A DNA stretch of 56,750 nucleotides, filler included, from Jimgerdemannia flammicorona (Eukaryota): NCBI GenBank assembly GCA_003990765.1. It is 3 parts of 3 records of this genome, joined end to end, with 100 filler letters (N's around TTAATTAATTAA, not from the genome) between each part and the next. Parts side by side here need not be neighbours in the genome. Positions count along the whole stretch, not along the records: positions 1 to 18,854 come from RBNJ01002089.1; 2 more parts are not named here. One strand, 5' to 3'. The notes below the pieces were generated by a model, which saw only the letters and a list, made by a program, of their open reading frames with translations, did no database searches and had not been told where the DNA came from. Below, piece by piece: positions 1 to 56,750 of the stretch. Positions within the stretch are counted from its first letter, which is position 1. Every line of letters starts with the position of its first letter. The translations under genes and the position numbers were made by a program.

Positions 1-99
1 CCCTAACCCTAACCCTAACCCTACCCCCAACCCTAACCCTAACCCTAACCCTAACCCTAACCCTAACCCTAACCCTAACCCTAACCCTAACCCTAACCC
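1..99. repeat. Telomeric repeat (CCCTAA)n, left end of contig 1
   Basis: About 16 CCCTAA units from base 1, with two variants (CCCTAC, CCCCAA at 19-30). C-rich strand on + as expected for a left chromosome end. Confidence 0.97.
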
Positions 100-912
100 A
101 CGGCTGTGCCTCCGGCCGCTAAAGCCGTGCCCCCTAAAAAGGGCAAGGCCAAGGTTCCCGGTTCAGTGCCCCAGGCTACGCTTGTGAGATCCAGTGCCGC
201 CAGTCCGTCTCCATCCCCTGCTTCGACCCCCACCCCCCTCAAATCATACGCCGCAGCTGCCAAGAAGGTCTCTATCAAGGATAGGACCCAGGCCTACCCC
301 GAGACAGAAAGGGCAGCTGCTGCCGCCACCCTTTCACACATGACCCACAAGCTGACCTCTCATTTGTCACCGACTGAGAAGGGCACTAGGCTGCAGCGCA
401 TCTACGTTGACGGATTTGCCCATCTGAAGATCGGGCAGATCCGGAAGAACTTGTACGATGTCCATGTGATTTTGTCAAAGGTTCTCAACATGTCATATGT
501 CTCGGCATTGACCATTGAATTCCTGCTCCACCCTGATTATGTCACGGCATTCCAAAAGAAGATGAAGGTGCTTGGGTTCTCGGTGCTGTCGGCCTGGGAC
601 CCTGCGCTCCCACGTAACAAGAATGCCACGGAGGCCATAAAGACACGGGTTCTCTAATCATTCCATGCTCGGGTCCGGCAGTTGGTAGGCAAAGCCACTG
701 CGAAGAGGCCTGAGGTGCAGACCTTCTACAGGGCATGAGCCACGGAACTTGGCCTCACCCTCCCCTCCCCCGCCTCCCCGTTGGCTGGCCCTGCTTCGAA
801 GGCAGGTGGTACTGTGGCCATGACGGGTGATATGGCGATGGATTTGGAAGCCAAAGCTTCCGCCTCAGGTACTTCCCACGCTGTTGGCGCTAACGCGCCT
901 GGCCCCCAATGA
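100..912 (+). pseudogene. ORF1 C-terminal remnant, copy 1
   Basis: Collinear with copy 2 ORF1 (…LQRIYVDGFAHLKIGQIRKNLYDVH…GPQ*). Premature stops from CAA>TAA (655) and TGG>TGA (~737). Confidence 0.9.
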
Positions 913-3900
913 GAGTCGGGTTCCTCAATACACATGGACTACCCCAGGACAAGTTCGATGTGCTCAGTCAGTTGATTTGTCCTGCCCTCGACGTTCTTTT
1001 CATATGTGAAACGTGGCACATTCCACTGAGTCCCTCTCCACTCATTTACATGTCCTCCCCTCCGGCATTGCACAGGATCATGGGTCACCAGAATGGTGGT
1101 CTCGTGGTCCTTGTGTCAAACTGTTTCGCCCCTCTCATTTCCGGGTCCTCCGCCGACCCCTTCCATATCCGGCTCATATTCCAGGGCCTAGCTTTGGTTG
1201 GGGTTTACGCCCCCCCCTCTCTTCCCATTGGTGGTTTCCGTGATCTAGTGTCTGGACCCTTCCCGGGTAAGGCCCTCTTGGTCAGTGACATCAATACCCA
1301 TTTCAGTGCCCACCTTGGTGACATCAACTCTAGTCCTCACGATCGGATGGATGTCGTCGACACCTCCTTGATGACGTGGTCATTGAACCACCTTACCTCG
1401 GTGGCTGGATCCACACACGTTGACCACGCGTTCGCCACCACATCCCTCCATGCGTCCCTCACCTGCTCCACCCCTCCTGTCGCTACCGATCACTCCTCCC
1501 TCCTCACTCTCTCCTTCTCCTTCTCCCCCTCGCCGGTTGCTGCCTTGCCTGGCGTCCGTCATTACTCTGTGAGATACCTGACCGACCCGGCCGTTCAAGC
1601 TCACCTTTGGGAATCAGCGGATATCATTTGCGATACCGTTATTAGATCTATCTACTCTATTAGAGACCACATTGCCGGCTTTTACTCTGTAGATGATCGC
1701 CAGCAATTTGTGTATTCCCTTGATGCTCTTTTGACCTCTGGTCTACAGTCTGTCTGTGAGGACATTCTTGGCTCGTATGACGCAAGAGAAATCAGAGCAG
1801 TGCCGCTCCCTAGGCATGACCTCTTCTGCAGTGCATCTTCGATCTCTGATGCCATCCGTGATTTTAAGCAAGCATATCGCTCCACCCCCTCCGCACCCCT
1901 TCAGTCTCGCTCCCACAATGTCCCTGTGTTCGATGATGTGGTTGCTCACTTTACCATCATCTTCGGCCAGCCGGACGCCTCCCTCCACCTCGATGACTCT
2001 GAAGAGGTCTTCCCCCTTAGCATGGGTGCTCTTGGACTGCAATCTTGGTTTGACCAACCTGTGGTTTGGAGGGCTGTCTGCAGCTACCCCCTCTCTAAGG
2101 CATGTGGTGCCAACTCCTTGCACGTCCGGATCCTTCGGGTGATGGCGGGTGAGAAGGACGCCCCCTGTAGCCTTTCAAAAGCCCTCTCGTTCTTCTTCCA
2201 GATGTGCATGGTCTGGGGGCTCACTCCCCGCCACTGGAACTCAGCCATCATTACCCCGGTCCCCAAGAAGGAGGTATCGCGTACGATCGATCAATTTTGC
2301 CCTATTGCTCTGACTGAAATGTTTCGCAGACTCTTCAAGCAGTGCTTGGAAGGATATGTCAAGAGCCGAGGTGGCCTGACAGAAATGTTGTGCTGCTAAG
2401 GCGGCTTCCGAACCCACTTCTCATCTCTATCTCATGTCCTGTTATCGCACGAGACATGGGCTAAGGGATGGGGCCGCCGTGTCTTCTTGGACCTCCAGCA
2501 GGCGTATGATTGAGTCCCCCTCAAGTGCATTCTTTCTCGCCTTGAGGTGCGAGGTGCCGATGCAGCCCTCCATAGCATTATTCGAAGCCTGTTCAACCAC
2601 TGTTCTTATCAAGTAGTTGTTAATGGCCTCATCACCTCTTCAGTCACCACTGAGCGCGGCCTTTTTCAGGACTCCCTCCTCTCTCCCTGGCTCTTTGATG
2701 TCTTTATCAATCCCCTCGCTGCCTCCTTTGATGAGCAGTTCAAGGAGTACGACTTTCCCCTCGGGCTCTTCTTTGCTGATGATATTGCTCTTACCCCCCG
2801 CACTGCCGCGGAGGGGCAAAGGATGGTTGATTTTTGCGAAGATTGGCTCCAGGTGAATGGTATGGAGCTCAATCCCAAGAAGTGTGGTTGTGTTGGCCCT
2901 GCTGACTGTACTGTGCTGATTGGGGGCGAACCCTGCCCGTGACCCACCTCCTACGTGTACCTAGGCGTGCCATACACCAACAAAGGGTTTGACTTTATCA
3001 ACCTGGCATTGCAGAATGCAGCAAAGGTGGAATGAACTCTTGGGTTCTACTGCGCCCGTGGTCCCCTCTGGTCGCCAATGGTCAAGCTGGCCATCATATG
3101 AACTTTCATCAGGCCTCAGCTGGAGTATGGCCTCCCCCTTCTACGTGCCTCCTGTCCGGCTACTACCACGGGGCTTCAGGTGTTGAAGCATCCCGAGCAG
3201 GTCTTTGATGACGCTGTCGCTTGGGCGGTTGGATTTTCTGGCCATCCCTTGCTCAGCAGTTCGATTCTCGGCCTCTCTTCCTTCCTTTGTCGTACGTCCG
3301 ACCTCTGCTGCATGTTCCAAGCCCACCTAGATTGGTGTAGCAAGTCGGGCAACAACCCCATCGGCCCTCTTAGCGAGCGCTTTGTCATGCGTCCCTGGGT
3401 TCTATCATTGACAAGTTTCAGCATTGGACCTCTTGGCTTGACTTCCTTGACTGGTACTGGGACCTCCATCCCCAGATCCACAAGACTTGCTCGCTCTGCT
3501 CCTTCCTCCAGTCCTTCCTCTGGGATCAGCTGCTGCAGGAATGGGCCTCCTCCTCTCAGGCTCTCGTTCGGTATATTACCCTCAAAGGCCGTTTACAGTT
3601 AAGGGGCACCGATCGCATCCTTTCCTTCCCCCCCCGGCTTGTGCGTTCTGCTCTTACCTAGTGCTATGGCTATTTTGGCCAACCCCGCCCCTGCCCCTGT
3701 GGAGATAAGTTTCATCGTGGCCATCTCCTCAGGTGCGGTCTTCTTGACGATTCATATTCTGCTTTCTGAGGTTCTTCAGATTGAGATGAACAGCTCGACT
3801 GGTTTATTAGTGACGAATGGCAGGAGGAACTTCATTTCTACTCTCTTCATGCTCTTCATGAGACAGCTTACCACGCCATTGATGCCATGTGTAATTCTGG

Positions 3901-3955
3901 TAGCCACCTCGCGGTCGGGTTCTGCCTGACCGAGATTACGAAGATGCTTGGGTGA
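909..3955 (+). pseudogene. ORF2: APE endonuclease + reverse transcriptase + C-terminal CCHC-like motif (~1015 codons, disrupted)
   Basis: APE motifs: FLNTHG, LFICETW, GVYAPP, (G)DINTH, (RI)DHAF, TDH. RT motifs: WNSAIITPVPKK, (R)PIAL, (Q)GGFR, FLDLQQAYD, RGLFQxSLLSPWLF, FFADD, LNPKKC, YVYLG. C-terminus CPCGDKFHRGHLLRC…KMLG*. First 496 codons open, then several C>T stops and at least one frameshift. No RNase H seen. Confidence 0.93.
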
Positions 3956-4351
3956 TCGAGCGATCATACATTTTCTTTACTCCCTTCTTTCCCCTCATTT
4001 GCCCAGGTTGGTTCTCCCACGTTGTTGAGAATGCATTGAGTTATTCATCTCATGTCAGTCATTTGGTGTTTGGTTGACGATATGGTTCATATAGTAGGCG
4101 CCGGGCGAATGTGTATTATATCTTAGTCTTTCTTTCTTTGCTTTTTGCATTTTACTATCTCTATGGCCGTGACAAAATGGTTTTATCCAGCCCGTCCATA
4201 GGGTAGTCACCTCTCTGGCCTTTGTTTTGTACTTCTTAGCTAGTTGTTTGCTTCGCTGGCCTTGTTTTGCTTTTCTCATCTTAGGAGTTTTTGTCTTTTG
4301 TTGCTCCAATGTAACTTGTCTTTTCTACAATGAATAAATTCTTACTTGAAG

Positions 4352-4367
4352 CCTAACCCTAACCTAA
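4352..4367. repeat. Interstitial telomeric spacer between LINE copies 1 and 2
   Basis: CCTAA CCCTAA CCTAA between the 3' end TTGAAG and the 5' end GCCACTCAC. Confidence 0.9.
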
Positions 4368-4467
4368 GCCACTCACGGGATTTCCCCATTTGGCAAGACT
4401 CGGCTTTACAGTCCGAAGCTATTCCAAATTAAGAAAGCAGTCACTTTGATTAGCTAAGCCTCTCATC

Positions 4468-4481
4468 GGGTATAAATACCC
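4468..4481 (+). promoter_or_regulatory. Putative internal TATA box in the LINE 5' UTR
   Basis: GGGTATAAATACC(C) is conserved in all four 5' UTRs (4468, ~7390, ~12412, ~17578). A GGTCACGTGACC palindrome follows at 4516-4527. Confidence 0.55.
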
Positions 4482-4579
4482 CCCTTCTCTATTATTTTTT
4501 CGTTGTACAAACAAAGGTCACGTGACCCACATTTCACAATTTCACAAAACAAACAAACATACCTCCACCTATTTCGGCA

Positions 4580-6057
4580 ATGTCGGCTACCTCCTCTGTC
4601 ATTGGCGATGACAGCTCCGCTACCTGCCTCTTTGCGCGCTTCAGTGTCTCTCTCCGCTGTGCTGAATGTCGCGGCATCAGTCTTCTCTCCCTCGGCTTTG
4701 GCGAGGGTAGCCTTATGGCGATGTGCAGGTCATGCGGGGATGTACGACCGATTTCGATGCAGAAGATGACGAAGAGATTGCGATCTCTTCCGATTTGGAC
4801 CACGATGCCCAGCGCCCCCCCAATTCTCCCACGCCCCCGCCCCTCAATCGGAACAAGCGTGGTCACCCAAACACTAGTTTGGGAATGACCCCGACAGCCG
4901 GTCGTGCGGGCCCCTCAGCCGACCCCGATCTGGTCATGGAGATGGCCACAATAAGGAAGCAGATCTCAGATCTACTGACTCAAGTGGCCGAACTGGCCAA
5001 GATCAACGTCTATCTGATGGCGCAGCTTGCTGTGCATCATGCGCCCACCACCCCCTCATCATCTGGTGCTCCTTCGGGAAGTACCCCCACTGCCCCTTCC
5101 ACATCAGCCCCCCCCAAGTCCTCGGCCCCCCCTCCTACTGGTCCTGCCACGAACACACGGTCGAAGGCCCAGAAACGAGCGGATAAGTGGGCCACTAAAG
5201 CCACCGCGTTACAGTCTGGTGTGCTGCTGAAGAAGGTAACTCCCCAGGCTGTTCCTCTGGCCGCTAAAGCTATGCCCCCTAAAAAGGGCAAGACCAAGGC
5301 TCCCGGGCCAGTGCCCCAGGCTATGCCTGTAGGACCCAGCGCCACCAGTCCGTCTCCATCCCCTGCTTCGACCCCCGCCCCCCCCAAATTGTATGCCGCT
5401 GTTGCCAAAAAGGTCTCTATCAAGGATAGGACCCAGGCCTACCCTGAGATGGAAAGGGCTGCTGCCGCAGCCGCCCTTTCGCGCATGACCCGCAAGCCAA
5501 CCTCTCATTTGTCGCTGACTGAGAAGGGGGCTAGGCTGCAGCGCGTTTACATCGACGGATTTACCCATCTTAAGATCGGGCAGATCCGGAAGAACTTGTA
5601 TGATGTCCATGTGATGTTGTCAAAAGTTCTCAACATGTCGTATGTCTCAGCATCGACCATCGAATTCCTGCTCTGCCCTGATTATGTCACGGTGTTCCAA
5701 AAGAAAATGAAGGCGCTCGGGTTCTTGGTGCTTTCGGCCTGGGACCCTGCGCTCCCACACAACAAGAATGCCATGGAGGCCATGAAAGCACAGGTACTCC
5801 AATCATTCTATGCTCGGGTCCGGCAGTTGGCAGGCGAAGCCACTGTGAAGACGCCCGAGGTGCAGACCTTCTACCGAGCTTGGGCCGCGGAACTTGGCCT
5901 TACTCTCCCCTCCCCCGCCTCTCCATCAGCCGGCCCTGCTTCGAAGGCAGGTGGTACTGTGGCTATGACTGGTGATATGGCGATGGATTTGGAAGCCGAA
6001 GCTTCCACCTTAGGTGCTTCCCACGCTGTTGGCGCTAACGCGCCCGGCCCACAATAA
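4580..6057 (+). pseudogene. ORF1 of the telomeric LINE (best copy; ~499 aa reconstructed)
   Basis: ATG 4580 frame carries CAEC-x18-CRSC. A 22-nt deletion relative to copies 3/4 at ~4756 shifts it into the 444-codon frame 4723-6057. That frame has a coiled-coil-like segment, a P/S/A/K-rich linker and a compact C-terminal domain. Confidence 0.85.
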
Positions 6058-7179
6058 GAGTTGGGTTTCTCAATGCATACGGACTACCCCAGGACAAGTT
6101 CGATGTACTAAGTCGGTTGATTGGTCCTGCCCTCGACATTCTTTTCATATATGAAACATGGCACATTCCACTGCATCCCTCTCCGCTCATTCACATGTCC
6201 TCCCCCCCAGTGTCGCACAGAATTGTGGGTCACCAGAATGGTAGTCTTGTGGTCCTTGTGTCAAACCGTTTTGCCCCCCTCATTTCTGGGTCCTCCGCCG
6301 ACCCCTTCTATATCCGGCTCATGTTCCAGGGCTTGGCTTTGGTTGGGGTTTACGCCCCCCCCTCTCTTCCCATTGGTGGCTTCCGTGATCTGGTGTCTGT
6401 ACCCTTCTCGGATAAGGCCCTTTTGAGCGGTGACATCAATACCCACTTCGGTGCCTGCCTTGGTAATGTCAACTCTGGTCCTCGCGATCGGATGGATATC
6501 ATCGACACCTCCCTGATGATGTGGTCATTGAACCACCTGACCCCGGTGGCTGGATCCACACGCATTGACCACGCGTTCGCCACCGCGTCCCTCCACGCAT
6601 CCCTTACGTGCTCCACCCCTCCTGTCACTACCGACCACCCCTTCCTCCTCACTGTCTCCTTTCTCTTCTCCCCCTTGCCAGTTGCTGCCTTGGCTGGCAT
6701 CCGTCATTACTCTGCGAGATATCTGACTGACTCGGTCATTTAAGCTCACCTTCGGGAATCAGTAGATATCATTTGTGATACTGTTGTCAGATCCATCTAC
6801 TCTGTCAGAGACCACATCGCCGGCTTTTGCTCTGTGGAAGATCGCCAGCAGTTTGTGGATTCTCTTGATGCCCTTTTGACCTCTGGTCTACAGTCAGTCT
6901 GTGAGGACATTCTTGGCTCGTATGATGCAGGAGAAATCAGGGCAGCGCCACTTCCTAGGTGGGACCTTCTTCACAGTGCATCTTCAGTCTCTGATGCCAT
7001 TCGTGGTTTCAAGCGAGTGTATCGCTCCACCCCCTTTGCGCCTCTCCAATCCCACTCCCTCAACGTCCCGGTGTTCGACAACGTGGTTGCTCATTCACCA
7101 CCATCTTCGGCCAACTGGATGCCTCCCTCTATCTCGATGACTCTGAGGATGTCTTCCCCCTCAGCGTGGGTGCTCTTGG
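6054..7179 (+). pseudogene. ORF2 APE domain remnant, copy 2
   Basis: ETWH, GVYAPP, LSGDINTHF, TRIDHAF, TDH. Start ATG mutated to ATA. Truncated by the deletion. Confidence 0.88.
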
Positions 7180-7278
7180 TTCGCTGGCCTTGTTTTGCTT
7201 TTCTCATCTTAGGAGTCTTTATCTTTTGTTACTCTGATGTACCTTTCTTCTCTATAATGAACAAATCCTTACTTGAAG

Positions 7279-7289
7279 CCTAACCCTAA
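7279..7289. repeat. Interstitial telomeric spacer between copies 2 and 3
   Basis: TTGAAG|CCTAACCCTAA|GCCACTGAC. Confidence 0.9.
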
Positions 7290-10200
7290 GCCACTGACAT
7301 GATTTCCCCATTTGGCTAGACTCAGCTTTACGGCCCGAAGCTATTCCAAATTAAGAAAGCAGTCACTTTGATTAGCTAAGCCTCCCATCGGGTATAAATA
7401 CCCCCCTTCTACATTATTTTTTCGTTGCACAAACAAAGGTCATGTGACCCGTATTTCACAATTTTACAAATACAAACAAACACACCTTCGCCTATTCCGG
7501 CAATGTCAGCCACCTCCTCCGTCATCAGCGATGATGGCAATACCACCTGTCTCTTTGTGTACTTCGGCGTCTCTCTCCGCTGCGCTGAATATCGCGGCGT
7601 CGGTCTTCTTTCTCTTAGCTTCGGCAAGGGTAGCCTTACGGTGATGTGTAGGTCATACGGGGATGCATGACCGATCTCGTCATATTTATCTTCCCTGCAT
7701 GATGCGGAAGATAACGAAGAGATTGCGATCTCTTCCAATTCAGACTACGATGCCCAGCGCCCCCCGTACTCTCCCACACCCCTGCCCTCAACCGGAACAA
7801 GCGCGGTCACCCGAACACTAGTTTGGGAATGATCCCAATGTCCAGTCATGTGGGCCCCTCAGCCGACCCCGATCTGGTCATGGAGTTGGCCACAATGAGG
7901 AAGCAGATCTCAGATCTGCTGACTCAGGTGGCTAAACTGGCCAAGATCAACACCCAGCTGATGGCGCAGCTTGCTGCACATCATGCACCCACCACCCTCT
8001 CATCATCTGGTGCTCCTTCGGGAAGTACCCCTGCCGCCCCTTTCACATCTGCCCTCCCCAAGTCCTTAGCCCCCCCTCCTACTAGTCTTGCCATGAAAAT
8101 ACAGTCAAAGACCCAAAAGTGAGTGGACAAGCGGGCGGCTAAAGCCACCGCATGGCAGTCTGGTGTGCTGCCAAAGGAGATAACTCCCATGGCTATGCCT
8201 TCGGCTGCTAAAGCCACACCCCCTAAAAAGGGCAAGGCCAAGGCTCCCGGGCCAGTGCCCCAGATTACGCCTGTGGGACCCAGTGCCACCGGCCCGTCTT
8301 CGTCCCCTGCTTTGACCCCTGCCCCCCACAAATCTTACGCCGCCACCACCAAGAAGGTCTCTATCAAGGATAGGACTCAGGCCTACCCCAAGACGGAAAG
8401 GACAGCTGCTGCTGCCGCCCTTTCATGCATGACATGTAAGCCGACCTCTCATTTGTCGCCGACTGAGAAGGGAGCTAGGCTCCAGTGCATTTATGTTGAC
8501 GGATTTGCCCATCTTAAGATTGGGTATTTCCGGAAGAACTTGTACAACGTCCATGTGTTGTTGTCAAAAGTTCTCAACATGTCATATGTCTGAGAGTCGA
8601 CCATCGAATTTCTGCTCTGTCTTGATTATGTTATGGTATTCCAAAAGAAAATGAATGCGCTCGGGTTCTCAGTGCTATTGGCCTGAGACCCTGCGCTCCC
8701 ATGCAACAAGAATGCCATGGAGGCCATGAAGATACTGCGAAGAGGCCCAAGGTGCAGACCTTCTACCGAGTTTGGGCTGTGGAACTCGGCCTAGCTCTCC
8801 CCTCCCCCGCCTCCCCATCGGCCAGCCCTGCTTCAGGGGCAGGTGGTACTGTGGCCATGACAGGTAATATTGCAATGGATTTGGAAGCTGAAGCTTCTAC
8901 CTCAGGTGCTTCACATGGTGTTGGCACTAACGCGCCCGGCCCATAATGAGAGTCGGGTTTCTTAATACATATGGACTATCCCAGGACAAGTTCAATGTGC
9001 TCAGTCGGTTGAATGGTCCTGCCCTCGACATTCTTTTTGTATGTGAAATGTGGCAGATCCCACTGCGTCCCTCTCTACTCATTCACATGTTCTCTCCTCC
9101 AGCGTCACATAGGATCGTGGGTCACCAGAATGGTGGTCTCATGGTCCTTGTGTCAAACCGTTTCGCCCCCCTTATTTCTGGGTCCTCTGCCGACTCCTTC
9201 CATATCCTGCTCATGTTCCAGGGCCTGGCTTTGATTGGGTTTATGCCCCCCCCCCTCTTGCCATTGGTGGCTTTCATGATCTGGTGTCTGATTCCTTTCC
9301 GGGTAAGGCCCTTCTGATCAGGGACATCAATACCCACTTCGGTGCCCGCCTTGGTGACATCAACTCTGGTCCTCGTGATCGGATAGATGTCATCGACACC
9401 TCCTTGATGACATTGTCATTGAACCACCTGACCCCAGTGGCTAGATCCACACGTTTTGATCATGCGTTTGCCACCGCATCCCTCGTTGCTACCAATCACT
9501 CCTCCCTCCTCACTATCTCCTTTCCTTTCTCCCCCTTGCCGGTTGCTGCCTTGGCTGGCATCTGTCGTTACTCTGCGAGATATCTGACAGATCCAGTCAT
9601 TCAAGCTCACCTTTGGGAATCAGCAGATATCATTTGTGATACCGTTATCAGGTCTATCTACTCTGTCAGGGACCATATCACCGGCTTTCGCTCCGTGGAA
9701 GATCGCCAGCAGTTTGTGGATTCTCTTGATGCTCTTTTGACCTCTGGTCAACAGTCAGTCTGTGAGGACATTCTTGGCTCATATGATACAAAAGAAATCA
9801 GAGCAGCACTGCTCCCTAGGCAAGACCTCCTTCACAGTGTATCTTCAGTCTCTGATGCTATCCATGGTTTTAAGTGAGCATACCACTCTACCCCCTCCAT
9901 GCCTCTTCAGTCTCGCTCCCCCAATGTCCCAGTGTTCAATGACGTGGTTGCTCATTTGACCACCATCTTCAGCCAACCAGATGCCTCCCTTCGCCTCGAT
10001 GACTCTGAGGATGTCTTCCCCCTCAGCATGGGTGCTCTTGGACTGCAGTCTTGGTTCGACCAACCTGTGGTTTAGAGAGCTGTCCGCAGCTACCCTTTCT
10101 CAAAGGTATGTGGTGCCAACTCCTTGTATGTCCAGATCCTTCGGGTGATGGCAGGTGAGAAGGACGCCCCCTGTAGTCTTTCGAAGGCCCTCTCATTCTT

Positions 10201-12301
10201 CTTCCAGATGTACATTGTCTGTGAGCTCACTCCCCATCACTAGAACTCAGCCATCATTACCTCAATCCCCAAGAAGGAGGAATCGCGAACGATTGATGAA
10301 TTTCGCCCTATTGCTCTGACTGAAATGTTTCATAGACTCTTCAAGCAGTGTTTGGAAGGATACATCAAGAGCCGAAGTGGCCTGACAGAAATATCGCACT
10401 GCCAAGGTGGCTTCCGAACCCACTTCTCGTCCCTCTCTCATATCGTGTTATCGCACGAGACGTGGGCTAAGAGATGGGGCCACCATGTCTTTTTGGACCT
10501 CTGGTAGAAATATGATTGAGTCCCTCTCAAGTGCATTCTTTCCTGCCTTAAGGTGCGAGATGCTGATGCAGTTCTCCATAGTATTATTTGAAGCCTGTTC
10601 AACCACTGTTCTTATCAGGTAGTTGTTAATGGCCTCGTCACCCCTTCGGTCCCCACTGAGCGTGGCCTTTTTCAGGCTTTGATGAGTGGTTCAAGGAGTA
10701 CAACTTCCCCCTTGGGCTTTTATTTGCTGATGATATCGCCCTTACCCCCCGCATTGCCACTGAAGGGCAAAAGATCATTGACTTTTGCAAGGACTGACTC
10801 CGGGTGAATGGTATGGAACTCAATCCCAAGAAGTGTGGTTATGTTGGCCCAGCTGACTGTACTGTGCTAATTGGGGGCGAACCCTGCCCATGACCCACCT
10901 CCTATGTGTACCTGGGTGTGCCGTATACTAATAAAGGATTTGACTTTGTCAATCTTGCGTTGCAGAATATGGCGAAGATAGAATGAACTCTTAGGTTCTG
11001 CTGTGCCCATGGTCCTCTCTGGTCACTAATGGTCAAGTTGGCCATCATACGAATATTCATCAGGCTTCAGCTGGAGTATGGCCTCCCCCTTCTATGTGCT
11101 TCCTGTCTGGCTACTACCACGGGGCTTCAGGTATTGAAGCGTCCTGAGCAGGTCTTTGATGACGCTGTTGCTTGGGTGGTTGGATTTTCTGGCCAGCCCT
11201 TGCTTGGCAGCTCGATTCTTGGCCTCCCTTCCTTCCTTCATTGCACGTCTGACCTCTGCTACATATTCCAAGCCCACCTGGATTGGTGTAGTAAGTCGGG
11301 CAACAACCCCATCGGCCCCCTTAGCGATCACTTTGTCATGCGTCCCCCAGGTTCTATCTTTGACAAATTCTGGTGTTGGATCTCTTGGCTTGACTTCCTC
11401 GACTAGTATTGGGACCTTTGTCCCCAGGTCCACAAGACTCACGCACTCTGCTCCTTCCTCCAGTCTTTCCTTTAGGATCAGCTACTGCAGGAATGGGCTT
11501 CCTCCTCCCAGACTCTCGTTCAGTATATCACCCCCAAAGGCCGTTTGCGGTCACAGGGCGCTGACCACATCCTTTCCTTCCCCCCCCCGGCTTGTGCGTT
11601 CTGCCCTTGCCTAGTGCTATGGCTATTTTGGCCAATCCCACCCCTGCCCCTGTGGAGATAAGTTTCATCATGGCTATCTCCTCAGGTGCAGTCTTCTCGA
11701 TGGTTTGTACTCTGCGTTCCAAGGTTCTTCTGATCGAGATGAACAACTCGATTGGTTTACCAATGATGAATAGTAGGAGGAACTTCACACCTACCTTCTT
11801 CACACTCTTCACGAGACAGCCTACCATGCTATAGACACAATGTGTAATTCTGGTGGCCACCTTGCGGTCGGGTTCTGCCCGACCAAGATTATGAAGATGC
11901 TTGGGTGATCAAGCGATCACACATTTTCTTTACTCCTTTCTCTCCTCTCATTTGTCCCGGTTGGTTCCCCCCATTATTGAGAGTGTATTGAGTTATTCAT
12001 CTCATTTCAGTCGTTTGGTATTTAGTTGTTGATATGGCTCATGTAATTGGCGCCAGGTGAATGTGTATTATATCTTAGCCTTCCCTTTCTTTGCTTTACA
12101 TTTATTATCTTTACGGCCATGACAAAATGGTTTTATCCAGCCTGTCCATAGGTTGGTCACCTCTCTGGGCTTTGTTTTGTACTTCTTAGCTAGTTGTTTA
12201 CTTCGCTGGCCTTGTTTTGCATTTTTCATCTTGGGAGTCATTGCCTTTTATTGCTCTGATGTACCTTATCTTCTCTACAATGAATAAATTCTTACTTGAA
12301 G
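7290..12301 (+). mobile_element. Telomeric LINE copy 3 (near full length, degenerate)
   Basis: ORF1 ~7503-8949 and ORF2 ~8946-11908 with many stops. Small deletions at ~8732, ~9485 and ~10677 (the last removes the RT xSLLSP motif). Same 5' and 3' termini as the other copies. Confidence 0.93.
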
Positions 12302-12312
12302 CCTAACCCTAA
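12302..12312. repeat. Interstitial telomeric spacer between copies 3 and 4
   Basis: TTGAAG|CCTAACCCTAA|TCACTT. Confidence 0.88.
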
Positions 12313-15300
12313 TCACTTATATGATTTCCCCATTTGGCTAGACTCAGCTTTACGGCCTGAAGCTATTCCAAATTAAGAAAGCAGGAGCTATGATTACCTA
12401 AACCTCTCATCGGGTATAAATACCCCCCTTTCCCATTATTTTTTCAATGCACAAATAAAGGTCATATGACCAGCATTTCACAATTTCACAAAAATAAACA
12501 AATAAACCTCTGCCTATTTCAGCAATGTCAGCCATCTCCTCTGTCATCAGTGATGACAGCAATGCCACCCGTCTCTTCATGCACTTCGGTGCTTCCCTCC
12601 ACTGTACTGAATGTTGCGGTATCAGTCTTCTCTCTGTCGGCTTTGGCAAGGGTAGCCTTATAGTGATATGCAGGTTATGCAAGGATGCACAACCGATATC
12701 GTTGTATTTATCTTCCCTGTGTGACGTGGAAGATAACAAAGAGATCTCGATCTCTTCTGATTCAGACCATAACGCCCAGTGCCTCCCCTTTTCTCCCATG
12801 CCCGCCCCTCAATTGGAACAAGTGTGGTCACCCAAACACTAGTTTGGAAATGACCCTGACGGCCGACGGAGCCCCTCAGCTGACCCCAATCTGGTCACAG
12901 AGATGGCCATGATGAGGAAGCAGATCTCGGATCTACTGACTCAAGTGGCCAAATTGGCCAAGATCAATGCCCAGCTGATGGTACAGCTTGCTACGCGATC
13001 TGTGCCCACCGCCCCCTTGTCATCTGGTGCTCCTTTGGGTAGTACCCCTGCTGTCTCTTCTACATCTGCTCCCCCCAAGTCCTCGGCCCCCCCTTTTACT
13101 GATCCTGCCGCGAACACGCAATTGAAGGCCCAGAAGCGAGCAGACAAGTGGGCCACTAAAGCTGCTGCATTACAGTCTGATGCACCACCAAAAGAGATAA
13201 CTCCCATGGCTATGCCTCAGGCTGCTAAAGCCGCGCCCCCTAAAAAGGGCAAAGCCAAGGCTCCCGGGCCAGTGCCCCAGGTTATGCCTGTGGGACCCAG
13301 TGCCGCCGGTCTGTCTTCATCCCCTGCTTTGACCCTCGCCTAATCCAAATCATCTGCTACCGCTACCAAGAAGGTCTCTATCAAGGCTAGGACCCAGGCC
13401 TACCCTGAGACAGAGAGGGCTGCCAGTGCCACTGCTCTCTTATATATGACCCGCAAGCCAACCTCTCATTTATCACCCACTGAAAAGGGCACTAGGCTAC
13501 AGTATGTTTACATTAACAGATTTGCCCATCTTAAGATCGGATAGATCTGGAAGAACTTGTACAACGTCCATATAATGTTGTCAAAAGTTCTCAATATGTC
13601 GTACGTCTTGGCATTGACCATCGAATTCCTGCTCTGCTTGATTATATCATGGTGTTCCAAAAGAAGATGAAGGTGCTCAGGTTCTCGGTGCTGTCAGCCT
13701 GAGACCCCATGCTCCCCTGCCACAAGAATACCATGGAGGCCATGAAGACACAGGTACTCCAATCATTCCATGCTCGGGTCCGGTAGTTGGCAGACAAAGC
13801 CACTGCGAAGAGGCCGGAGGTGCAGACCTTCTACATAGCTTGGGCCACAGAACTTGGCCTTACTCTCCCCTCCCTCACTCCCCTACTGGCTGGCCCTGCT
13901 TCAAAGGCAGGTGGTACTGTGGCCGTGATGGGTGCAATGGTGATGGATTTGGAAGCTAAAGCTTCCTTCTCAGGTGCTTCCCACACTATTTGTACTAATG
14001 CACCTGGCCCACAATGAGAGTTGGGTTCCTCAATGCATACTAACTATCTCAGGACAAGTTTGATGTGCTTAGTTGGCTGATTGGTCCTGCCCTCAACATT
14101 CTTTTCGTATGTGAAATGTGGCACATTCTGCTGCATCCCTCTCCGCTCATTTACATGTTTTCTCTCCTGGCATCGCACAGGATCATGGGCCACCAGAACG
14201 GTGGTCTCATAGTTCTTGTGTCAAACCGTTTTGCCCCCCTTATTTCCAGGTTGTCCACTGATCCCTTCCATATCCAGCTCATGTTCCAGGGCTTGGCTTT
14301 GGTTGGGGTTTATGCTCTCCCCTCTCTTCTTATTGGTGGCTTCCATGATCTTGTGTCTGGACCCTTCTGGGTAAGACCCTTCTGATTAGTGATATCAATA
14401 CCCACTACAGTGCCTGCCTTGGTGATGTCAACTCCAGTCCCCGTGATCAGATGGATGTCATTGACACCTTCCTGATGACGTGGTCACTGAACCACCTAAC
14501 CCCGGTGGCTGGATCTACATACGTTGACTATACATTTGCCAATGTGTACCTCAACATGTCCCTCACATGTTCTACTCCTCCTGTCGCTACCGAGCACCCC
14601 TCACTCCTCACTGTCTTCTTTCCCTTCTCTCCCTCACCAGTCGCTACCTTAGCTGGCGTCCATTGTTACTCTGTGAGATATCTGACCAATCCAGTCATCC
14701 AAGCTCACCTTTGGGAATTAGCGGATATCATGTGCGATATCATTGTCAGGTCCATCTACTCTATCAGGAACCATTTTGCTGGCTTTTGCTCTGTGGAAGA
14801 TTGCTAGCAGTTTGTAGATTCTCTTGATGCCCTTTTGACCTCTGGTCTACAGTCAGTTTGTGAGAACATTCTTGGCGATCAGGGCAGCACCACTCCCTCA
14901 GCAGGACCTTCTTCGCAGTGCATCTTCAGTCTCTGATACTATCTGTGGTTTCAAGCGAGCATACCACTCCACCCCCCTTACTTCCCTCCAATCCCACTCC
15001 CCCAATGTCCTGGTGTTTGATGATGTGGTTACTCACTTTACCACTATCTTCGGTCAACCAGACGCCTCCCTCCACCTTGATGACTCTAAGGATGTCTTCT
15101 CTCTCAGCGTGGGTGCTCTTAGACTACAGCCTTGGTTTGACCAATCTGCGGTTTGGAGGACTATCCACAGCTACCCCCTCTCAAAGGCATGTGGTGATGA
15201 CTCCTTGCATATCTGGATTCTTTAGATGATGGCAGGCGAGAAGGATACCCCCTGTAGCCTCTCGAAAGCCCTTTCATTCTTCTTCCTGATGTGCATAGTT

Positions 15301-17436
15301 TGGGGGCTCACTCCCCGCCACTGGAATTCTGCCATCATCTCCCTTGTCCCCAAGAAGGAGGAATTATATACAATTGATGGATTTCGCCCTATTGCTCTAA
15401 CTGAAATGTTTTGTAGACTCTTTGAGCAGTATTTGGAAGGATATGTCAAGAGCCGAAGTGGCCTGACAGAAATGTCGCACTGCCAAGACAGCTTCCAAAC
15501 CTGCTTCTCATCTCTCTCTCATATCTTGCTATCACACGAGATGTGGGCCAAGGGATGGGGCCACCGTGTCTTTCTGGACATCTGGCAGGCATATGACTGA
15601 GTCCCCCTCAAGCTTATTCTTTCTCGACTTGAGGAGTGAGGTGCTGATGCAGCCCTCCTTAGCATTATCCGAAGCCTGTTCAACCATTGTTCTTACTAGG
15701 TGGTTATTAATGGCCATGTCACCCCTTCGGACCCCACTGAGCATGGCCTCTTTTAGAGCTCCCTCCTCTCTCTCTGGCTGTTTGATGTCTTTATCGATCC
15801 CCTCGTCGCCTCCTTTGATGATCAGTTCAAGGAGTATGACTTCCCACTTTGGCTTTTCTTTGCTGATGATATCACCCTTACTCCCCGCACTGCTACTGAA
15901 GGGCAAAGGATGGTTGATTTTTGCAAAGATTGGCTTCGAGTGAATGGTATGGAGCTCAACCCCAAGAAGTATGGTTATGTCGGTCCGGCTGACTGTACTG
16001 TACTGATTGGGAGTGAACCCTGCCTGCAACCCACCTCCTACGTGTATCTGGGTGTGCTGTACACCAATAAAGGGTTTGACTTTGTCAGCCTTATATTGCA
16101 GAATGTGGCAAAGGCAGAATGAACTCTTGGGTTCTGCCATACTCATGATCCTCTCTGGTTGCCAATGGTCAAGTTGGCTATCATACGAACGTTCATCAGG
16201 CCTCAGCTGGAGTATGGCCTCCCCTTTCTATATATCTCCTGTCCGGCTACTACCACGGGGCTTCAGGTGTTGAAGCATCTCAAGCAGGTCTTTGATGATG
16301 CTGTTGCTTGGGCGGTTGGATTTTCTGGCTATCCTTTGCTTGACAGTTTGATTCTCGGCCTCCCCTCCTTTCTCCGTTGTATCTCTGACCTCTGCTGCAT
16401 GTTCCAAGCCCACCTGGATTGGTGTAGCAAGTCGGACAACAACCCTATCAGCTCCCTTATCAAGTGCTTTGTCATGCATCTCCCAGGTTCCATTATTGAC
16501 AAGTTCCAACATTGGACCTCTTGGCTTGACTTTCTTGACTGGTACTGGGACCTCCATCCCTAGATCTGCAAGACTTGCTTGCTCTGCTCCTTCCTCCAGT
16601 CATTCCTTCGGGATCAGCTGCTCCAGGAATAGGCCTCCTTCTCTCAGGCTCTCATTCGGTATATCACCCCCAAAGGCCGCTTGCGGTTGCGGGGTGCCGA
16701 CCGTGTCCTCTCCTTCCCTCTCTGGCTTGTACATTCCACCCTCACCTGGTGTTATGACTACTTTGGCCAACCCTGCCCCTGCCCCTGTAGAGATAAGTTT
16801 TATCATGGCCATCTCCTCAGGTGTGCCCTTCTTGATAGTTTGTATTCTGCTTTCCAAGGTTCTTCCGATCGAGATGAACAACTCGATTGGTTTTCCAGTA
16901 ATGAATGGCAGGAGGAACTTCATGCCTACCCTCTTCACGCTCTTCACGAGATAGCCTACCATGCTATTGATGCCATGTGTAATTCTGGTGGCCACCTCGC
17001 AGTTAGGTTCTACCTGGCTGAGATTATAAAGATACTTGGGTGATTGAGCGATCGAACATTTTCTTTACTTTTTTCTTTCCTCTCATTTGCCTTGGTTGGT
17101 TCCCCCTATTGTTGAGAATGCATTGAGTTATTCATCTCATATCAGTCATTTGGTGTTTGGGTGTTGATACAGTTCATATAGTTAACGCTGGGCAAATGTA
17201 TATTATATTCTAACTCTCCTTCTTTTTGCTTTTGTATTTATTATCTTTATGGCTGTGACAAAATGGTTTTATCCAGCCCATCTATAGAGTGGTCACTTCT
17301 CTGGCCTTTGTCTCATACTTCTTAGCTAGTTATTACTTCACTGGCCTTGTTTTGCTTTTCTCATCTTAGAAGTCTTTGTCTTTTGTTACTCCGATATACC
17401 TTGTCTTCTCTACAATGAATAAATTCTTACTTAAAG
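12313..17436 (+). mobile_element. Telomeric LINE copy 4 (full length, degenerate)
   Basis: ORF1 12525-14017 and ORF2 14014-17043 (FFADD at ~15856; CPCRDKFYHGHLLRC…KILG*). 3' UTR with AATAAA. Confidence 0.93.
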
Positions 17437-17477
17437 CCTAACCCTAACCCTGACCCTGACCCTAGCCCCTAACCTAA
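17437..17477. repeat. Degenerate interstitial telomeric tract between copies 4 and 5
   Basis: CCTAA CCCTAA CCCTGA CCCTGA CCCTAG CCCCTAA CCTAA. Confidence 0.9.
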
Positions 17478-17678
17478 GCCACTCACGTGATTTCCCCATT
17501 TGGCTAGACTCGGCTTTACAGCCTGAAGCTATTCCAAATTAAGAAAGCAGTCACTTTGATTTGCTAAGCCTCTCATTGGGTATAAATACCATCTTCTCAA
17601 TTATTTTTTTATTGTATAAACAAAGGTCATGTGACCTGCATTTCACAATTTCACAAACAAACAAACATATCTCCACCT
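17478..17678 (+). mobile_element. Telomeric LINE copy 5, 5' UTR only (interrupted by a SINE-like insertion)
   Basis: Matches 4368-4570. Homology stops at CTCCACCT, just before the ORF1 ATG. Confidence 0.88.
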
Positions 17679-18854
17679 CAGCTCCTTTCTCTGCTACCTT
17701 ACTGGTCACAAGATTTGGTAGGTGACCTTCTGAGTCCTTTTTCCCCTTTTATTACCCCCTCTACCTCGGATTGGTTTGCTGTTCCTGTAGAGGTATAGTA
17801 GGAGGAGGGCAATGGTGATGAGTTGCCCCTTTATCGGTGTCAGATCGGTGCTTTATCCACTTTTTCGCAGATTCTAGTGCCTTTAACTATATCTGGGATA
17901 TACCCGTTTAGGTGCGGTATCTTCTTTCTTTTGCCGTCGCAAACAAGGAGTTGTCTTGGTATTTCTCGGGCTACGTAGGGAGTCGGCCGACCTTGAGCGT
18001 CAAGTGCTCAGTGTAGGTTATCTACAGGTTCTCAGTGCCTGTGGTAGAGCCCTCTGGCTTTGGTGAGCTTTCCGGTGAGTGCAGTTCTAGCATAGGTGAC
18101 TGCTTTTCGGGTGTTGTCGGGATGGGAGGGGAGATGGCCATCATAGATAGGTGGAAGGGTGATTACAGTGAACCAGTAGGGTGCCAGGCTGGGGGCGGTC
18201 ATCGGGGCTGGGGCAGGTACTGCTTCGGTGGGGCCTTTTGATTGGTGCAGTATGATTAGGTGGTAGGTGTCACTATCAGCTTCTTTTGGCAGTCAGCAAG
18301 GTTGGGCCCCAGTCATCAGAGAGGGTCAGGAGGCCCAAGGCTACCCATTTCAGGCGTCTTGGCTGCACTCAACTGGAACTGGGAGCTGACATGGCAACAT
18401 GATCGAGGCCCGCAGGCTTAAGTAGTGGGGTATTGGGGGTTTCCTCCTACCTCACGTATAAGTCCTTTACTTACCTCATCTGGGAGAACCAGGCCCTACC
18501 TACCATGTTGAGCTTTGATGAGGGTTTTTATTTGCCTATCATTCTCTTTGGGGTGGCAGGGGCTATTCTATTCGACTCAGGCATGGCCTTGTATATACGT
18601 TGGGTTCTCAGGCATGCACTTTCAGTTGTTGGCATATGGATGGGTTTCCCCTGATAGTAGGGAGAGCATGGTGTGCAGAATGAGGTGCAGGCTTATCAGC
18701 TCTGCTGCACCTGGTATGGTCGAGCTGCTGGACAATAGCTAGCCTAGATTAATGTGGGGGCAGTACTTGGTGAGTGGTTGGAGAGGGTTTTGCCCTATAT
18801 AGTCTAGGTTCCCTTCCAATAAAAATCTGTGGGACATGAGTCCATTAAAAAAAA
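17679..18854 (+). mobile_element. ~1.2-kb polyadenylated non-autonomous retroposon (SINE-like), copy A
   Basis: Reverse-complement match to 19305-20493 and direct match to 46155-47359. Starts CAGCTCCTTTCTCTGCTACC and ends AATAAA…GAGTCCATT(A)n at the contig end. Confidence 0.85.
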
Positions 18855-18954
18855 NNNNNNNNNNNNNNNNNNNNNNNNNNNNNNNNNNNNNNNNNNNNTT
18901 AATTAATTAANNNNNNNNNNNNNNNNNNNNNNNNNNNNNNNNNNNNNNNNNNNN
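18855..18954. other. Artificial contig linker
   Basis: N44-TTAATTAATTAA-N44, a six-frame stop linker of exactly 100 nt. Confidence 0.97.
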
Positions 18955-19060
18955 CCTAACCCTTAACCCTAACCCTAACCCTAACCCTAACCCTAACCCT
19001 AACCCTAACCCTAACCCTAACCCTAACCCTAACCCTAACCCTAACCCTACCCGTCCCTTA
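18955..19060. repeat. Telomeric repeat (CCCTAA)n, left end of contig 2
   Basis: About 15 CCCTAA units, then degenerate CCCTAC CCGT CCCTTA at the inner edge. Confidence 0.95.
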
Positions 19061-19063
19061 TCA

Positions 19064-20950
19064 ATGTACAACTATCTTCCATCTATCCAATCCATGATAT
19101 CCATCAATATACCAGAGAGAGTTTGGTCACTCAACCCAATAGACTCATCACTGAATACTCTTAGCCCATCGTATAGAGATACCAATAAGATCTATTACTT
19201 ATAAGGCTCTTCGAATTCGATGTTAAGAAATATGTATTCCTTGGCTTCACAATACTCCAGTTAGAGTTCACTCTCCACTATAAGTATCTGTTGTCTACTT
19301 AAGATTTTTTTTTTTTTTTTGTTTAACGGACTCTATGTCCCGCGGAATTTTATTGGAAGGGAACCTAGACTGTATAGGCCAAAACTCTCCCCCACCACCC
19401 ATCAAGCACTGCCCCACCATTAACCTAGGCTAGCTATTGTCCAGCAGCTCGACCATACCAGGCGCAGCAGGGCAAATAAGCCCACACCTCGTTCTGCATA
19501 CCATGCTCTCCCTACCATCAGGGGAAACTCAGCCATACGCTAACGACCAAAAGCGCACACCTGAGAACCCAATGTATGTACAAGGCCACGCCCGAGCTAA
19601 ATGGAATAGCCCCTGCCACCCCAAAGAGAATGACAGGCAAAGAAAAACCCTCATCAAAGCACAACATGGTGGGTAGGGCCTGGTTCTCCCAGTCGAGATG
19701 AGTAAAGGACTTACACGTGAGGCGGGAGGAGACCCCCAATACCCCACTACTCAAGCCTGCGGGCCTCGATCACGTTGCCGTGTCAGCTCCCGGTTCCAGT
19801 TGAGTGCAACCAAGACGTCTGAAATGGGTAGCCTCGGGTCCACCGACTCCCCCTGACGACTGGGGCCTCACCCCGCTACCCGCCAAAAGAAGCCGAGAGT
19901 GACACCTACCACCTAACCGCACCGCACCAATCAAAAGGCCCCACCGAAGCAGCACCCGCCCCAGCTCCGACGACCACCCCCAGCCTGGTACCCTACTGGT
20001 TCACCGTAATTGCCCTTCCGCCTATCTGTGACGGCCATCTCCCCTCCCATTCCGACAACACCCAAAAAGCAGTCACCTATGCCAGAACCGCGCTCGCCGG
20101 GAAGCTCGCCAAAGCCAGAGGGCCCCACCACAGGCACCGAAGACCTGCAGGTAACCTACACTGAGCACTTGATGCCCAAGGTCGGCCGACTCCCTACGTA
20201 GCCTGAGACACACTGAGACAACTCCTTGTTGGCAACGGCAAAAGGAAGAAGGTACCGCACCAAAATGGGTACACCCCAGATGCAGCTGAAGGTACCAGAA
20301 TCCGCAAAAAAGTGGAGGAAGCACCAATCTGACACCAATAAAAGGGCAACTCATCACCATTGCCCTCCTCCCACCATGCCCCTGCAGGCACAGCAAACCA
20401 ACCCGAGGTAGAGGGGATAATATAAGGGGAAAGGGGACTCGGAAGGTCGCCTACCAAACCTTGTGACTGGTAAGGTAGCAGAGAAAGGAGCTGTTGTCTA
20501 CTTAAGATGCCTTATCATATTCTCCAGATCAGTATCAGAAATATCTGTCCATTGTCTACAGATTCTATAATCATGTAATCATCTCTTGATAGTTGATTCT
20601 GAGACATCAAAGAGTCACGCAATATCAGAATTTGTTAGACACTCTTCTACATTGGCAATAAGAATCTCCTTGCTGATAAGATAGCCTGGACATCCACCTT
20701 GTCCAGTCTAAATAACTTATAGTTGAATAGGTAATAGTGCAACTTCATCTGCATCAATATGAGTATAGATTCTAAGAAGCAGTAAATGGGCAAAGTCAAA
20801 ATTGCTCTAGATCCATGTATCAGGCAATAGAGTTGCAAAGCGATTGAGATTATTTGCAAGCTGATCCAATAAAGAAGATAGAGGTCTAATTCAGGATGAT
20901 CACTATTATTTCACAAGTTCAATACATTTTGAGCATCTTGTATAATTTGG
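19064..20950 (-). pseudogene. Integrase-core (IS3EU-like) transposase pseudogene, split by the SINE-like element and truncated by the telomere
   Basis: Manual minus-strand translation with the insertion removed: TGQGGCPGYLI…IA*LFDVSESTIKR*L (HTH-like)…ISDTDLENMI…GE*TLTGVL*SQGI…RIRRAL*VID…VYWVE*PNSLWYIDGYHGLDRWKIVVH. This resembles the PNSLWHIDGxHKLxRWxxVxHG motif. The upstream boundary is approximate. Confidence 0.75.
19305..20493 (-). mobile_element. ~1.2-kb polyadenylated non-autonomous retroposon (SINE-like), copy B (youngest)
   Basis: Poly(T) at 19305-19320. Perfect target-site duplication TTGTCTACTTAAGA at 19291-19304 and 20494-20507 (extendable to 18 bp). CpGs are retained. Confidence 0.9.
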
Positions 20951-21184
20951 GAAGCTGTATGAAAGAAGTTCTGTATTTGATCCAGTTTGTGTGGTATACA
21001 CAGCTTACTTGGCTTATATGGTTTATATGGTTTATGTGATTTGTATTTGCTTATAGCTTACTCAGTTTGTATAGCTTGTACAGTTTGCACAGTTTGCACA
21101 CCTTATATGGCTTGTATGATTTGTATTGCTTGTAGATAATATAGGTTATATAGCTTATGTTGACTTATGTATTAGATAGAGATT

Positions 21185-21296
21185 AGGTGATATAAGCTTA
21201 AGTAGGTGTCATAAGCTTAAGTAGGTGGCATAAGTTTAAGTAGGTGGTATAAGCTTAAGTAGGTGGCATAAGCTTATGTGGGTGACATAAGCTTAA
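21185..21296. repeat. 19-bp tandem repeat (~6 copies)
   Basis: Unit ~ATAAGCTTAAGTAGGTGGC. Confidence 0.85.
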
Positions 21297-21305
21297 TTGC
21301 TTATA

Positions 21306-21545
21306 AAAAATCTACTTTTTTTGTCAATTCAATTTTTTTGATTATCAATCCAATTTTTTTGATCAAATTCATCTATCCACTTTTTTGATCAAATTTTGTC
21401 AATCTAATTTTTTTGGTCAAATTTCGTCAATCCAATTTTTTTGATCATATTTTTGTCATCAATCCAATTTTTTTGATTAAATTCATCAATCTAATGTCAA
21501 ATTTTTATCAATCTATTTTTTTTGATCAAATTTCTTATCAATCCA
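21306..21545. repeat. Degenerate T-rich tandem repeats, possibly subterminal repeats of the DNA transposon
   Basis: Repeated TCAATCCAATTTTTTTGATCAAATT-like units, roughly 8-9 copies. Confidence 0.7.
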
Positions 21546-21581
21546 TGATTTGATAGTTTTGACCCTGATGGCATGCTATAC

Positions 21582-24500
21582 CACTCCCACACAATAAGAA
21601 TGCCATAGAGGCTATGAAGATATGGGTACTCTAATCATTCTATACTCAGATCTGGCAACTGGCTGGCAAAGCCACTGTGAAGAGGCCTGAGGTACAGATC
21701 TTTTACAAGACATGGGCCATGGAACTTGGCCTTACCCTTCCCTCTCTTGCCCCCCCAATGGCTGACTCTGCTTCAAAGGCAGGTAGTACTGTGGCTATAA
21801 CTGGAGAGATGGTGATGGATTTGGAAGCTGAGGCTTCCTCTTCAGATACTTCTCATGCTATTGGTGTTAATATGCCTAGCCCACAATGATAGTTGGGTTC
21901 CTCAATACACATGGACTACCTCAGGACAAGTTTGATGTACTCAGTCAGTTAATTGGTCCTGCCCTCAATATTCATTTCATTTGTGAAATGTAGTATATTC
22001 TGCTATATCTCTCTCTACTCATTCACATGTCTTCCCCCCCATTATTACACAGGATTGTGAGTTACCAGAATGTGATCTCATGGTTCTCATATCAAACAAT
22101 TTTGCCTCACTCATTTCCGGGTCCTCTGCTGACCTCTTCTATATCTGGCTCATATTCTAGGACTTGGCTTTGGTTGGGGTGTATACTCCCTACTCTCTTC
22201 CCATTGGTGGGTTCTGTGATCTTGTATCTGGCCCCTTTCTGGGTAAGGCCCTTTTGATCAGGGACATTAATACCCATTTTGATACCCACCTTGGTGACAA
22301 CAACTGTGGTCCTAGGAATCAGATAGATGTCATTAATACCTCTCTGATGATGTGGTTATTGAACTACCTAACTCTGGTGACTGGATCCATATGCATGATC
22401 ACATATTCGCTACTGTGTCCCTCCATGTATCTCTTGCCTGCACCACTCCCTCTATTGCTACCGACCACCCCTCCCTCCTCACTGTCTCCTTCCTCTTCTC
22501 CCCCTCTCCAGTTGCCACTCTGACTAATATCTGTCACTATTCTGCAAGATATCTGACTAATCCAGTCATTCAAGCTCACCTTTAAGAATTAGCAGATATC
22601 ATTTACAATACTGTTATCAGGTCCATTTACTCTATTCAAGACTATTTTGCTGGCTTTCACTCTGTAGAAGATCACCAGCAATTTGTGGATTCTCTTGATG
22701 CCCTTTTAACCGCTGGTCTACAGTCCATCTGTGAGGACATTCTTGGCTCATATAATGCAAGAGAAATCAGACCCTCAGCAGGACCTCCTTTACAGTGCAT
22801 CTTCGGTCTCTGATACCATTCATGGTTTCAAATGAGCATACCACTCCACTCTCTCTACTCTCCTTCAATCTCGCTCCCACACTATCTCTATTTTTGATAA
22901 TGTGGTTGCTCACTTTACTACTATCTTCAGTCAACCAGACACCTCTCTCCACCTTGATGACTCTGAGGATGTCTTCCCCCTTAGCATAGGTGCTCTTGGG
23001 CTACAGTCTTGGTTTGACCAATCTGCAGTTTGGAGGGTTATCTGCAGCTACTCCCTCTCGAAGGCCTGTAGAGCTGACTCCTTGTATGTTCAGATCCTTT
23101 GGATGATGGTGGGTGAGAAGGATGCCCCCTGTAGCCTCTCCAAAGCCTTGTCCTTCTTCTTCCAGATGTGTATGGTCTGGGGGCTCACTCCTCATCACTG
23201 GAATTCTGCAATTATCACCCCGGTTCCCAAGAAGGATGAATCTAGGATAATTGATAGATTTCACTCTATTGCTCTCCCCAAAATATTTTGTAGACTCTTT
23301 GAGTGGTATTTGAAAGATTACGTCAAGAGCTGAAGTGGCCTGACAGAAATGTCACACTGCCAAGATGACTTTCGAACCCACTTCTCATCTCTTTTCCATG
23401 TCTTGCTTTCACATGAGATATGGGCAAAGGGGTGGGGCCACCACATCTTCCTTGACCTCTAGCAGGTGTATGATAGAGTCTCCCTCAAGCTCATTATTTC
23501 TCGACTTGAGGCATGAAATTCTCCTTACCATTATTCAAAGCCTGTTCAATCACTGTTCTTATCAGATGATTGTCAATAGCTTTGTCACCCCTTTGGTCTC
23601 CACTGAGCATGGCCTTTTCCAAGGCTCTCTTCTCTCCCCTGGCTCTTTGATATCTTTATCAACCCTCTCGCTGTCTCCTTTAATGAACAGTTTAAGGAGT
23701 ATGACTTTCCCCTCGGGCTCTTCTTTGCTGATAAAATTGCCCTCACCCCCTATACTGCTATGGAAGGACAGAGGATAATGGAACTTAACCCTAAGAAGTG
23801 TGGTTATATTGACCTGGCTGACTGTACTATATAGATTGGAAGCAAGCCCTACCTGTGACCTCCCTCCTATGTATACCTGAGTGTGCTGTATACAAACAAA
23901 GGTACAAAGGTGGAACATACTCTTGGATTCTACCATGCCCATGGTCCCCTCTGGTCACCAATGGTCAAGTTGGCCATTATTCAAACATTCATCAGTCCTT
24001 AGCTGGAGTATGGCCTCCCCCTTCTATGAGCTTTCCGTCTGGCTACTACCATGGAGCTTCAGGTATTAAAGCATCCCGAGAAGGTCTTTGATGATACTGC
24101 TGCTTGGGTGGTCAGATTTTTCAATTGTCTCTTACTTGGCAGCTTAATTCTTGGCCTCTCTTTCTTCCTTCATCATATATCAGACCTCTGCTGCATATTC
24201 CAAGCCCATCTGGATTAGTGTAGCAAGTCTGGCAACAATCCCTTTGGCTCTCTTAGCAAGTGCTTTGTCACATGTCTCCTGGGTTCTATTATTGACAAGT
24301 TCCAGCATTGGACCTCTTGGCTTGACTTCCTCAACTGGTACTGAGACCTCCATCCCTAGACCTATAAGACTTGCTTACTTTGCTCCTTCCTTAAGTTGTT
24401 TCTCCAGGACCAGCTGCTCCAGGAATGGACTTTCTCCTCTCAGGAACTCATTCAGTATATTACTCCGAAAGGCTGCTTGCAGTCTCAGGGTACCAATCAT

Positions 24501-25230
24501 GTCCTCTCCTTCCCCCTCCAGCTTGTACATTCTACCCTTACCTGGTGTTATGACTACTTTGGCCAGCCCTGCCTCTGCCCCTGTAGTGATAAGTTTCATC
24601 ATAGCCATCTCCCCAGATACAGTCTTCTCAATGACACCTATTCTGCCTTCCAAGATACTTCCAATCATGATGAACAACTTAATTGGTTTATCAGTAATAA
24701 ATCGCAGGATGAGCTTCATGTCTACCCTCTTCATACTCTTTACAAGACAGCCTACCACACTATAGAGGCCATGTATAATTCTGGTGGTCACCTTGCAGCT
24801 GGGTTCTGCCTGGCCAGGATTATAAAGATACTTGGATGATTGAGCGATCACACATTTTCTTTATTCCTTTCTTCCCCCTCATTCACCTGGTTGGTCTCCT
24901 TGTTGTTGAGAGCACATTAAGTTATATATCTCATATCAGTTACTTGGTATTTGGGTATTAATATTGTTCCTGTAGTTGGCACCAGGCATTTGAGTATTTT
25001 ATCTTAGTTTCTCTCCTTTCTGCTTTTTGTATTTATTATCTTTACAGCCATGATAAAATGGTTTATTCAGTCCATCTATAGGGTGGTCACCTCTTTGGTC
25101 TTTGTTTTGTTCTTCCAAGCTAGTTGTTACTTCACTGGCCTTTTTTTGCTATTCTCATTTTAGGAGTCTTTGCCACTTGTTACTTTGATGTATCTTATCT
25201 TCTTTACAATGAATAAATCCTTACTTGAAG
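21582..25230 (+). mobile_element. Telomeric LINE copy 6 (5'-truncated, strongly decayed)
   Basis: Starts within ORF1 (LPHNKNA). ORF1/ORF2 junction at 21886-21889 and ORF2 end at 24839. Ends CTTACTTGAAG followed by CCTATCCCTAGCCCTAG. Same orientation relative to its telomere as the contig 1 copies. Confidence 0.92.
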
Positions 25231-25247
25231 CCTATCCCTAGCCCTAG
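25231..25247. repeat. Fossil (degenerate) telomeric tract
   Basis: CCTAT CCCTAG CCCTAG immediately 3' of LINE copy 6. Confidence 0.75.
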
Positions 25248-28200
25248 ATGGTTGACTAAAAGGAGATATAGTTTCTTCTTATCTGAACTTCCAAATTCTT
25301 TGGCTTGTCTTATTCTTTTAGTCAGTTCAGAGACTTCTTATAAATTGTGGAGTTTTAACTTTCATAAAGACTACTTGGGCAATTTTCTATCCTCTTATGA
25401 TTCAGTGCTATTCTATACTACTGTTGTACAGAATGATCTTAATTTCATCTATATATCTTAGGTCAATAGTTTCTCCTTCTATAATTATTTAGTGAGGGGA
25501 GATCTTAAGGTCAGTTAAATATAAGTTCCTTGGGGTGGTTATATGACTAATTCAGTTCTGATCATGAATATTCTTTCAGACTTGATGAATTCATCCTTCA
25601 GACTGTAAAGATTATATCTTATATCTTCTGTATAGGCTTTGGTTAGGGGTTTGGTCTTGAGATATAGCAGGGCATACTGGGCAATATCCTTATTGAGTTC
25701 AGGCTATCCTTAGGCTGATGCTCAACTAGCAGAGAACCTCCATACTCTGAGGTTGAGGTATGGCCATCTGGCTCCAGTAGAGGGGTCTCAGAGATAGTTG
25801 ATTTCTCTTTTTCCTGTAGAGTCTAGGGCTTCTATAAAGTTGGTGACATCTTCCATCTCCTAAATTATAGATCTTGAGGGTCCTTCTTCCTGACTTCTTG
25901 TTCTGGCTTTTTCAGATCTAGCCTCTATTATCTCCTCTCTTAAGATGTAGATTGTAATATCATGACTAGGTGAATCTTCTGATGTCTACAGTCTTAGCAG
26001 TCTAGGTGTCTTTCATGATTACAATATCTCATTGCTCAAAAATACTGTTCTCAGTTATTGATTTTTTGTTGTCTTGAGAATTGGTATCCATCCTAGTCAT
26101 AAGTTGAGTGAAGAGTAGACAAAGAATATACTTCTGTTTGGTGAAGAGACCTTGTCCTCTAAATTGACTTTACAACTTAGTAGTAACTTCTTGGAAGATA
26201 GTTAATTATGTAATTGTATTTGGGTATTTTGGTCTTTGAGGTCTCTGTCTTTTTTGCTAGTCTAGTAGATTGCACTGATAGCAGTAATCTCAGTGAGTAT
26301 GAAAGACCATTTGGTGTGGGTATCTTCTTAGCTGAAATGCTCTCTCATAGTGAGTTCCTTTCTTAGAAATAATGAGAATTATGCTAAGTCCTTCTTCTAT
26401 ATTCTAAGGTTCATTATCTTCAGATAGTCTCTAGCAAGAGTCATCTTAGAAAATGAGTTCAGAGACCTCTTCTTCTTTTGGAGCTTCTTTTACAGAACTT
26501 CTTAGTTAGGAGCTTCTTTTTCCTTAGATGATTCTTGGTCCCAAATTACTTATACTTCTGTAGCTTCAGCTGCAGGTTTTTCTGGAATATGTCTGCATTT
26601 CTTTTTCTTTCTTCTGCCCTCTGGGCAGGCTGTGTCAGGCGAATTCCTTGTCCCAATAATTTTAGAGGAGTGCTCAGAGCACCTATATCTCTTGAGGCAG
26701 GTAGAGCATCCTTTGATTTCTTCTACAATGGCTCCAATAGTAATGGGGATGATATTCTTGGCCAATATATTGTCTTCTGGCCTATTATCCTTTAGGTTGA
26801 TTCAGAGATTGAGTCTGGGATCATTTCTATCTTCAGATTCTTCTTTTTCTTCTGTAGTAGATTCTTTACTACTGGTATATTTCTCTTGGATAGTGATCTT
26901 TTTCTCCTTTTTCAATTACTTATAACTGGTCACTTTAACTCTGTACTTCTTGTCTCAGTTGTTAAACTTAAATACTTATTGACTGATATTAATAACTACA
27001 TTCATTTGCTTCATCCAGTTGGTTTCAAGAATTATATTATAGGTAATAGCTTTGGTGATATAGCTTTTGAGATAGAGAACTGAATGTATCTAAGAGAAAT
27101 AGTGATATTTCATACTTCTTCAAGAGGTTGAGTTTAGGCTCTATCTGCTACTATAATGCTGATATTGAATGGTCTATCAATGGGCTATTAGAGGGTATCC
27201 AGAATTCATTTAGCAATGATATAGATAGCTACTCTGTATCAATAAGGATTTTTGCCTTTTGTTCTCCAATATCTCTGTATAGGTGGGTGCTGCTATATCC
27301 TTCTGCAACTTGGATAGAAATGGAAGCTGGCTCTTATTGTGAGAGTGGAACTTGCCCAGTGCTAGACCTGGTGGTTCTCAGTAATTTATTTCAGACTCTA
27401 GCTGGTGTCAGTAGTAGGAACTATAGGAGAGGGACTTCTATCTTGGCTTCTTGGATCTTCTGTCAGGTTTAATTATAGATATCTCTGGGCATAATCTTTG
27501 GGGTATACTTCTTCTTGGGCTTTAGAACAGCAGGTTCTCATTTTTTTTATTCTATTTTCTCATTCTCTAGTGACAACTCATTTGTCTCAGCAACAAAAGG
27601 TGAAGGATTCCGGAAAGGTGTTTCTACTTTTTCCTCTTCCTATTCTTCATCTTTTTCTTAGATAATTCTTCTGCTGATATTCCTGAATGGCCTTCCAACA
27701 GATCTCTTCCATTTCTCTACTGGGTAGACTGTCTTCTGGGTAGTAACCTTGGTAGAGTATAAGTCTAAGTTACTATAGCCTTTGGTGTTACTTACTTCTT
27801 CAAACTCCTCAATAGGATAGGCTTCAGTCTTCTTATACTGAGTATTACTCCTTCAGTTTGGTGGTTCTGAGTCCCTTTAGTCACTTCTTTTGTTATCATA
27901 TTCAGTAGCATAGTATCTGAATTGTATACAGTAGAAGCATTGGACTTGAACTTTATCTCAGACAGAATATCTTCTTTCTTTTTACTAGTTGTTCCTATTA
28001 TCTCTTAGTAGATAACCTTGGTTCCTTTGTGGTAGGTATTCTCTGTTATCTTAATAACTCCAATTTTTGAGTATCATGAGTTTTTCAATCTGTCCAACCA
28101 ATCAGTCTAACTTGGAATTGAGGTCTTGTATTTTGCTTCTGTCTTTCTTTTTTTCTTTGGCTGGTCTTCTTTCTTTAGACCTCTCCTATCCTTGGAGGAG

Positions 28201-30555
28201 TCCTTGTAGGGCTTTGACCAGGATATCTTTCTTATCTTCCTTCTTATCATAGTTACTCCAGGTAGTCTCTTATCTGATATCAAAGAATCCTTGAGCTGTA
28301 TCAACCTGCTCTTCAGGCCTTCTAATACCTAGAGTGTGAATATACTGGGCAATATTTGGGAGAATTTCATTCATAAAGGTCATTGGACTTATGATGGCTT
28401 GGTTGGTAGCATTGAATCTGGTTATATGTATTCTCTTCTGGATTCTTATAAAGAAGGCTCTGGGTGATTCTCTAAGATTTATCTTCATCCCTATGATGGA
28501 TTCTTGAGCCTTATAGTAGGTTTCATTTCCTGTATATTTTTCAACAAACCAGTGGACCATGGCTACATATTCTAGCTAAAAAGATGCTGCTGCTTGTATT
28601 TCTGCTACCAGTTCTGAATTTGAATTATTTGCTATTCTGTGAAAAATTCCTCTGGCTAGTTCTCTGAGCTAGATCTTATAAATAGTGATTTTGCTTTCAT
28701 CTGAGAGATTCCTCAGAGCTGCAATTCCTTCAATTCTATCAAGGAATTCTCTGGGGTCTTCCCCCAGATATTCTGTAAAGGTTGGCAATGAGGTAGCCAT
28801 TTTATCATTAATTTCTTCTGATTCTAGTTCTGGTCCAGATTCTGATTCAGATTCTGACTCTGATTTGCTATCTGAACTGTTACTGGGAGTGGAAGTGATT
28901 GAGTATCTTGAGAAGAATATTGCAAATCTTGGTTGGAGTAGCATAAGCCTAGATATTCTTGAAGGAGCTGCTTCTAGTTCTGTAAGAGCTGGTGAAAAAG
29001 ATTCTATGAATGAGATTGGTGGAACTGCTGTAGGATATCTGGCTGCATAATTTTGAGCTTGTGTAATAATATCTTCTAGTTCTTGGGTAAATTCTCCAAA
29101 GTCTCTAACAGGACTGCCTATATTGTCTGATTGATCTGGTTGAGAATTTCAGCCTGTACTGATTTCTGGTTGTGATCCTTCTGATGCTGAGTAGTTGGCA
29201 AGTCTTAAGGAGATTACTTCTCTTTATATCCAGATACTGGTGATAACTAGTTCTCCTGTAGTGGTAGAGATTGGTATTATATCAAATATATCCAGTTTGA
29301 CTGTGGGTTCTTGTGAGCTGAAAAGTCATATCAATTTTGAAATCTTCTCAGTTGAGCCTACAAATGTAATATATCTGACTCAATGGAGATAAATTATAAG
29401 GTTGGGGATTGATATAGGTTGGCTGGAGCTCCCAATTACTTTGTTAAAAGCAATAAAATGTTTTTAGTATTTAGTGATATAATAGTTAAAGCTGGATATA
29501 TGTGAGCAATTCTGGTGATTTTCTTATTGAGATGGGTTCTTAGGAGTAGTGGTGATTTATAGGTATGTGATGTAAGTCTCCTTCTTGGGTGGTGGATAAT
29601 TTCTGTATAGTGTAATGATCTCTGGCAATTTAGCATTTCCTTCTTAAGTAGTAACAATCTCAACAAGTATGTAATTTCTGGCATAATGATCTTATATAAT
29701 ATGATAATCTCTATAATACAGTGGGTTTCTTATATATGAGATTCTGACAATTTGGCAGATAACTTAATTTGATACAGATTCTCCTAAATTAGCAGGCTTC
29801 TTGAATATTCTGAAGCAGCTTACAGAGAATTGTACTGGTAGTGGATCCTTCCTGAATTGGGCTTTCTAGAAATAAAGAATAGTGTAGATTCTCTGAATTG
29901 GGCTCACTGGGAATAAACTAATAACTCAGATGTTTCAAATTCTTAGCAAGTTATATCAAAGACTGATTTCATTTACTTGAACAGATCACTGCAAAGTTGC
30001 ATCCAATAGACTGGCTTGTAGCAAGGTTTCTTATAGCAGGCTTTCTGAGAATGCAGATAACTCAGAAATGGCAGTGATATCCTTTACTTGAACTTGGCAG
30101 CAAACTTAGATTCTTTAGTCTTATCTGGTAAGTGAACCAAAAACAGACTCATTCTTTGTATCAGAAAGTGGACCAGAGTGGAAAAAGATAAAGCTCACAA
30201 TCTCCTAGCAGTGACTGTAGAGTTCCTCTCAAAGTATGGTAAATAGCTTATCTTTAGCTTTAGATTCAATTCAGACTGAGATTTATTCACTCTTATCTCT
30301 GGGGTATTTTATACAGTTGTGGTTACTACTGGTTACTATATTACTAACTATAGATTGCTATCTATGACAAGTTGTGCAGATCTAGCACAAGTGTGCAGAT
30401 CTAACACAGATGTACAGATCCTGCACAGATATACCTTATCTGGTAGTCTGACTATTTATACAGTTTTCCGCAGCAATGGTTGCTGGTTACTATGCTATGT
30501 GTTCACGTCATCTTGACTAAGTTATAATTCTGGTGGTGCGTTTTGGTTTGTCACA
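25248..30555 (-). mobile_element. Decayed Ty3/Gypsy-like LTR retroelement remnant (LTR, gag, protease)
   Basis: Gag-like MATSLPTFTEYLGEDPREFLDRIE (~28800). Decayed zinc knuckle QCFYCIQFRYYATEY (~27900-27945). Protease KILIDT (~27240) and YNIILETNWM (~27030). Minus strand starts TGTGACA at 30555, with a TATA-like motif at ~30301-30313. RT not recognised and CpG almost absent. Confidence 0.7.
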
Positions 30556-30564
30556 ATACATATA

Positions 30565-33500
30565 TTATAACAGTTTGAAACTCTTCAGAGACTTGCTTAG
30601 GATGTTGCTGACTTCTCTGGTGATGTCATTTCCTGAAGATGAAGGGAATTAGAGCGAATTATACTCATCATGAGTTTCATTCCATCACGTAGCTATTCAC
30701 GTATATACCTCCGAGAGTCAGCTCGGTGATATTCGGAGACCTAGATAGGGCACTTATCCCCTCGTCGCCAATCTTGTTATCTTTAAAATGGAACAGACGA
30801 TGAGCGAACACATATAGATCATGAGCTTCATTCCATCACGTTGCTGCACACAATTTTTCCCACAGTTCTAACATACGGTAGAGATTCAGCTTGGTCAAGG
30901 ACTTGTTCTGCATCAGAGACTTGGCTATGTTGCATGCCCCCAAATCGCCAATTTTGTTATCTTTGAAATGAAAAGAGGAAAGAACTCTCATCATGGGCTT
31001 CATTCCATCACGCAGCTCCAAAAAATGCTTCACAGACTTCTGACATACATTTGAGATTTAGCTCAGTTAAGGTCGTATTCTGCATCAGAGATTCGGCTAG
31101 GGCGCATGCCCCCTCGTTGCCAATCGTATTCCCTTTAAAAATGAACAAGGATGAGCAGACACTCAGATCATAAATTCATTCTATCCCGCAGCTGCACGCG
31201 ATGCTTCACACGGTTCCAACAAACCTCCGAGATTCAGCACGGTCAAGGTCCTATTCTTCTTCAGGGACTCGGCTAGGGCTTGTGCCCTCCCATCGTCAAT
31301 GCTATTCCCTTTAAGATGAACAGGGGATGAACCAACACGCACGATCATGAGCTTCATTTCATCACACATATGCACGCAATGCTTCACACAGTTCCAACAT
31401 ACTGTAGAGATTCAGCTCTTTCAAAGGCGTGTTCTGCTTCAGAGATTCAGCTAGGGCACGTAGCCCCCTGTCCTCAATAATATTCTCTTTTAAAATGAAC
31501 AGAGGACGAGCGAACACGTATTGTGAGCTTCATTCCATCACCGCTGCACACAATGCATCACACAATTCTAACATACTGGAGAGATTCAGCCCCGTCAAGG
31601 TCGTGTTCTGCTTCAGAGACTCGGCTAAGGCACATGTCCCCTCGTCGCCAATCCTATTATCTTTAAAATGAATGAGAGTGAACACGCACAGCCCGTGAGC
31701 CTCATTCCAACGCACAGCTGCACAGAACGCTTTATACAGCTCTGAAATACCTTCGAGATTCAACTCAGCCAATGTCTTGTTCTGCTTCAGAGACTCGCCT
31801 AGGGAGCATGCCCCCTCGCCGCCAATCCTATTCACTTCAAAATGAACAAGAATGAACGAACACAATTCTTGAGCGTCATTCCATCACAGAGCTACACACA
31901 ATGCTTCACACAGTTCTGACATACCTCCAAGATTCAGCTCGGTCAAGGTTGTGTTCTGCTTCAGAGACTCGGCTAGGGCGCATGCCCCCTCATTGCCAAT
32001 GCTATTTCCTTTAAAATGAACAGGAGTTGAGCGAACACGTACATCATTTCATCAGACAGCTGCACATAATGCTTGGCACAGTTATGACATACTGGAGATA
32101 TTCAACTCAGTCAAGGTCGTGTTCCGCTTCAGAGACTCGGATAGGGCGCGTGCCCCTCCGTCGCCAATGGTATTGTCTTTAAAATGAAAAAGGGATTAGT
32201 GAACCTGAACAGATCGTGAGCTTCATTCCATCCCGCTTCTGCCTCACACAGTTCTGACATACTCGAGAGATTCAGCTCCGTCAAGGTCGTGTTCTGCTTT
32301 AGGGACTCGGCTAGGGCGTGTGCAACCCCGCCGTCAATGTTATTCCCTTAATGCGCAAGGGATAAGCGAAAACGCACGGCTTGTGAGCTTCATTCCATCG
32401 TGCTGCTGCACACAATATTTTGCCCAGTTCTAACATACTTTCGAGATTCAGGTCAGTCAAGGTCATATTTTGCTTAAGAGACTCGGCTATGGCGTGCGCC
32501 CCCCGGTTGCCAATGATATTCCCTTTAAAATGAATAGGCGATGAGTAAACTCGCAGAGATCGTGAACTTCATTACGTCACGCAGGCACATAATGCTTCAC
32601 ACATTTGTGATACCTCCGAGATTCAATTGGGTCAAGGTCGGGTTCCGCTTCAGAGACTCGGCTAGGGCGATTGCCCCCTCGGTGCCAATGTTGTTTTCTG
32701 AGGGTGATAAAACATGTGGACATTGAGTTCCGTTCAATGAAATTGCTAAAAAAAAAAAAAGAAAAAAAGATTCACACAATTCTGATATACCTTGAAAATT
32801 AATGGCGGTCAAAGTAGTGTTTTTCTTTAGATACCCTGCTAAGGCGCGGGCTAACAGAATACCGATTCTGTTTCCTGAATATAATGAGGGGATGTGAGCC
32901 CACCTGGGTTTCAAATTGGTTCTATCTCACAGCTACAAAGTCAGTCATTGCAATGATCTGACGCACCACTGAGATCGAGCTTGGACACGTTTGTATTCCA
33001 CTTCAGAAATTCGATCAGAGAGCGGGTTCCTCCGTCGTTCGTGTACTTTCCTGAATATGGACAGGGATGGGTAGATATGAATGGAGGGTGAATTTTATCT
33101 TCAGTAAACAATTGTTCGCACCAGTCAACTATACCTGAGAGATTTAATTTATGCCAGGGGATATTGGCTCTCTTGATGCCAACCCTGTTTTCTGTAGGTA
33201 AATGAAGAAATAGCAAACACCAATAGGCCATAAGTTTGATTGTATAAACTGTAGCAAACAAAAGTTCATGTGTTATGACTTACTGATTCTGATACGGTTT
33301 TTCCTGATGCTATTCTCTAAAACCAAACCAAGAATTAATATGCATAAACAGTTGGCTGTGGCAAGTCATCAATGTGGGGACCCGCCAATGTTACCTTCGA
33401 TGCTATCATAATCTGATCAATGCGACATACGTTAAGAACACAAAAATCTTCCGATTAGCAAATATGAATATCGCCCACAACGATAACTGTGTGACCTGTG

Positions 33501-35149
33501 TTGGTATCTACCTCGATTTGGTTGTTGCACGAGAGTGAGAAATGTCGAGTGCTTTTTGGCGATTTGTTCGAGTTCAAAGTGTGTGTAATATTTACTCCCG
33601 GTGCTACGTGCGCTCCCTCCATCCACGGTGTCATGTGCACTTCCTCCATCCACGACGTCGTTTGCGCTCACTCCATCCATGGTGTCGTGCGCACTCCCTT
33701 CATCCTCGATGTTGCGTGCGCTTCCTCCATCCACGGTGTTGTGTGCGCTCTCTCCATCTACAATGTTGCGTGCGCTCCATCCATCCACCGTGTTGTGTGC
33801 GCTCTCTTCATCCCCGATGTTGCGTGAGTTTCCACCATCCATGGAGTTGTGTGCGCACCCTCCATCCAAAGTGTTATTTGAGTTCCCGTCAACCCATTTG
33901 GAGTTACTTTTGCTGCGATTTTCAGCTTCCAGCTCTTCCTGATAAGTGACCCTTCTTTTCCTTATAAACAACTGCATCGGACCTGAAAATGGCATAGGTT
34001 CAATTGCAAGTGCTCCTAAAATCTGACGTTCCATATCTATATTTGGTGGCAAGATGAAAGGAATTCGGACTAAATCAGCTGCACACTCTAACAACTGATG
34101 GTAGACTTCAAGAGAACTAGGGCGCTTATTGGGGTCGATTTGCCAGCAGCTCCGGATGATATCGTTGAACCTTTTTGGCGCACCGTAGATCAACTCCTCT
34201 CGAAGGCCATTTGGATTGTCGACGAAGTTCTTTGAAATGATACCTCGTGGTGGAACGCCGACGATCAATTGCCACAACAGGGTTCCCAAGCAGTAGACAT
34301 CCGATTTCATCGTATATTCTTTTTTCTCAAAGCTCTCTGGAGGGAAATACGCCTTTCGACCATATAAGCCTTTCAAGGAATATGCATCTTCTACAGCTTG
34401 ACTAAGGCCGACATCGATTAAGAATACGGCATGATACTTGTGGAATACTACATTCCCCGGATGGAGATCCCGATGGTAGTAATCCATATCGTGAAGACTG
34501 GCTAAGCGGCTTGCAAGTTTTATGGCATATGTGAAAGCTGTATACCAATCACCATCTTGTTCGCACGGCTGCTTTTCAAGAGTACCTATGTCAGCAAATT
34601 GCATAATCATCAGATACTCTTTGGTTTCAGGGTGCTGTGATATAGCAAATATAGCTATTGTAGGGACATCGTCGATGTCCTTTCCACAGTAGCTCAAATA
34701 GATGTTCAGCACTAACTGTATTGGTGGAATAAAAATATCGCTAATTGATATTATGTGAAAAATACTGGATATATATACGTATCACACAATCAGAAACGTA
34801 CCTCTTTCGACATTGATTTGTTCAATTCTTTAGCAGCCACCTTGTAATATCCTGACATCATAAAAATGTTTGCACAGTAAACTTTGGCAAACCCTCCTTG
34901 TGCAAGTGGTTGCAAATCTTTGAGATTATCAGGCGGAATCCAGACAAGGTATGGCTCTAGCTGCGGCAATGCCAAATTGTCAAGACAGGTACGGAGTTCT
35001 TGATCCCAAATGAAATTGGAAAAGTGTCTCTTCCAGGCCAAGATTTCATTTTGGCGGTCGATGTCCAGGAGATGAAAGGGCTTGAGTTTTTCTAGTAGAT
35101 CCTGTGGGCGCTGTTTGTGCTGTTGGCTGGTTGCGTCGAACATGGTCAT
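30565..35149 (-). CDS. Multi-exon protein kinase (TKL-like) with C-terminal RI/NLRC3-like leucine-rich repeats
   Basis: Exon 1 35149-34802 (LAQGGFAKVY, VAAKEL). GT-AG intron. Exon 2 from 34715 (HRDLHPGN, LIDVGLS, YFPPE, SDVYCLG, CWQIDPNKRP). Then a few short exons (boundaries uncertain), 13 exons of 84 nt encoding xNxIGxxGAxALAESLKQNxTLTxLNLx, one 72-nt exon, and a terminal exon …SLKSFKLL* (stop 30565-30567). No in-frame stops in the LRR exons. Confidence 0.85.
30709..33050 (-). repeat. Tandem ~170-177-bp exon+intron units, one LRR per exon
   Basis: Example exons 31925-32008 and 32967-33050 (84 nt, phase 1). Introns share sequence (CTTCATTCCATC on +; TTTAAAG acceptors; GTATGT donors). Confidence 0.9.
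33597..33866 (-). repeat. Coding 27-nt (9-aa) tandem repeat x10 between kinase and LRRs
   Basis: DGGCAHNSM DGGNSRNIG DEESAHNTV DGWSARNIV DGESAHNTV DGGSARNIE DEGSAHDTM DGVSANDVV DGGSAHDTV DGGSARSTG. Confidence 0.88.
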
Positions 35150-36169
35150 GGAAATGGTTCTTCAAATAACTATGAGGCTGAGTAATAATTATGATTAAAT
35201 CACATGCCCGTTCTACCAATCCCGTCATTCAATCTGTCTTGCCTATATCGCATTTTACCATTCCAGCACAACCATCCTGAGTCTGAAAATATGGTAGTCC
35301 GTTTTTGCTCTTAGCTCTTCTGATCCACCTTGACACGCTTGTTCAAATTGCCATATGTATTTGACCCACCCAAGCCCCCAGTTCTCGGCCTAAGCTGCTG
35401 GAGATTGCCAGACACCATTAACAAGCTTCCCCGTTCCTACTGACGACCGCCATCTCCATTGCTTGAAGGGAGGTCCATCATCTACGACCGTGTATTGTGT
35501 CTGCTGGGAATCCGTAAGTGTAGTTAAAGGGGTTTGGGAGACCTTATTCTCGATTTTGACGGCGACTTGGACCGGTCCTCCTCGCGCGACATTAACTTCC
35601 TCGATGATCTCGTCGTCCTCTCCTCCTTCTATATACCCCCTGGCCCTGCCGATGCAATCTATATTTGCAAGCCTAGACCGCCTCCGACACGGATTCGAAC
35701 ACAGACCAGACCCTTCCCTCAACCCCGGCGTCGCATAACTGCTCCCAATACGGTATTCCGTCCAAGTTGTGCTTTCGTCTGACGCACGCGTCATTCTCCA
35801 ATAGCCACAACCAATAGTATCAAGACACGTCCCCGCTCTCACCTTCGATGCTTTTATTTCCCCAGCCTGCAGCCTGGTGTGATCCGATACAGATGTTCAA
35901 CTCAGATGCACCGGCGACCTCGCGTCATCGCAAGTTCCCGTATGATGATGATGTGCTGGAATCGGAGGAAGAGTTAGATAGAAGGGGAGAGGAAGAAATG
36001 ATTGTGCTGACGACATCGATTCCCGGTTTTTTGAGGCCCGGAAGAATGTTCCGTGGAGCCAGAACCTCATAAGCATGCTGGCTAGGGTGAGAGAGAGGAG
36101 AGGCGGATGGAGGAGTTAGAGTGAGTGGAGGGAGGGAGGGCAGGAAGGAAAGGAGGTTAAGGTGATATG

Positions 36170-37804
36170 TATTGAGTGATATAGAATATGATCTCATGTC
36201 TATAATATTTTTATATATGTTCTATGTTATTTAATTATATATATATGATAATCTCTGAGGTTAATTACTATTATGGTATCATCAGTCTGATAGAGGTACT
36301 TAGTATTTTTACTACTAATGATACAGTTCTTATATATATAAGACAATCTTTAAGGTTAACTACTTCAATAGTATTATTAGTTTGATAGAGACACTTAGTG
36401 GTTTTAATACTAATGATATAGTTCTTATATATTAGAAAGGTAATAGATTATATTGACTTATATAGTAGTTTAGAAGTTGAGAGATTATAGATATTATATA
36501 GTATATATCTCATAAAGATATATAATAGATAAAAAAAAATTCAAAATATATTATTATTTAAAGAATAAATAATTATATTTTTAAAATAAAATATATAGTA
36601 GTTATAATAAATTATAATAATTTTCATTTATATAAAATATATACAGAATTATTATTTCTCTCTTACTCTTAATAAATATACTTACTTTTTTAAATAAATT
36701 GAATTATATTGAGATTTAATTTTATTTAAAATTTAAAATCTATCTTTAGAATATAATAATCTATCTAAAATATATCTAAATTTTTATTTTTATTATATAA
36801 AATTTAAGTTAAATTTTGTTTAATTTTTATATATTTTAATTGAGTTATTAAATAGATATTAATATATATAAATTTAAATTGATATTAAATTTACTTTGAA
36901 TTAATTTATTTAAAAGCTATTTCTATTTTAATCTCAACTTTATTAACAAACTAATAATAGATAGAAAAATAGGAAAAATATTATTGTTATTTGAAATATC
37001 TTCTTTAGAAATAAGATTTTTACTTTATAAATTAGTATCCATCTATCTATCTATAAAATCTTATAATCTAAATTAGTAGTTAGTTGTATAAAATCTTATA
37101 ATCTAAATTATAGTTAGTTGCATAAAACCTTATAATCTAATTGAAATATTTGAGTAATCTAATTGAATATTTGATTCAAAGTAGAGATTAAAAATATATC
37201 TCATTCTTAATCTCACTGTTCAAGATTAGAATAGCTTCTAAAAAGTACCTCATTTTCAATCTCATTGCCTAAGATTGAAAAGCTTCTAATAAAGCTTATT
37301 ATTGTCAACCTCTTGTCCATAATTGAATAGTTTTTAAAAAAATACATTATTCTCAATCTTCTTTTCCAAAAAGCTCTGTAAAAGGTAAAATTATATAACT
37401 TAGCCACAAATATGAACCTATCTCTTAAAAGTTTAAACAATTGTATACTAAAATTACTTATATTGACATAGTCTAGACTATAATCTATTTAGGTCAAGTT
37501 GCAAAACTTGCACCTATCCAGAGAAACTATATATATTATTCTCAGCAATTCTCTTCAGTTCTGTATCTATATGATTTCTACTTGAGCTTAACAATATAAC
37601 TTCAATTATTTCTATTCTGCTAATAATAATAATAACTCTCTTACAACTTATAAACATACTCTCTATACTTCTATATATATATAATTTTATAGTCTTCATT
37701 ATAATATTAAAATATATTATATGAAATTTATATGAATATATTCTTAATAGTATAATAATTATTACAAATTATATTAGCTTAAATATTATGTTTTTTTTTT
37801 TTTT
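36170..37804. other. Extremely AT-rich, CpG-free region, probably a terminally decayed transposon relic, with short direct repeats
   Basis: Abrupt composition change at ~36170. ~35-bp unit ATAAAATCTTATAATCTAAATT… x3 at ~37050-37142, and a duplicated ~50-mer at ~36289 and ~36385. Confidence 0.55.
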
Positions 37805-37904
37805 NNNNNNNNNNNNNNNNNNNNNNNNNNNNNNNNNNNNNNNNNNNNTTAATTAATTAANNNNNNNNNNNNNNNNNNNNNNNNNNNNNNNNNNNNNNNN
37901 NNNN
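37805..37904. other. Artificial contig linker
   Basis: N44-TTAATTAATTAA-N44. Confidence 0.97.
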
Positions 37905-38171
37905 GGTTGTTGTTTGTTTTGGTTCTCTGTTTCGACGCGTCTTGGTGCTCGGTATATATGCATTTGGTCCTGATTGGTAAGATTCCGTTTGTGTGAATCT
38001 TGTATTCCGTGACTTCGTATTGACTCAGCTTTGTGCGCTGTGACTTCGGTTTGACTCAGCTTTGTGATCAGGCAGGTGATTTCCAGATTTGTTCGGAGGT
38101 CGCGTGTGATTTCAGTGGCTTGTCCAGAGGGTGACGTGTGATTTCGGTGGCTTGGAGGTTGTGCGCTTACA
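37905..38171 (-). mobile_element. End of a younger LTR copy (same family as the 40072-42031 solo LTR), cut by the contig start
   Basis: Reverse complement of 40072-~40340. Ends …GCGCTTACA, retains CpGs, and is inserted in the Gypsy RT. Confidence 0.85.
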
Positions 38172-38982
38172 AAACTTATACTTTTTGGACTTAATGTAAA
38201 GGCCATGCTCCTTGAGCTTCTTGAGAGCCAGCTGTATGTGGTTGATATGTTCCTGTATAGTATTGCTGAAGATGATCACATCATCAATATAGACAAAAAG
38301 TCATTTTCCAATCTCATTACTGAAGACTCTGTTCATTATTTACTAAAAACTTGCTGGGACATTACACATTTTAAATGGCATTTACAGATAGACATAGGTG
38401 ACATCAGGTGTGATAAAGGCTGATTTCTCACTGGTATCTTGAGTGAGACTAATCTGATGGAAGTCTAAGAACAGATCTAAGGTGGTGTAGTATTTGGCTT
38501 CACTTTCAAGGATGGTAAGGATTTCTTGAATATTTGGCAAGGACTGCCTATCCTTCTTGGTAATTATATTGAGCTTCCTGTAATCAATGTAGAGTCTTGG
38601 GGCAAACTCTCTAGACTTGCTTCCTTTCTTTGGAGCAAGGACAATAAGTGAAGCCCAGGGGCTGATAGCTTGCTTGATGATTCCAGCTTCTTCTATTTTC
38701 TTGAGTTCTACTTGCAGCCATTCTCTGTAGGCAGGTGATATAGATCTGGCTTTCTGGTAGATGGGCTTGGTATTGCCAGTATCAACTTCATAGTAGTACT
38801 TAGGTTCTTGATTGTGGATATCCCTGAAGTCTGTAGCAAGTACTCCTTCATTCTGATATAAGATCTTGAAAATTTGTTCTTCTAGGGGAAAGTTTTCTCC
38901 AATGGTATATGTGTGCTTGTTCTGGTCCTTGTCTTTCTTGTACTCAAGTTTGGTAATCTTGGTAATAGTATAGACTTCTATT

Positions 38983-39393
38983 CCAGTAGATCCAAAGCCT
39001 TATTCTCCTCTCTTTATCTTGATAAGTTTAATGGCTTCAGTGATCTTGGGCTTCTTGACTTTATGAATCAGTATCTGGCCAATTCTGTTATATTTTTTTA
39101 TTTCAAATGGAGTAGTGGGGTTGTGATTCCTGATTATGAGGAAGATCTTACCAGTATAATTAGGGTCAATTACTCCTCCTTCAACTGAGATTTTACTTTT
39201 GGCCAGACTACTCCTAGTCTTGATAATTCTGGTATAGTTCTCTGGCAACTTGACTCCAATTCCAGTACCAAGTAGAGTGGTGGTCTGTAGTTTGAGAATA
39301 GCATCTTGAATGCTGGCAAGGTCTATTTCTATAACTCCTTCAGTCTTGTATTCTGGGATCTTGGCTTTGGGATGAAACTTCTTGACCTTAAAA
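38983..39393 (-). pseudogene. dUTPase domain within the Gypsy pol
   Basis: FKVKKFHPKAKIP…IDL…GTGIGVKLPENY…IKTRSSLA…GGVIDPNYTG…RIGQILI…RGE*GFGSTG. The five trimeric dUTPase motifs are recognisable. Confidence 0.9.
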
Positions 39394-40071
39394 GTGATAT
39401 CTGGTTCTTATTCCTCCTCATCATCACTATCAGCTTAAAGCTCTAGAGGCTGGTCATCTTCTTCAGCTTTCCTCTTTACTTCAGCAGCTTCTTGCTCATA
39501 CTTTTGTTAACAGATTTCCTAACTTCACTAGGTGTTCAGAGCAGTACATCCTGGTACCATAGGGGCATCTTTCTTGAGAAGCATAGCTATTGATGATCTT
39601 GTTGTACTACTGCTCATCTGTGAGCTTGAGTGTCTTGCTCTTATTCTTATATACTAAGTGTATGAAGACTTCTATGTCTTCTTCACCTCCTTCCTCCATG
39701 TCTGATAGTACTCCTTTATAGATATTGATAGAGACTTGTACCTTTCTTCCTCTATAGTTGATTTGCATATTCTGGATATTGAGGTCAATGATAGTCTTGG
39801 CCTTGTGAAGCCATTGGTTGCTAATGAGGATATCATAGTTGGTGGCACTTATAACAATTACATCTACTGGAATGGTAGCTCTTCCTATCTTAATGAAGAC
39901 TTCTTAGATCTTACCTAGGAAGATAGCTTATATATTATTTGCTGTAATATAGACTATTTTGATAGACTCTTCAATGAGGCAGTCAATTATCTTTTTGCTC
40001 ATAAGACATCCTTTAGCACCAGTATCAATGATAGTATCAAAGATACAATCTTCAATCTGACATAGAGTATA

Positions 40072-42031
40072 TGTAAGTACACAACCTCCAAGCCACTGAA
40101 ATCATATGTCACCCTTTGAACAAGCCACCAAAATCACATGTAACCTCTGAACAAATCTGGAAATCACCTGTACAATTATGAAGCTGAGTCAAACTGAAGT
40201 CACAGCACATAAAGCTGAGTTAATACAAAGTCATAAAACACAAGATTTACACAAACAGAATCTTACCAATCAGGACCAAATATATATATACTAAGTACTG
40301 AGATATGTTGAAACAGAGAACCAAACAAACAACAAACTACAACTTCTGAATATACACAAACATGACTACTGAGATCTACAACCACATCTGTGCTGACATT
40401 TGGAATGCCATTATCAATTGAGCCACACCCCCTCTACCCCTCATAAATATCCATAGCCTAGCACCCCTCTACTTCATGGAAGCCTGATGGAATACCCTGA
40501 ACATACTTAGTGAAGTTTACCAGATCAGACAAATCTCAAGCTACTATCAGATTAGTTGCCTTCTGGAAGATATGGTTGAACACCACCATGATATAGACAT
40601 TACCCAGATGTCTCAACACCAGAAGCTCATCACCTGCAAACATCAAGAACTCTTCTATGAGTACAGTACCTTTATTCCCTGTCTCCAAGTTACCACTAGT
40701 AAAATAGTTGCTACTCTATCCTATGGCCAAATCAACAACATGATATAAGAACTCAACCATAAGTACCTTAAGTATGTCCAGACCACAGACAGAACCTTCC
40801 TGCACCCTAATGACTACATCTTGCAAATGCCCCAAGTTGGATATACCATAAAGGATGTCTATGATATAATCCAGTTCAATGAAGACAAAGTAGAAGGTAA
40901 TGATTTCTCCAACACTGACATGACCTCCAGCCAAGAATCTCTGCCAACTCTGATCACACCACTAACCTTGCCAATGAACTTACAATAGTTCATAACCACA
41001 TATGAGACTTATTAGGATAATGACTATTGGCATGAATACCAACCCACATTCACCCCCAATTACTTCAACTACAATAAAGAGACCAGAGAACACAATCTGT
41101 ATCTCCAGACAACCCTCAAGATTGAACCAACTACTCCACTACCCAAGTATAAGTAACATGAACTACAGCCACCAGCTTACTACAACTCTGTAACTCATAG
41201 CACTATAACTTATAAAAGATATATAGACAGCAAATCTGATGAAAGCAAAGGTGATGCATCCCTCCTTCGCCCACCAATACCTTATCCAGCATACAAGACA
41301 AATGATGCTATTCTGTGGGACAGTGATGAAGTTTCAATGTATTATTACTTCAGCAAACAAGGAGAAGTAATCTGCAAACTACTCTTCCTAGATGACTACT
41401 TCATCAGAGATGATGTCATCAATAGTAATATTATCAAAGACTACTCAGATAGTATCTAAACCTATAAATAGCTTAGAAGTTATAGTATAGTTAGATTAGC
41501 CTTATATGATATGACTGTAAACTAACTCAGCAGTCAGACAATCTCTTGACATATCAGATCACACTTGTATTACATAACTGCATTCTGACTCAACAAGGTA
41601 CTAAGTGCTACATCCATATCTAGCATAGTCCAGATAGCCCCTCACTAGTATAAATACCCCCTCTCCCAGACCTCAGAATCTCAGACTAAAATAGACTTGA
41701 ATACTTAAATAATTCAAATACAACTCCTGAACACTTCTCTACAATATCCCTTTACACAACTACTCCTAGTATAGTAATATCATGAATAGCGAATAAACCT
41801 ATTTAATAACCCACAAACCACTCTTAAGTAAATCTGTTCCTCATTAGGTCCCACTCTTAGCCCCATTATGAAATTTCCTAATTGAGTATGTCTGCAGTAA
41901 TATACCAATTCAACTAAGCTGGCCTTAGTTTCCTGAACTTTCTGAAATACAAAAAATCCTGAATATCCAGAACTTCCAGAAAACCCTTCCAGAACTACAT
42001 AATGGTTACTCTAAAAAGCAACTCTCTTACA
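40072..42031 (+). mobile_element. Solo LTR (~1.96 kb) inserted between gag and protease of the Gypsy element
   Basis: TGTAAG…CTTACA termini. 5-bp TSD GTATA (40067-40071, 42032-42036). TATAAATACCCC at ~41649 and AATAAA at ~41792. Confidence 0.85.
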
Positions 42032-45000
42032 GTATAGACTGATATCTTATGCTGGTCTTCAGATTCTTTACCTAAGTCTTCTTGATCATCTTCTTAAACA
42101 TTGTGAGCTTCTATGATCTTATACTCTTGGTTCTTGACAGTGGTTACAAGTTCTACTCTCAACTGCTGTCTGAAGGCAGAGACTTCAGCTAGTTGTCCAA
42201 AAGTAGCATTGACCTTCTATTCCTTGAGATCCTTATAGATATCATACTGGTAAATCTTAGTCTTATATAGCTTCTGTTCTTTCTTGCTTTCACTTTCTCC
42301 TAAGACTGGAGTAATATCTTCAATAATTTAGTAAGTAGCTTCATCTAACTCTATGTCTTAATCAATCTTCTTGGCTTTGAATAGTGATAGCTGGGGTCTT
42401 CTTTGGTCTTCTAACTAGCTTACTGTTGCTCTTCTTATCATAGGGCTTGGACTGGGTTCTGATACCTTAAGTAGCAGAGTAGAATTCAGACTCCTCATAG
42501 TATTCTTCATCATCAGTATCACCAATCTCCTTGATGACTACTACATTGATTTATTCTCTAGTTTTGATAGCATTGCTTGGTTGGACTTTGCATCTTATAT
42601 TATGCAACTCTTTGCATAGTGGTCTTCTTCTTCATATCTAAAGTAGATAATATTGTATTCTTCTGTAGCAACTGCAAATCTCTGTACTGGTCTCCTGTTA
42701 GTGCTTCAGACTTCTCTAACAATATTACCAAGATGTGCAGTCATCTTGACAAACTATTTGGTGAGTTCCTCCACTAGATCAGCTTTGGCTACCATGGAAG
42801 TAGGTGGGGATGGTTGTCTATTTATGGCTATAGTAGGTATGATACTGATTGGCTTTTGTAGCTCCATCTTAATGCTAGTTATTTTCTCTATTGAGTGTTC
42901 AGTGGAGTGTCTGGTAGTCTAATATCTCTATGCAAAGACCACTTTCTGGTCAAGGGTTAGAGTAGCTAGAGTAGATCAGATTGTTAAGGTAATTTCAGAG
43001 TGAACTCCTTTAAGAAAGGTTGAATTAGTTATTTATTCCTTGAGGGCATCATCATAGCCAGCCAAGACAATCTAGTGATAGATTTGTGTATAAAATGAGT
43101 TGGGATCTTCACTGAGTCCCTAGCAGATAGTGTTGAGTTAATCCTTGAGAGCTTGCTTGATCTCTTCAGTATAGTATGTAGTTCTGAGAAAGTTCTTCAT
43201 ATTGGCCAGTTTGGCTACACTAGTATCAGCAATGGTGGCTGTATTGAACTTATCTCTAGTAGGTCCTCTGAGACTAACTGATAGAAGAGCCAATTATGCA
43301 TCTACAGTGAGGACTTATATAGTGGCAAATTGTTCAAAGTTTTTAATGAAGGTCAGAATTAACTCTTTAGTAGTATATTTATAGAATGTGGAGAGATGCA
43401 TTTCTATTTTGTCTTGAATCCTTGCAGAGGTAACTCTTGTAGTCAGAGTAGTTATTGTAATGATTGTTCATTTTTCAGCTTAAAAGTGAGGGATTCATCT
43501 TGAATTACCAGCCAATAGATACTAAGTTGTCATGTAGTAGTCACTGAGTCCTTCAAATATATCAGATTCTCTTCAAGGTATATCTTTTAGACTAATCACA
43601 AGTTTGTTATAAGTAAGTTCTTATTGGAGTATCTTCTCAAGGTCTTATAGTTCTCAAACTTCTTATCTTTAAACTGTCTTGTTATCTCTTAGATTGCTTA
43701 TATGGAATTGAGTATAAGTAAACTGGAACTGACTTTATTGCAAAGGAAATAAGAGAGATATTTATACAAAATATAATTCAATAGTTGCTAAGTTATAAAG
43801 CTAAATATATATTTCAATAACCAAATAAAATACTAGAATATAGAAAACTATAGTTATAAGTATAAATTCAAGTGTCTGTACAAATAGTTGTATAAGTTCA
43901 AGATGCTAGTAGATTTCAGTAATAAAGGAAAAGAGTGTTTAAAGATTCAGATATTATAGAAAAAGGATGCTGATAGAATTCAGTTATATAGAAAAAGAAT
44001 ACTAGTAGATTTCGATATTACTAAGAACTTAGAGCAGAATGTTTAGAACCATAGGGACTTCATTTTCATCACTATCAGAGATTAGAATATCTTTGAAGTA
44101 AATGAGGTCCATGAATATTTTGTCCATTTTATGTATATTATATGGGATGATGTTATCGCTAATAATGTCATCATATTTAGTAGCAGTGAGGGCTCTCCAC
44201 TCTATAATATTCTCTTCTACAAAATAAAGAACAAATGTGGAGTCTTGGGGAGATCTAATCTGGATGCTGGGGCCTTGGAATACTGAGATCAATCCTTGCA
44301 GAAATTGATTAGGATTGTCCTTGAGGATAGGATTCTAGAACTCTCCTATCTCATCACTATTGAGAGTAATAGTGAACTGGGCTTCTGTGGCCACTATAGC
44401 CTTCAGTGTATTGATATAGCAGGCTGATAGTTCCTTGAAGTCTGAGATTCTAGTATACTCTAAGTTGGGAATTGACCATGGTGCATACCTAAAGATCTGA
44501 TGAATCTTCTTAGCTGTCTTTATTTTATATGTATCTATAGAAGTAATATTTTGTATTTCTTGAAGACTAGTATAGTAGAGAATTTTATAGTAGAATGTAA
44601 TGTTGAACTACCAGATAGATCACTTAGTAAAAGGAGATACTCAGGAGTATAAGGAGTATCTAAATATAAGGTAGGAGAGAGAAGTGGTACAGACTTCTGA
44701 ATATTGGTTAGGAGAGTATAAGATAATGAGTAACTTTTGGAGAGTGATTGAGGAGTGGCTGGAGATATACTCACCAGAGTAGGTGACAGAAGAGAGGTGG
44801 AGTGATCTCTGAAGGAGGCTGGTGGGGGGGTTGGGTGATGAGTAGTTGATATTAGGATGAGTACTGGTGATTTATAGAATATTGGCTATATATATTTAAG
44901 AAGAATCAATGGTTGATATTGAGAATGAGGGTGGCTAGATAGAAATGGCTGATGACAGACTTGTTGAATGAGTGGTAGAGGGGTGGAAGTACTGGTGGGA

Positions 45001-46154
45001 GATATTGAAGATAACTGGTAGAGATAATCTATAGAAAAAGTAGAGGGAGGATTAGGGTAGCAGGGGGGTTGGCAGTGTTTTGAGAGAATAGTAAGAGAGA
45101 GAGAGAGCTTTCAAGTGGGATTGGGTGAGGGGTTCATTTATATTAGTATATTATAGATAGTTTGATAATAAAGTAGAAGTTCTTGTGACTATAAAAAAAT
45201 AAAAAAATAAAAACCACAAGAATATGAACTCTATAATGATGATAAGAATGAGCTTATATGTAAATTATATAAGATATTATATAGTATCAAATAAGTGGTA
45301 CAATTATAGAATAAAAGAACTGATAAACATCTTTTTAATAATAGATTCATATATTATAAAGTAGATAATTACAAATACATCCAATACTATAATGATGGTA
45401 TAGTATTCATTAGTATCTAGGTTGATGATATAATTATTATTACTGGTAAGAATAGGCTTAATAGAGTTAAAAAAGTCCTATGCTGAGAATTCAAGATGAT
45501 AGATATGGGTGATACATTCTTTCTTTTGAGGATATCTATTATATGTAATAGAAATATATACTCTATATATCTCTTACAAGTAATATATGCTTAAACAATT
45601 CTTGAAAATTTCAGTATAAATGAATGCAAGTCTGTTGATACTCCTATGGATATTTCTGTGAAGTTAAGGAAACCAGACACTACTCTCAAAGATGAGAATA
45701 ATATATCAGCCAAGAATAGTACCAAAGATATACCTTATAAGCAAGTGATTAGTCTCCTTATATATTTTATACTAGGAATAAGGCCTGATATATCATATGG
45801 TATGAATAAGATGACATAGTATTCCTCTTGCTATGATAATTTATATTAGAGTACTATTAAGAGAATATTTAAATATCTTAAGAATATAGTATACTATATA
45901 CTCATATTGAGTGGTGATATCAGATTAAGCAGGAAAAATAACAAGAAAAATAATATTTGGCTATCTGATACATATAATACTAATTGGGCAGATAATTTAG
46001 ATGACTGCTGATCTATGTATAACTAGATACCTCTTTCATATTGGTGAAAATTATAAAGGAGTTATTTTATAGCAAATATATAAGTAGAGTTCTATAGCAA
46101 TATCATTAATATAGATAGAGTATATATTAGATATTATCAATAGTAATAAAAGAA

Positions 46155-47359
46155 TACTCCTTTCTCTGCTACCTTACTGGTTACAATGGTTTGGTAGGCA
46201 ATCTTCCAAGTCTACTTTCTATAACTAATACTCTCTTTATCTTGAATTGGTTTGCTATACCTGTTGTAGAGCAGTGGGAGGGAGGTAATAGTGATGAGTT
46301 GCCCCTTTATCAGTATTAGATCAGTGTCTTTTCTACTTTTTTACAGTCTCTAGTACCTTTAGCTATATCTGGAATATACTTGTTTTAGTATAGCACCTTC
46401 TTCCTTTTGCCATTACCAACAAGGTATCATCTCAGTATATTATGAATTACATAGAGAGTCAGCTAATCTTGAGTATCAAGTGCTTAGTATAGGTTACCTG
46501 CAGATCTTTGGTATCTGTGATATGGCCCTCTGGCTTTGGTAAGCTTCCTGGTAAGTATAATTCTGGCATAGGTGACTGTTTTTCAGATGATGTCAGAATG
46601 GGAGAAGAGATGGCTATTACAGATAAGAGGAAGGACAATTACAGTAGACCAGTAGGATACTAAGCTAGGGGCAGTCATTGGGACTAGGGTGAGTACTGCT
46701 TCAGTAAAGTCTTTTGATTAGTATGGGATAGTTAGGTAGTAAGTATCACTCTCAGCTACTTTTGGCAATTCATAGAGTTAGGCCCCAGTTATTAGAGGTG
46801 GCTAGGGAGCATGAGGCTACCTATATCAGACATCTTGACTATACTCAACTAGAACTAAGAGCTGATATGGTAATATGATTGAGGTCCACAGACTTGAGTA
46901 GTGAGATATTGGGGATCTCTTCCTATCTTACATATAAATCCTCTACTTATCTCACTTGAGAGAACTAGGCCCTACACTATTCTATACCTTGAGGAGGGTT
47001 TTTTCTTTATCTGTTATTTCTACTTGGGGTGGTAGGGGCTATTCTATTCAGCTTAAGCATGACCTTATATATATATTAGAGTTTCAGATATATGCTTTCA
47101 GTTATTGATATATAGCTGAGTTCCCCCTGATAATAGGGAGAGTATAGTATGCAGAATGAGATATGGGCCACTATAGGCCCTACTGCATCTGGCATGGTCA
47201 AGCTGCTGGACAATAGCTAGCCTAGGTTTAATAGGGAAACAGTGCTCAATAGGTGGTAGAAGAGGGTTTTGACCTATATAGTCTAAGTTTCCTTTCAATA
47301 AAAATCTATGGGACTCTGAGTCCATAAAACGAAAACAAAAAACAAAAAACAAAAAAAAA
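46155..47359 (+). mobile_element. ~1.2-kb polyadenylated non-autonomous retroposon (SINE-like), copy C (oldest)
   Basis: Same 5' end (CTCCTTTCTCTGCTACCTTAC) and an A-rich tail. 16-bp TSD with two transitions: AATAGTAATAAAAGAA (46139-46154) and AATGGTAACAAAAGAA (47358-47373). Inserted in the Copia RNase H. Confidence 0.85.
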
Positions 47360-48079
47360 TGGTAACAAAAGAAACTATATAGCTTTATAAACTATTAAAA
47401 AAACTTAACTTTACTTAAAAGAATCTTATACTGATTAAGTAAGATAATTAGTTGATAATAGTATTTACCAAGAACCCAGTACATTATAGTAGACTAAAAC
47501 ATATCAATATATAATATCATTTTGTATAAGAATATATAAGAAATGGTACTATATACTTGAAATACATCTCCACAGAGTAGTGCATTACAATCTGAGCCAA
47601 CCTATATATATATTTAACCCAACCTGGAATTATATATCACCCATCTTTAATCTGACCCAGAATTAAACATTATCCATCTTTAACCTGACCCAGAATTATA
47701 CATAACCTATCTTTAACCCAATCTAAAAAATATATATAACCCAATCCAAGAAATATATATGACCTGACTCTGACCTATATTTAACCTGATACAGACCTAT
47801 CTTTAATCTGCCTTTAAGCTACAAGGTACTAAAAAAAAAAAATTGTACATCTAAGATATATATTTAGAATAAATAAACAAAAACATAATTAGAAATCAGA
47901 AATCAAAATAAAATCAAAAATAAATAGGAAATAAATTAGGAAAATAAAAAACTTACTGGTGTAAACAGATCTTACTCTTCATTACTATAAACCAACTGAT
48001 CCTCCTCCTTCTCATATTTTGAACCATCTTCTTCCATATATTCTGAACTGCTTTCCTCTATATTCTCCTCCTCTATATC

Positions 48080-48425
48080 CTTCTCTACACTGATCTTCTC
48101 TATGCTAATCTCTATTTCATCCTCCACACTAATCTTCCTGTATTCCTCTATACTGATCTCCTCTATGCTGACCTCTCCATATTTCTCTGCACCAACCTCT
48201 TCATATTTCTCCATGCTGACCTCCCTATATTCCTCTATACTGACCTCCCTATATTTCTCTGTACTGACCTCTCCTATGCTGACCTCCCCTATACTGACCT
48301 TTCTATGTTCCTCCATACTGACCTCTCCTGCACTGATCTCCCCTGCACTGACCTCCCCCACACCAATCTCTCTACTGACCTCTCTACCAGCACTGACCCC
48401 TCTACTGGTACTGACCTCTTCTACC
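48080..48425. repeat. 15/24-nt minisatellite inside the hAT element
   Basis: Repeated CTGACCTCTCC…; the minus frame reads GEVSAGEISAGEVS…EKYREVS. Confidence 0.75.
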
Positions 48426-48936
48426 TCTCCATCTCCTCCACCACCACTCCTCTCAACAAAATATACAAGCCTACTATCTATCAGTTGTATATAAAATATT
48501 TTGTCATTCTTTACTGGTACTTATTCAAATATGGCTAGCAGTTTTTTGTATTCATCTATGATGACAATTCCATTTAGACAATCTCACTTATTTTACACTT
48601 TGGCATTCACCTTGAAGCCAGTATGGTATGATAAATATTCCATAATTTTCATATAGTTTTCTATCACTCTTATGACTTCTTGCCTCAGTTGGTTATCATG
48701 TACTTTCTTAATGCATTTATTGGCCATAGTAAAAGTATGCCTAATGTCTGATTTATAAGGCCTTTTCTCTATAAGGTTTGGGGTATCTGGGAAATTGGTT
48801 TGGCAATGCTTCCAGGTAGTACTTGGGCAAACTTAATGGTAAAAATAGCAATTGTAGCAAGATTTGCACTCCAGCCCAGGCTTATAAGTTGGAGGATATA
48901 TATATTTTGAATATTATTAGGAAAAAAATTCAGACA

Positions 48937-48998
<62 letters not shown>

Positions 48999-49998
48999 AA
49001 CTTTTTTGAGCTGCATTATTGAGATCTGATAGGAGACCTTGTGCTTGCAAACTAGCAGCAAGCTGGCAGTCAAGCTGGAGATTGGAGAGCTAAGGGTCAG
49101 TGAGCTGGGAGTCAGTGAGCTCAGCAACCTGGGTATCAGCAAGCTCAGCAGGCTGGGTGTCAGCAAGTTCAGCAGGCTGGGTATCAGCAAGCTGGACATC
49201 TTTAGGGCACTGAGTTTTGGGATGGCAAGCTGAAGTACATTGAGCTTAGGAAGGGTCAAGTAAATACTTATTGGCTGGGTAGTCATATCTATGTTTTCTC
49301 AACATAGTGGTGAATTAAGTGAGACAAAGTGAAGGATAAGGTATAGCAAAGGATGAGGTAAAAAGAATAAGAGGTAAAAGTAAGCTTTCAATATCTTAAA
49401 TGTTCAAAAGCTATAATATCTTTCAGAAGCTCTTTTGGAATCTCTTCAAAATCTCTTTCAAAACCTATTTCTAAATTATATATTGTTTGCAATCTGAGGA
49501 ATGAGGGTGAGGGAGGTAGAGGAATATGTGAGGGTTATGCAAGAGAAGTGGAATACAAGAGGAGTGGAATGCAGTGAGAAAAGCTCTGGATTATAAGCAT
49601 AAGTATAAGCATAATTGCAAGCTTTGCTCTACTCAGCTGATAGCTGATATCATATGATATCAGCTTATTATCAGCTTGTCAGACTAAGTAAAGCAAAGCT
49701 TATACTTATGTTTATGCTTATGCTTGTAATCTGGAGCTTTCCTCACTGTATTCTACTCCTCTCTGCATAATTCAGCAGATTCTGCCTAAGCTCCAATTGA
49801 GTGAGGTTTGCAATGAGATTTGAGCAAGGTTTATAGTACATTTGGGTAAGATTTGTAATAAGATTTATAGTGAGGTTTGAGCAAGATTTGCAAGTAAGAT
49901 TAAAGTGAGATTTGCATAAACCAGGCTTTGCAAGCCTTATGCTTACAAGTCTAGACAAGCTCAGTCACAAGCTGATATGACATATATATAAGCTAATA

Positions 49999-51598
49999 CA
50001 GTAACAGCCAAAACTGTAACAATGTTTAGTTATTTTTTATATATAATTATATTATAGCTTTAATATAAATACAATAAAATCCAAATTTTTACCATTAATA
50101 ATATAGTATCTCAGCTTTTGAATGGTATATTTTTTATTTTATTTGGATAAATATAGACATTAATATAACCATTTTAAGTTATATTACCATTATTATAGTT
50201 TTGACCCTCTTGGCTATCCAAACCTGTTTGGGTTCACCACGTGCCATTAAGTTGGGCTATAATTATCCACTTTTACTACAGTGTTGTTTCAGACATTCTT
50301 TATCACTCTACGGTGTTTTGCCATCATTTTCAAGCAATGAAAAAGCTTTCTGTCGATATTCGTAACTGCATCATCTACTTACTACAATCTGGTTTATCCA
50401 CACACAAGATTGCCAAAGAAACCAATGTGAGTGCAATGACAGTAAACTGCGTAAAAATGGTGTATTGCAACAATATTCCTTCGTTGAAAGGTAGTCATCT
50501 GACTATGTTTTCAGCCTGGAATGAAGCATGGATCGCCCACTAAGTTACAATTGGTAAAGCAGATAATACCACCAAGGTTGTAAAAGCCCTTCAAGAAAGT
50601 GGCAAAAAGGCGAGCCTTAGTACAGTAAAATGAATGCTCTGAAAGGCTGGCCTCAAAGTGTACATGAAGCAAAAGAAATCACTTTTGCTGCCTCACCACA
50701 TAAAGGTACACTATGAATTTGCTACGAAATACAAGCATTGGACAGTTGCCAACTGGAAAACTGTTATGTTTTCTGATGAAACAAAGATTAACCATTTGGG
50801 CTCTGATGGACATGAATAGATATGATGTAAATCGGGCAGTGGTGGGGAGCTCCAACCAAATCAGGTGACCAGAATGCTAAAATTCAGTAGTGGATCATTA
50901 ATGCTTTGAGGATGTATGACATACAAGGGTGTCAGATATACATGCCAAATCGAAGGCTGAATGAATGCCGAATTATATACTAGTATTCTTGGTGATGAAT
51001 TGCTTCAAACGATCAAGTATTACAAACTTAATCAAAAAAAGATCACCTTCCAACAGGATAATGATTCCAAACACATGTCCAAAATTGTGTGCGAATGGTT
51101 CAAAAACAACTCTATCCATACATTAGACTAGCCAGTGCAATCGCCAGACTTCAACCCCATCGAACATTTATGGTGCGAACTTAAAAAATGATTGAATACA
51201 TATGATGAACTACCTGAAGGAATACTGGAATTATGGGAGCGTATACAGCATGTATGGAATAACATTCCTAAAGATGTTTGTATCAAATTAATTGAAAGTA
51301 TGCCCAGGTACATTGCAGCAGTGTATAAAGCCAAAGGTAGATATGTTAAATACTAAATAAAAATAAATAAGAGGTTTGGATAGCCAAGAGGATCAAAACT
51401 GTAACAATAGTAATATAACTTAAAATGGTTATATTAATGTCTATATTTATCCAAATAAAATAAAAAATATACCATTCAAAAGCTGAGATACTATATTATT
51501 AATGGTAAAAATTTGGATTTTATTATATTTATATTGAAGCTATAATATAATTATATATAAAAAATAACTAAACATTGTTACAGTTTTGGCTGTCACTA
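49999..51598 (+). mobile_element. Tc1 (DD34E) DNA transposon with 227-bp TIRs
   Basis: TA TSD (49997-49998, 51599-51600). TIRs 49999-50225 and 51372-51598, beginning CAGT. Confidence 0.95.
50337..51356 (+). pseudogene. Tc1 transposase pseudogene (339 codons, several stops)
   Basis: MKKLSVDIRNCII… HTH region, VMFSDETKIN, FQQDNDSKH and *PVQSPDFNPIEHLW with D-34-E spacing. Stops arise from CGA>TGA and TGG>TAG/TGA. Confidence 0.93.
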
Positions 51599-52329
51599 TA
51601 TCATATGATGTCAGCTATTGACTAAGCTTATAAGTATAAGGCTTACAAAGCCTGGCTTATGCAAATCTCACTTTAATTTTACTTGCAAATCTTACTTTAA
51701 TCTTGCTTGCAAATCTTACTTTAATCTCACTTGCAAATCTTGCTCAAACCTTACTGTAAATCTTGCTCAAATATATATAAACCTCACTCAAATATCATTG
51801 CAAACCTTGCTCAATTCAGGCTTATACAGAACATACTGAATTACATAAAACACACTGAATCTTCAAAGTATGTAGTTGCATGATAGGTACTAGTTTACTA
51901 CCTGTACATATTTATTCATCTATCCTCTGTCTACAATCAATCATTGGCTATCACATCTTATGTCACCACCTTGCTACTCTCCATCTTACTGCCTCCCAGC
52001 TTGCTGACTCCTGTTCTAGGCCCCATAGTTCCTGGCTTTCTCCACTGCTCACCACCTCCCCCCAACTCTCCACCCCCTAGTTCACTGCCCTCTTAGCTCA
52101 TTCCCCCAGTTCACTACTCTCTAGCTTGCTACTTCTTAGCCACTTTCTAGCTCTCAGCCTCCCACTCAAGCTTCTGGTCTCTGTCATCATTAAATACTTT
52201 CAAAATATCTAAAGATTAAGAAGTATATTTAGGAGAAATCTTGGAACCATCAGATGATATATCAGAGGATATGTATATCAGAGAATATATTGGAGGATAT
52301 ATTAAATATCTCCACTAGTTTATTATCAC

Positions 52330-54570
52330 TAATGAGCATGAAAATAAAAATAAAAACAAACCCTAGTGATAGCTGGGTGTGGAATTATGCCACAAAGGTA
52401 GTTTTATACATTGTGCTAATGATTACATTTATAGAGATAGTTGGTCTCATCAGTTGTAAGAGTAGTCAGTCATAAGGGTAGTCAGTTGTAAGTAATTGAG
52501 GTTCTAATATAGTCTCATATCTCTCTATTCAAATAGAATTTATAAAGTAAGCTCATCAGTTGTAACTATTGTATGACTTAAAGCTATATATTGAAGGACA
52601 GCAATATCAATAATCTTAAATGACATCTCTGGAAGCATCACAATACTATGCTCTTACCTCTCTAGTATGCTAAGAATCCTTGCTAGTCTAAGAAAGATAA
52701 TATTATGAGTATGGATAAAATGAAATTCAGAAAGTACTTAGGAGGTTATTAGAAAAATAATTTATCAAATTTTATTATTATAAATAGAAACACACTAGTA
52801 AGACTTTAAGTGATGAAAATTTCCATCAGTTAATTGCCAACTTTATAGTCACTGAATATCAGCCATTCTCTACTATCAAAAATACTAGCTTTAAGTATCT
52901 CTTTCACATATTATGCCCTGATCTGGCTCTTCCATTGGCTGATATAATTTTGCAAGTTATTCAAAAGGAATTCAAACTATTGTAGACTCAAGTAAAAGCA
53001 AGACTAGTAGGGCTTAAGTTAAAGGTATCACTTACACTTAATTATTGAACATTAGATGTTAATATCAAGACTTTTCTTAGAATAACAGCCCATTGAATTG
53101 ACAGTAATTAGAAGATATATAACATTATCTTAGACTTTGAAAATAATACACATAGGTACCAATCTTGCAAAAAGTCTGGAGCTAATAATAGATAATTTAT
53201 TACCTAGAGATAATTAAATCATTGCTATTATATATGACAATACTAGTAACAACAATACTCTGTTTAAGAATCTCTATCATCTACTCACTCATGTATACTA
53301 TTTTGGATATATGTTAAATCTCATCATTTATAATACTCTTGGTTATCTTAGTGAGCCCATTAGAAAACTATGAGAGTTGATAAAGAAGATCAAAAATTCA
53401 GTATAATAATAAGTATACAACTGGTAAAGATCTGTGAATCCTCTGGAATTTCCATTTTGAAGCCTCTCTTAGATATTATGACAAGATAGAGTTCTATACA
53501 TAAAATGTTAGCATATGCTTTGGAGATTTGTAAGGTAAGATTTTGAATCTATTTATATAGATTTTGGAATATGATTTGAAAGTATTTTGATACTAAATAA
53601 ATTGATATTACATCCAAATAGGGCTTGAATATATTGAGTGCCATAGATAAGCAAATGAGTAATATATCTGAAGATATATGGCAACAATTTGAATTAATTT
53701 GCCAATTTCTTGAGCCTTTTACCAAAGTGACAACTGTGATATTAGCTTTGAAGTATCCTATAATAACAGCTGTTATTCCACTATTTAATCAGCTATATAA
53801 TCATCTCAAAGATATTATTGATATATATCAAACTGGTGAACATTTTAATCAGATATATATATGATTTTGAAAGTAATTTTATTTGTAAATTTAGAAACTA
53901 ATTTCATAAATAATTGGAAAGTAATATATATATATTTTCATTTATTTTTTATTTTTTATAGATAATACTTACTACTACTGAGAATATATATATGAAACTT
54001 CTAAAGTATTACTATAAGATGACACCATTATACAGCATAGCTTTAGCCTTAGATCTATGTATCAATATGTGTTATTTCCATTGTGAGCAATGGAAAAAAT
54101 CCTTAATTGATAAATGGAAGAATCAGATGGAACTATCTGGAAAAAGGAGTATAAGTCTGTTAATGTTATCATTATACTTTCAATATCTCATAATACTAAT
54201 GATTTTATTAACTCAATATATGAGAAGAAACAGTATATCAATGTGGATGATAAGCTTGAATGGTGGATATTGTTTTTATATTTTTTGGTTGATTTAGTTG
54301 ATTTGGTTGATTTTTACTCATATTTCTCTGTTTCAGTTATTTTTCAGAGAATCTAGCTGATTCTCATATAGATATACTGAATTAGTAGTAGTGAAATCAG
54401 TCAGTATATCCTAATCTTTTACAAATAGCTCATGATTATCTTGCTATTTCAGTAACATCTGTTCTATTTGAACATATTTTTTCTATTGCTAATGAGCTGG
54501 TGATTGAATGTCAAAACAGCTTATATATAAATATAATTTGTACATACATGTGTTTGGATTCTTGATGATC
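52330..54570 (+). pseudogene. hAT transposase pseudogene with introns
   Basis: SWVWNY (BED-like start), FIVTEYQPFS, VSLTLNY*T…ITAH*ID, YDNTSNN, KPLLDIMTR*SS, FLEPF, ALALDL, and IAHDYLAISVTSVLFEHIFS (hAT dimerisation motif). Confidence 0.85.
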
Positions 54571-55376
54571 TTCAGATATTTTTCACTTCTAATTACTCTG
54601 AATATTATCCAAATATTATCTGAATTATTTTTTCAGAATAGAGTTCAAAGGGTTAGGTTCAGAGTTGGGTTCAGGTATTAGGTTTAGAGTTAGATTCAGG
54701 GGTTAGGTTCAGGTTTGGGTTAAGAATAAATAATGGGTTAAGTGATATACATTTTCAGGTCAGATTAAAGATGGGTTATGTTTAATTCTGGGTCAGGTTA
54801 AAGATGGGTGACATATAATTCTGGGTCAGGTTAAAGATAGGTAACATATAATTCTAGATTGGGTTAAAGATAGGTGATGTATAATTTTGGATTAGGTTAA
54901 AGATGGGTGATGTCTAATTCCGGGTTGGCTGTTTTATGGGTTGGGTTTTGGGTTAATCAGGTTGGGTTTGCAGAGCACTACCACAGAGTATATGATCACC
55001 AATTTACTTATGAAAGCCCTTCTAAGGTCAAAGTTTGAACAATGTATTAAAGAAATATGACTTTTTAAAACATTATGAGATAATGCACTCTCTATGCCAG
55101 CATTTTAGCAAAGCCTAGCAGTTAATCACAGGATATTTTTCAGGCCCTCAAAAGCCTCCCTTACCACATTACATTTTCATACATATATTTACATCCCTCA
55201 TCTACGAGTGGATTATGTGGATTACATATGTTGTTTTTTGGATATTTCGGATATATTTCAGAACACTTTTCGACCCACGAAAATTTCTAGATAGCTGTAT
55301 TTCTGGGTTATATGCAGTTCTAGTTGTTGCATTGCTTTTTTACTCTAGTTTGCCAAATTATCTCGTTGAGCGGGAG

Positions 55377-55491
55377 TGTTGTCGATATATCAGCACGTGA
55401 CTTACGCCATTCCATCAGTTTTACGTCATTCTTCAGTAACGCGACCTACGCAACTTCAATAAAGTGCCTCTCTCTCTCTCTCTTTACAACA
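55377..55491 (+). repeat. Copia 3' LTR (115 bp)
   Basis: TGTTG…CAACA, preceded by the purine tract GAGCGGGAG. Contains AATAAA. Confidence 0.8.
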
Positions 55492-56030
55492 AACTGACTC
55501 ACTGGACCGCTCACATTGCTCATCGACTCTCATCTTTCATCCTGTCCCAAGTCTGACACGACAAATTCCGTTCCACATAAAATGATCCACAAGAACACCT
55601 AACATCGCATGCAATTTATCAACTGAACGGATATACAATACACACCCGTGTGGTCATTCGAAACTGCTACAAGAATTGGGAACTGCGAAACGGAAGGAAA
55701 GACAGAAGCGTCAAAGAAGAAAAAGAGCAAGAAAAGAAATATGAGATTGAAGTGGTGCGGGTTATCTAATGCATATGATGACGTTCGGGGCGGTGGGAGC
55801 GGTTATTGTTTTCTGAGGTGAGAATCACTCTACTCTCTCCCACTAAAACAAACGAATTAATGAATGATAGTCAAGTCAAAAAGGAAAAGCTGCAAGAATA
55901 TTCGTTCGCCCCGTCAACTTCCTCCACGCCATGGTCAATAAATGGCCATGGATCAAGAGCGAGGGAGAAGCGAGCGAAACGAAACAAAAGGCTTACAAAG
56001 GATAAAAAAAAAAAGAAAAAGAAAAAAACA

Positions 56031-56521
56031 TCACGCTATCCCTAGCCGGGCGCCCATTCCCATCAAACGCCACCACGGCCTGCAGCCACGGCGGATACCC
56101 ACCGAGCACAAGCTTTCAAAATCTATATCACCTTCGCAGGCTCCAAACCACAATCTCTGTAATGTTCCCCATTCAATCCAACAACTCTTTGTGCCGGAGA
56201 ATCGAGAAGTATCGCGCCGTACAGGAGAAGAGGCTCCAGTCTGTGGCCGCCGTTGGCACGTATTTAATAATGGGGACGGACGTGAGCGGTTGCAATTTTC
56301 ATCAAGTAATGACATGCATTTATACACCACCCAATCTCCCCTTTAAGCCCCACTTACCGAAGTTGTTGTCAGCGTTACAATGGCACTTCAGCTGCAGTTC
56401 GCGCTCCTGGGGGCAGTGCATGAATGGGTTGTGACGGTAGCCAATGTCGTTGAAGAAATGAATCTCGGACGGGTCTAGAAAGATGGCAGCGGCGATTGAG
56501 TGCACGGGTGCATCACCCCAT
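56031..56521 (-). CDS. 3' exons of a GT15 (KRE2/MNT1/KTR-family) alpha-1,2-mannosyltransferase; partial, the rest lies beyond the window
   Basis: Exon 56521-56358 (AG…GTAAGT) encodes [38 protein letters not shown]…CHC…NNF, the conserved GT15 C-terminal motif. The last exon (~56122-56031) is tentative. Confidence 0.85.
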
Positions 56522-56750
56522 CTTTTTTTGGAGGGTGAAAAATAAAAATAAATAAAAAAATGGGGAGGAAGAGGAAGAGGATTGTCAAGAGTCGAAGGGT
56601 CTGGAGGGTTATAATACCGGAATGGGCTTCCTATACCCCGTTGCACTATAATTCGACGTTGTGTAGTTGTACCATACAGTGTCTCGCGCATATTTGTATC
56701 ATCACGGTTATAAAAATCCCAAACCCTGCCATCACCCAAGCTCCCCCCCC

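Follow-up and report, generated by a model that had tools for sequence, protein, structure and literature searches.

The stretch of DNA analysed here (the window, 56,750 nucleotides) carries a head-to-tail array of non-LTR retrotransposons that follows immediately on a terminal telomere tract. By appearance, the host is a fungus of the Endogonales type (Mucoromycota). As judged from sequence comparison and structure modelling, the element is an APE-type LINE, predicted to consist of a separate ORF1 followed by an ORF2 that encodes an APE endonuclease at its N-terminus and, after it, a LINE-type reverse transcriptase (RT). We propose, with a probability of roughly 0.7, that it belongs to a two-ORF family that is specialised for telomere repeats and that inserts by APE priming, with its copies stacking head to tail.

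Polarised copies behind a terminal telomere tract

The window is composed of three contigs, A (1-18854), B (18955-37804) and C (37905-56750), with spacers (N...TTAATTAATTAA...N) between them. Contig A, 18.9 kb in length, consists of repeats throughout and terminates within the poly(A) of another repeat. The string CCTAACCC is observed 36 times, against 1.68 expected. Copies of the element were delimited by blastn with copy 4 as the reference and by inspection of the junctions.

1..99, + strand: terminal telomere tract of contig A, (CCCTAA)n (the C-rich strand), repeats variant at 19-30
100..4351, + strand: copy 1 (c1), 5'-truncated, corresponding to c4 positions 889-5122, least decayed
4352..4367, + strand: interstitial telomere tract CCTAACCCTAACCTAA, 16 nt, c1/c2 junction
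4368..7278, + strand: copy 2 (c2), 5' end (GCCACTCACGGG...) and 3' end complete, internal deletion of ~2.2 kb
7279..7289, + strand: interstitial telomere tract CCTAACCCTAA, 11 nt, c2/c3 junction
7290..12301, + strand: copy 3 (c3), near full length
12302..12312, + strand: interstitial telomere tract CCTAACCCTAA, 11 nt, c3/c4 junction
12313..17436, + strand: copy 4 (c4), full length, ~5.12 kb
17437..17477, + strand: interstitial telomere tract, 41 nt, with variant repeats CCCTGA and CCCTAG, c4/c5 junction
17478..17678, + strand: copy 5 (c5), 201-nt 5' stub, the rest cut off by an unrelated repeat
18955..19052, + strand: terminal telomere tract of contig B, (CCCTAA)n
21596..25230, + strand: copy 6 (c6), contig B, 5'-truncated, corresponding to c4 positions 1410-5122, most decayed
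25231..25247, + strand: degenerate telomere tract CCTATCCCTAGCCCTAG after c6, followed by non-repeat DNA

All six copies lie on the + strand with the 5' end on the telomere side, and the element sense strand is the C-rich telomere strand in every copy. The six are confined to the telomeric contigs A and B; blastn within the window finds none on contig C. Elsewhere in the genome, copies at interstitial sites with ordinary flanks may exist. The first-pass annotation had described five consecutive ~5-kb copies in one orientation behind (CCCTAA)n. The shared orientation stands, but the five resolve into four substantial copies plus a 201-nt stub, and only two are near full length at ~5.1 kb. Its remaining statements on the array are borne out. 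The spacers, given as 11-41 nt of telomeric repeat, measure 16, 11, 11 and 41 nt; the 5' ends, given as distal, point toward the terminal repeat in every copy of contig A; and the sixth copy, assigned to another telomeric contig, shares both the polarity and the GAAG 3' junction, with a degenerate tract following it. The attribution to a fungal chromosome end also agrees with a kinase gene on contig B, whose nearest proteins are those of Endogone and Jimgerdemannia.

The junctions are held in a fixed register. At the 3' end, the element meets the repeat in one register (GAAG|CCTAACCC) in 5/5 window junctions, including that of c6, where GAAG runs into the degenerate CCTATCCCTAGCCCTAG. An AATAAA motif lies 12 nt upstream of the 3' junction, and a poly(A) or A-run at the 3' end is absent from all five window junctions. 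At the 5' end, CCTAA is joined to GCCACT in three of the four window junctions, and the fourth is 1 nt shorter. The terminal tract (1-99) meets copy 1 via a CCC microhomology. The telomere tracts proximal to the window copies are 11, 11, 16, 41 and 17 nt long. Between c6 and the telomere of contig B lie ~2.5 kb of other sequence. The repeat that interrupts c5 is unrelated, 1.18 kb long and poly(A)-ended, and contig A stops there. Rfam yields zero matches within the window at the gathering threshold.

Every window copy is dead, and decay grows inward; the copy nearest the chromosome end is the least decayed. The copies diverge mutually by 13-22%. Private changes per site amount to 4.4% (c1), 4.1% (c2), 6.1% (c3), 7.6% (c4) and 12.2% (c6), and C>T plus G>A changes to 2.2, 2.8, 4.0, 5.3 and 8.4%, respectively, so that the GC-to-AT transition bias increases inward along the array. 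ORF2 keeps a single frame in c1 with five in-frame stops, carries 10 stops and four frameshifting indels in c3 relative to c1, and has nine stops and three frameshifting indels in c4. RIP (repeat-induced point mutation) was considered as the cause of the inward fall in G+C and dropped, given TpA/ApT of 0.56-0.80 and (CpA+TpG)/(ApC+GpT) of 1.39-1.54. RIP is further disfavoured by a C>T context that is merely mildly CpA-enriched and by the Mucoromycota-like host. The family is extinct at these two chromosome ends and behaves as a niche parasite rather than as a demonstrated telomere-maintenance device. The earlier suggestion of retrotransposon-assisted end extension is not supported, all copies being dead and the cap consisting of ordinary repeats.

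Domains of ORF1 and ORF2

Coding regions of c1, the least decayed copy, are listed below, and the longest ORF1 is found in c2.

97..657, + strand: C-terminal part of ORF1 in c1, with a premature stop and the conserved motif RIYVDG...VLNMSYVS
909..1613, + strand: APE (EEP) endonuclease domain of c1 ORF2, with N, E, Y, D-x-N, D-H and D-H all present
909..3440, + strand: ORF2 of c1 (APE, linker, RT), one frame against residues 4-855 of relative P0001
4723..6057, + strand: longest ORF1, in c2

The first reading of the array as an ORF1 plus APE-RT element is upheld by both profile and fold. In its alignment with human L1 ORF2p (E 5e-44), the family profile extends from EN residue 6 through RT residue 802, and the best solved RT matches of that profile are L1 ORF2p and R2. 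The Pfam RVT_1 match of c1 falls within 2514-2942 (E 2.3e-11). Pfam EEP gives no match for the window copy taken alone; among the aligned members, PF03372 is detected in 4/8 and RVT_1 in 7/8. The invariant residues N12, E39, Y105, D132, N134, D177/H178 and D199/H200 align with the catalytic motifs of the L1 EN. A structure model of the APE domain (pLDDT 79.8) has R1Bm EN, L1 EN, TRAS1 EN and APE1 as its top folds. The C-terminus of ORF2 bears a short Cys-His motif.

Is the nuclease maintained in the family? In intact relatives, the APE domain is open; ORF2 of L001, L005, L007 and L009, for example, is free of stops. In ~4/12 relatives, another residue stands in place of the aspartate of the final (S/T)DH motif, and a requirement for the nuclease across the whole family is therefore not certain. 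The remaining catalytic residues are invariant, and an intact APE in these sequences argues for selection on the nuclease.

ORF1 of the relatives is 416-674 aa long, lies upstream of ORF2 and is conserved in its C-terminal region; in the proposed family layout it comprises a coiled coil plus a small alpha/beta domain. It matches no Pfam family at E <=0.1 except for weak coiled-coil noise, and zinc knuckles are undetected in it. The ORF1 model has a pLDDT of 58 overall and is confident for a helix (68-105) and a beta-alpha-beta-beta-alpha-beta unit (273-337). A PDB fold search returned nothing at E <=0.001, and its weak rows include RRM-like domains; an RRM identity for the modelled alpha/beta domain is only a lead. 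RNase H (PF00075) is listed for 0/24 family proteins (P0001-P0024), and several out-of-family matches carry it. ESM Atlas contributed generic RT/EEP clusters only.

Telomere repeats beside relatives

A related-locus search provided 80 metagenome loci, of which 19 are family-level and 61 belong to other LINEs. They were subjected to a strict test for the 12-mer CCCTAACCCTAA (at most one mismatch) at a position after ORF2. Family loci bear the repeat on the sense strand in 8/19 cases and never on the G-strand; other LINE loci bear it on the sense strand in 0/61 cases and on the G-strand in two. Three further family loci (L003, L006 and L018) have short or degenerate telomere tracts, and 5/19 family contigs end short of the expected 3' end. 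No telomere repeat follows ORF2 at the family loci L002, L011 and L014; L002 and L011, which fall within the clade, have A-rich 3' ends. Because sense-strand telomere repeats occur at the 3' ends of relatives from independent assemblies, targeting appears to be a family trait and not a single-locus accident.

The flanks of individual relatives resemble the window junctions. L006 opens with the 3' end of a copy lying upstream; CCTAACCCT comes next and is followed by the 5' end of L006 itself. The contig ends of L003 share a 123-nt overlap, implying a 5460-bp tandem unit. AATAAA precedes the 3' junction by 1-15 nt, and the telomere tracts proximal to the relatives do not exceed ~30 nt. The 11-mer CCTAACCCTAA accounts for two of four window tracts and occurs three times in L001. 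In L013, L015, L017 and L018, as in c6, a short tract gives way to non-repeat DNA, an arrangement that would also fit an element merely bearing a telomere-like 3' tail. At L004, rDNA (5.8S and LSU 24-664), not telomere repeat, lies immediately upstream of ORF1.

The window copy and all telomere-flanked loci fall into one clade (33/42 rows, SH-aLRT 99; FastTree support 100 with 71 rows), in trees restricted to relatives without names plus a handful of named proteins labelled 'jockey-like'. The telomere-flanked loci are distributed over both main subclades. Profile scores place the family edge between at least 446 bits inside and at most 312 bits outside. The clade is small, well separated and almost exclusively metagenomic; one relative comes from a helotialean ascomycete.

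Proposed insertion mechanism and the telomere niche

We propose that the element inserts by priming on telomere repeats. Cleavage soon after AATAAA would leave the transcript with a few telomere-like bases at its 3' end, and these may pair with the G-rich strand, which would supply the 3' OH. The 3' OH most likely derives from a nick that the element's own APE makes in duplex TTAGGG repeats, although a chromosome end, whether natural or eroded, may provide it instead. Reverse transcription would then place the element distal to the remaining repeats, telomerase would re-cap the new end, and repeated rounds would produce the array. Random nicking in a ~100-nt telomere would not explain tracts of at most 41 nt without later loss of long tracts; long internal tracts may break and be lost, as in MoTeR arrays, leaving 11-41 nt. 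The capping of c1 at a CCC microhomology is comparable to the seeded healing of truncated MoTeRs, as outlined in the available text of PMC7367193.

The element might instead attach, with no nuclease involved, to natural, short or broken ends, its telomere-like RNA 3' bases annealing to the overhanging G strand, in the manner of EN-deficient Penelope-like elements. It would then be functionally HeT-A/TART-like, with the APE dispensable or used for another step. Nearly eroded ends are expected to leave short proximal tracts, and all tracts in the window (11-41 nt) and in the relatives are short. The recurrence of CCTAACCCTAA in the window and L001, the non-telomeric DNA that c6 and L017/L018 adjoin after a minimal tract and the missing aspartate of the final (S/T)DH motif in some relatives point the same way. 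However, intact relatives retain an open APE with its other catalytic residues invariant, which suggests selection on the nuclease, and breakage of tracts of at least three repeats, as measured in MoTeR arrays (PMC7367193, in the portion available), explains short tracts equally well. We regard nuclease-free attachment as unlikely. A bolder scheme, which we consider rather improbable, envisages an old LINE lineage common to Mucoromycota and Ascomycota with telomere repeats as its only home. Such a lineage would extend ends itself, with an RNA that is telomere-like at both ends, and a new copy would prime on the end of the previous copy (hence the recurrent 11-nt joint CCTAACCCTAA) or on an eroded or broken end, the element serving as a back-up to telomerase. 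A neighbouring lineage, L020, would use the opposite strand, giving a fungal counterpart of the TRAS/SART pair.

The array could also have been left by an ordinary dispersed LINE with a telomere-like microsatellite as its 3' tail, piled up in the subtelomere by weak selection and arrayed through recombination, break-induced replication or insertion into resident tails. Some LINE families do terminate in simple repeats, L004 adjoins rDNA, and L002 and L011 have A-rich ends. Moreover, two junction tracts in the window are identical (11 nt), and identical MoTeR junctions are read as duplication by D-loop extension in the accessible part of PMC7367193. Yet the array sits right at the chromosome end and keeps a strict polarity, its members are so unlike in structure (truncation, internal deletion) and in decay that they are not simple duplicates, and the 5' ends, too, meet the telomere repeat in a fixed register. 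In addition, the non-telomeric contig C is devoid of copies, and 8/8 strict matches among relatives from different assemblies agree in which strand bears the repeat and where it lies. A dispersed origin is very improbable. An assembly artefact, with reads of several chromosome ends or of one repeated element joined wrongly, might be suspected for a contig that is short, all repeats and ended by the poly(A) of another repeat. A collapsed or duplicated assembly is unlikely because the copies differ by 13-22%; with their distinct truncations, deletions and tract lengths, every junction is a unique sequence, and the junction type recurs in relatives from independent assemblies. The chance of such an artefact is close to negligible.

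TRAS and SART of Bombyx mori (R1 clade) target telomeric repeats, according to the available text of PMC7265360 and PMC10088271. The fungal element resembles them as a LINE of two ORFs whose APE nuclease is N-terminal and which inserts into telomeric repeats in a fixed orientation and register, alongside telomerase-type repeats, and the EN structures of TRAS1 and R1Bm are among the best folds for its APE model. Both TRAS and SART carry a poly(A) tail, and their orientations are opposite. Unlike them, the fungal element resides in a fungal host with TTAGGG repeats, runs at its 3' end directly into the repeat without poly(A) and has an ORF1 without detectable zinc knuckles or a Pfam match. Tx1-1_ACar is an APE-type element with TTAGGG as its target repeat. 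This Anolis element (Tx1 clade), compared by description only (PMC10088271, as far as available), likewise inserts into a telomeric tandem repeat, in a vertebrate, but it comes from an animal and belongs to a different lineage. HeT-A, TART and TAHRE of Drosophila likewise stack head to tail at chromosome ends in one polarity, the 3' end facing the centromere and the youngest copies lying distally. Drosophila is described as lacking telomerase repeats and these elements as ending in oligo(A); the fungal array is capped by canonical repeats, which also lie between its copies.

The fungal telomere LINEs previously listed, MoTeR and Cnl1, were rightly assigned to the CRE type: MoTeR1/2 (Pyricularia oryzae), FoTeR (Fusarium oxysporum) and Cnl1 (Cryptococcus) are presented as REL-type elements of the CRE clade in the available text of PMC12857005. 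The accessible parts of PMC12857005 and PMC7367193 describe head-to-tail arrays with distal 5' ends and without poly(A), in which a few telomere repeats follow the 3' end and roughly one lies at the 5' end, telomerase caps truncated copies at small seeds, and decayed copies stand beside intact ones, all of which resembles the present array. However, those elements have one ORF, in which RT is followed by a C-terminal restriction-enzyme-like nuclease, and the fungal element here has ORF1 and an N-terminal APE. The domain layout appears to lack a C-terminal CCHC...RHD...E...R/KPD nuclease as in the CRE clade, the C-terminus holding just the short Cys-His motif, and the best solved-structure match of its RT is L1 ORF2p. 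Given a two-ORF APE layout versus a one-ORF REL layout, the shared end architecture would be convergent and not inherited by descent. The RNase H downstream of RT that marks the I group including Tad1 (PMC4640811, in the part available) is likewise listed for none of the 24 family proteins, which argues against membership of the Tad1 clade. Penelope-like Coprina/Athena elements and a subtelomeric element of Zymoseptoria tritici ('family 4', 3.4 kb) also carry 1-3 TTAGGG units at the 3' end, face away from the telomere with that end and occur only in subtelomeres, as stated in the available portion of PMC4522978. They have no endonuclease and a Penelope-type RT, in contrast to the APE and LINE-type RT of the fungal element.

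The claim that an APE-encoding telomere LINE is undescribed in fungi agrees with a literature search, for which Repbase, Dfam and subscription journals were out of scope and which retrieved no such element. The fungal telomere LINEs found in print (MoTeR, FoTeR, Cnl1 and Malassezia Cnl1-like) all have a restriction-like nuclease and belong to the CRE clade, and the telomere specialists of APE type so far described come from insects and a lizard. If a separate lineage of APE type shares almost all of MoTeR's end architecture (no poly(A), a telomere-repeat 3' joint, a distal 5' end and short internal tracts), the two would clearly have converged on life at the telomere. Intact relatives in public assemblies provide material on how the APE and the RNA 3' end set the choice of the TTAGGG target. 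Internalised telomere tracts destabilise chromosome ends in Pyricularia, and such elements may also shape subtelomere evolution in mycorrhizal and soil fungi.

Array of element copies and their decay

The window joins contigs A (1-18854), B (18955-37804) and C (37905-56750) through N...TTAATTAATTAA...N spacers. Contigs A and B open with the C-rich telomere strand, the orientation expected of a left chromosome end, and the window contains 36 instances of CCTAACCC where 1.68 would be expected. Copies of the two-ORF LINE were mapped by blastn of the longest copy (12313-17436) on the window, and every junction was then inspected.

Terminal telomere tracts and element copies (c1-c6)
1-99, C-rich strand: terminal telomere tract (CCCTAA)n, contig A
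100-4351: c1, first 888 nt missing
4368-7278: c2, both ends kept, ~2.2 kb deleted internally
7290-12301: c3, near full length
12313-17436: c4, full length
17478-17678: c5, 5' stub of 201 nt
18955-19052, C-rich strand: terminal telomere tract (CCCTAA)n, contig B
21596-25230: c6, contig B, oriented as in the contig A array

The contig A array sits directly behind the terminal repeats, head to tail, with the 5' ends of its copies facing the telomere. The first-pass annotation described five ~5-kb copies in a row; there are indeed five copies in one orientation, but c1 is truncated, c2 is deleted and c5 is a stub. Its estimate of 11-41 nt of telomere repeat between copies agrees with the measured 16, 11, 11 and 41 nt, and the sixth copy that it placed on another telomeric contig, c6, has the polarity and 3' junction of the array. 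c6 has no direct telomere cap, as ~2.5 kb of other sequence intervenes, and runs into CCTATCCCTAGCCCTAG and from there into non-repeat DNA. On contig C, blastn with c4 found no copy. The 3' ends of all copies read ...AATGAATAAATTCTTACTTGAAG/CCTAACCC (slash, joint) and lack an A-run, and complete 5' ends read CCTAA/GCCACTCACGGGATTTCCCC, with c4 one base shorter. The copies are only 78-87% identical, which makes every junction unique sequence, and a repeat-collapse assembly artefact therefore appears unlikely.

c5 is broken off by an unrelated 1.18-kb poly(A) repeat, and contig A ends within the A-run of that repeat. Copies of the repeat, found on all three contigs (17679-18854; 19317-20493, reversed; 46157-47329) and 75-87% identical, end in AATAAA...poly(A) and resemble either an independent poly(A)-type retroposon or the 3' portion of some other LINE. 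At 54640-54715, ~2 kb from the right end of contig C, G-strand telomere-like sequence survives in decayed form (GGGTTAGGTTCAGAGTTGGGTTCAGG...GGGGTTAGGTTCAGG); it may be an old internalised telomere and has no element copy beside it. Adjoining ORFs on the minus strand of contig C (38382-39407), in which a dUTPase (E 1e-19) and the beginning of an RT domain were recognised, are a decayed LTR-type retrotransposon pol with dUTPase.

Every copy in the window is dead. Decay is least at the chromosome tip and greatest inward, a gradient that successive end addition predicts.

Decay of copies: stops in the ORF2 region; frameshifting indels relative to c1; private changes per site (one copy differs while all others agree; not a clock, as source-lineage differences are counted too); C>T plus G>A
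c1: 6 stops; reference for indels; 4.4%; 2.2%
c2: most of ORF2 gone; 4.1%; 2.8%
c3: 10 stops; 4 indels; 6.1%; 4.0%
c4: 9 stops; 3 indels; 7.6%; 5.3%
c6: 14 stops; 7 indels; 12.2%; 8.4%

A reading as RIP (repeat-induced point mutation) was rejected, given that the classical indices came out negative and the likely host belongs to no RIP lineage, and the pattern is termed a GC-to-AT transition bias. The joint between c1 and the terminal repeat falls at a CCC common to both, resembling the seeded telomerase healing that the accessible text of PMC7367193 describes at 17 of 23 truncated copies of MoTeR, a fungal telomere LINE.

Encoded proteins

ORF2 of c1 aligns in a single frame (909-3440) with residues 4-855 of the intact relative P0001, is broken by five in-frame stops and contains RVT_1 at 2514-2942 (Pfam, E 2.3e-11). 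Pfam gave no match to the N-terminal part of ORF2 from the window copy by itself, and only seven relatives, at 24-33% identity, were found among 5.8 billion proteins. N12, E39, Y105, D132/N134, D177/H178 and D199/H200 are invariant in the alignment of relatives. The family profile aligns to human LINE-1 ORF2p between endonuclease residue 6 and RT residue 802 (E 5e-44), and in this profile alignment the family motifs coincide with the L1 motifs LN.nGL, qET, iYaP, GDFNT, iDH and SDH. PF03372 was detected in four of eight aligned members, and the AlphaFold model for the N-terminal 244 residues of ORF2 (pLDDT 79.8) finds its best solved folds in the R1Bm, L1 and TRAS1 (rank 13) endonucleases and APE1. 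Thus, the original reading of ORF2 as an APE-RT protein is sound. Across 12 APE domains (alignment A4), the final (S/T)DH motif keeps its histidine but has another residue (N, L, V, V) in place of its aspartate in the metagenome loci L001, L006, L008 and L010.

Relatives encode a separate ORF1 of 416-674 aa directly upstream of ORF2, for which no Pfam family was found. The conserved part of ORF1 (RVYV.G...ILNISYVS) is modelled as a beta-alpha-beta-beta-alpha-beta unit behind a long helix, a model with no significant match among solved folds. An RNase H domain, which the I group (Tad1 included) typically has according to the available part of PMC4640811, is listed for 0 of 24 family proteins.

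Telomere junctions in relatives and the proposed mechanism

A metagenome contig scan returned 80 loci, of which 19 align over APE and RT and constitute the family; the other 61, matching the RT core only, served as the control set. In a strict test (CCCTAACCCTAA, at most one mismatch), the sense-strand repeat follows the ORF2 match by 100-1087 nt in eight of the 19 (L001, L004, L005, L007, L009, L013, L015 and L017), and the G-strand repeat never follows ORF2 in these 19. The control loci gave no sense-strand and two G-strand positives (L020 and L036). By eye, L003 has the 3' joint AATAAGACCTTAAAG/CCTAAATAACCCTAAAGG and L018 the tract CTTAACTCCTAAC, and the L006 contig opens in an upstream copy, passes from its 3' end into CCTAACCCT and then reaches the 5' end of L006 proper. 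The contigs of five loci (L008, L010, L012, L016 and L019) stop short of the tract position of their closest kin, and no tract was seen by eye in L002 and L011, both with A-rich ends, or L014. The L003 contig ends share a 123-nt overlap, which implies a 5460-bp tandem unit and thus a head-to-tail array. In the window and in L001, L004, L005, L006, L007, L009 and L013, AATAAA precedes the tract by 1-15 nt; L003 has the variant AAATAAG instead, and none was found near the tract in the printed 3' ends of L015 and L017. Sixteen of the 19 loci have an open ORF2 (0 stops).

Several loci carry further sequence around the element. Directly upstream of ORF1 in L004, in the same orientation, lie 5.8S rRNA (1676-1826) and LSU rRNA positions 24-664 (at 2747-3189), and the joint carries TAACCCTAG; this copy either lies in or beside rDNA or has a reverse-transcribed piece of pre-rRNA at its 5' end. 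Directly past the 3' telomere tract, L004 (8651-8860) and L007 (4490-4730) have 7-8 tandem 29-30-nt units with CCCTAACCCTC-like sequence, not found upstream of either element, that recall the variant-repeat VNTRs of the 5' ends of MoTeR and FoTeR. In L001, the 11-mer CCTAACCCTAA occurs within a duplicated 118-nt unit upstream of the element (1-240) and again behind a ~400-nt downstream unit, which then restarts (5341-5804); these flanking units may be short non-autonomous partners with the same joint. L020, from a neighbouring LINE lineage that groups with P0025, ends ...GCAATAAAGAACTGTATGATG/TTAGGGTTAGGG (4300-4345), the opposite telomere strand, and, at one locus with two repeat units, may represent a second telomere-targeting lineage, reversed as SART is relative to TRAS.

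The strand, register, lack of poly(A), AATAAA near the joint, conserved APE domain, polarity and decay gradient are all observed. We propose that Pol II transcripts would be cut within or just past the first telomere bases, which would then pair with the G strand, and that the 3' OH priming reverse transcription would end in ...TTAGG. The most likely source of this 3' OH would be nicking of duplex repeats by APE, as in the insect TRAS/SART elements, with a natural or eroded end less likely; telomerase would cap the new 5' end afterwards. The main puzzle for random nicking is that the tracts are uniformly short (<=41 nt in the window, about <=30 nt in relatives). Priming at a natural or eroded chromosome end instead of an APE nick would account for this directly, and we consider it improbable, at somewhat under one chance in five. 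Internal MoTeR tracts of at least three repeats break often, and stable ones have at most two (PMC7367193, accessible text). By analogy, old arrays would retain short tracts only, and such breakage is the best available explanation under APE nicking.

c2-c5 have a TATA-like box (GGGTATAAATACC) ~100 nt inside the 5' end (4469-4481, 7391-7403, 12413-12425 and 17580-17592). Should it drive transcription, the RNA would lack the first 100-150 nt, and regeneration of the full-length 5' end then needs explaining. Nothing supports the suggestion that the element aids end maintenance apart from the ~17.6 kb of this chromosome end that is element.

Comparison with known elements, family and hosts

In function and layout, the nearest elements are MoTeR and FoTeR, which the available portion of PMC12857005 describes as 5' end distal and head to tail, with three to seven repeat units past the 3' end and a single unit at the 5' end, and with a C-terminal restriction-like nuclease, grouping with Cnl1, SLACS and CRE. 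In enzymology, the nearest are TRAS/SART and Tx1-1_ACar, both animal elements (PMC10088271, consulted portion). A 3.4-kb subtelomeric family of Zymoseptoria, whose 3' end carries 1-3 TTAGGG units, is interpreted as a nuclease-free Penelope-like element in the accessible text of PMC4522978. A search of full-text literature, with Repbase and Dfam outside its scope, turned up no fungal telomere LINE of the APE type, and MoTeR1 is the only fungal name in the accessible parts of published lists of telomeric elements; provisionally, the element is undescribed so far.

Scores of a five-member profile are 446 bits or higher for P0003-P0024 and then drop to at most 312 bits. The family branch has support 100 in FastTree (71 rows), and a quick IQ-TREE run on 42 rows, with near-duplicate loci and most RT-only loci omitted, recovers a 33-row clade (SH-aLRT 99) that comprises the window copy, whose position within it is not fixed by the tree, and all telomere-flanked loci, across both main subclades. 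The clade neighbours are a group with an Absidia glauca protein and the group with L020. The sole host gene found in the window encodes a tyrosine-kinase-like protein kinase (contig B, minus strand, 33432-34781), whose closest named homologue is a protein of Endogone at 59% identity, with Jimgerdemannia and Dentiscutata as the next named matches; from these homologues, the window host is probably an Endogonales-like member of Mucoromycota. Nearly all family members come from metagenome or run assemblies, and one 90% cluster includes a protein from the helotialean ascomycete Leptodontidium sp. Given this member and the Endogonales-like window host, the family seems to extend across two fungal phyla.

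Follow-up and report, generated by a model that had tools for sequence, protein, structure and literature searches.

How a transposable element comes to abut telomeric repeats without an intervening A-tail, and always at the same nucleotide of the repeat, is the question raised by two chromosome ends of Jimgerdemannia flammicorona (assembly GCA_003990765.1). We characterized the element found there, compared its 3' junctions with those of its relatives, and weighed the mechanisms by which such junctions could be formed.

A LINE family at two chromosome ends

The window (the whole 56,750-nucleotide stretch that was analysed) is comprised of three contigs, separated by linkers at 18855-18954 and 37805-37904. 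Its relevant features are the following.

1..99, + strand (C-strand): terminal (CCCTAA)n of contig A (TRF: period 6, 16.5 copies)
97..4351, + strand: copy 1, with ~896 nt lost at the 5' end (self-BLAST 97..7177 versus 8186..15120; ORFs)
4333..4338, + strand: AATAAA of copy 1, 13 nt before the 3' junction
4352..4367, + strand: telomeric spacer after copy 1, CCTAACCCTAACCTAA, 16 nt
4368..7278, + strand: copy 2, 5' end complete (GCCAC...), last 99 nt retained
7279..7289, + strand: telomeric spacer after copy 2, exactly CCTAACCCTAA, 11 nt
7290..12301, + strand: copy 3, full length, 5012 nt, reading frames broken
12302..12312, + strand: telomeric spacer after copy 3, exactly CCTAACCCTAA, 11 nt
12313..17436, + strand: copy 4, full length, 5124 nt, frames broken, 5' end TCAC and not GCCAC
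17437..17477, + strand: degenerate telomeric spacer after copy 4, 41 nt, beginning with CCTAACCCTAA
17478..17678, + strand: first ~200 nt of a further copy, GCCACTCACGTG..., with TATAAATA at 17581-17588 (self-BLAST 7180..7493 versus 17337..17678)
18855..18954, no strand: assembly linker (44 N + TTAATTAATTAA + 44 N, as is the second), separating contig A (1-18854) from contig B
18955..19049, + strand: terminal (CCCTAA)n of contig B (TRF)
21584..25230, + strand: copy 5, 5'-truncated and the most decayed, GC 44%, CpG observed/expected 0.11
25231..25247, + strand: degenerate telomeric tract after copy 5, CCTATCCCTAGCCCTAG, 17 nt, then unique sequence
7260-7265 (AACAAA), 12283-12288, 17418-17423 and 25212-25217, + strand: AATAAA equivalents of copies 2 to 5

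The (CCCTAA)n at 1..99 is a chromosome end, and that at 18955-19049 is a second one. The family is present on both of these telomere-bearing contigs, in the same orientation: copies 1 to 4 form a single array behind the terminal repeat of contig A, and copy 5 lies 2.5 kb inward of the terminal repeat of contig B. The preliminary description had treated the five 3' ends as one array, which they are not, being split over contigs A (four) and B (one). An age-graded array of five copies likewise was rejected, since the locus holds four copies and a relic on a separate contig. The tract at 18955-19049 also was considered as an interstitial telomere with a flanking inverted repeat; this was rejected because the N/TTAATTAATTAA linkers show a contig boundary.

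The copies are arranged head to tail and, by self-BLAST, have no terminal repeats and thus no LTRs. Copies 1 and 5 are 5'-truncated, and the 5' end of copy 1 is fused to the terminal telomere (...CCCTAACCC joined to ACGG). Copy 2, the bounds of which were set by self-BLAST (4248..7179 versus 7176..10041; 7180..7493 versus 17337..17678), carries an internal deletion of ~2.16 kb, equivalent to 10042-12202 of copy 3. The partial copy at 17478..17678 is interrupted by an unrelated 1.2-kb repeat that reaches the end of contig A. Each of the five copies is decayed and dead, and no intact member of this particular family was encountered.

Pfam analysis revealed RVT_1 at 2514-2942 (E 2.3e-11) and 15757-16122, and in ORF2 of all five relatives scanned. 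A profile of the family aligned with human L1 ORF2p from residue 6 to residue 802 (E 5e-44) and with R2 proteins at E 1e-33 to 1e-36. A sequence-profile search of solved structures returned no R1-clade chain at E 1, the nearest being L1 ORF2p. No Pfam endonuclease match was found in the window ORFs or in the five relatives scanned; PF03372 was present in P0006. The endonuclease, which Pfam misses, is demonstrated by profile and fold. The longest ORF2 piece in copy 1 (894-2399) comprises the APE domain and the start of the RT, and an AF2 model of 894-1643, built from this piece (pLDDT 84), folds like the R1Bm, L1 and TRAS1 endonucleases and APE1 with a probability of 1.00. R1Bm EN ranked first and L1 second, and the TRAS1 endonuclease (1wdu_B) matched at E 3.5e-9. 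Residues N12, E39, Y105, D132, N134, D177, H178 and H200 do not vary among the family sequences compared (20 of 20). ORF1 lies upstream of ORF2, and its C-terminal domain is common to nine loci; in five of five ORF1s no Pfam family was detected, save for one chance-level PARP match. The C terminus of the ORF2 alignment contains only a C-x2-C...H-x3-C motif. A Protein Atlas search with ORF2 returned LINE-like clusters, and a kinase encoded on contig B gave a tentative lead toward Mucoromycota in the same resource.

These features identify the element as a LINE: its ORF1 precedes an ORF2 in which an N-terminal APE-type endonuclease is combined with a reverse transcriptase. The proposal that the five sites are genuine 3' termini of a non-LTR retrotransposon with an APE domain is supported. 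The APE domain is predicted to nick the telomere, a specificity that the fold alone does not give.

A constant 3' junction in the window and in relatives

All five 3' ends in the window read CTTACTT(G/A)AAG joined to CCTA, and an A-run is found at 0 of 5. The pattern CTTACTTRAAGCCTA, with up to 2 mismatches allowed, matched exactly five sites (4341, 7268, 12291, 17426 and 25220), all on the + strand and with 0 mismatches; shuffles gave an expectation of 0.36 matches, and none of 100 reached five. The join to the C-strand repeat in a fixed register and without an A-tail, as first described, therefore holds at 5 of 5 junctions. AATAAA ends 13 nt upstream of the junction in four of five copies, with AACAAA in copy 2. 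A recurring 3' end is in itself trivial among copies of a single repeat; what is not trivial is that the telomeric register is the same each time, and independent replication of that register comes only from relatives in other sources.

CCTAACCCTAA constitutes the whole spacer at two window junctions and opens two more. The tract at 25231..25247 is what remains of a former telomere. The 5' ends are constant as well, with CCTAA joined to GCCAC at 4368, 7290 and 17478 and to TCAC at 12313. No run of variant telomere-like repeats was found at the 5' ends of the window copies, which read CCTAA joined to GCCACTCAC.... A consensus fold of the five copies, computed over their final ~120 nt and the spacer, gave no conserved 3' RNA stem-loop; it was weak (-10.7 kcal/mol), with compensatory changes at 0 of 29 pairs.

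The spacers and register of the window also might have arisen at the DNA level, by amplification of an element-plus-spacer unit rather than by repeated retrotransposition, either through unequal exchange or through telomere-attrition-induced replication invading interstitial repeats. The 11-mers of two neighbouring spacers are identical, copies 1 to 3 are roughly equidistant (12.8-14.0%), and MoTeR arrays are described as amplifying in this way in telomerase knock-outs in the cited part of PMC8381367. We nevertheless judge this explanation very unlikely. Among 32 internal indels, 29 are private to a single copy, and the 3 shared ones support no consistent grouping. The copies differ in GC content and in CpG observed/expected, which is 0.61-0.69 in the distal copies and drops to 0.37 and 0.11; the private indels and this fall from the distal copies argue for independent insertions. 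Copy 5, moreover, lies at a different chromosome end, and the same 11-mer and register recur in unrelated sources and families.

Those relatives were taken from 80 metagenome loci (379,859 nt), gathered with a 5-row alignment, and their protein identity is only 24-33%. Their 3' ends have AATAAA 0-14 nt upstream of the junction and no poly(A), and are followed by 9-28 nt of C-strand repeat, which in most cases opens with CCTAA. The 11 rows that end in this way all belong to one 25-row clade (99% support). The 10-mer CCTAACCCTA occurs 15 times in 8 of the 80 loci on the element sense strand and once on the opposite strand, compared with ~0.36 expected per strand. AATAAA lies within 30 nt upstream of the junction in 9 of 14 families, against a background of 0.58% (binomial p 1e-17), and is lacking in three (the L001 mini-unit, L015 and L017). 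The gap from signal to junction is 10-14 nt in 10 of the 12 families bearing AATAAA or ATTAAA, including the 13 nt of L003, a collapsed tandem assembly whose ends are 100% identical over 123 nt; in L004 and L007 the AATAAA gap is 1 and 0 nt. A long A-run was found at 0 of 19 tabulated junctions, L013 having 3 extra A. The recurrence that the preliminary description reported for CCTAACCCTAA stands: beyond its two occurrences as a whole spacer in the window, the 11-mer is present in the unrelated sources L001 and L004.

Telomeric siting in one phase and one orientation was seen at 5 of 5 window junctions and at every recognisable 3' end of the clade. The orientation is always the same: the sense strand lies on the C-strand, with the 5' end toward the chromosome tip. 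The sister of the clade, L020, has AATAAA, 13 nt, and then TTAGGGTTAGGG, which is (TTAGGG)2 in the opposite orientation, followed by an ORF1-like frame. The register common to the relatives could reflect shared descent and not mechanism.

Proposed priming of reverse transcription at the telomere

We hold it probable, if by a modest measure, that this LINE family inserts only beside telomere repeats, by target-primed reverse transcription in which a telomeric RNA tail pairs with the G-strand. A G-strand 3'-OH would be exposed in a telomere or a spacer, among its innermost ~2 repeats, most likely by the element's own endonuclease. This 3' end would pair with a short CCUAA-repeat tail of the transcript, which would exist because transcription enters the flanking repeats and the 3' end is cleaved only afterwards, downstream of AAUAAA. 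As a consequence of this pairing, cDNA synthesis would begin at the element/telomere boundary; poly(A) beyond the tail would be left uncopied, and the AAG-CCTAA register would be inherited from copy to copy, not set anew by each nick. We infer both the RNA tail and the nick from sequence. The register cannot separate a nick model from an RNA-tail model: with a CCUAA-tailed RNA, any in-phase G-strand 3' end yields AAG-CCTAA, so that a nick at TTAGG^G cannot be read from the junction.

The alternative in which the endonuclease alone sets the junction supposes that the RNA ends ...AAG, 13 nt after AAUAAA, and is polyadenylated, and that APE nicks the G-strand at TTAGG^G. The RT, bound to the 3' UTR, would start at the last templated base and skip the A-tail, and each nick would reset the register. 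The 10-14-nt signal-junction gap of most families is in keeping with this, as poly(A) of Hebe starts 11 bp after AATAAA (PMC2861651); so are the conserved APE fold and catalytic residues, and the TRAS1 endonuclease is described as cutting telomere repeats at one phase in the cited part of PMC7265360. The tract, too, starts exactly with CCTAA in 9 of 13 C-strand families, regardless of whether the last base of the element is G, A or T. Still, we consider this account unlikely. The AATAAA signals of L004 and L007 are too near for cleavage at the junction; gaps of 1 and 0 nt mean that cleavage must fall in the telomeric flank, which supports the RNA tail. Where their RNA is polyadenylated, APE LINEs normally copy some of the tail, yet poly(A) is present at none of the 19 junctions, whereas the SART1 clones, in the cited part of PMC7265360, all had poly(A) joined to the repeat. 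Nor is there a conserved 3' stem to anchor a stringent start. For the window's own family, the read-through tail is suggested by analogy with L004 and L007, since its 13-nt gap also fits cleavage at the junction.

All tracts measure 9-41 nt, compared with at least 99 nt for the terminal tract of contig A. L004 and L007 share a subtelomere (96.8-98.3% identity over 3.7 kb), where they carry elements that cannot be aligned with each other (259 nt at 65.6%); their tracts are 11 nt and 23 nt long. Together these lengths point to insertion in the innermost repeats. Short tracts beside a long terminal one also would be expected if there were no nick and the element healed ends in the manner of telomerase: an RNA ending CCUAACCCUAA would pair with the G-overhang of a short or bare end, and the RT would extend that end. 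The 11-nt spacer then would be the RNA tail copied onto repeat-less ends, and arrays would grow tip-wards, as in Drosophila. The exact 11-mer (5746-5756) that precedes a short, 5'-truncated element in L001, the lesser decay of the distal copies of contig A relative to the proximal ones, and an orientation that matches G-strand priming are in line with end healing. L1 reportedly uses dysfunctional telomeres without its endonuclease (Morrish, 2007), which we counted in its favour. Against it, the endonuclease is conserved throughout the clade (20 family members), and no natural 3' G-overhang could prime an element in the L020 orientation; the conserved APE domain and this orientation argue for use of the endonuclease rather than of a chromosome end. 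Four of the window's five 5' ends are identical and complete, give or take 1-2 nt, unlike those of eroding terminal copies, and ordinary telomerase-type repeats are still present at the chromosome ends in the window. We therefore regard end healing as improbable.

Under target-primed insertion with a pairing RNA tail, the 11-nt spacer is a deterministic footprint of the reaction. It could represent the recognition length of the endonuclease, a target duplication produced by an 11-bp staggered cut, or the RNA tail. Its length is not simply set by the cleavage site, since 11-nt spacers occur in families with AATAAA gaps of 1, 11 and 13 nt. A more speculative notion, to which we give little credence, is a half-way house between LINE and telomerase, in which an 11-nt RNA template CCUAACCCUAA re-seeds repeats on bare ends before the element is copied, as a back-up for end maintenance. 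If this were true, which we doubt, the exact 11-nt spacers would be RNA-templated repeats and the template would have the length of that of telomerase RNA. That such a back-up system is widespread in soil fungi and their relatives seems similarly doubtful.

Comparison with known telomere-associated retrotransposons

Telomere-targeting retrotransposons are known from a handful of lineages. TRAS1/SART1 of Bombyx mori (R1 clade) share APE, RT and ORF1 with the window family, as well as a single phase and a constant orientation of insertion in telomere repeats (telomere-only siting being judged here from the window and the metagenome loci). The opposite orientations of TRAS and SART recall those of the present clade and L020. 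The TRAS1 and SART1 endonucleases require 10-12 bp, so that about 2-3 repeats suffice as a target according to the cited part of PMC7265360, and the tracts of the window family are likewise short. TRAS1/SART1 junctions carry poly(A) in the same account, whereas those of the window family and its relatives do not; the target is TTAGG rather than TTAGGG, and the hosts are insects, whereas the probable host here is a fungus. As to the R1 clade, R1Bm EN is nearest by fold and L1 ORF2p by profile. Tx1-1_ACar of the green anole (Kojima and Jurka 2013) is listed as a telomere-specific Tx1/L1-like LINE (PMC10088271); going by its title and that listing, it shares with the window family an APE-type, L1-like nature and vertebrate-type telomere repeats.

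MoTeR1/2, FoTeR and Cnl1 (CRE clade) share a fungal host and (TTAGGG)n telomeres and, in the cited parts of PMC12857005, PMC7367193 and PMC8381367, head-to-tail arrays whose copies are separated by short telomere tracts, and 3' ends followed by repeat. They have a restriction-enzyme-like endonuclease after the RT, in place of the N-terminal APE. The MoTeR 5' end is a long run of variant telomere-like repeats (PMC7367193), whereas the window elements open directly with unique sequence (GCCAC...).

Athena/Coprina and HeT-A/TART also form head-to-tail terminal arrays with 3' ends toward the centromere. For Athena, pairing of the overhang with telomere-repeat sequence at the element's 3' end has been proposed. 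Athena/Coprina have no endonuclease and an RT of another class (PLE-type), in contrast to the conserved APE and the RT profile nearest to L1 and R2 of the window family. HeT-A/TART show oligo(A) joins and variable 5' truncation, whereas the window family has precise 5' ends and no A. In R1Bm, pairing of read-through sequence with the target is said to fix the start of reverse transcription (Anzai, 2005). R1Bm and R2, which are rDNA-specific and have no poly(A), offer a likeness to the proposed RNA tail, in that 3' target sequence in a read-through RNA pairs with the nicked target; for R2Ol, such annealing boosts retrotransposition, according to the cited part of PMC6530143. Their target is 28S rDNA, with no telomere association, and the R2 endonuclease is different. 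Athena-type elements are called "specialized for terminal transposition" in the Hebe paper (PMC2861651).

The telomere-targeting family apparently is undescribed. No fungal or Mucoromycota APE-type telomeric LINE was found in the literature searched (Repbase Reports lay outside the search), in which the fungal telomere-targeting retrotransposons were exclusively elements with restriction-like endonucleases. Here an APE-type family joins TTAGGG-type telomeres without poly(A), and the phase is kept at 24-33% ORF2 identity. Intact copies, if found, would provide a second independent system, besides TRAS/SART, for the reading of a telomere repeat by APE, and such a system could address how reverse transcription starts without poly(A) and whether short telomeric RNA tails seed damaged ends. 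For annotation, short interstitial CCTAACCCTAA motifs beside LINE ends can be read as insertion footprints.

Poly(A)-less 3' ends at a conserved junction phase

The preliminary description held that five element 3' ends in the window (4351, 7278, 12301, 17436 and 25230; copies 1 to 5) join telomere repeat at one fixed point, with a signal upstream and no A-tail, and this was correct at all five sites. A 15-nt junction-spanning pattern was found at 4341, 7268, 12291, 17426 and 25220, always on the + strand and with 0 mismatches; the expectation from shuffled sequence was 0.36, and none of 100 shuffles gave five. All five ends read ...AATGAATAAATYCTTACTTRAAG, except for AACAAA in copy 2. A C-strand telomere tract lies immediately behind each 3' end, and an A-run was absent at five of five. 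The 5' ends were equally regular (CCTAA/GCCAC in three cases and CCTAA/TCAC in one, the slash marking the joint).

The window holds three contigs joined by 100-nt linkers (18855-18954 and 37805-37904, each 44 N, TTAATTAATTAA and 44 N). The contigs are separate, and features that seem to span a linker, such as an "interstitial" telomere, are concatenation artefacts.

Contigs, copies and the tracts behind them
Contig A, 1-18854: begins with terminal (CCCTAA)n
Copy 1, contig A, next after the terminal (CCCTAA)n: 5'-truncated by ~896 nt; tract CCTAACCCTAACCTAA
Copy 2, contig A, after copy 1: 2.16-kb internal deletion; tract CCTAACCCTAA
Copies 3 and 4, contig A, after copy 2: full length, 5.0 and 5.1 kb; tract after copy 3 CCTAACCCTAA, after copy 4 41 nt, degenerate, opening with the 11-mer CCTAACCCTAA
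Further copy, contig A, after copy 4: first 200 nt only
Unrelated 1.2-kb repeat, contig A, after the 200-nt fragment, up to the contig end
Terminal (CCCTAA)n of contig B, 18955-19049: at the contig start
Copy 5, contig B, ~2.5 kb inward of the (CCCTAA)n: tract CCTATCCCTAGCCCTAG

The five ends thus do not form a single array: four belong to one, and the fifth is a relic at a second chromosome end. Orientation was the same at both chromosome ends, with the sense strand on the C-strand and the 5' end tipward.

The copies differ pairwise by 12.8-21.8%. Private substitutions (4.8% in copy 1, 6.5% in copy 3, 7.6% in copy 4 and 12.3% in copy 5) were chiefly C>T and G>A, and CpG observed/expected dropped from 0.61-0.69 to 0.51, 0.37 and 0.11 among the copies (97-25230), a decay as expected if the copies were cytosine-methylated. 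Internal indels were private in 29 of 32 cases, and the three shared ones gave no consistent grouping. One possible rival account of the arrays is recombinational amplification, as in MoTeR, whose arrays amplify by recombination in telomerase knock-outs (PMC8381367). From their divergence, private substitutions, CpG trend and private indels, the copies seem to have inserted separately, from a source that was once intact, and do not resemble DNA-level duplicates of an already decayed copy; DNA duplication straight after insertion is possible.

Other features of the window, the last three of them on contigs B and C, were as follows.

17679-18854 (+), 19317-20493 (-) and 46157-47329 (+): three copies of the 1.2-kb repeat, 75-87% identity
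30758-32689: 174-nt tandem repeat, 11 copies
33432-34781 (-): protein-kinase ORF, C-terminal part a 27-nt (9-aa) repeat
38382-39407 (-): LTR-retrotransposon-like pol fragment, its translation judged by eye only

The contig A terminal copy of the 1.2-kb repeat is the reverse complement of that beside the contig B telomere; by homology, contig A would continue to another telomere, facing the other way. The host is probably a fungus; similarity of the contig B kinase to Mucoromycota clusters is a lead only.

An APE-type LINE

Every window copy is decayed, and the longest ORF2 piece is 501 aa, versus 985-1162 aa in intact relatives. Pfam found RVT_1 in the element ORFs and did not detect the endonuclease in them. 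A profile of the 501-aa piece and seven distant homologues (24-33% identity) aligned to human L1 ORF2p residues 6 to 802 (E 5e-44). An AlphaFold model of residues 1-250, made from a 20-row alignment, had a pLDDT of 84; its top structural matches, each at probability 1.00, were the R1Bm, L1 and TRAS1 endonucleases and, ranking behind them, cellular APE1. The residues N, E, Y, D-x-N, D-H and H of the catalytic site were invariant in 20 of 20 aligned sequences. The upstream ORF1 has a Cys motif and a coiled-coil-like stretch; its C-terminal domain is conserved and recurs in nine related loci. The window element is therefore an APE-type LINE.

The 5' region (17478-17600, with equivalents near 4368 and 7290) contains CACGTG at +7 (17484-17489), whose CpG has decayed in the remaining copies, and, at ~+104 (17581-17588), TATAAATA. 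Three metagenome relatives (L001, L003 and L009) likewise have CACGTG-type motifs close to their 5' ends. Were the TATA box used, transcripts would start ~130 nt or more inside the element, and inheritance of the 5' end would then need explaining.

A putatively telomere-specific clade

Scanning metagenome contigs with a 5-row ORF2 alignment gave 284 confirmed relatives; the best 80 (379,859 nt) were retained. In these, the 10-mer CCTAACCCTA occurred 15 times on the sense strand (8 loci) and once on the other, with ~0.36 expected per strand, and all these telomeric tracts sit directly behind a 3' UTR. A 36-row tree was built from the window, 7 proteins and 28 loci, the latter drawn from 63 with an ORF of at least 450 aa (17 among the 19 best-ranked and 11 more distant). 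All 11 rows with a telomeric 3' end fell inside one 25-row clade with 99% support. The other 14 clade rows comprised 7 proteins without DNA, 5 contigs that stop before a recognisable 3' end (L008, L010, L012, L016 and L019) and 2 loci without an assigned 3' end, L014 and the AT-rich, A-rich L002. L018, left out of the tree, ends GACGCTTAA joined to CTCCTAAC.

The sister of the clade (99% support) is L020, with an intact 1174-aa ORF2 and a 635-nt 3' UTR. Its 3' end reads AATAAA, 13 nt, then TTAGGGTTAGGG, which is G-strand on the sense strand, with an ORF1-like frame behind. The opposite orientations of L020 and the clade parallel those of TRAS and SART, which use both orientations of the insect repeat (PMC7265360 and PMC10088271).

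The window family is a real, phylogenetically deep, apparently telomere-specific APE-type LINE family, marked by 3' ends that lack poly(A) and by a junction phase that is conserved. TRAS and SART are closest in way of working but have poly(A), whereas the window family is without it; R1 and R2 are closest for the proposed start of reverse transcription. The fungal telomeric elements MoTeR, FoTeR and Cnl1 belong to the CRE clade with a restriction-like endonuclease (PMC12857005), which the window family lacks, as it does the defining features of Athena, Coprina and HeT-A/TART. The family is apparently undescribed. The literature searched, with Repbase Reports and most subscription journals outside its coverage and absence hence unproven, described no APE-type telomeric LINE in fungi. 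A possible relative is Tx1-1_ACar, cited in PMC10088271 as a Tx1 element that is specific for telomeres in the anole.

Immediately distal to the L004 element (L004:1676-3126) there is a 5.8S rRNA gene with ITS2 and, as far as its first ~390 nt, 28S rRNA (Rfam, E 6e-27 and 2e-67). These run the same way as the element and join its 5' region via TAACCCTAG; either a piece of rDNA was captured at a chromosome end, or the join is a chimera made by template switching. The L001 array includes short ORF-less units (L001:1-172 and L001:5338-5804), with CCTAACCCTAA-type tracts on both sides of each. A 118-nt unit joins the opening 38 nt of the full element to an unrelated 3' end; in the other unit, a ~410-nt element precedes its own 5'-truncated copy. 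Both may be non-autonomous elements carried along by this machinery. The ends of the L003 contig (1-123 and 5461-5583) are 100% identical over 123 nt, which makes this contig a collapsed tandem array, its unit being the element with its spacer (CCTAAATAACCCTAA).

Start of reverse transcription

Across families, tracts measured 9-41 nt and opened exactly with CCTAA in 9 of 13 C-strand families, regardless of the element's last base, and with CCCC(C)TAA in the other four; the families are kin, so these counts are not independent. Within 30 nt upstream of the junction, 9 of 14 families had AATAAA and a further two had ATTAAA, against a background of 0.58% (binomial p 1e-17). Most families had a signal-to-junction gap of 10-14 nt, whereas in L004 and L007 it was 1 and 0 nt. 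These two elements are barely alignable (259 nt at 65.6%) and share one subtelomere, which is 96.8-98.3% identical along 3.7 kb; their tracts measure 11 and 23 nt. They are two independent insertions, both at the telomere inner edge.

The preliminary interpretation is partly supported: telomere-joined, poly(A)-less LINE ends at a fixed phase are observed together with a conserved APE domain and, just upstream of the ends, a polyadenylation-type signal; the start mechanism, for which an APE nick at TTAGG^G or telomerase-style priming had been put forward, we infer. A G-strand 3'-OH would pair with a short CCUAA-repeat RNA tail, giving a fixed start point, and the tail would arise from cleavage downstream of AAUAAA within the flanking repeats. 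Such cleavage is forced in L004 and L007 and possible at a 13-nt gap; in Hebe, poly(A) begins 11 bp after the signal (PMC2861651). Target-annealing read-through sequence strongly raises R2Ol retrotransposition (PMC6530143), and in SART1 reverse transcription can begin at telomere-like triplets of the 3' UTR (PMC7265360). A possible rival is an endonuclease-only start, with poly(A) skipped. On the RNA-tail reading, the register AAG/CCTAA would be inherited from copy to copy, so that the nick site TTAGG^G would not be readable from the junction. Another possible rival is that bare ends are healed without a nick; the conserved endonuclease and the L020 orientation point to nicking, and not the natural overhang, as the likely source of the 3'-OH.

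The short tracts would fit a nick needing ~2 repeats on the primer side, SART1 needing 12 bp (PMC7265360). Insertion where telomeres are very short would fit as well; as a third option, longer interstitial tracts may get lost, given that tracts of more than 3 repeats break in Magnaporthe (PMC7367193). The 11-mer CCTAACCCTAA exactly makes up the entire tract twice in the window, in L004 and in L001 (5746), where it precedes a short element truncated at the 5' end. This exactness, even beside a truncated element, needs a deterministic cause, whether a staggered cut of 11 bp that restores the target upstream of every new copy, an endonuclease footprint or an RNA-templated tail. Since the 11-nt spacer accompanies signal gaps of 1, 11 and 13 nt, the cleavage site alone does not set its length.
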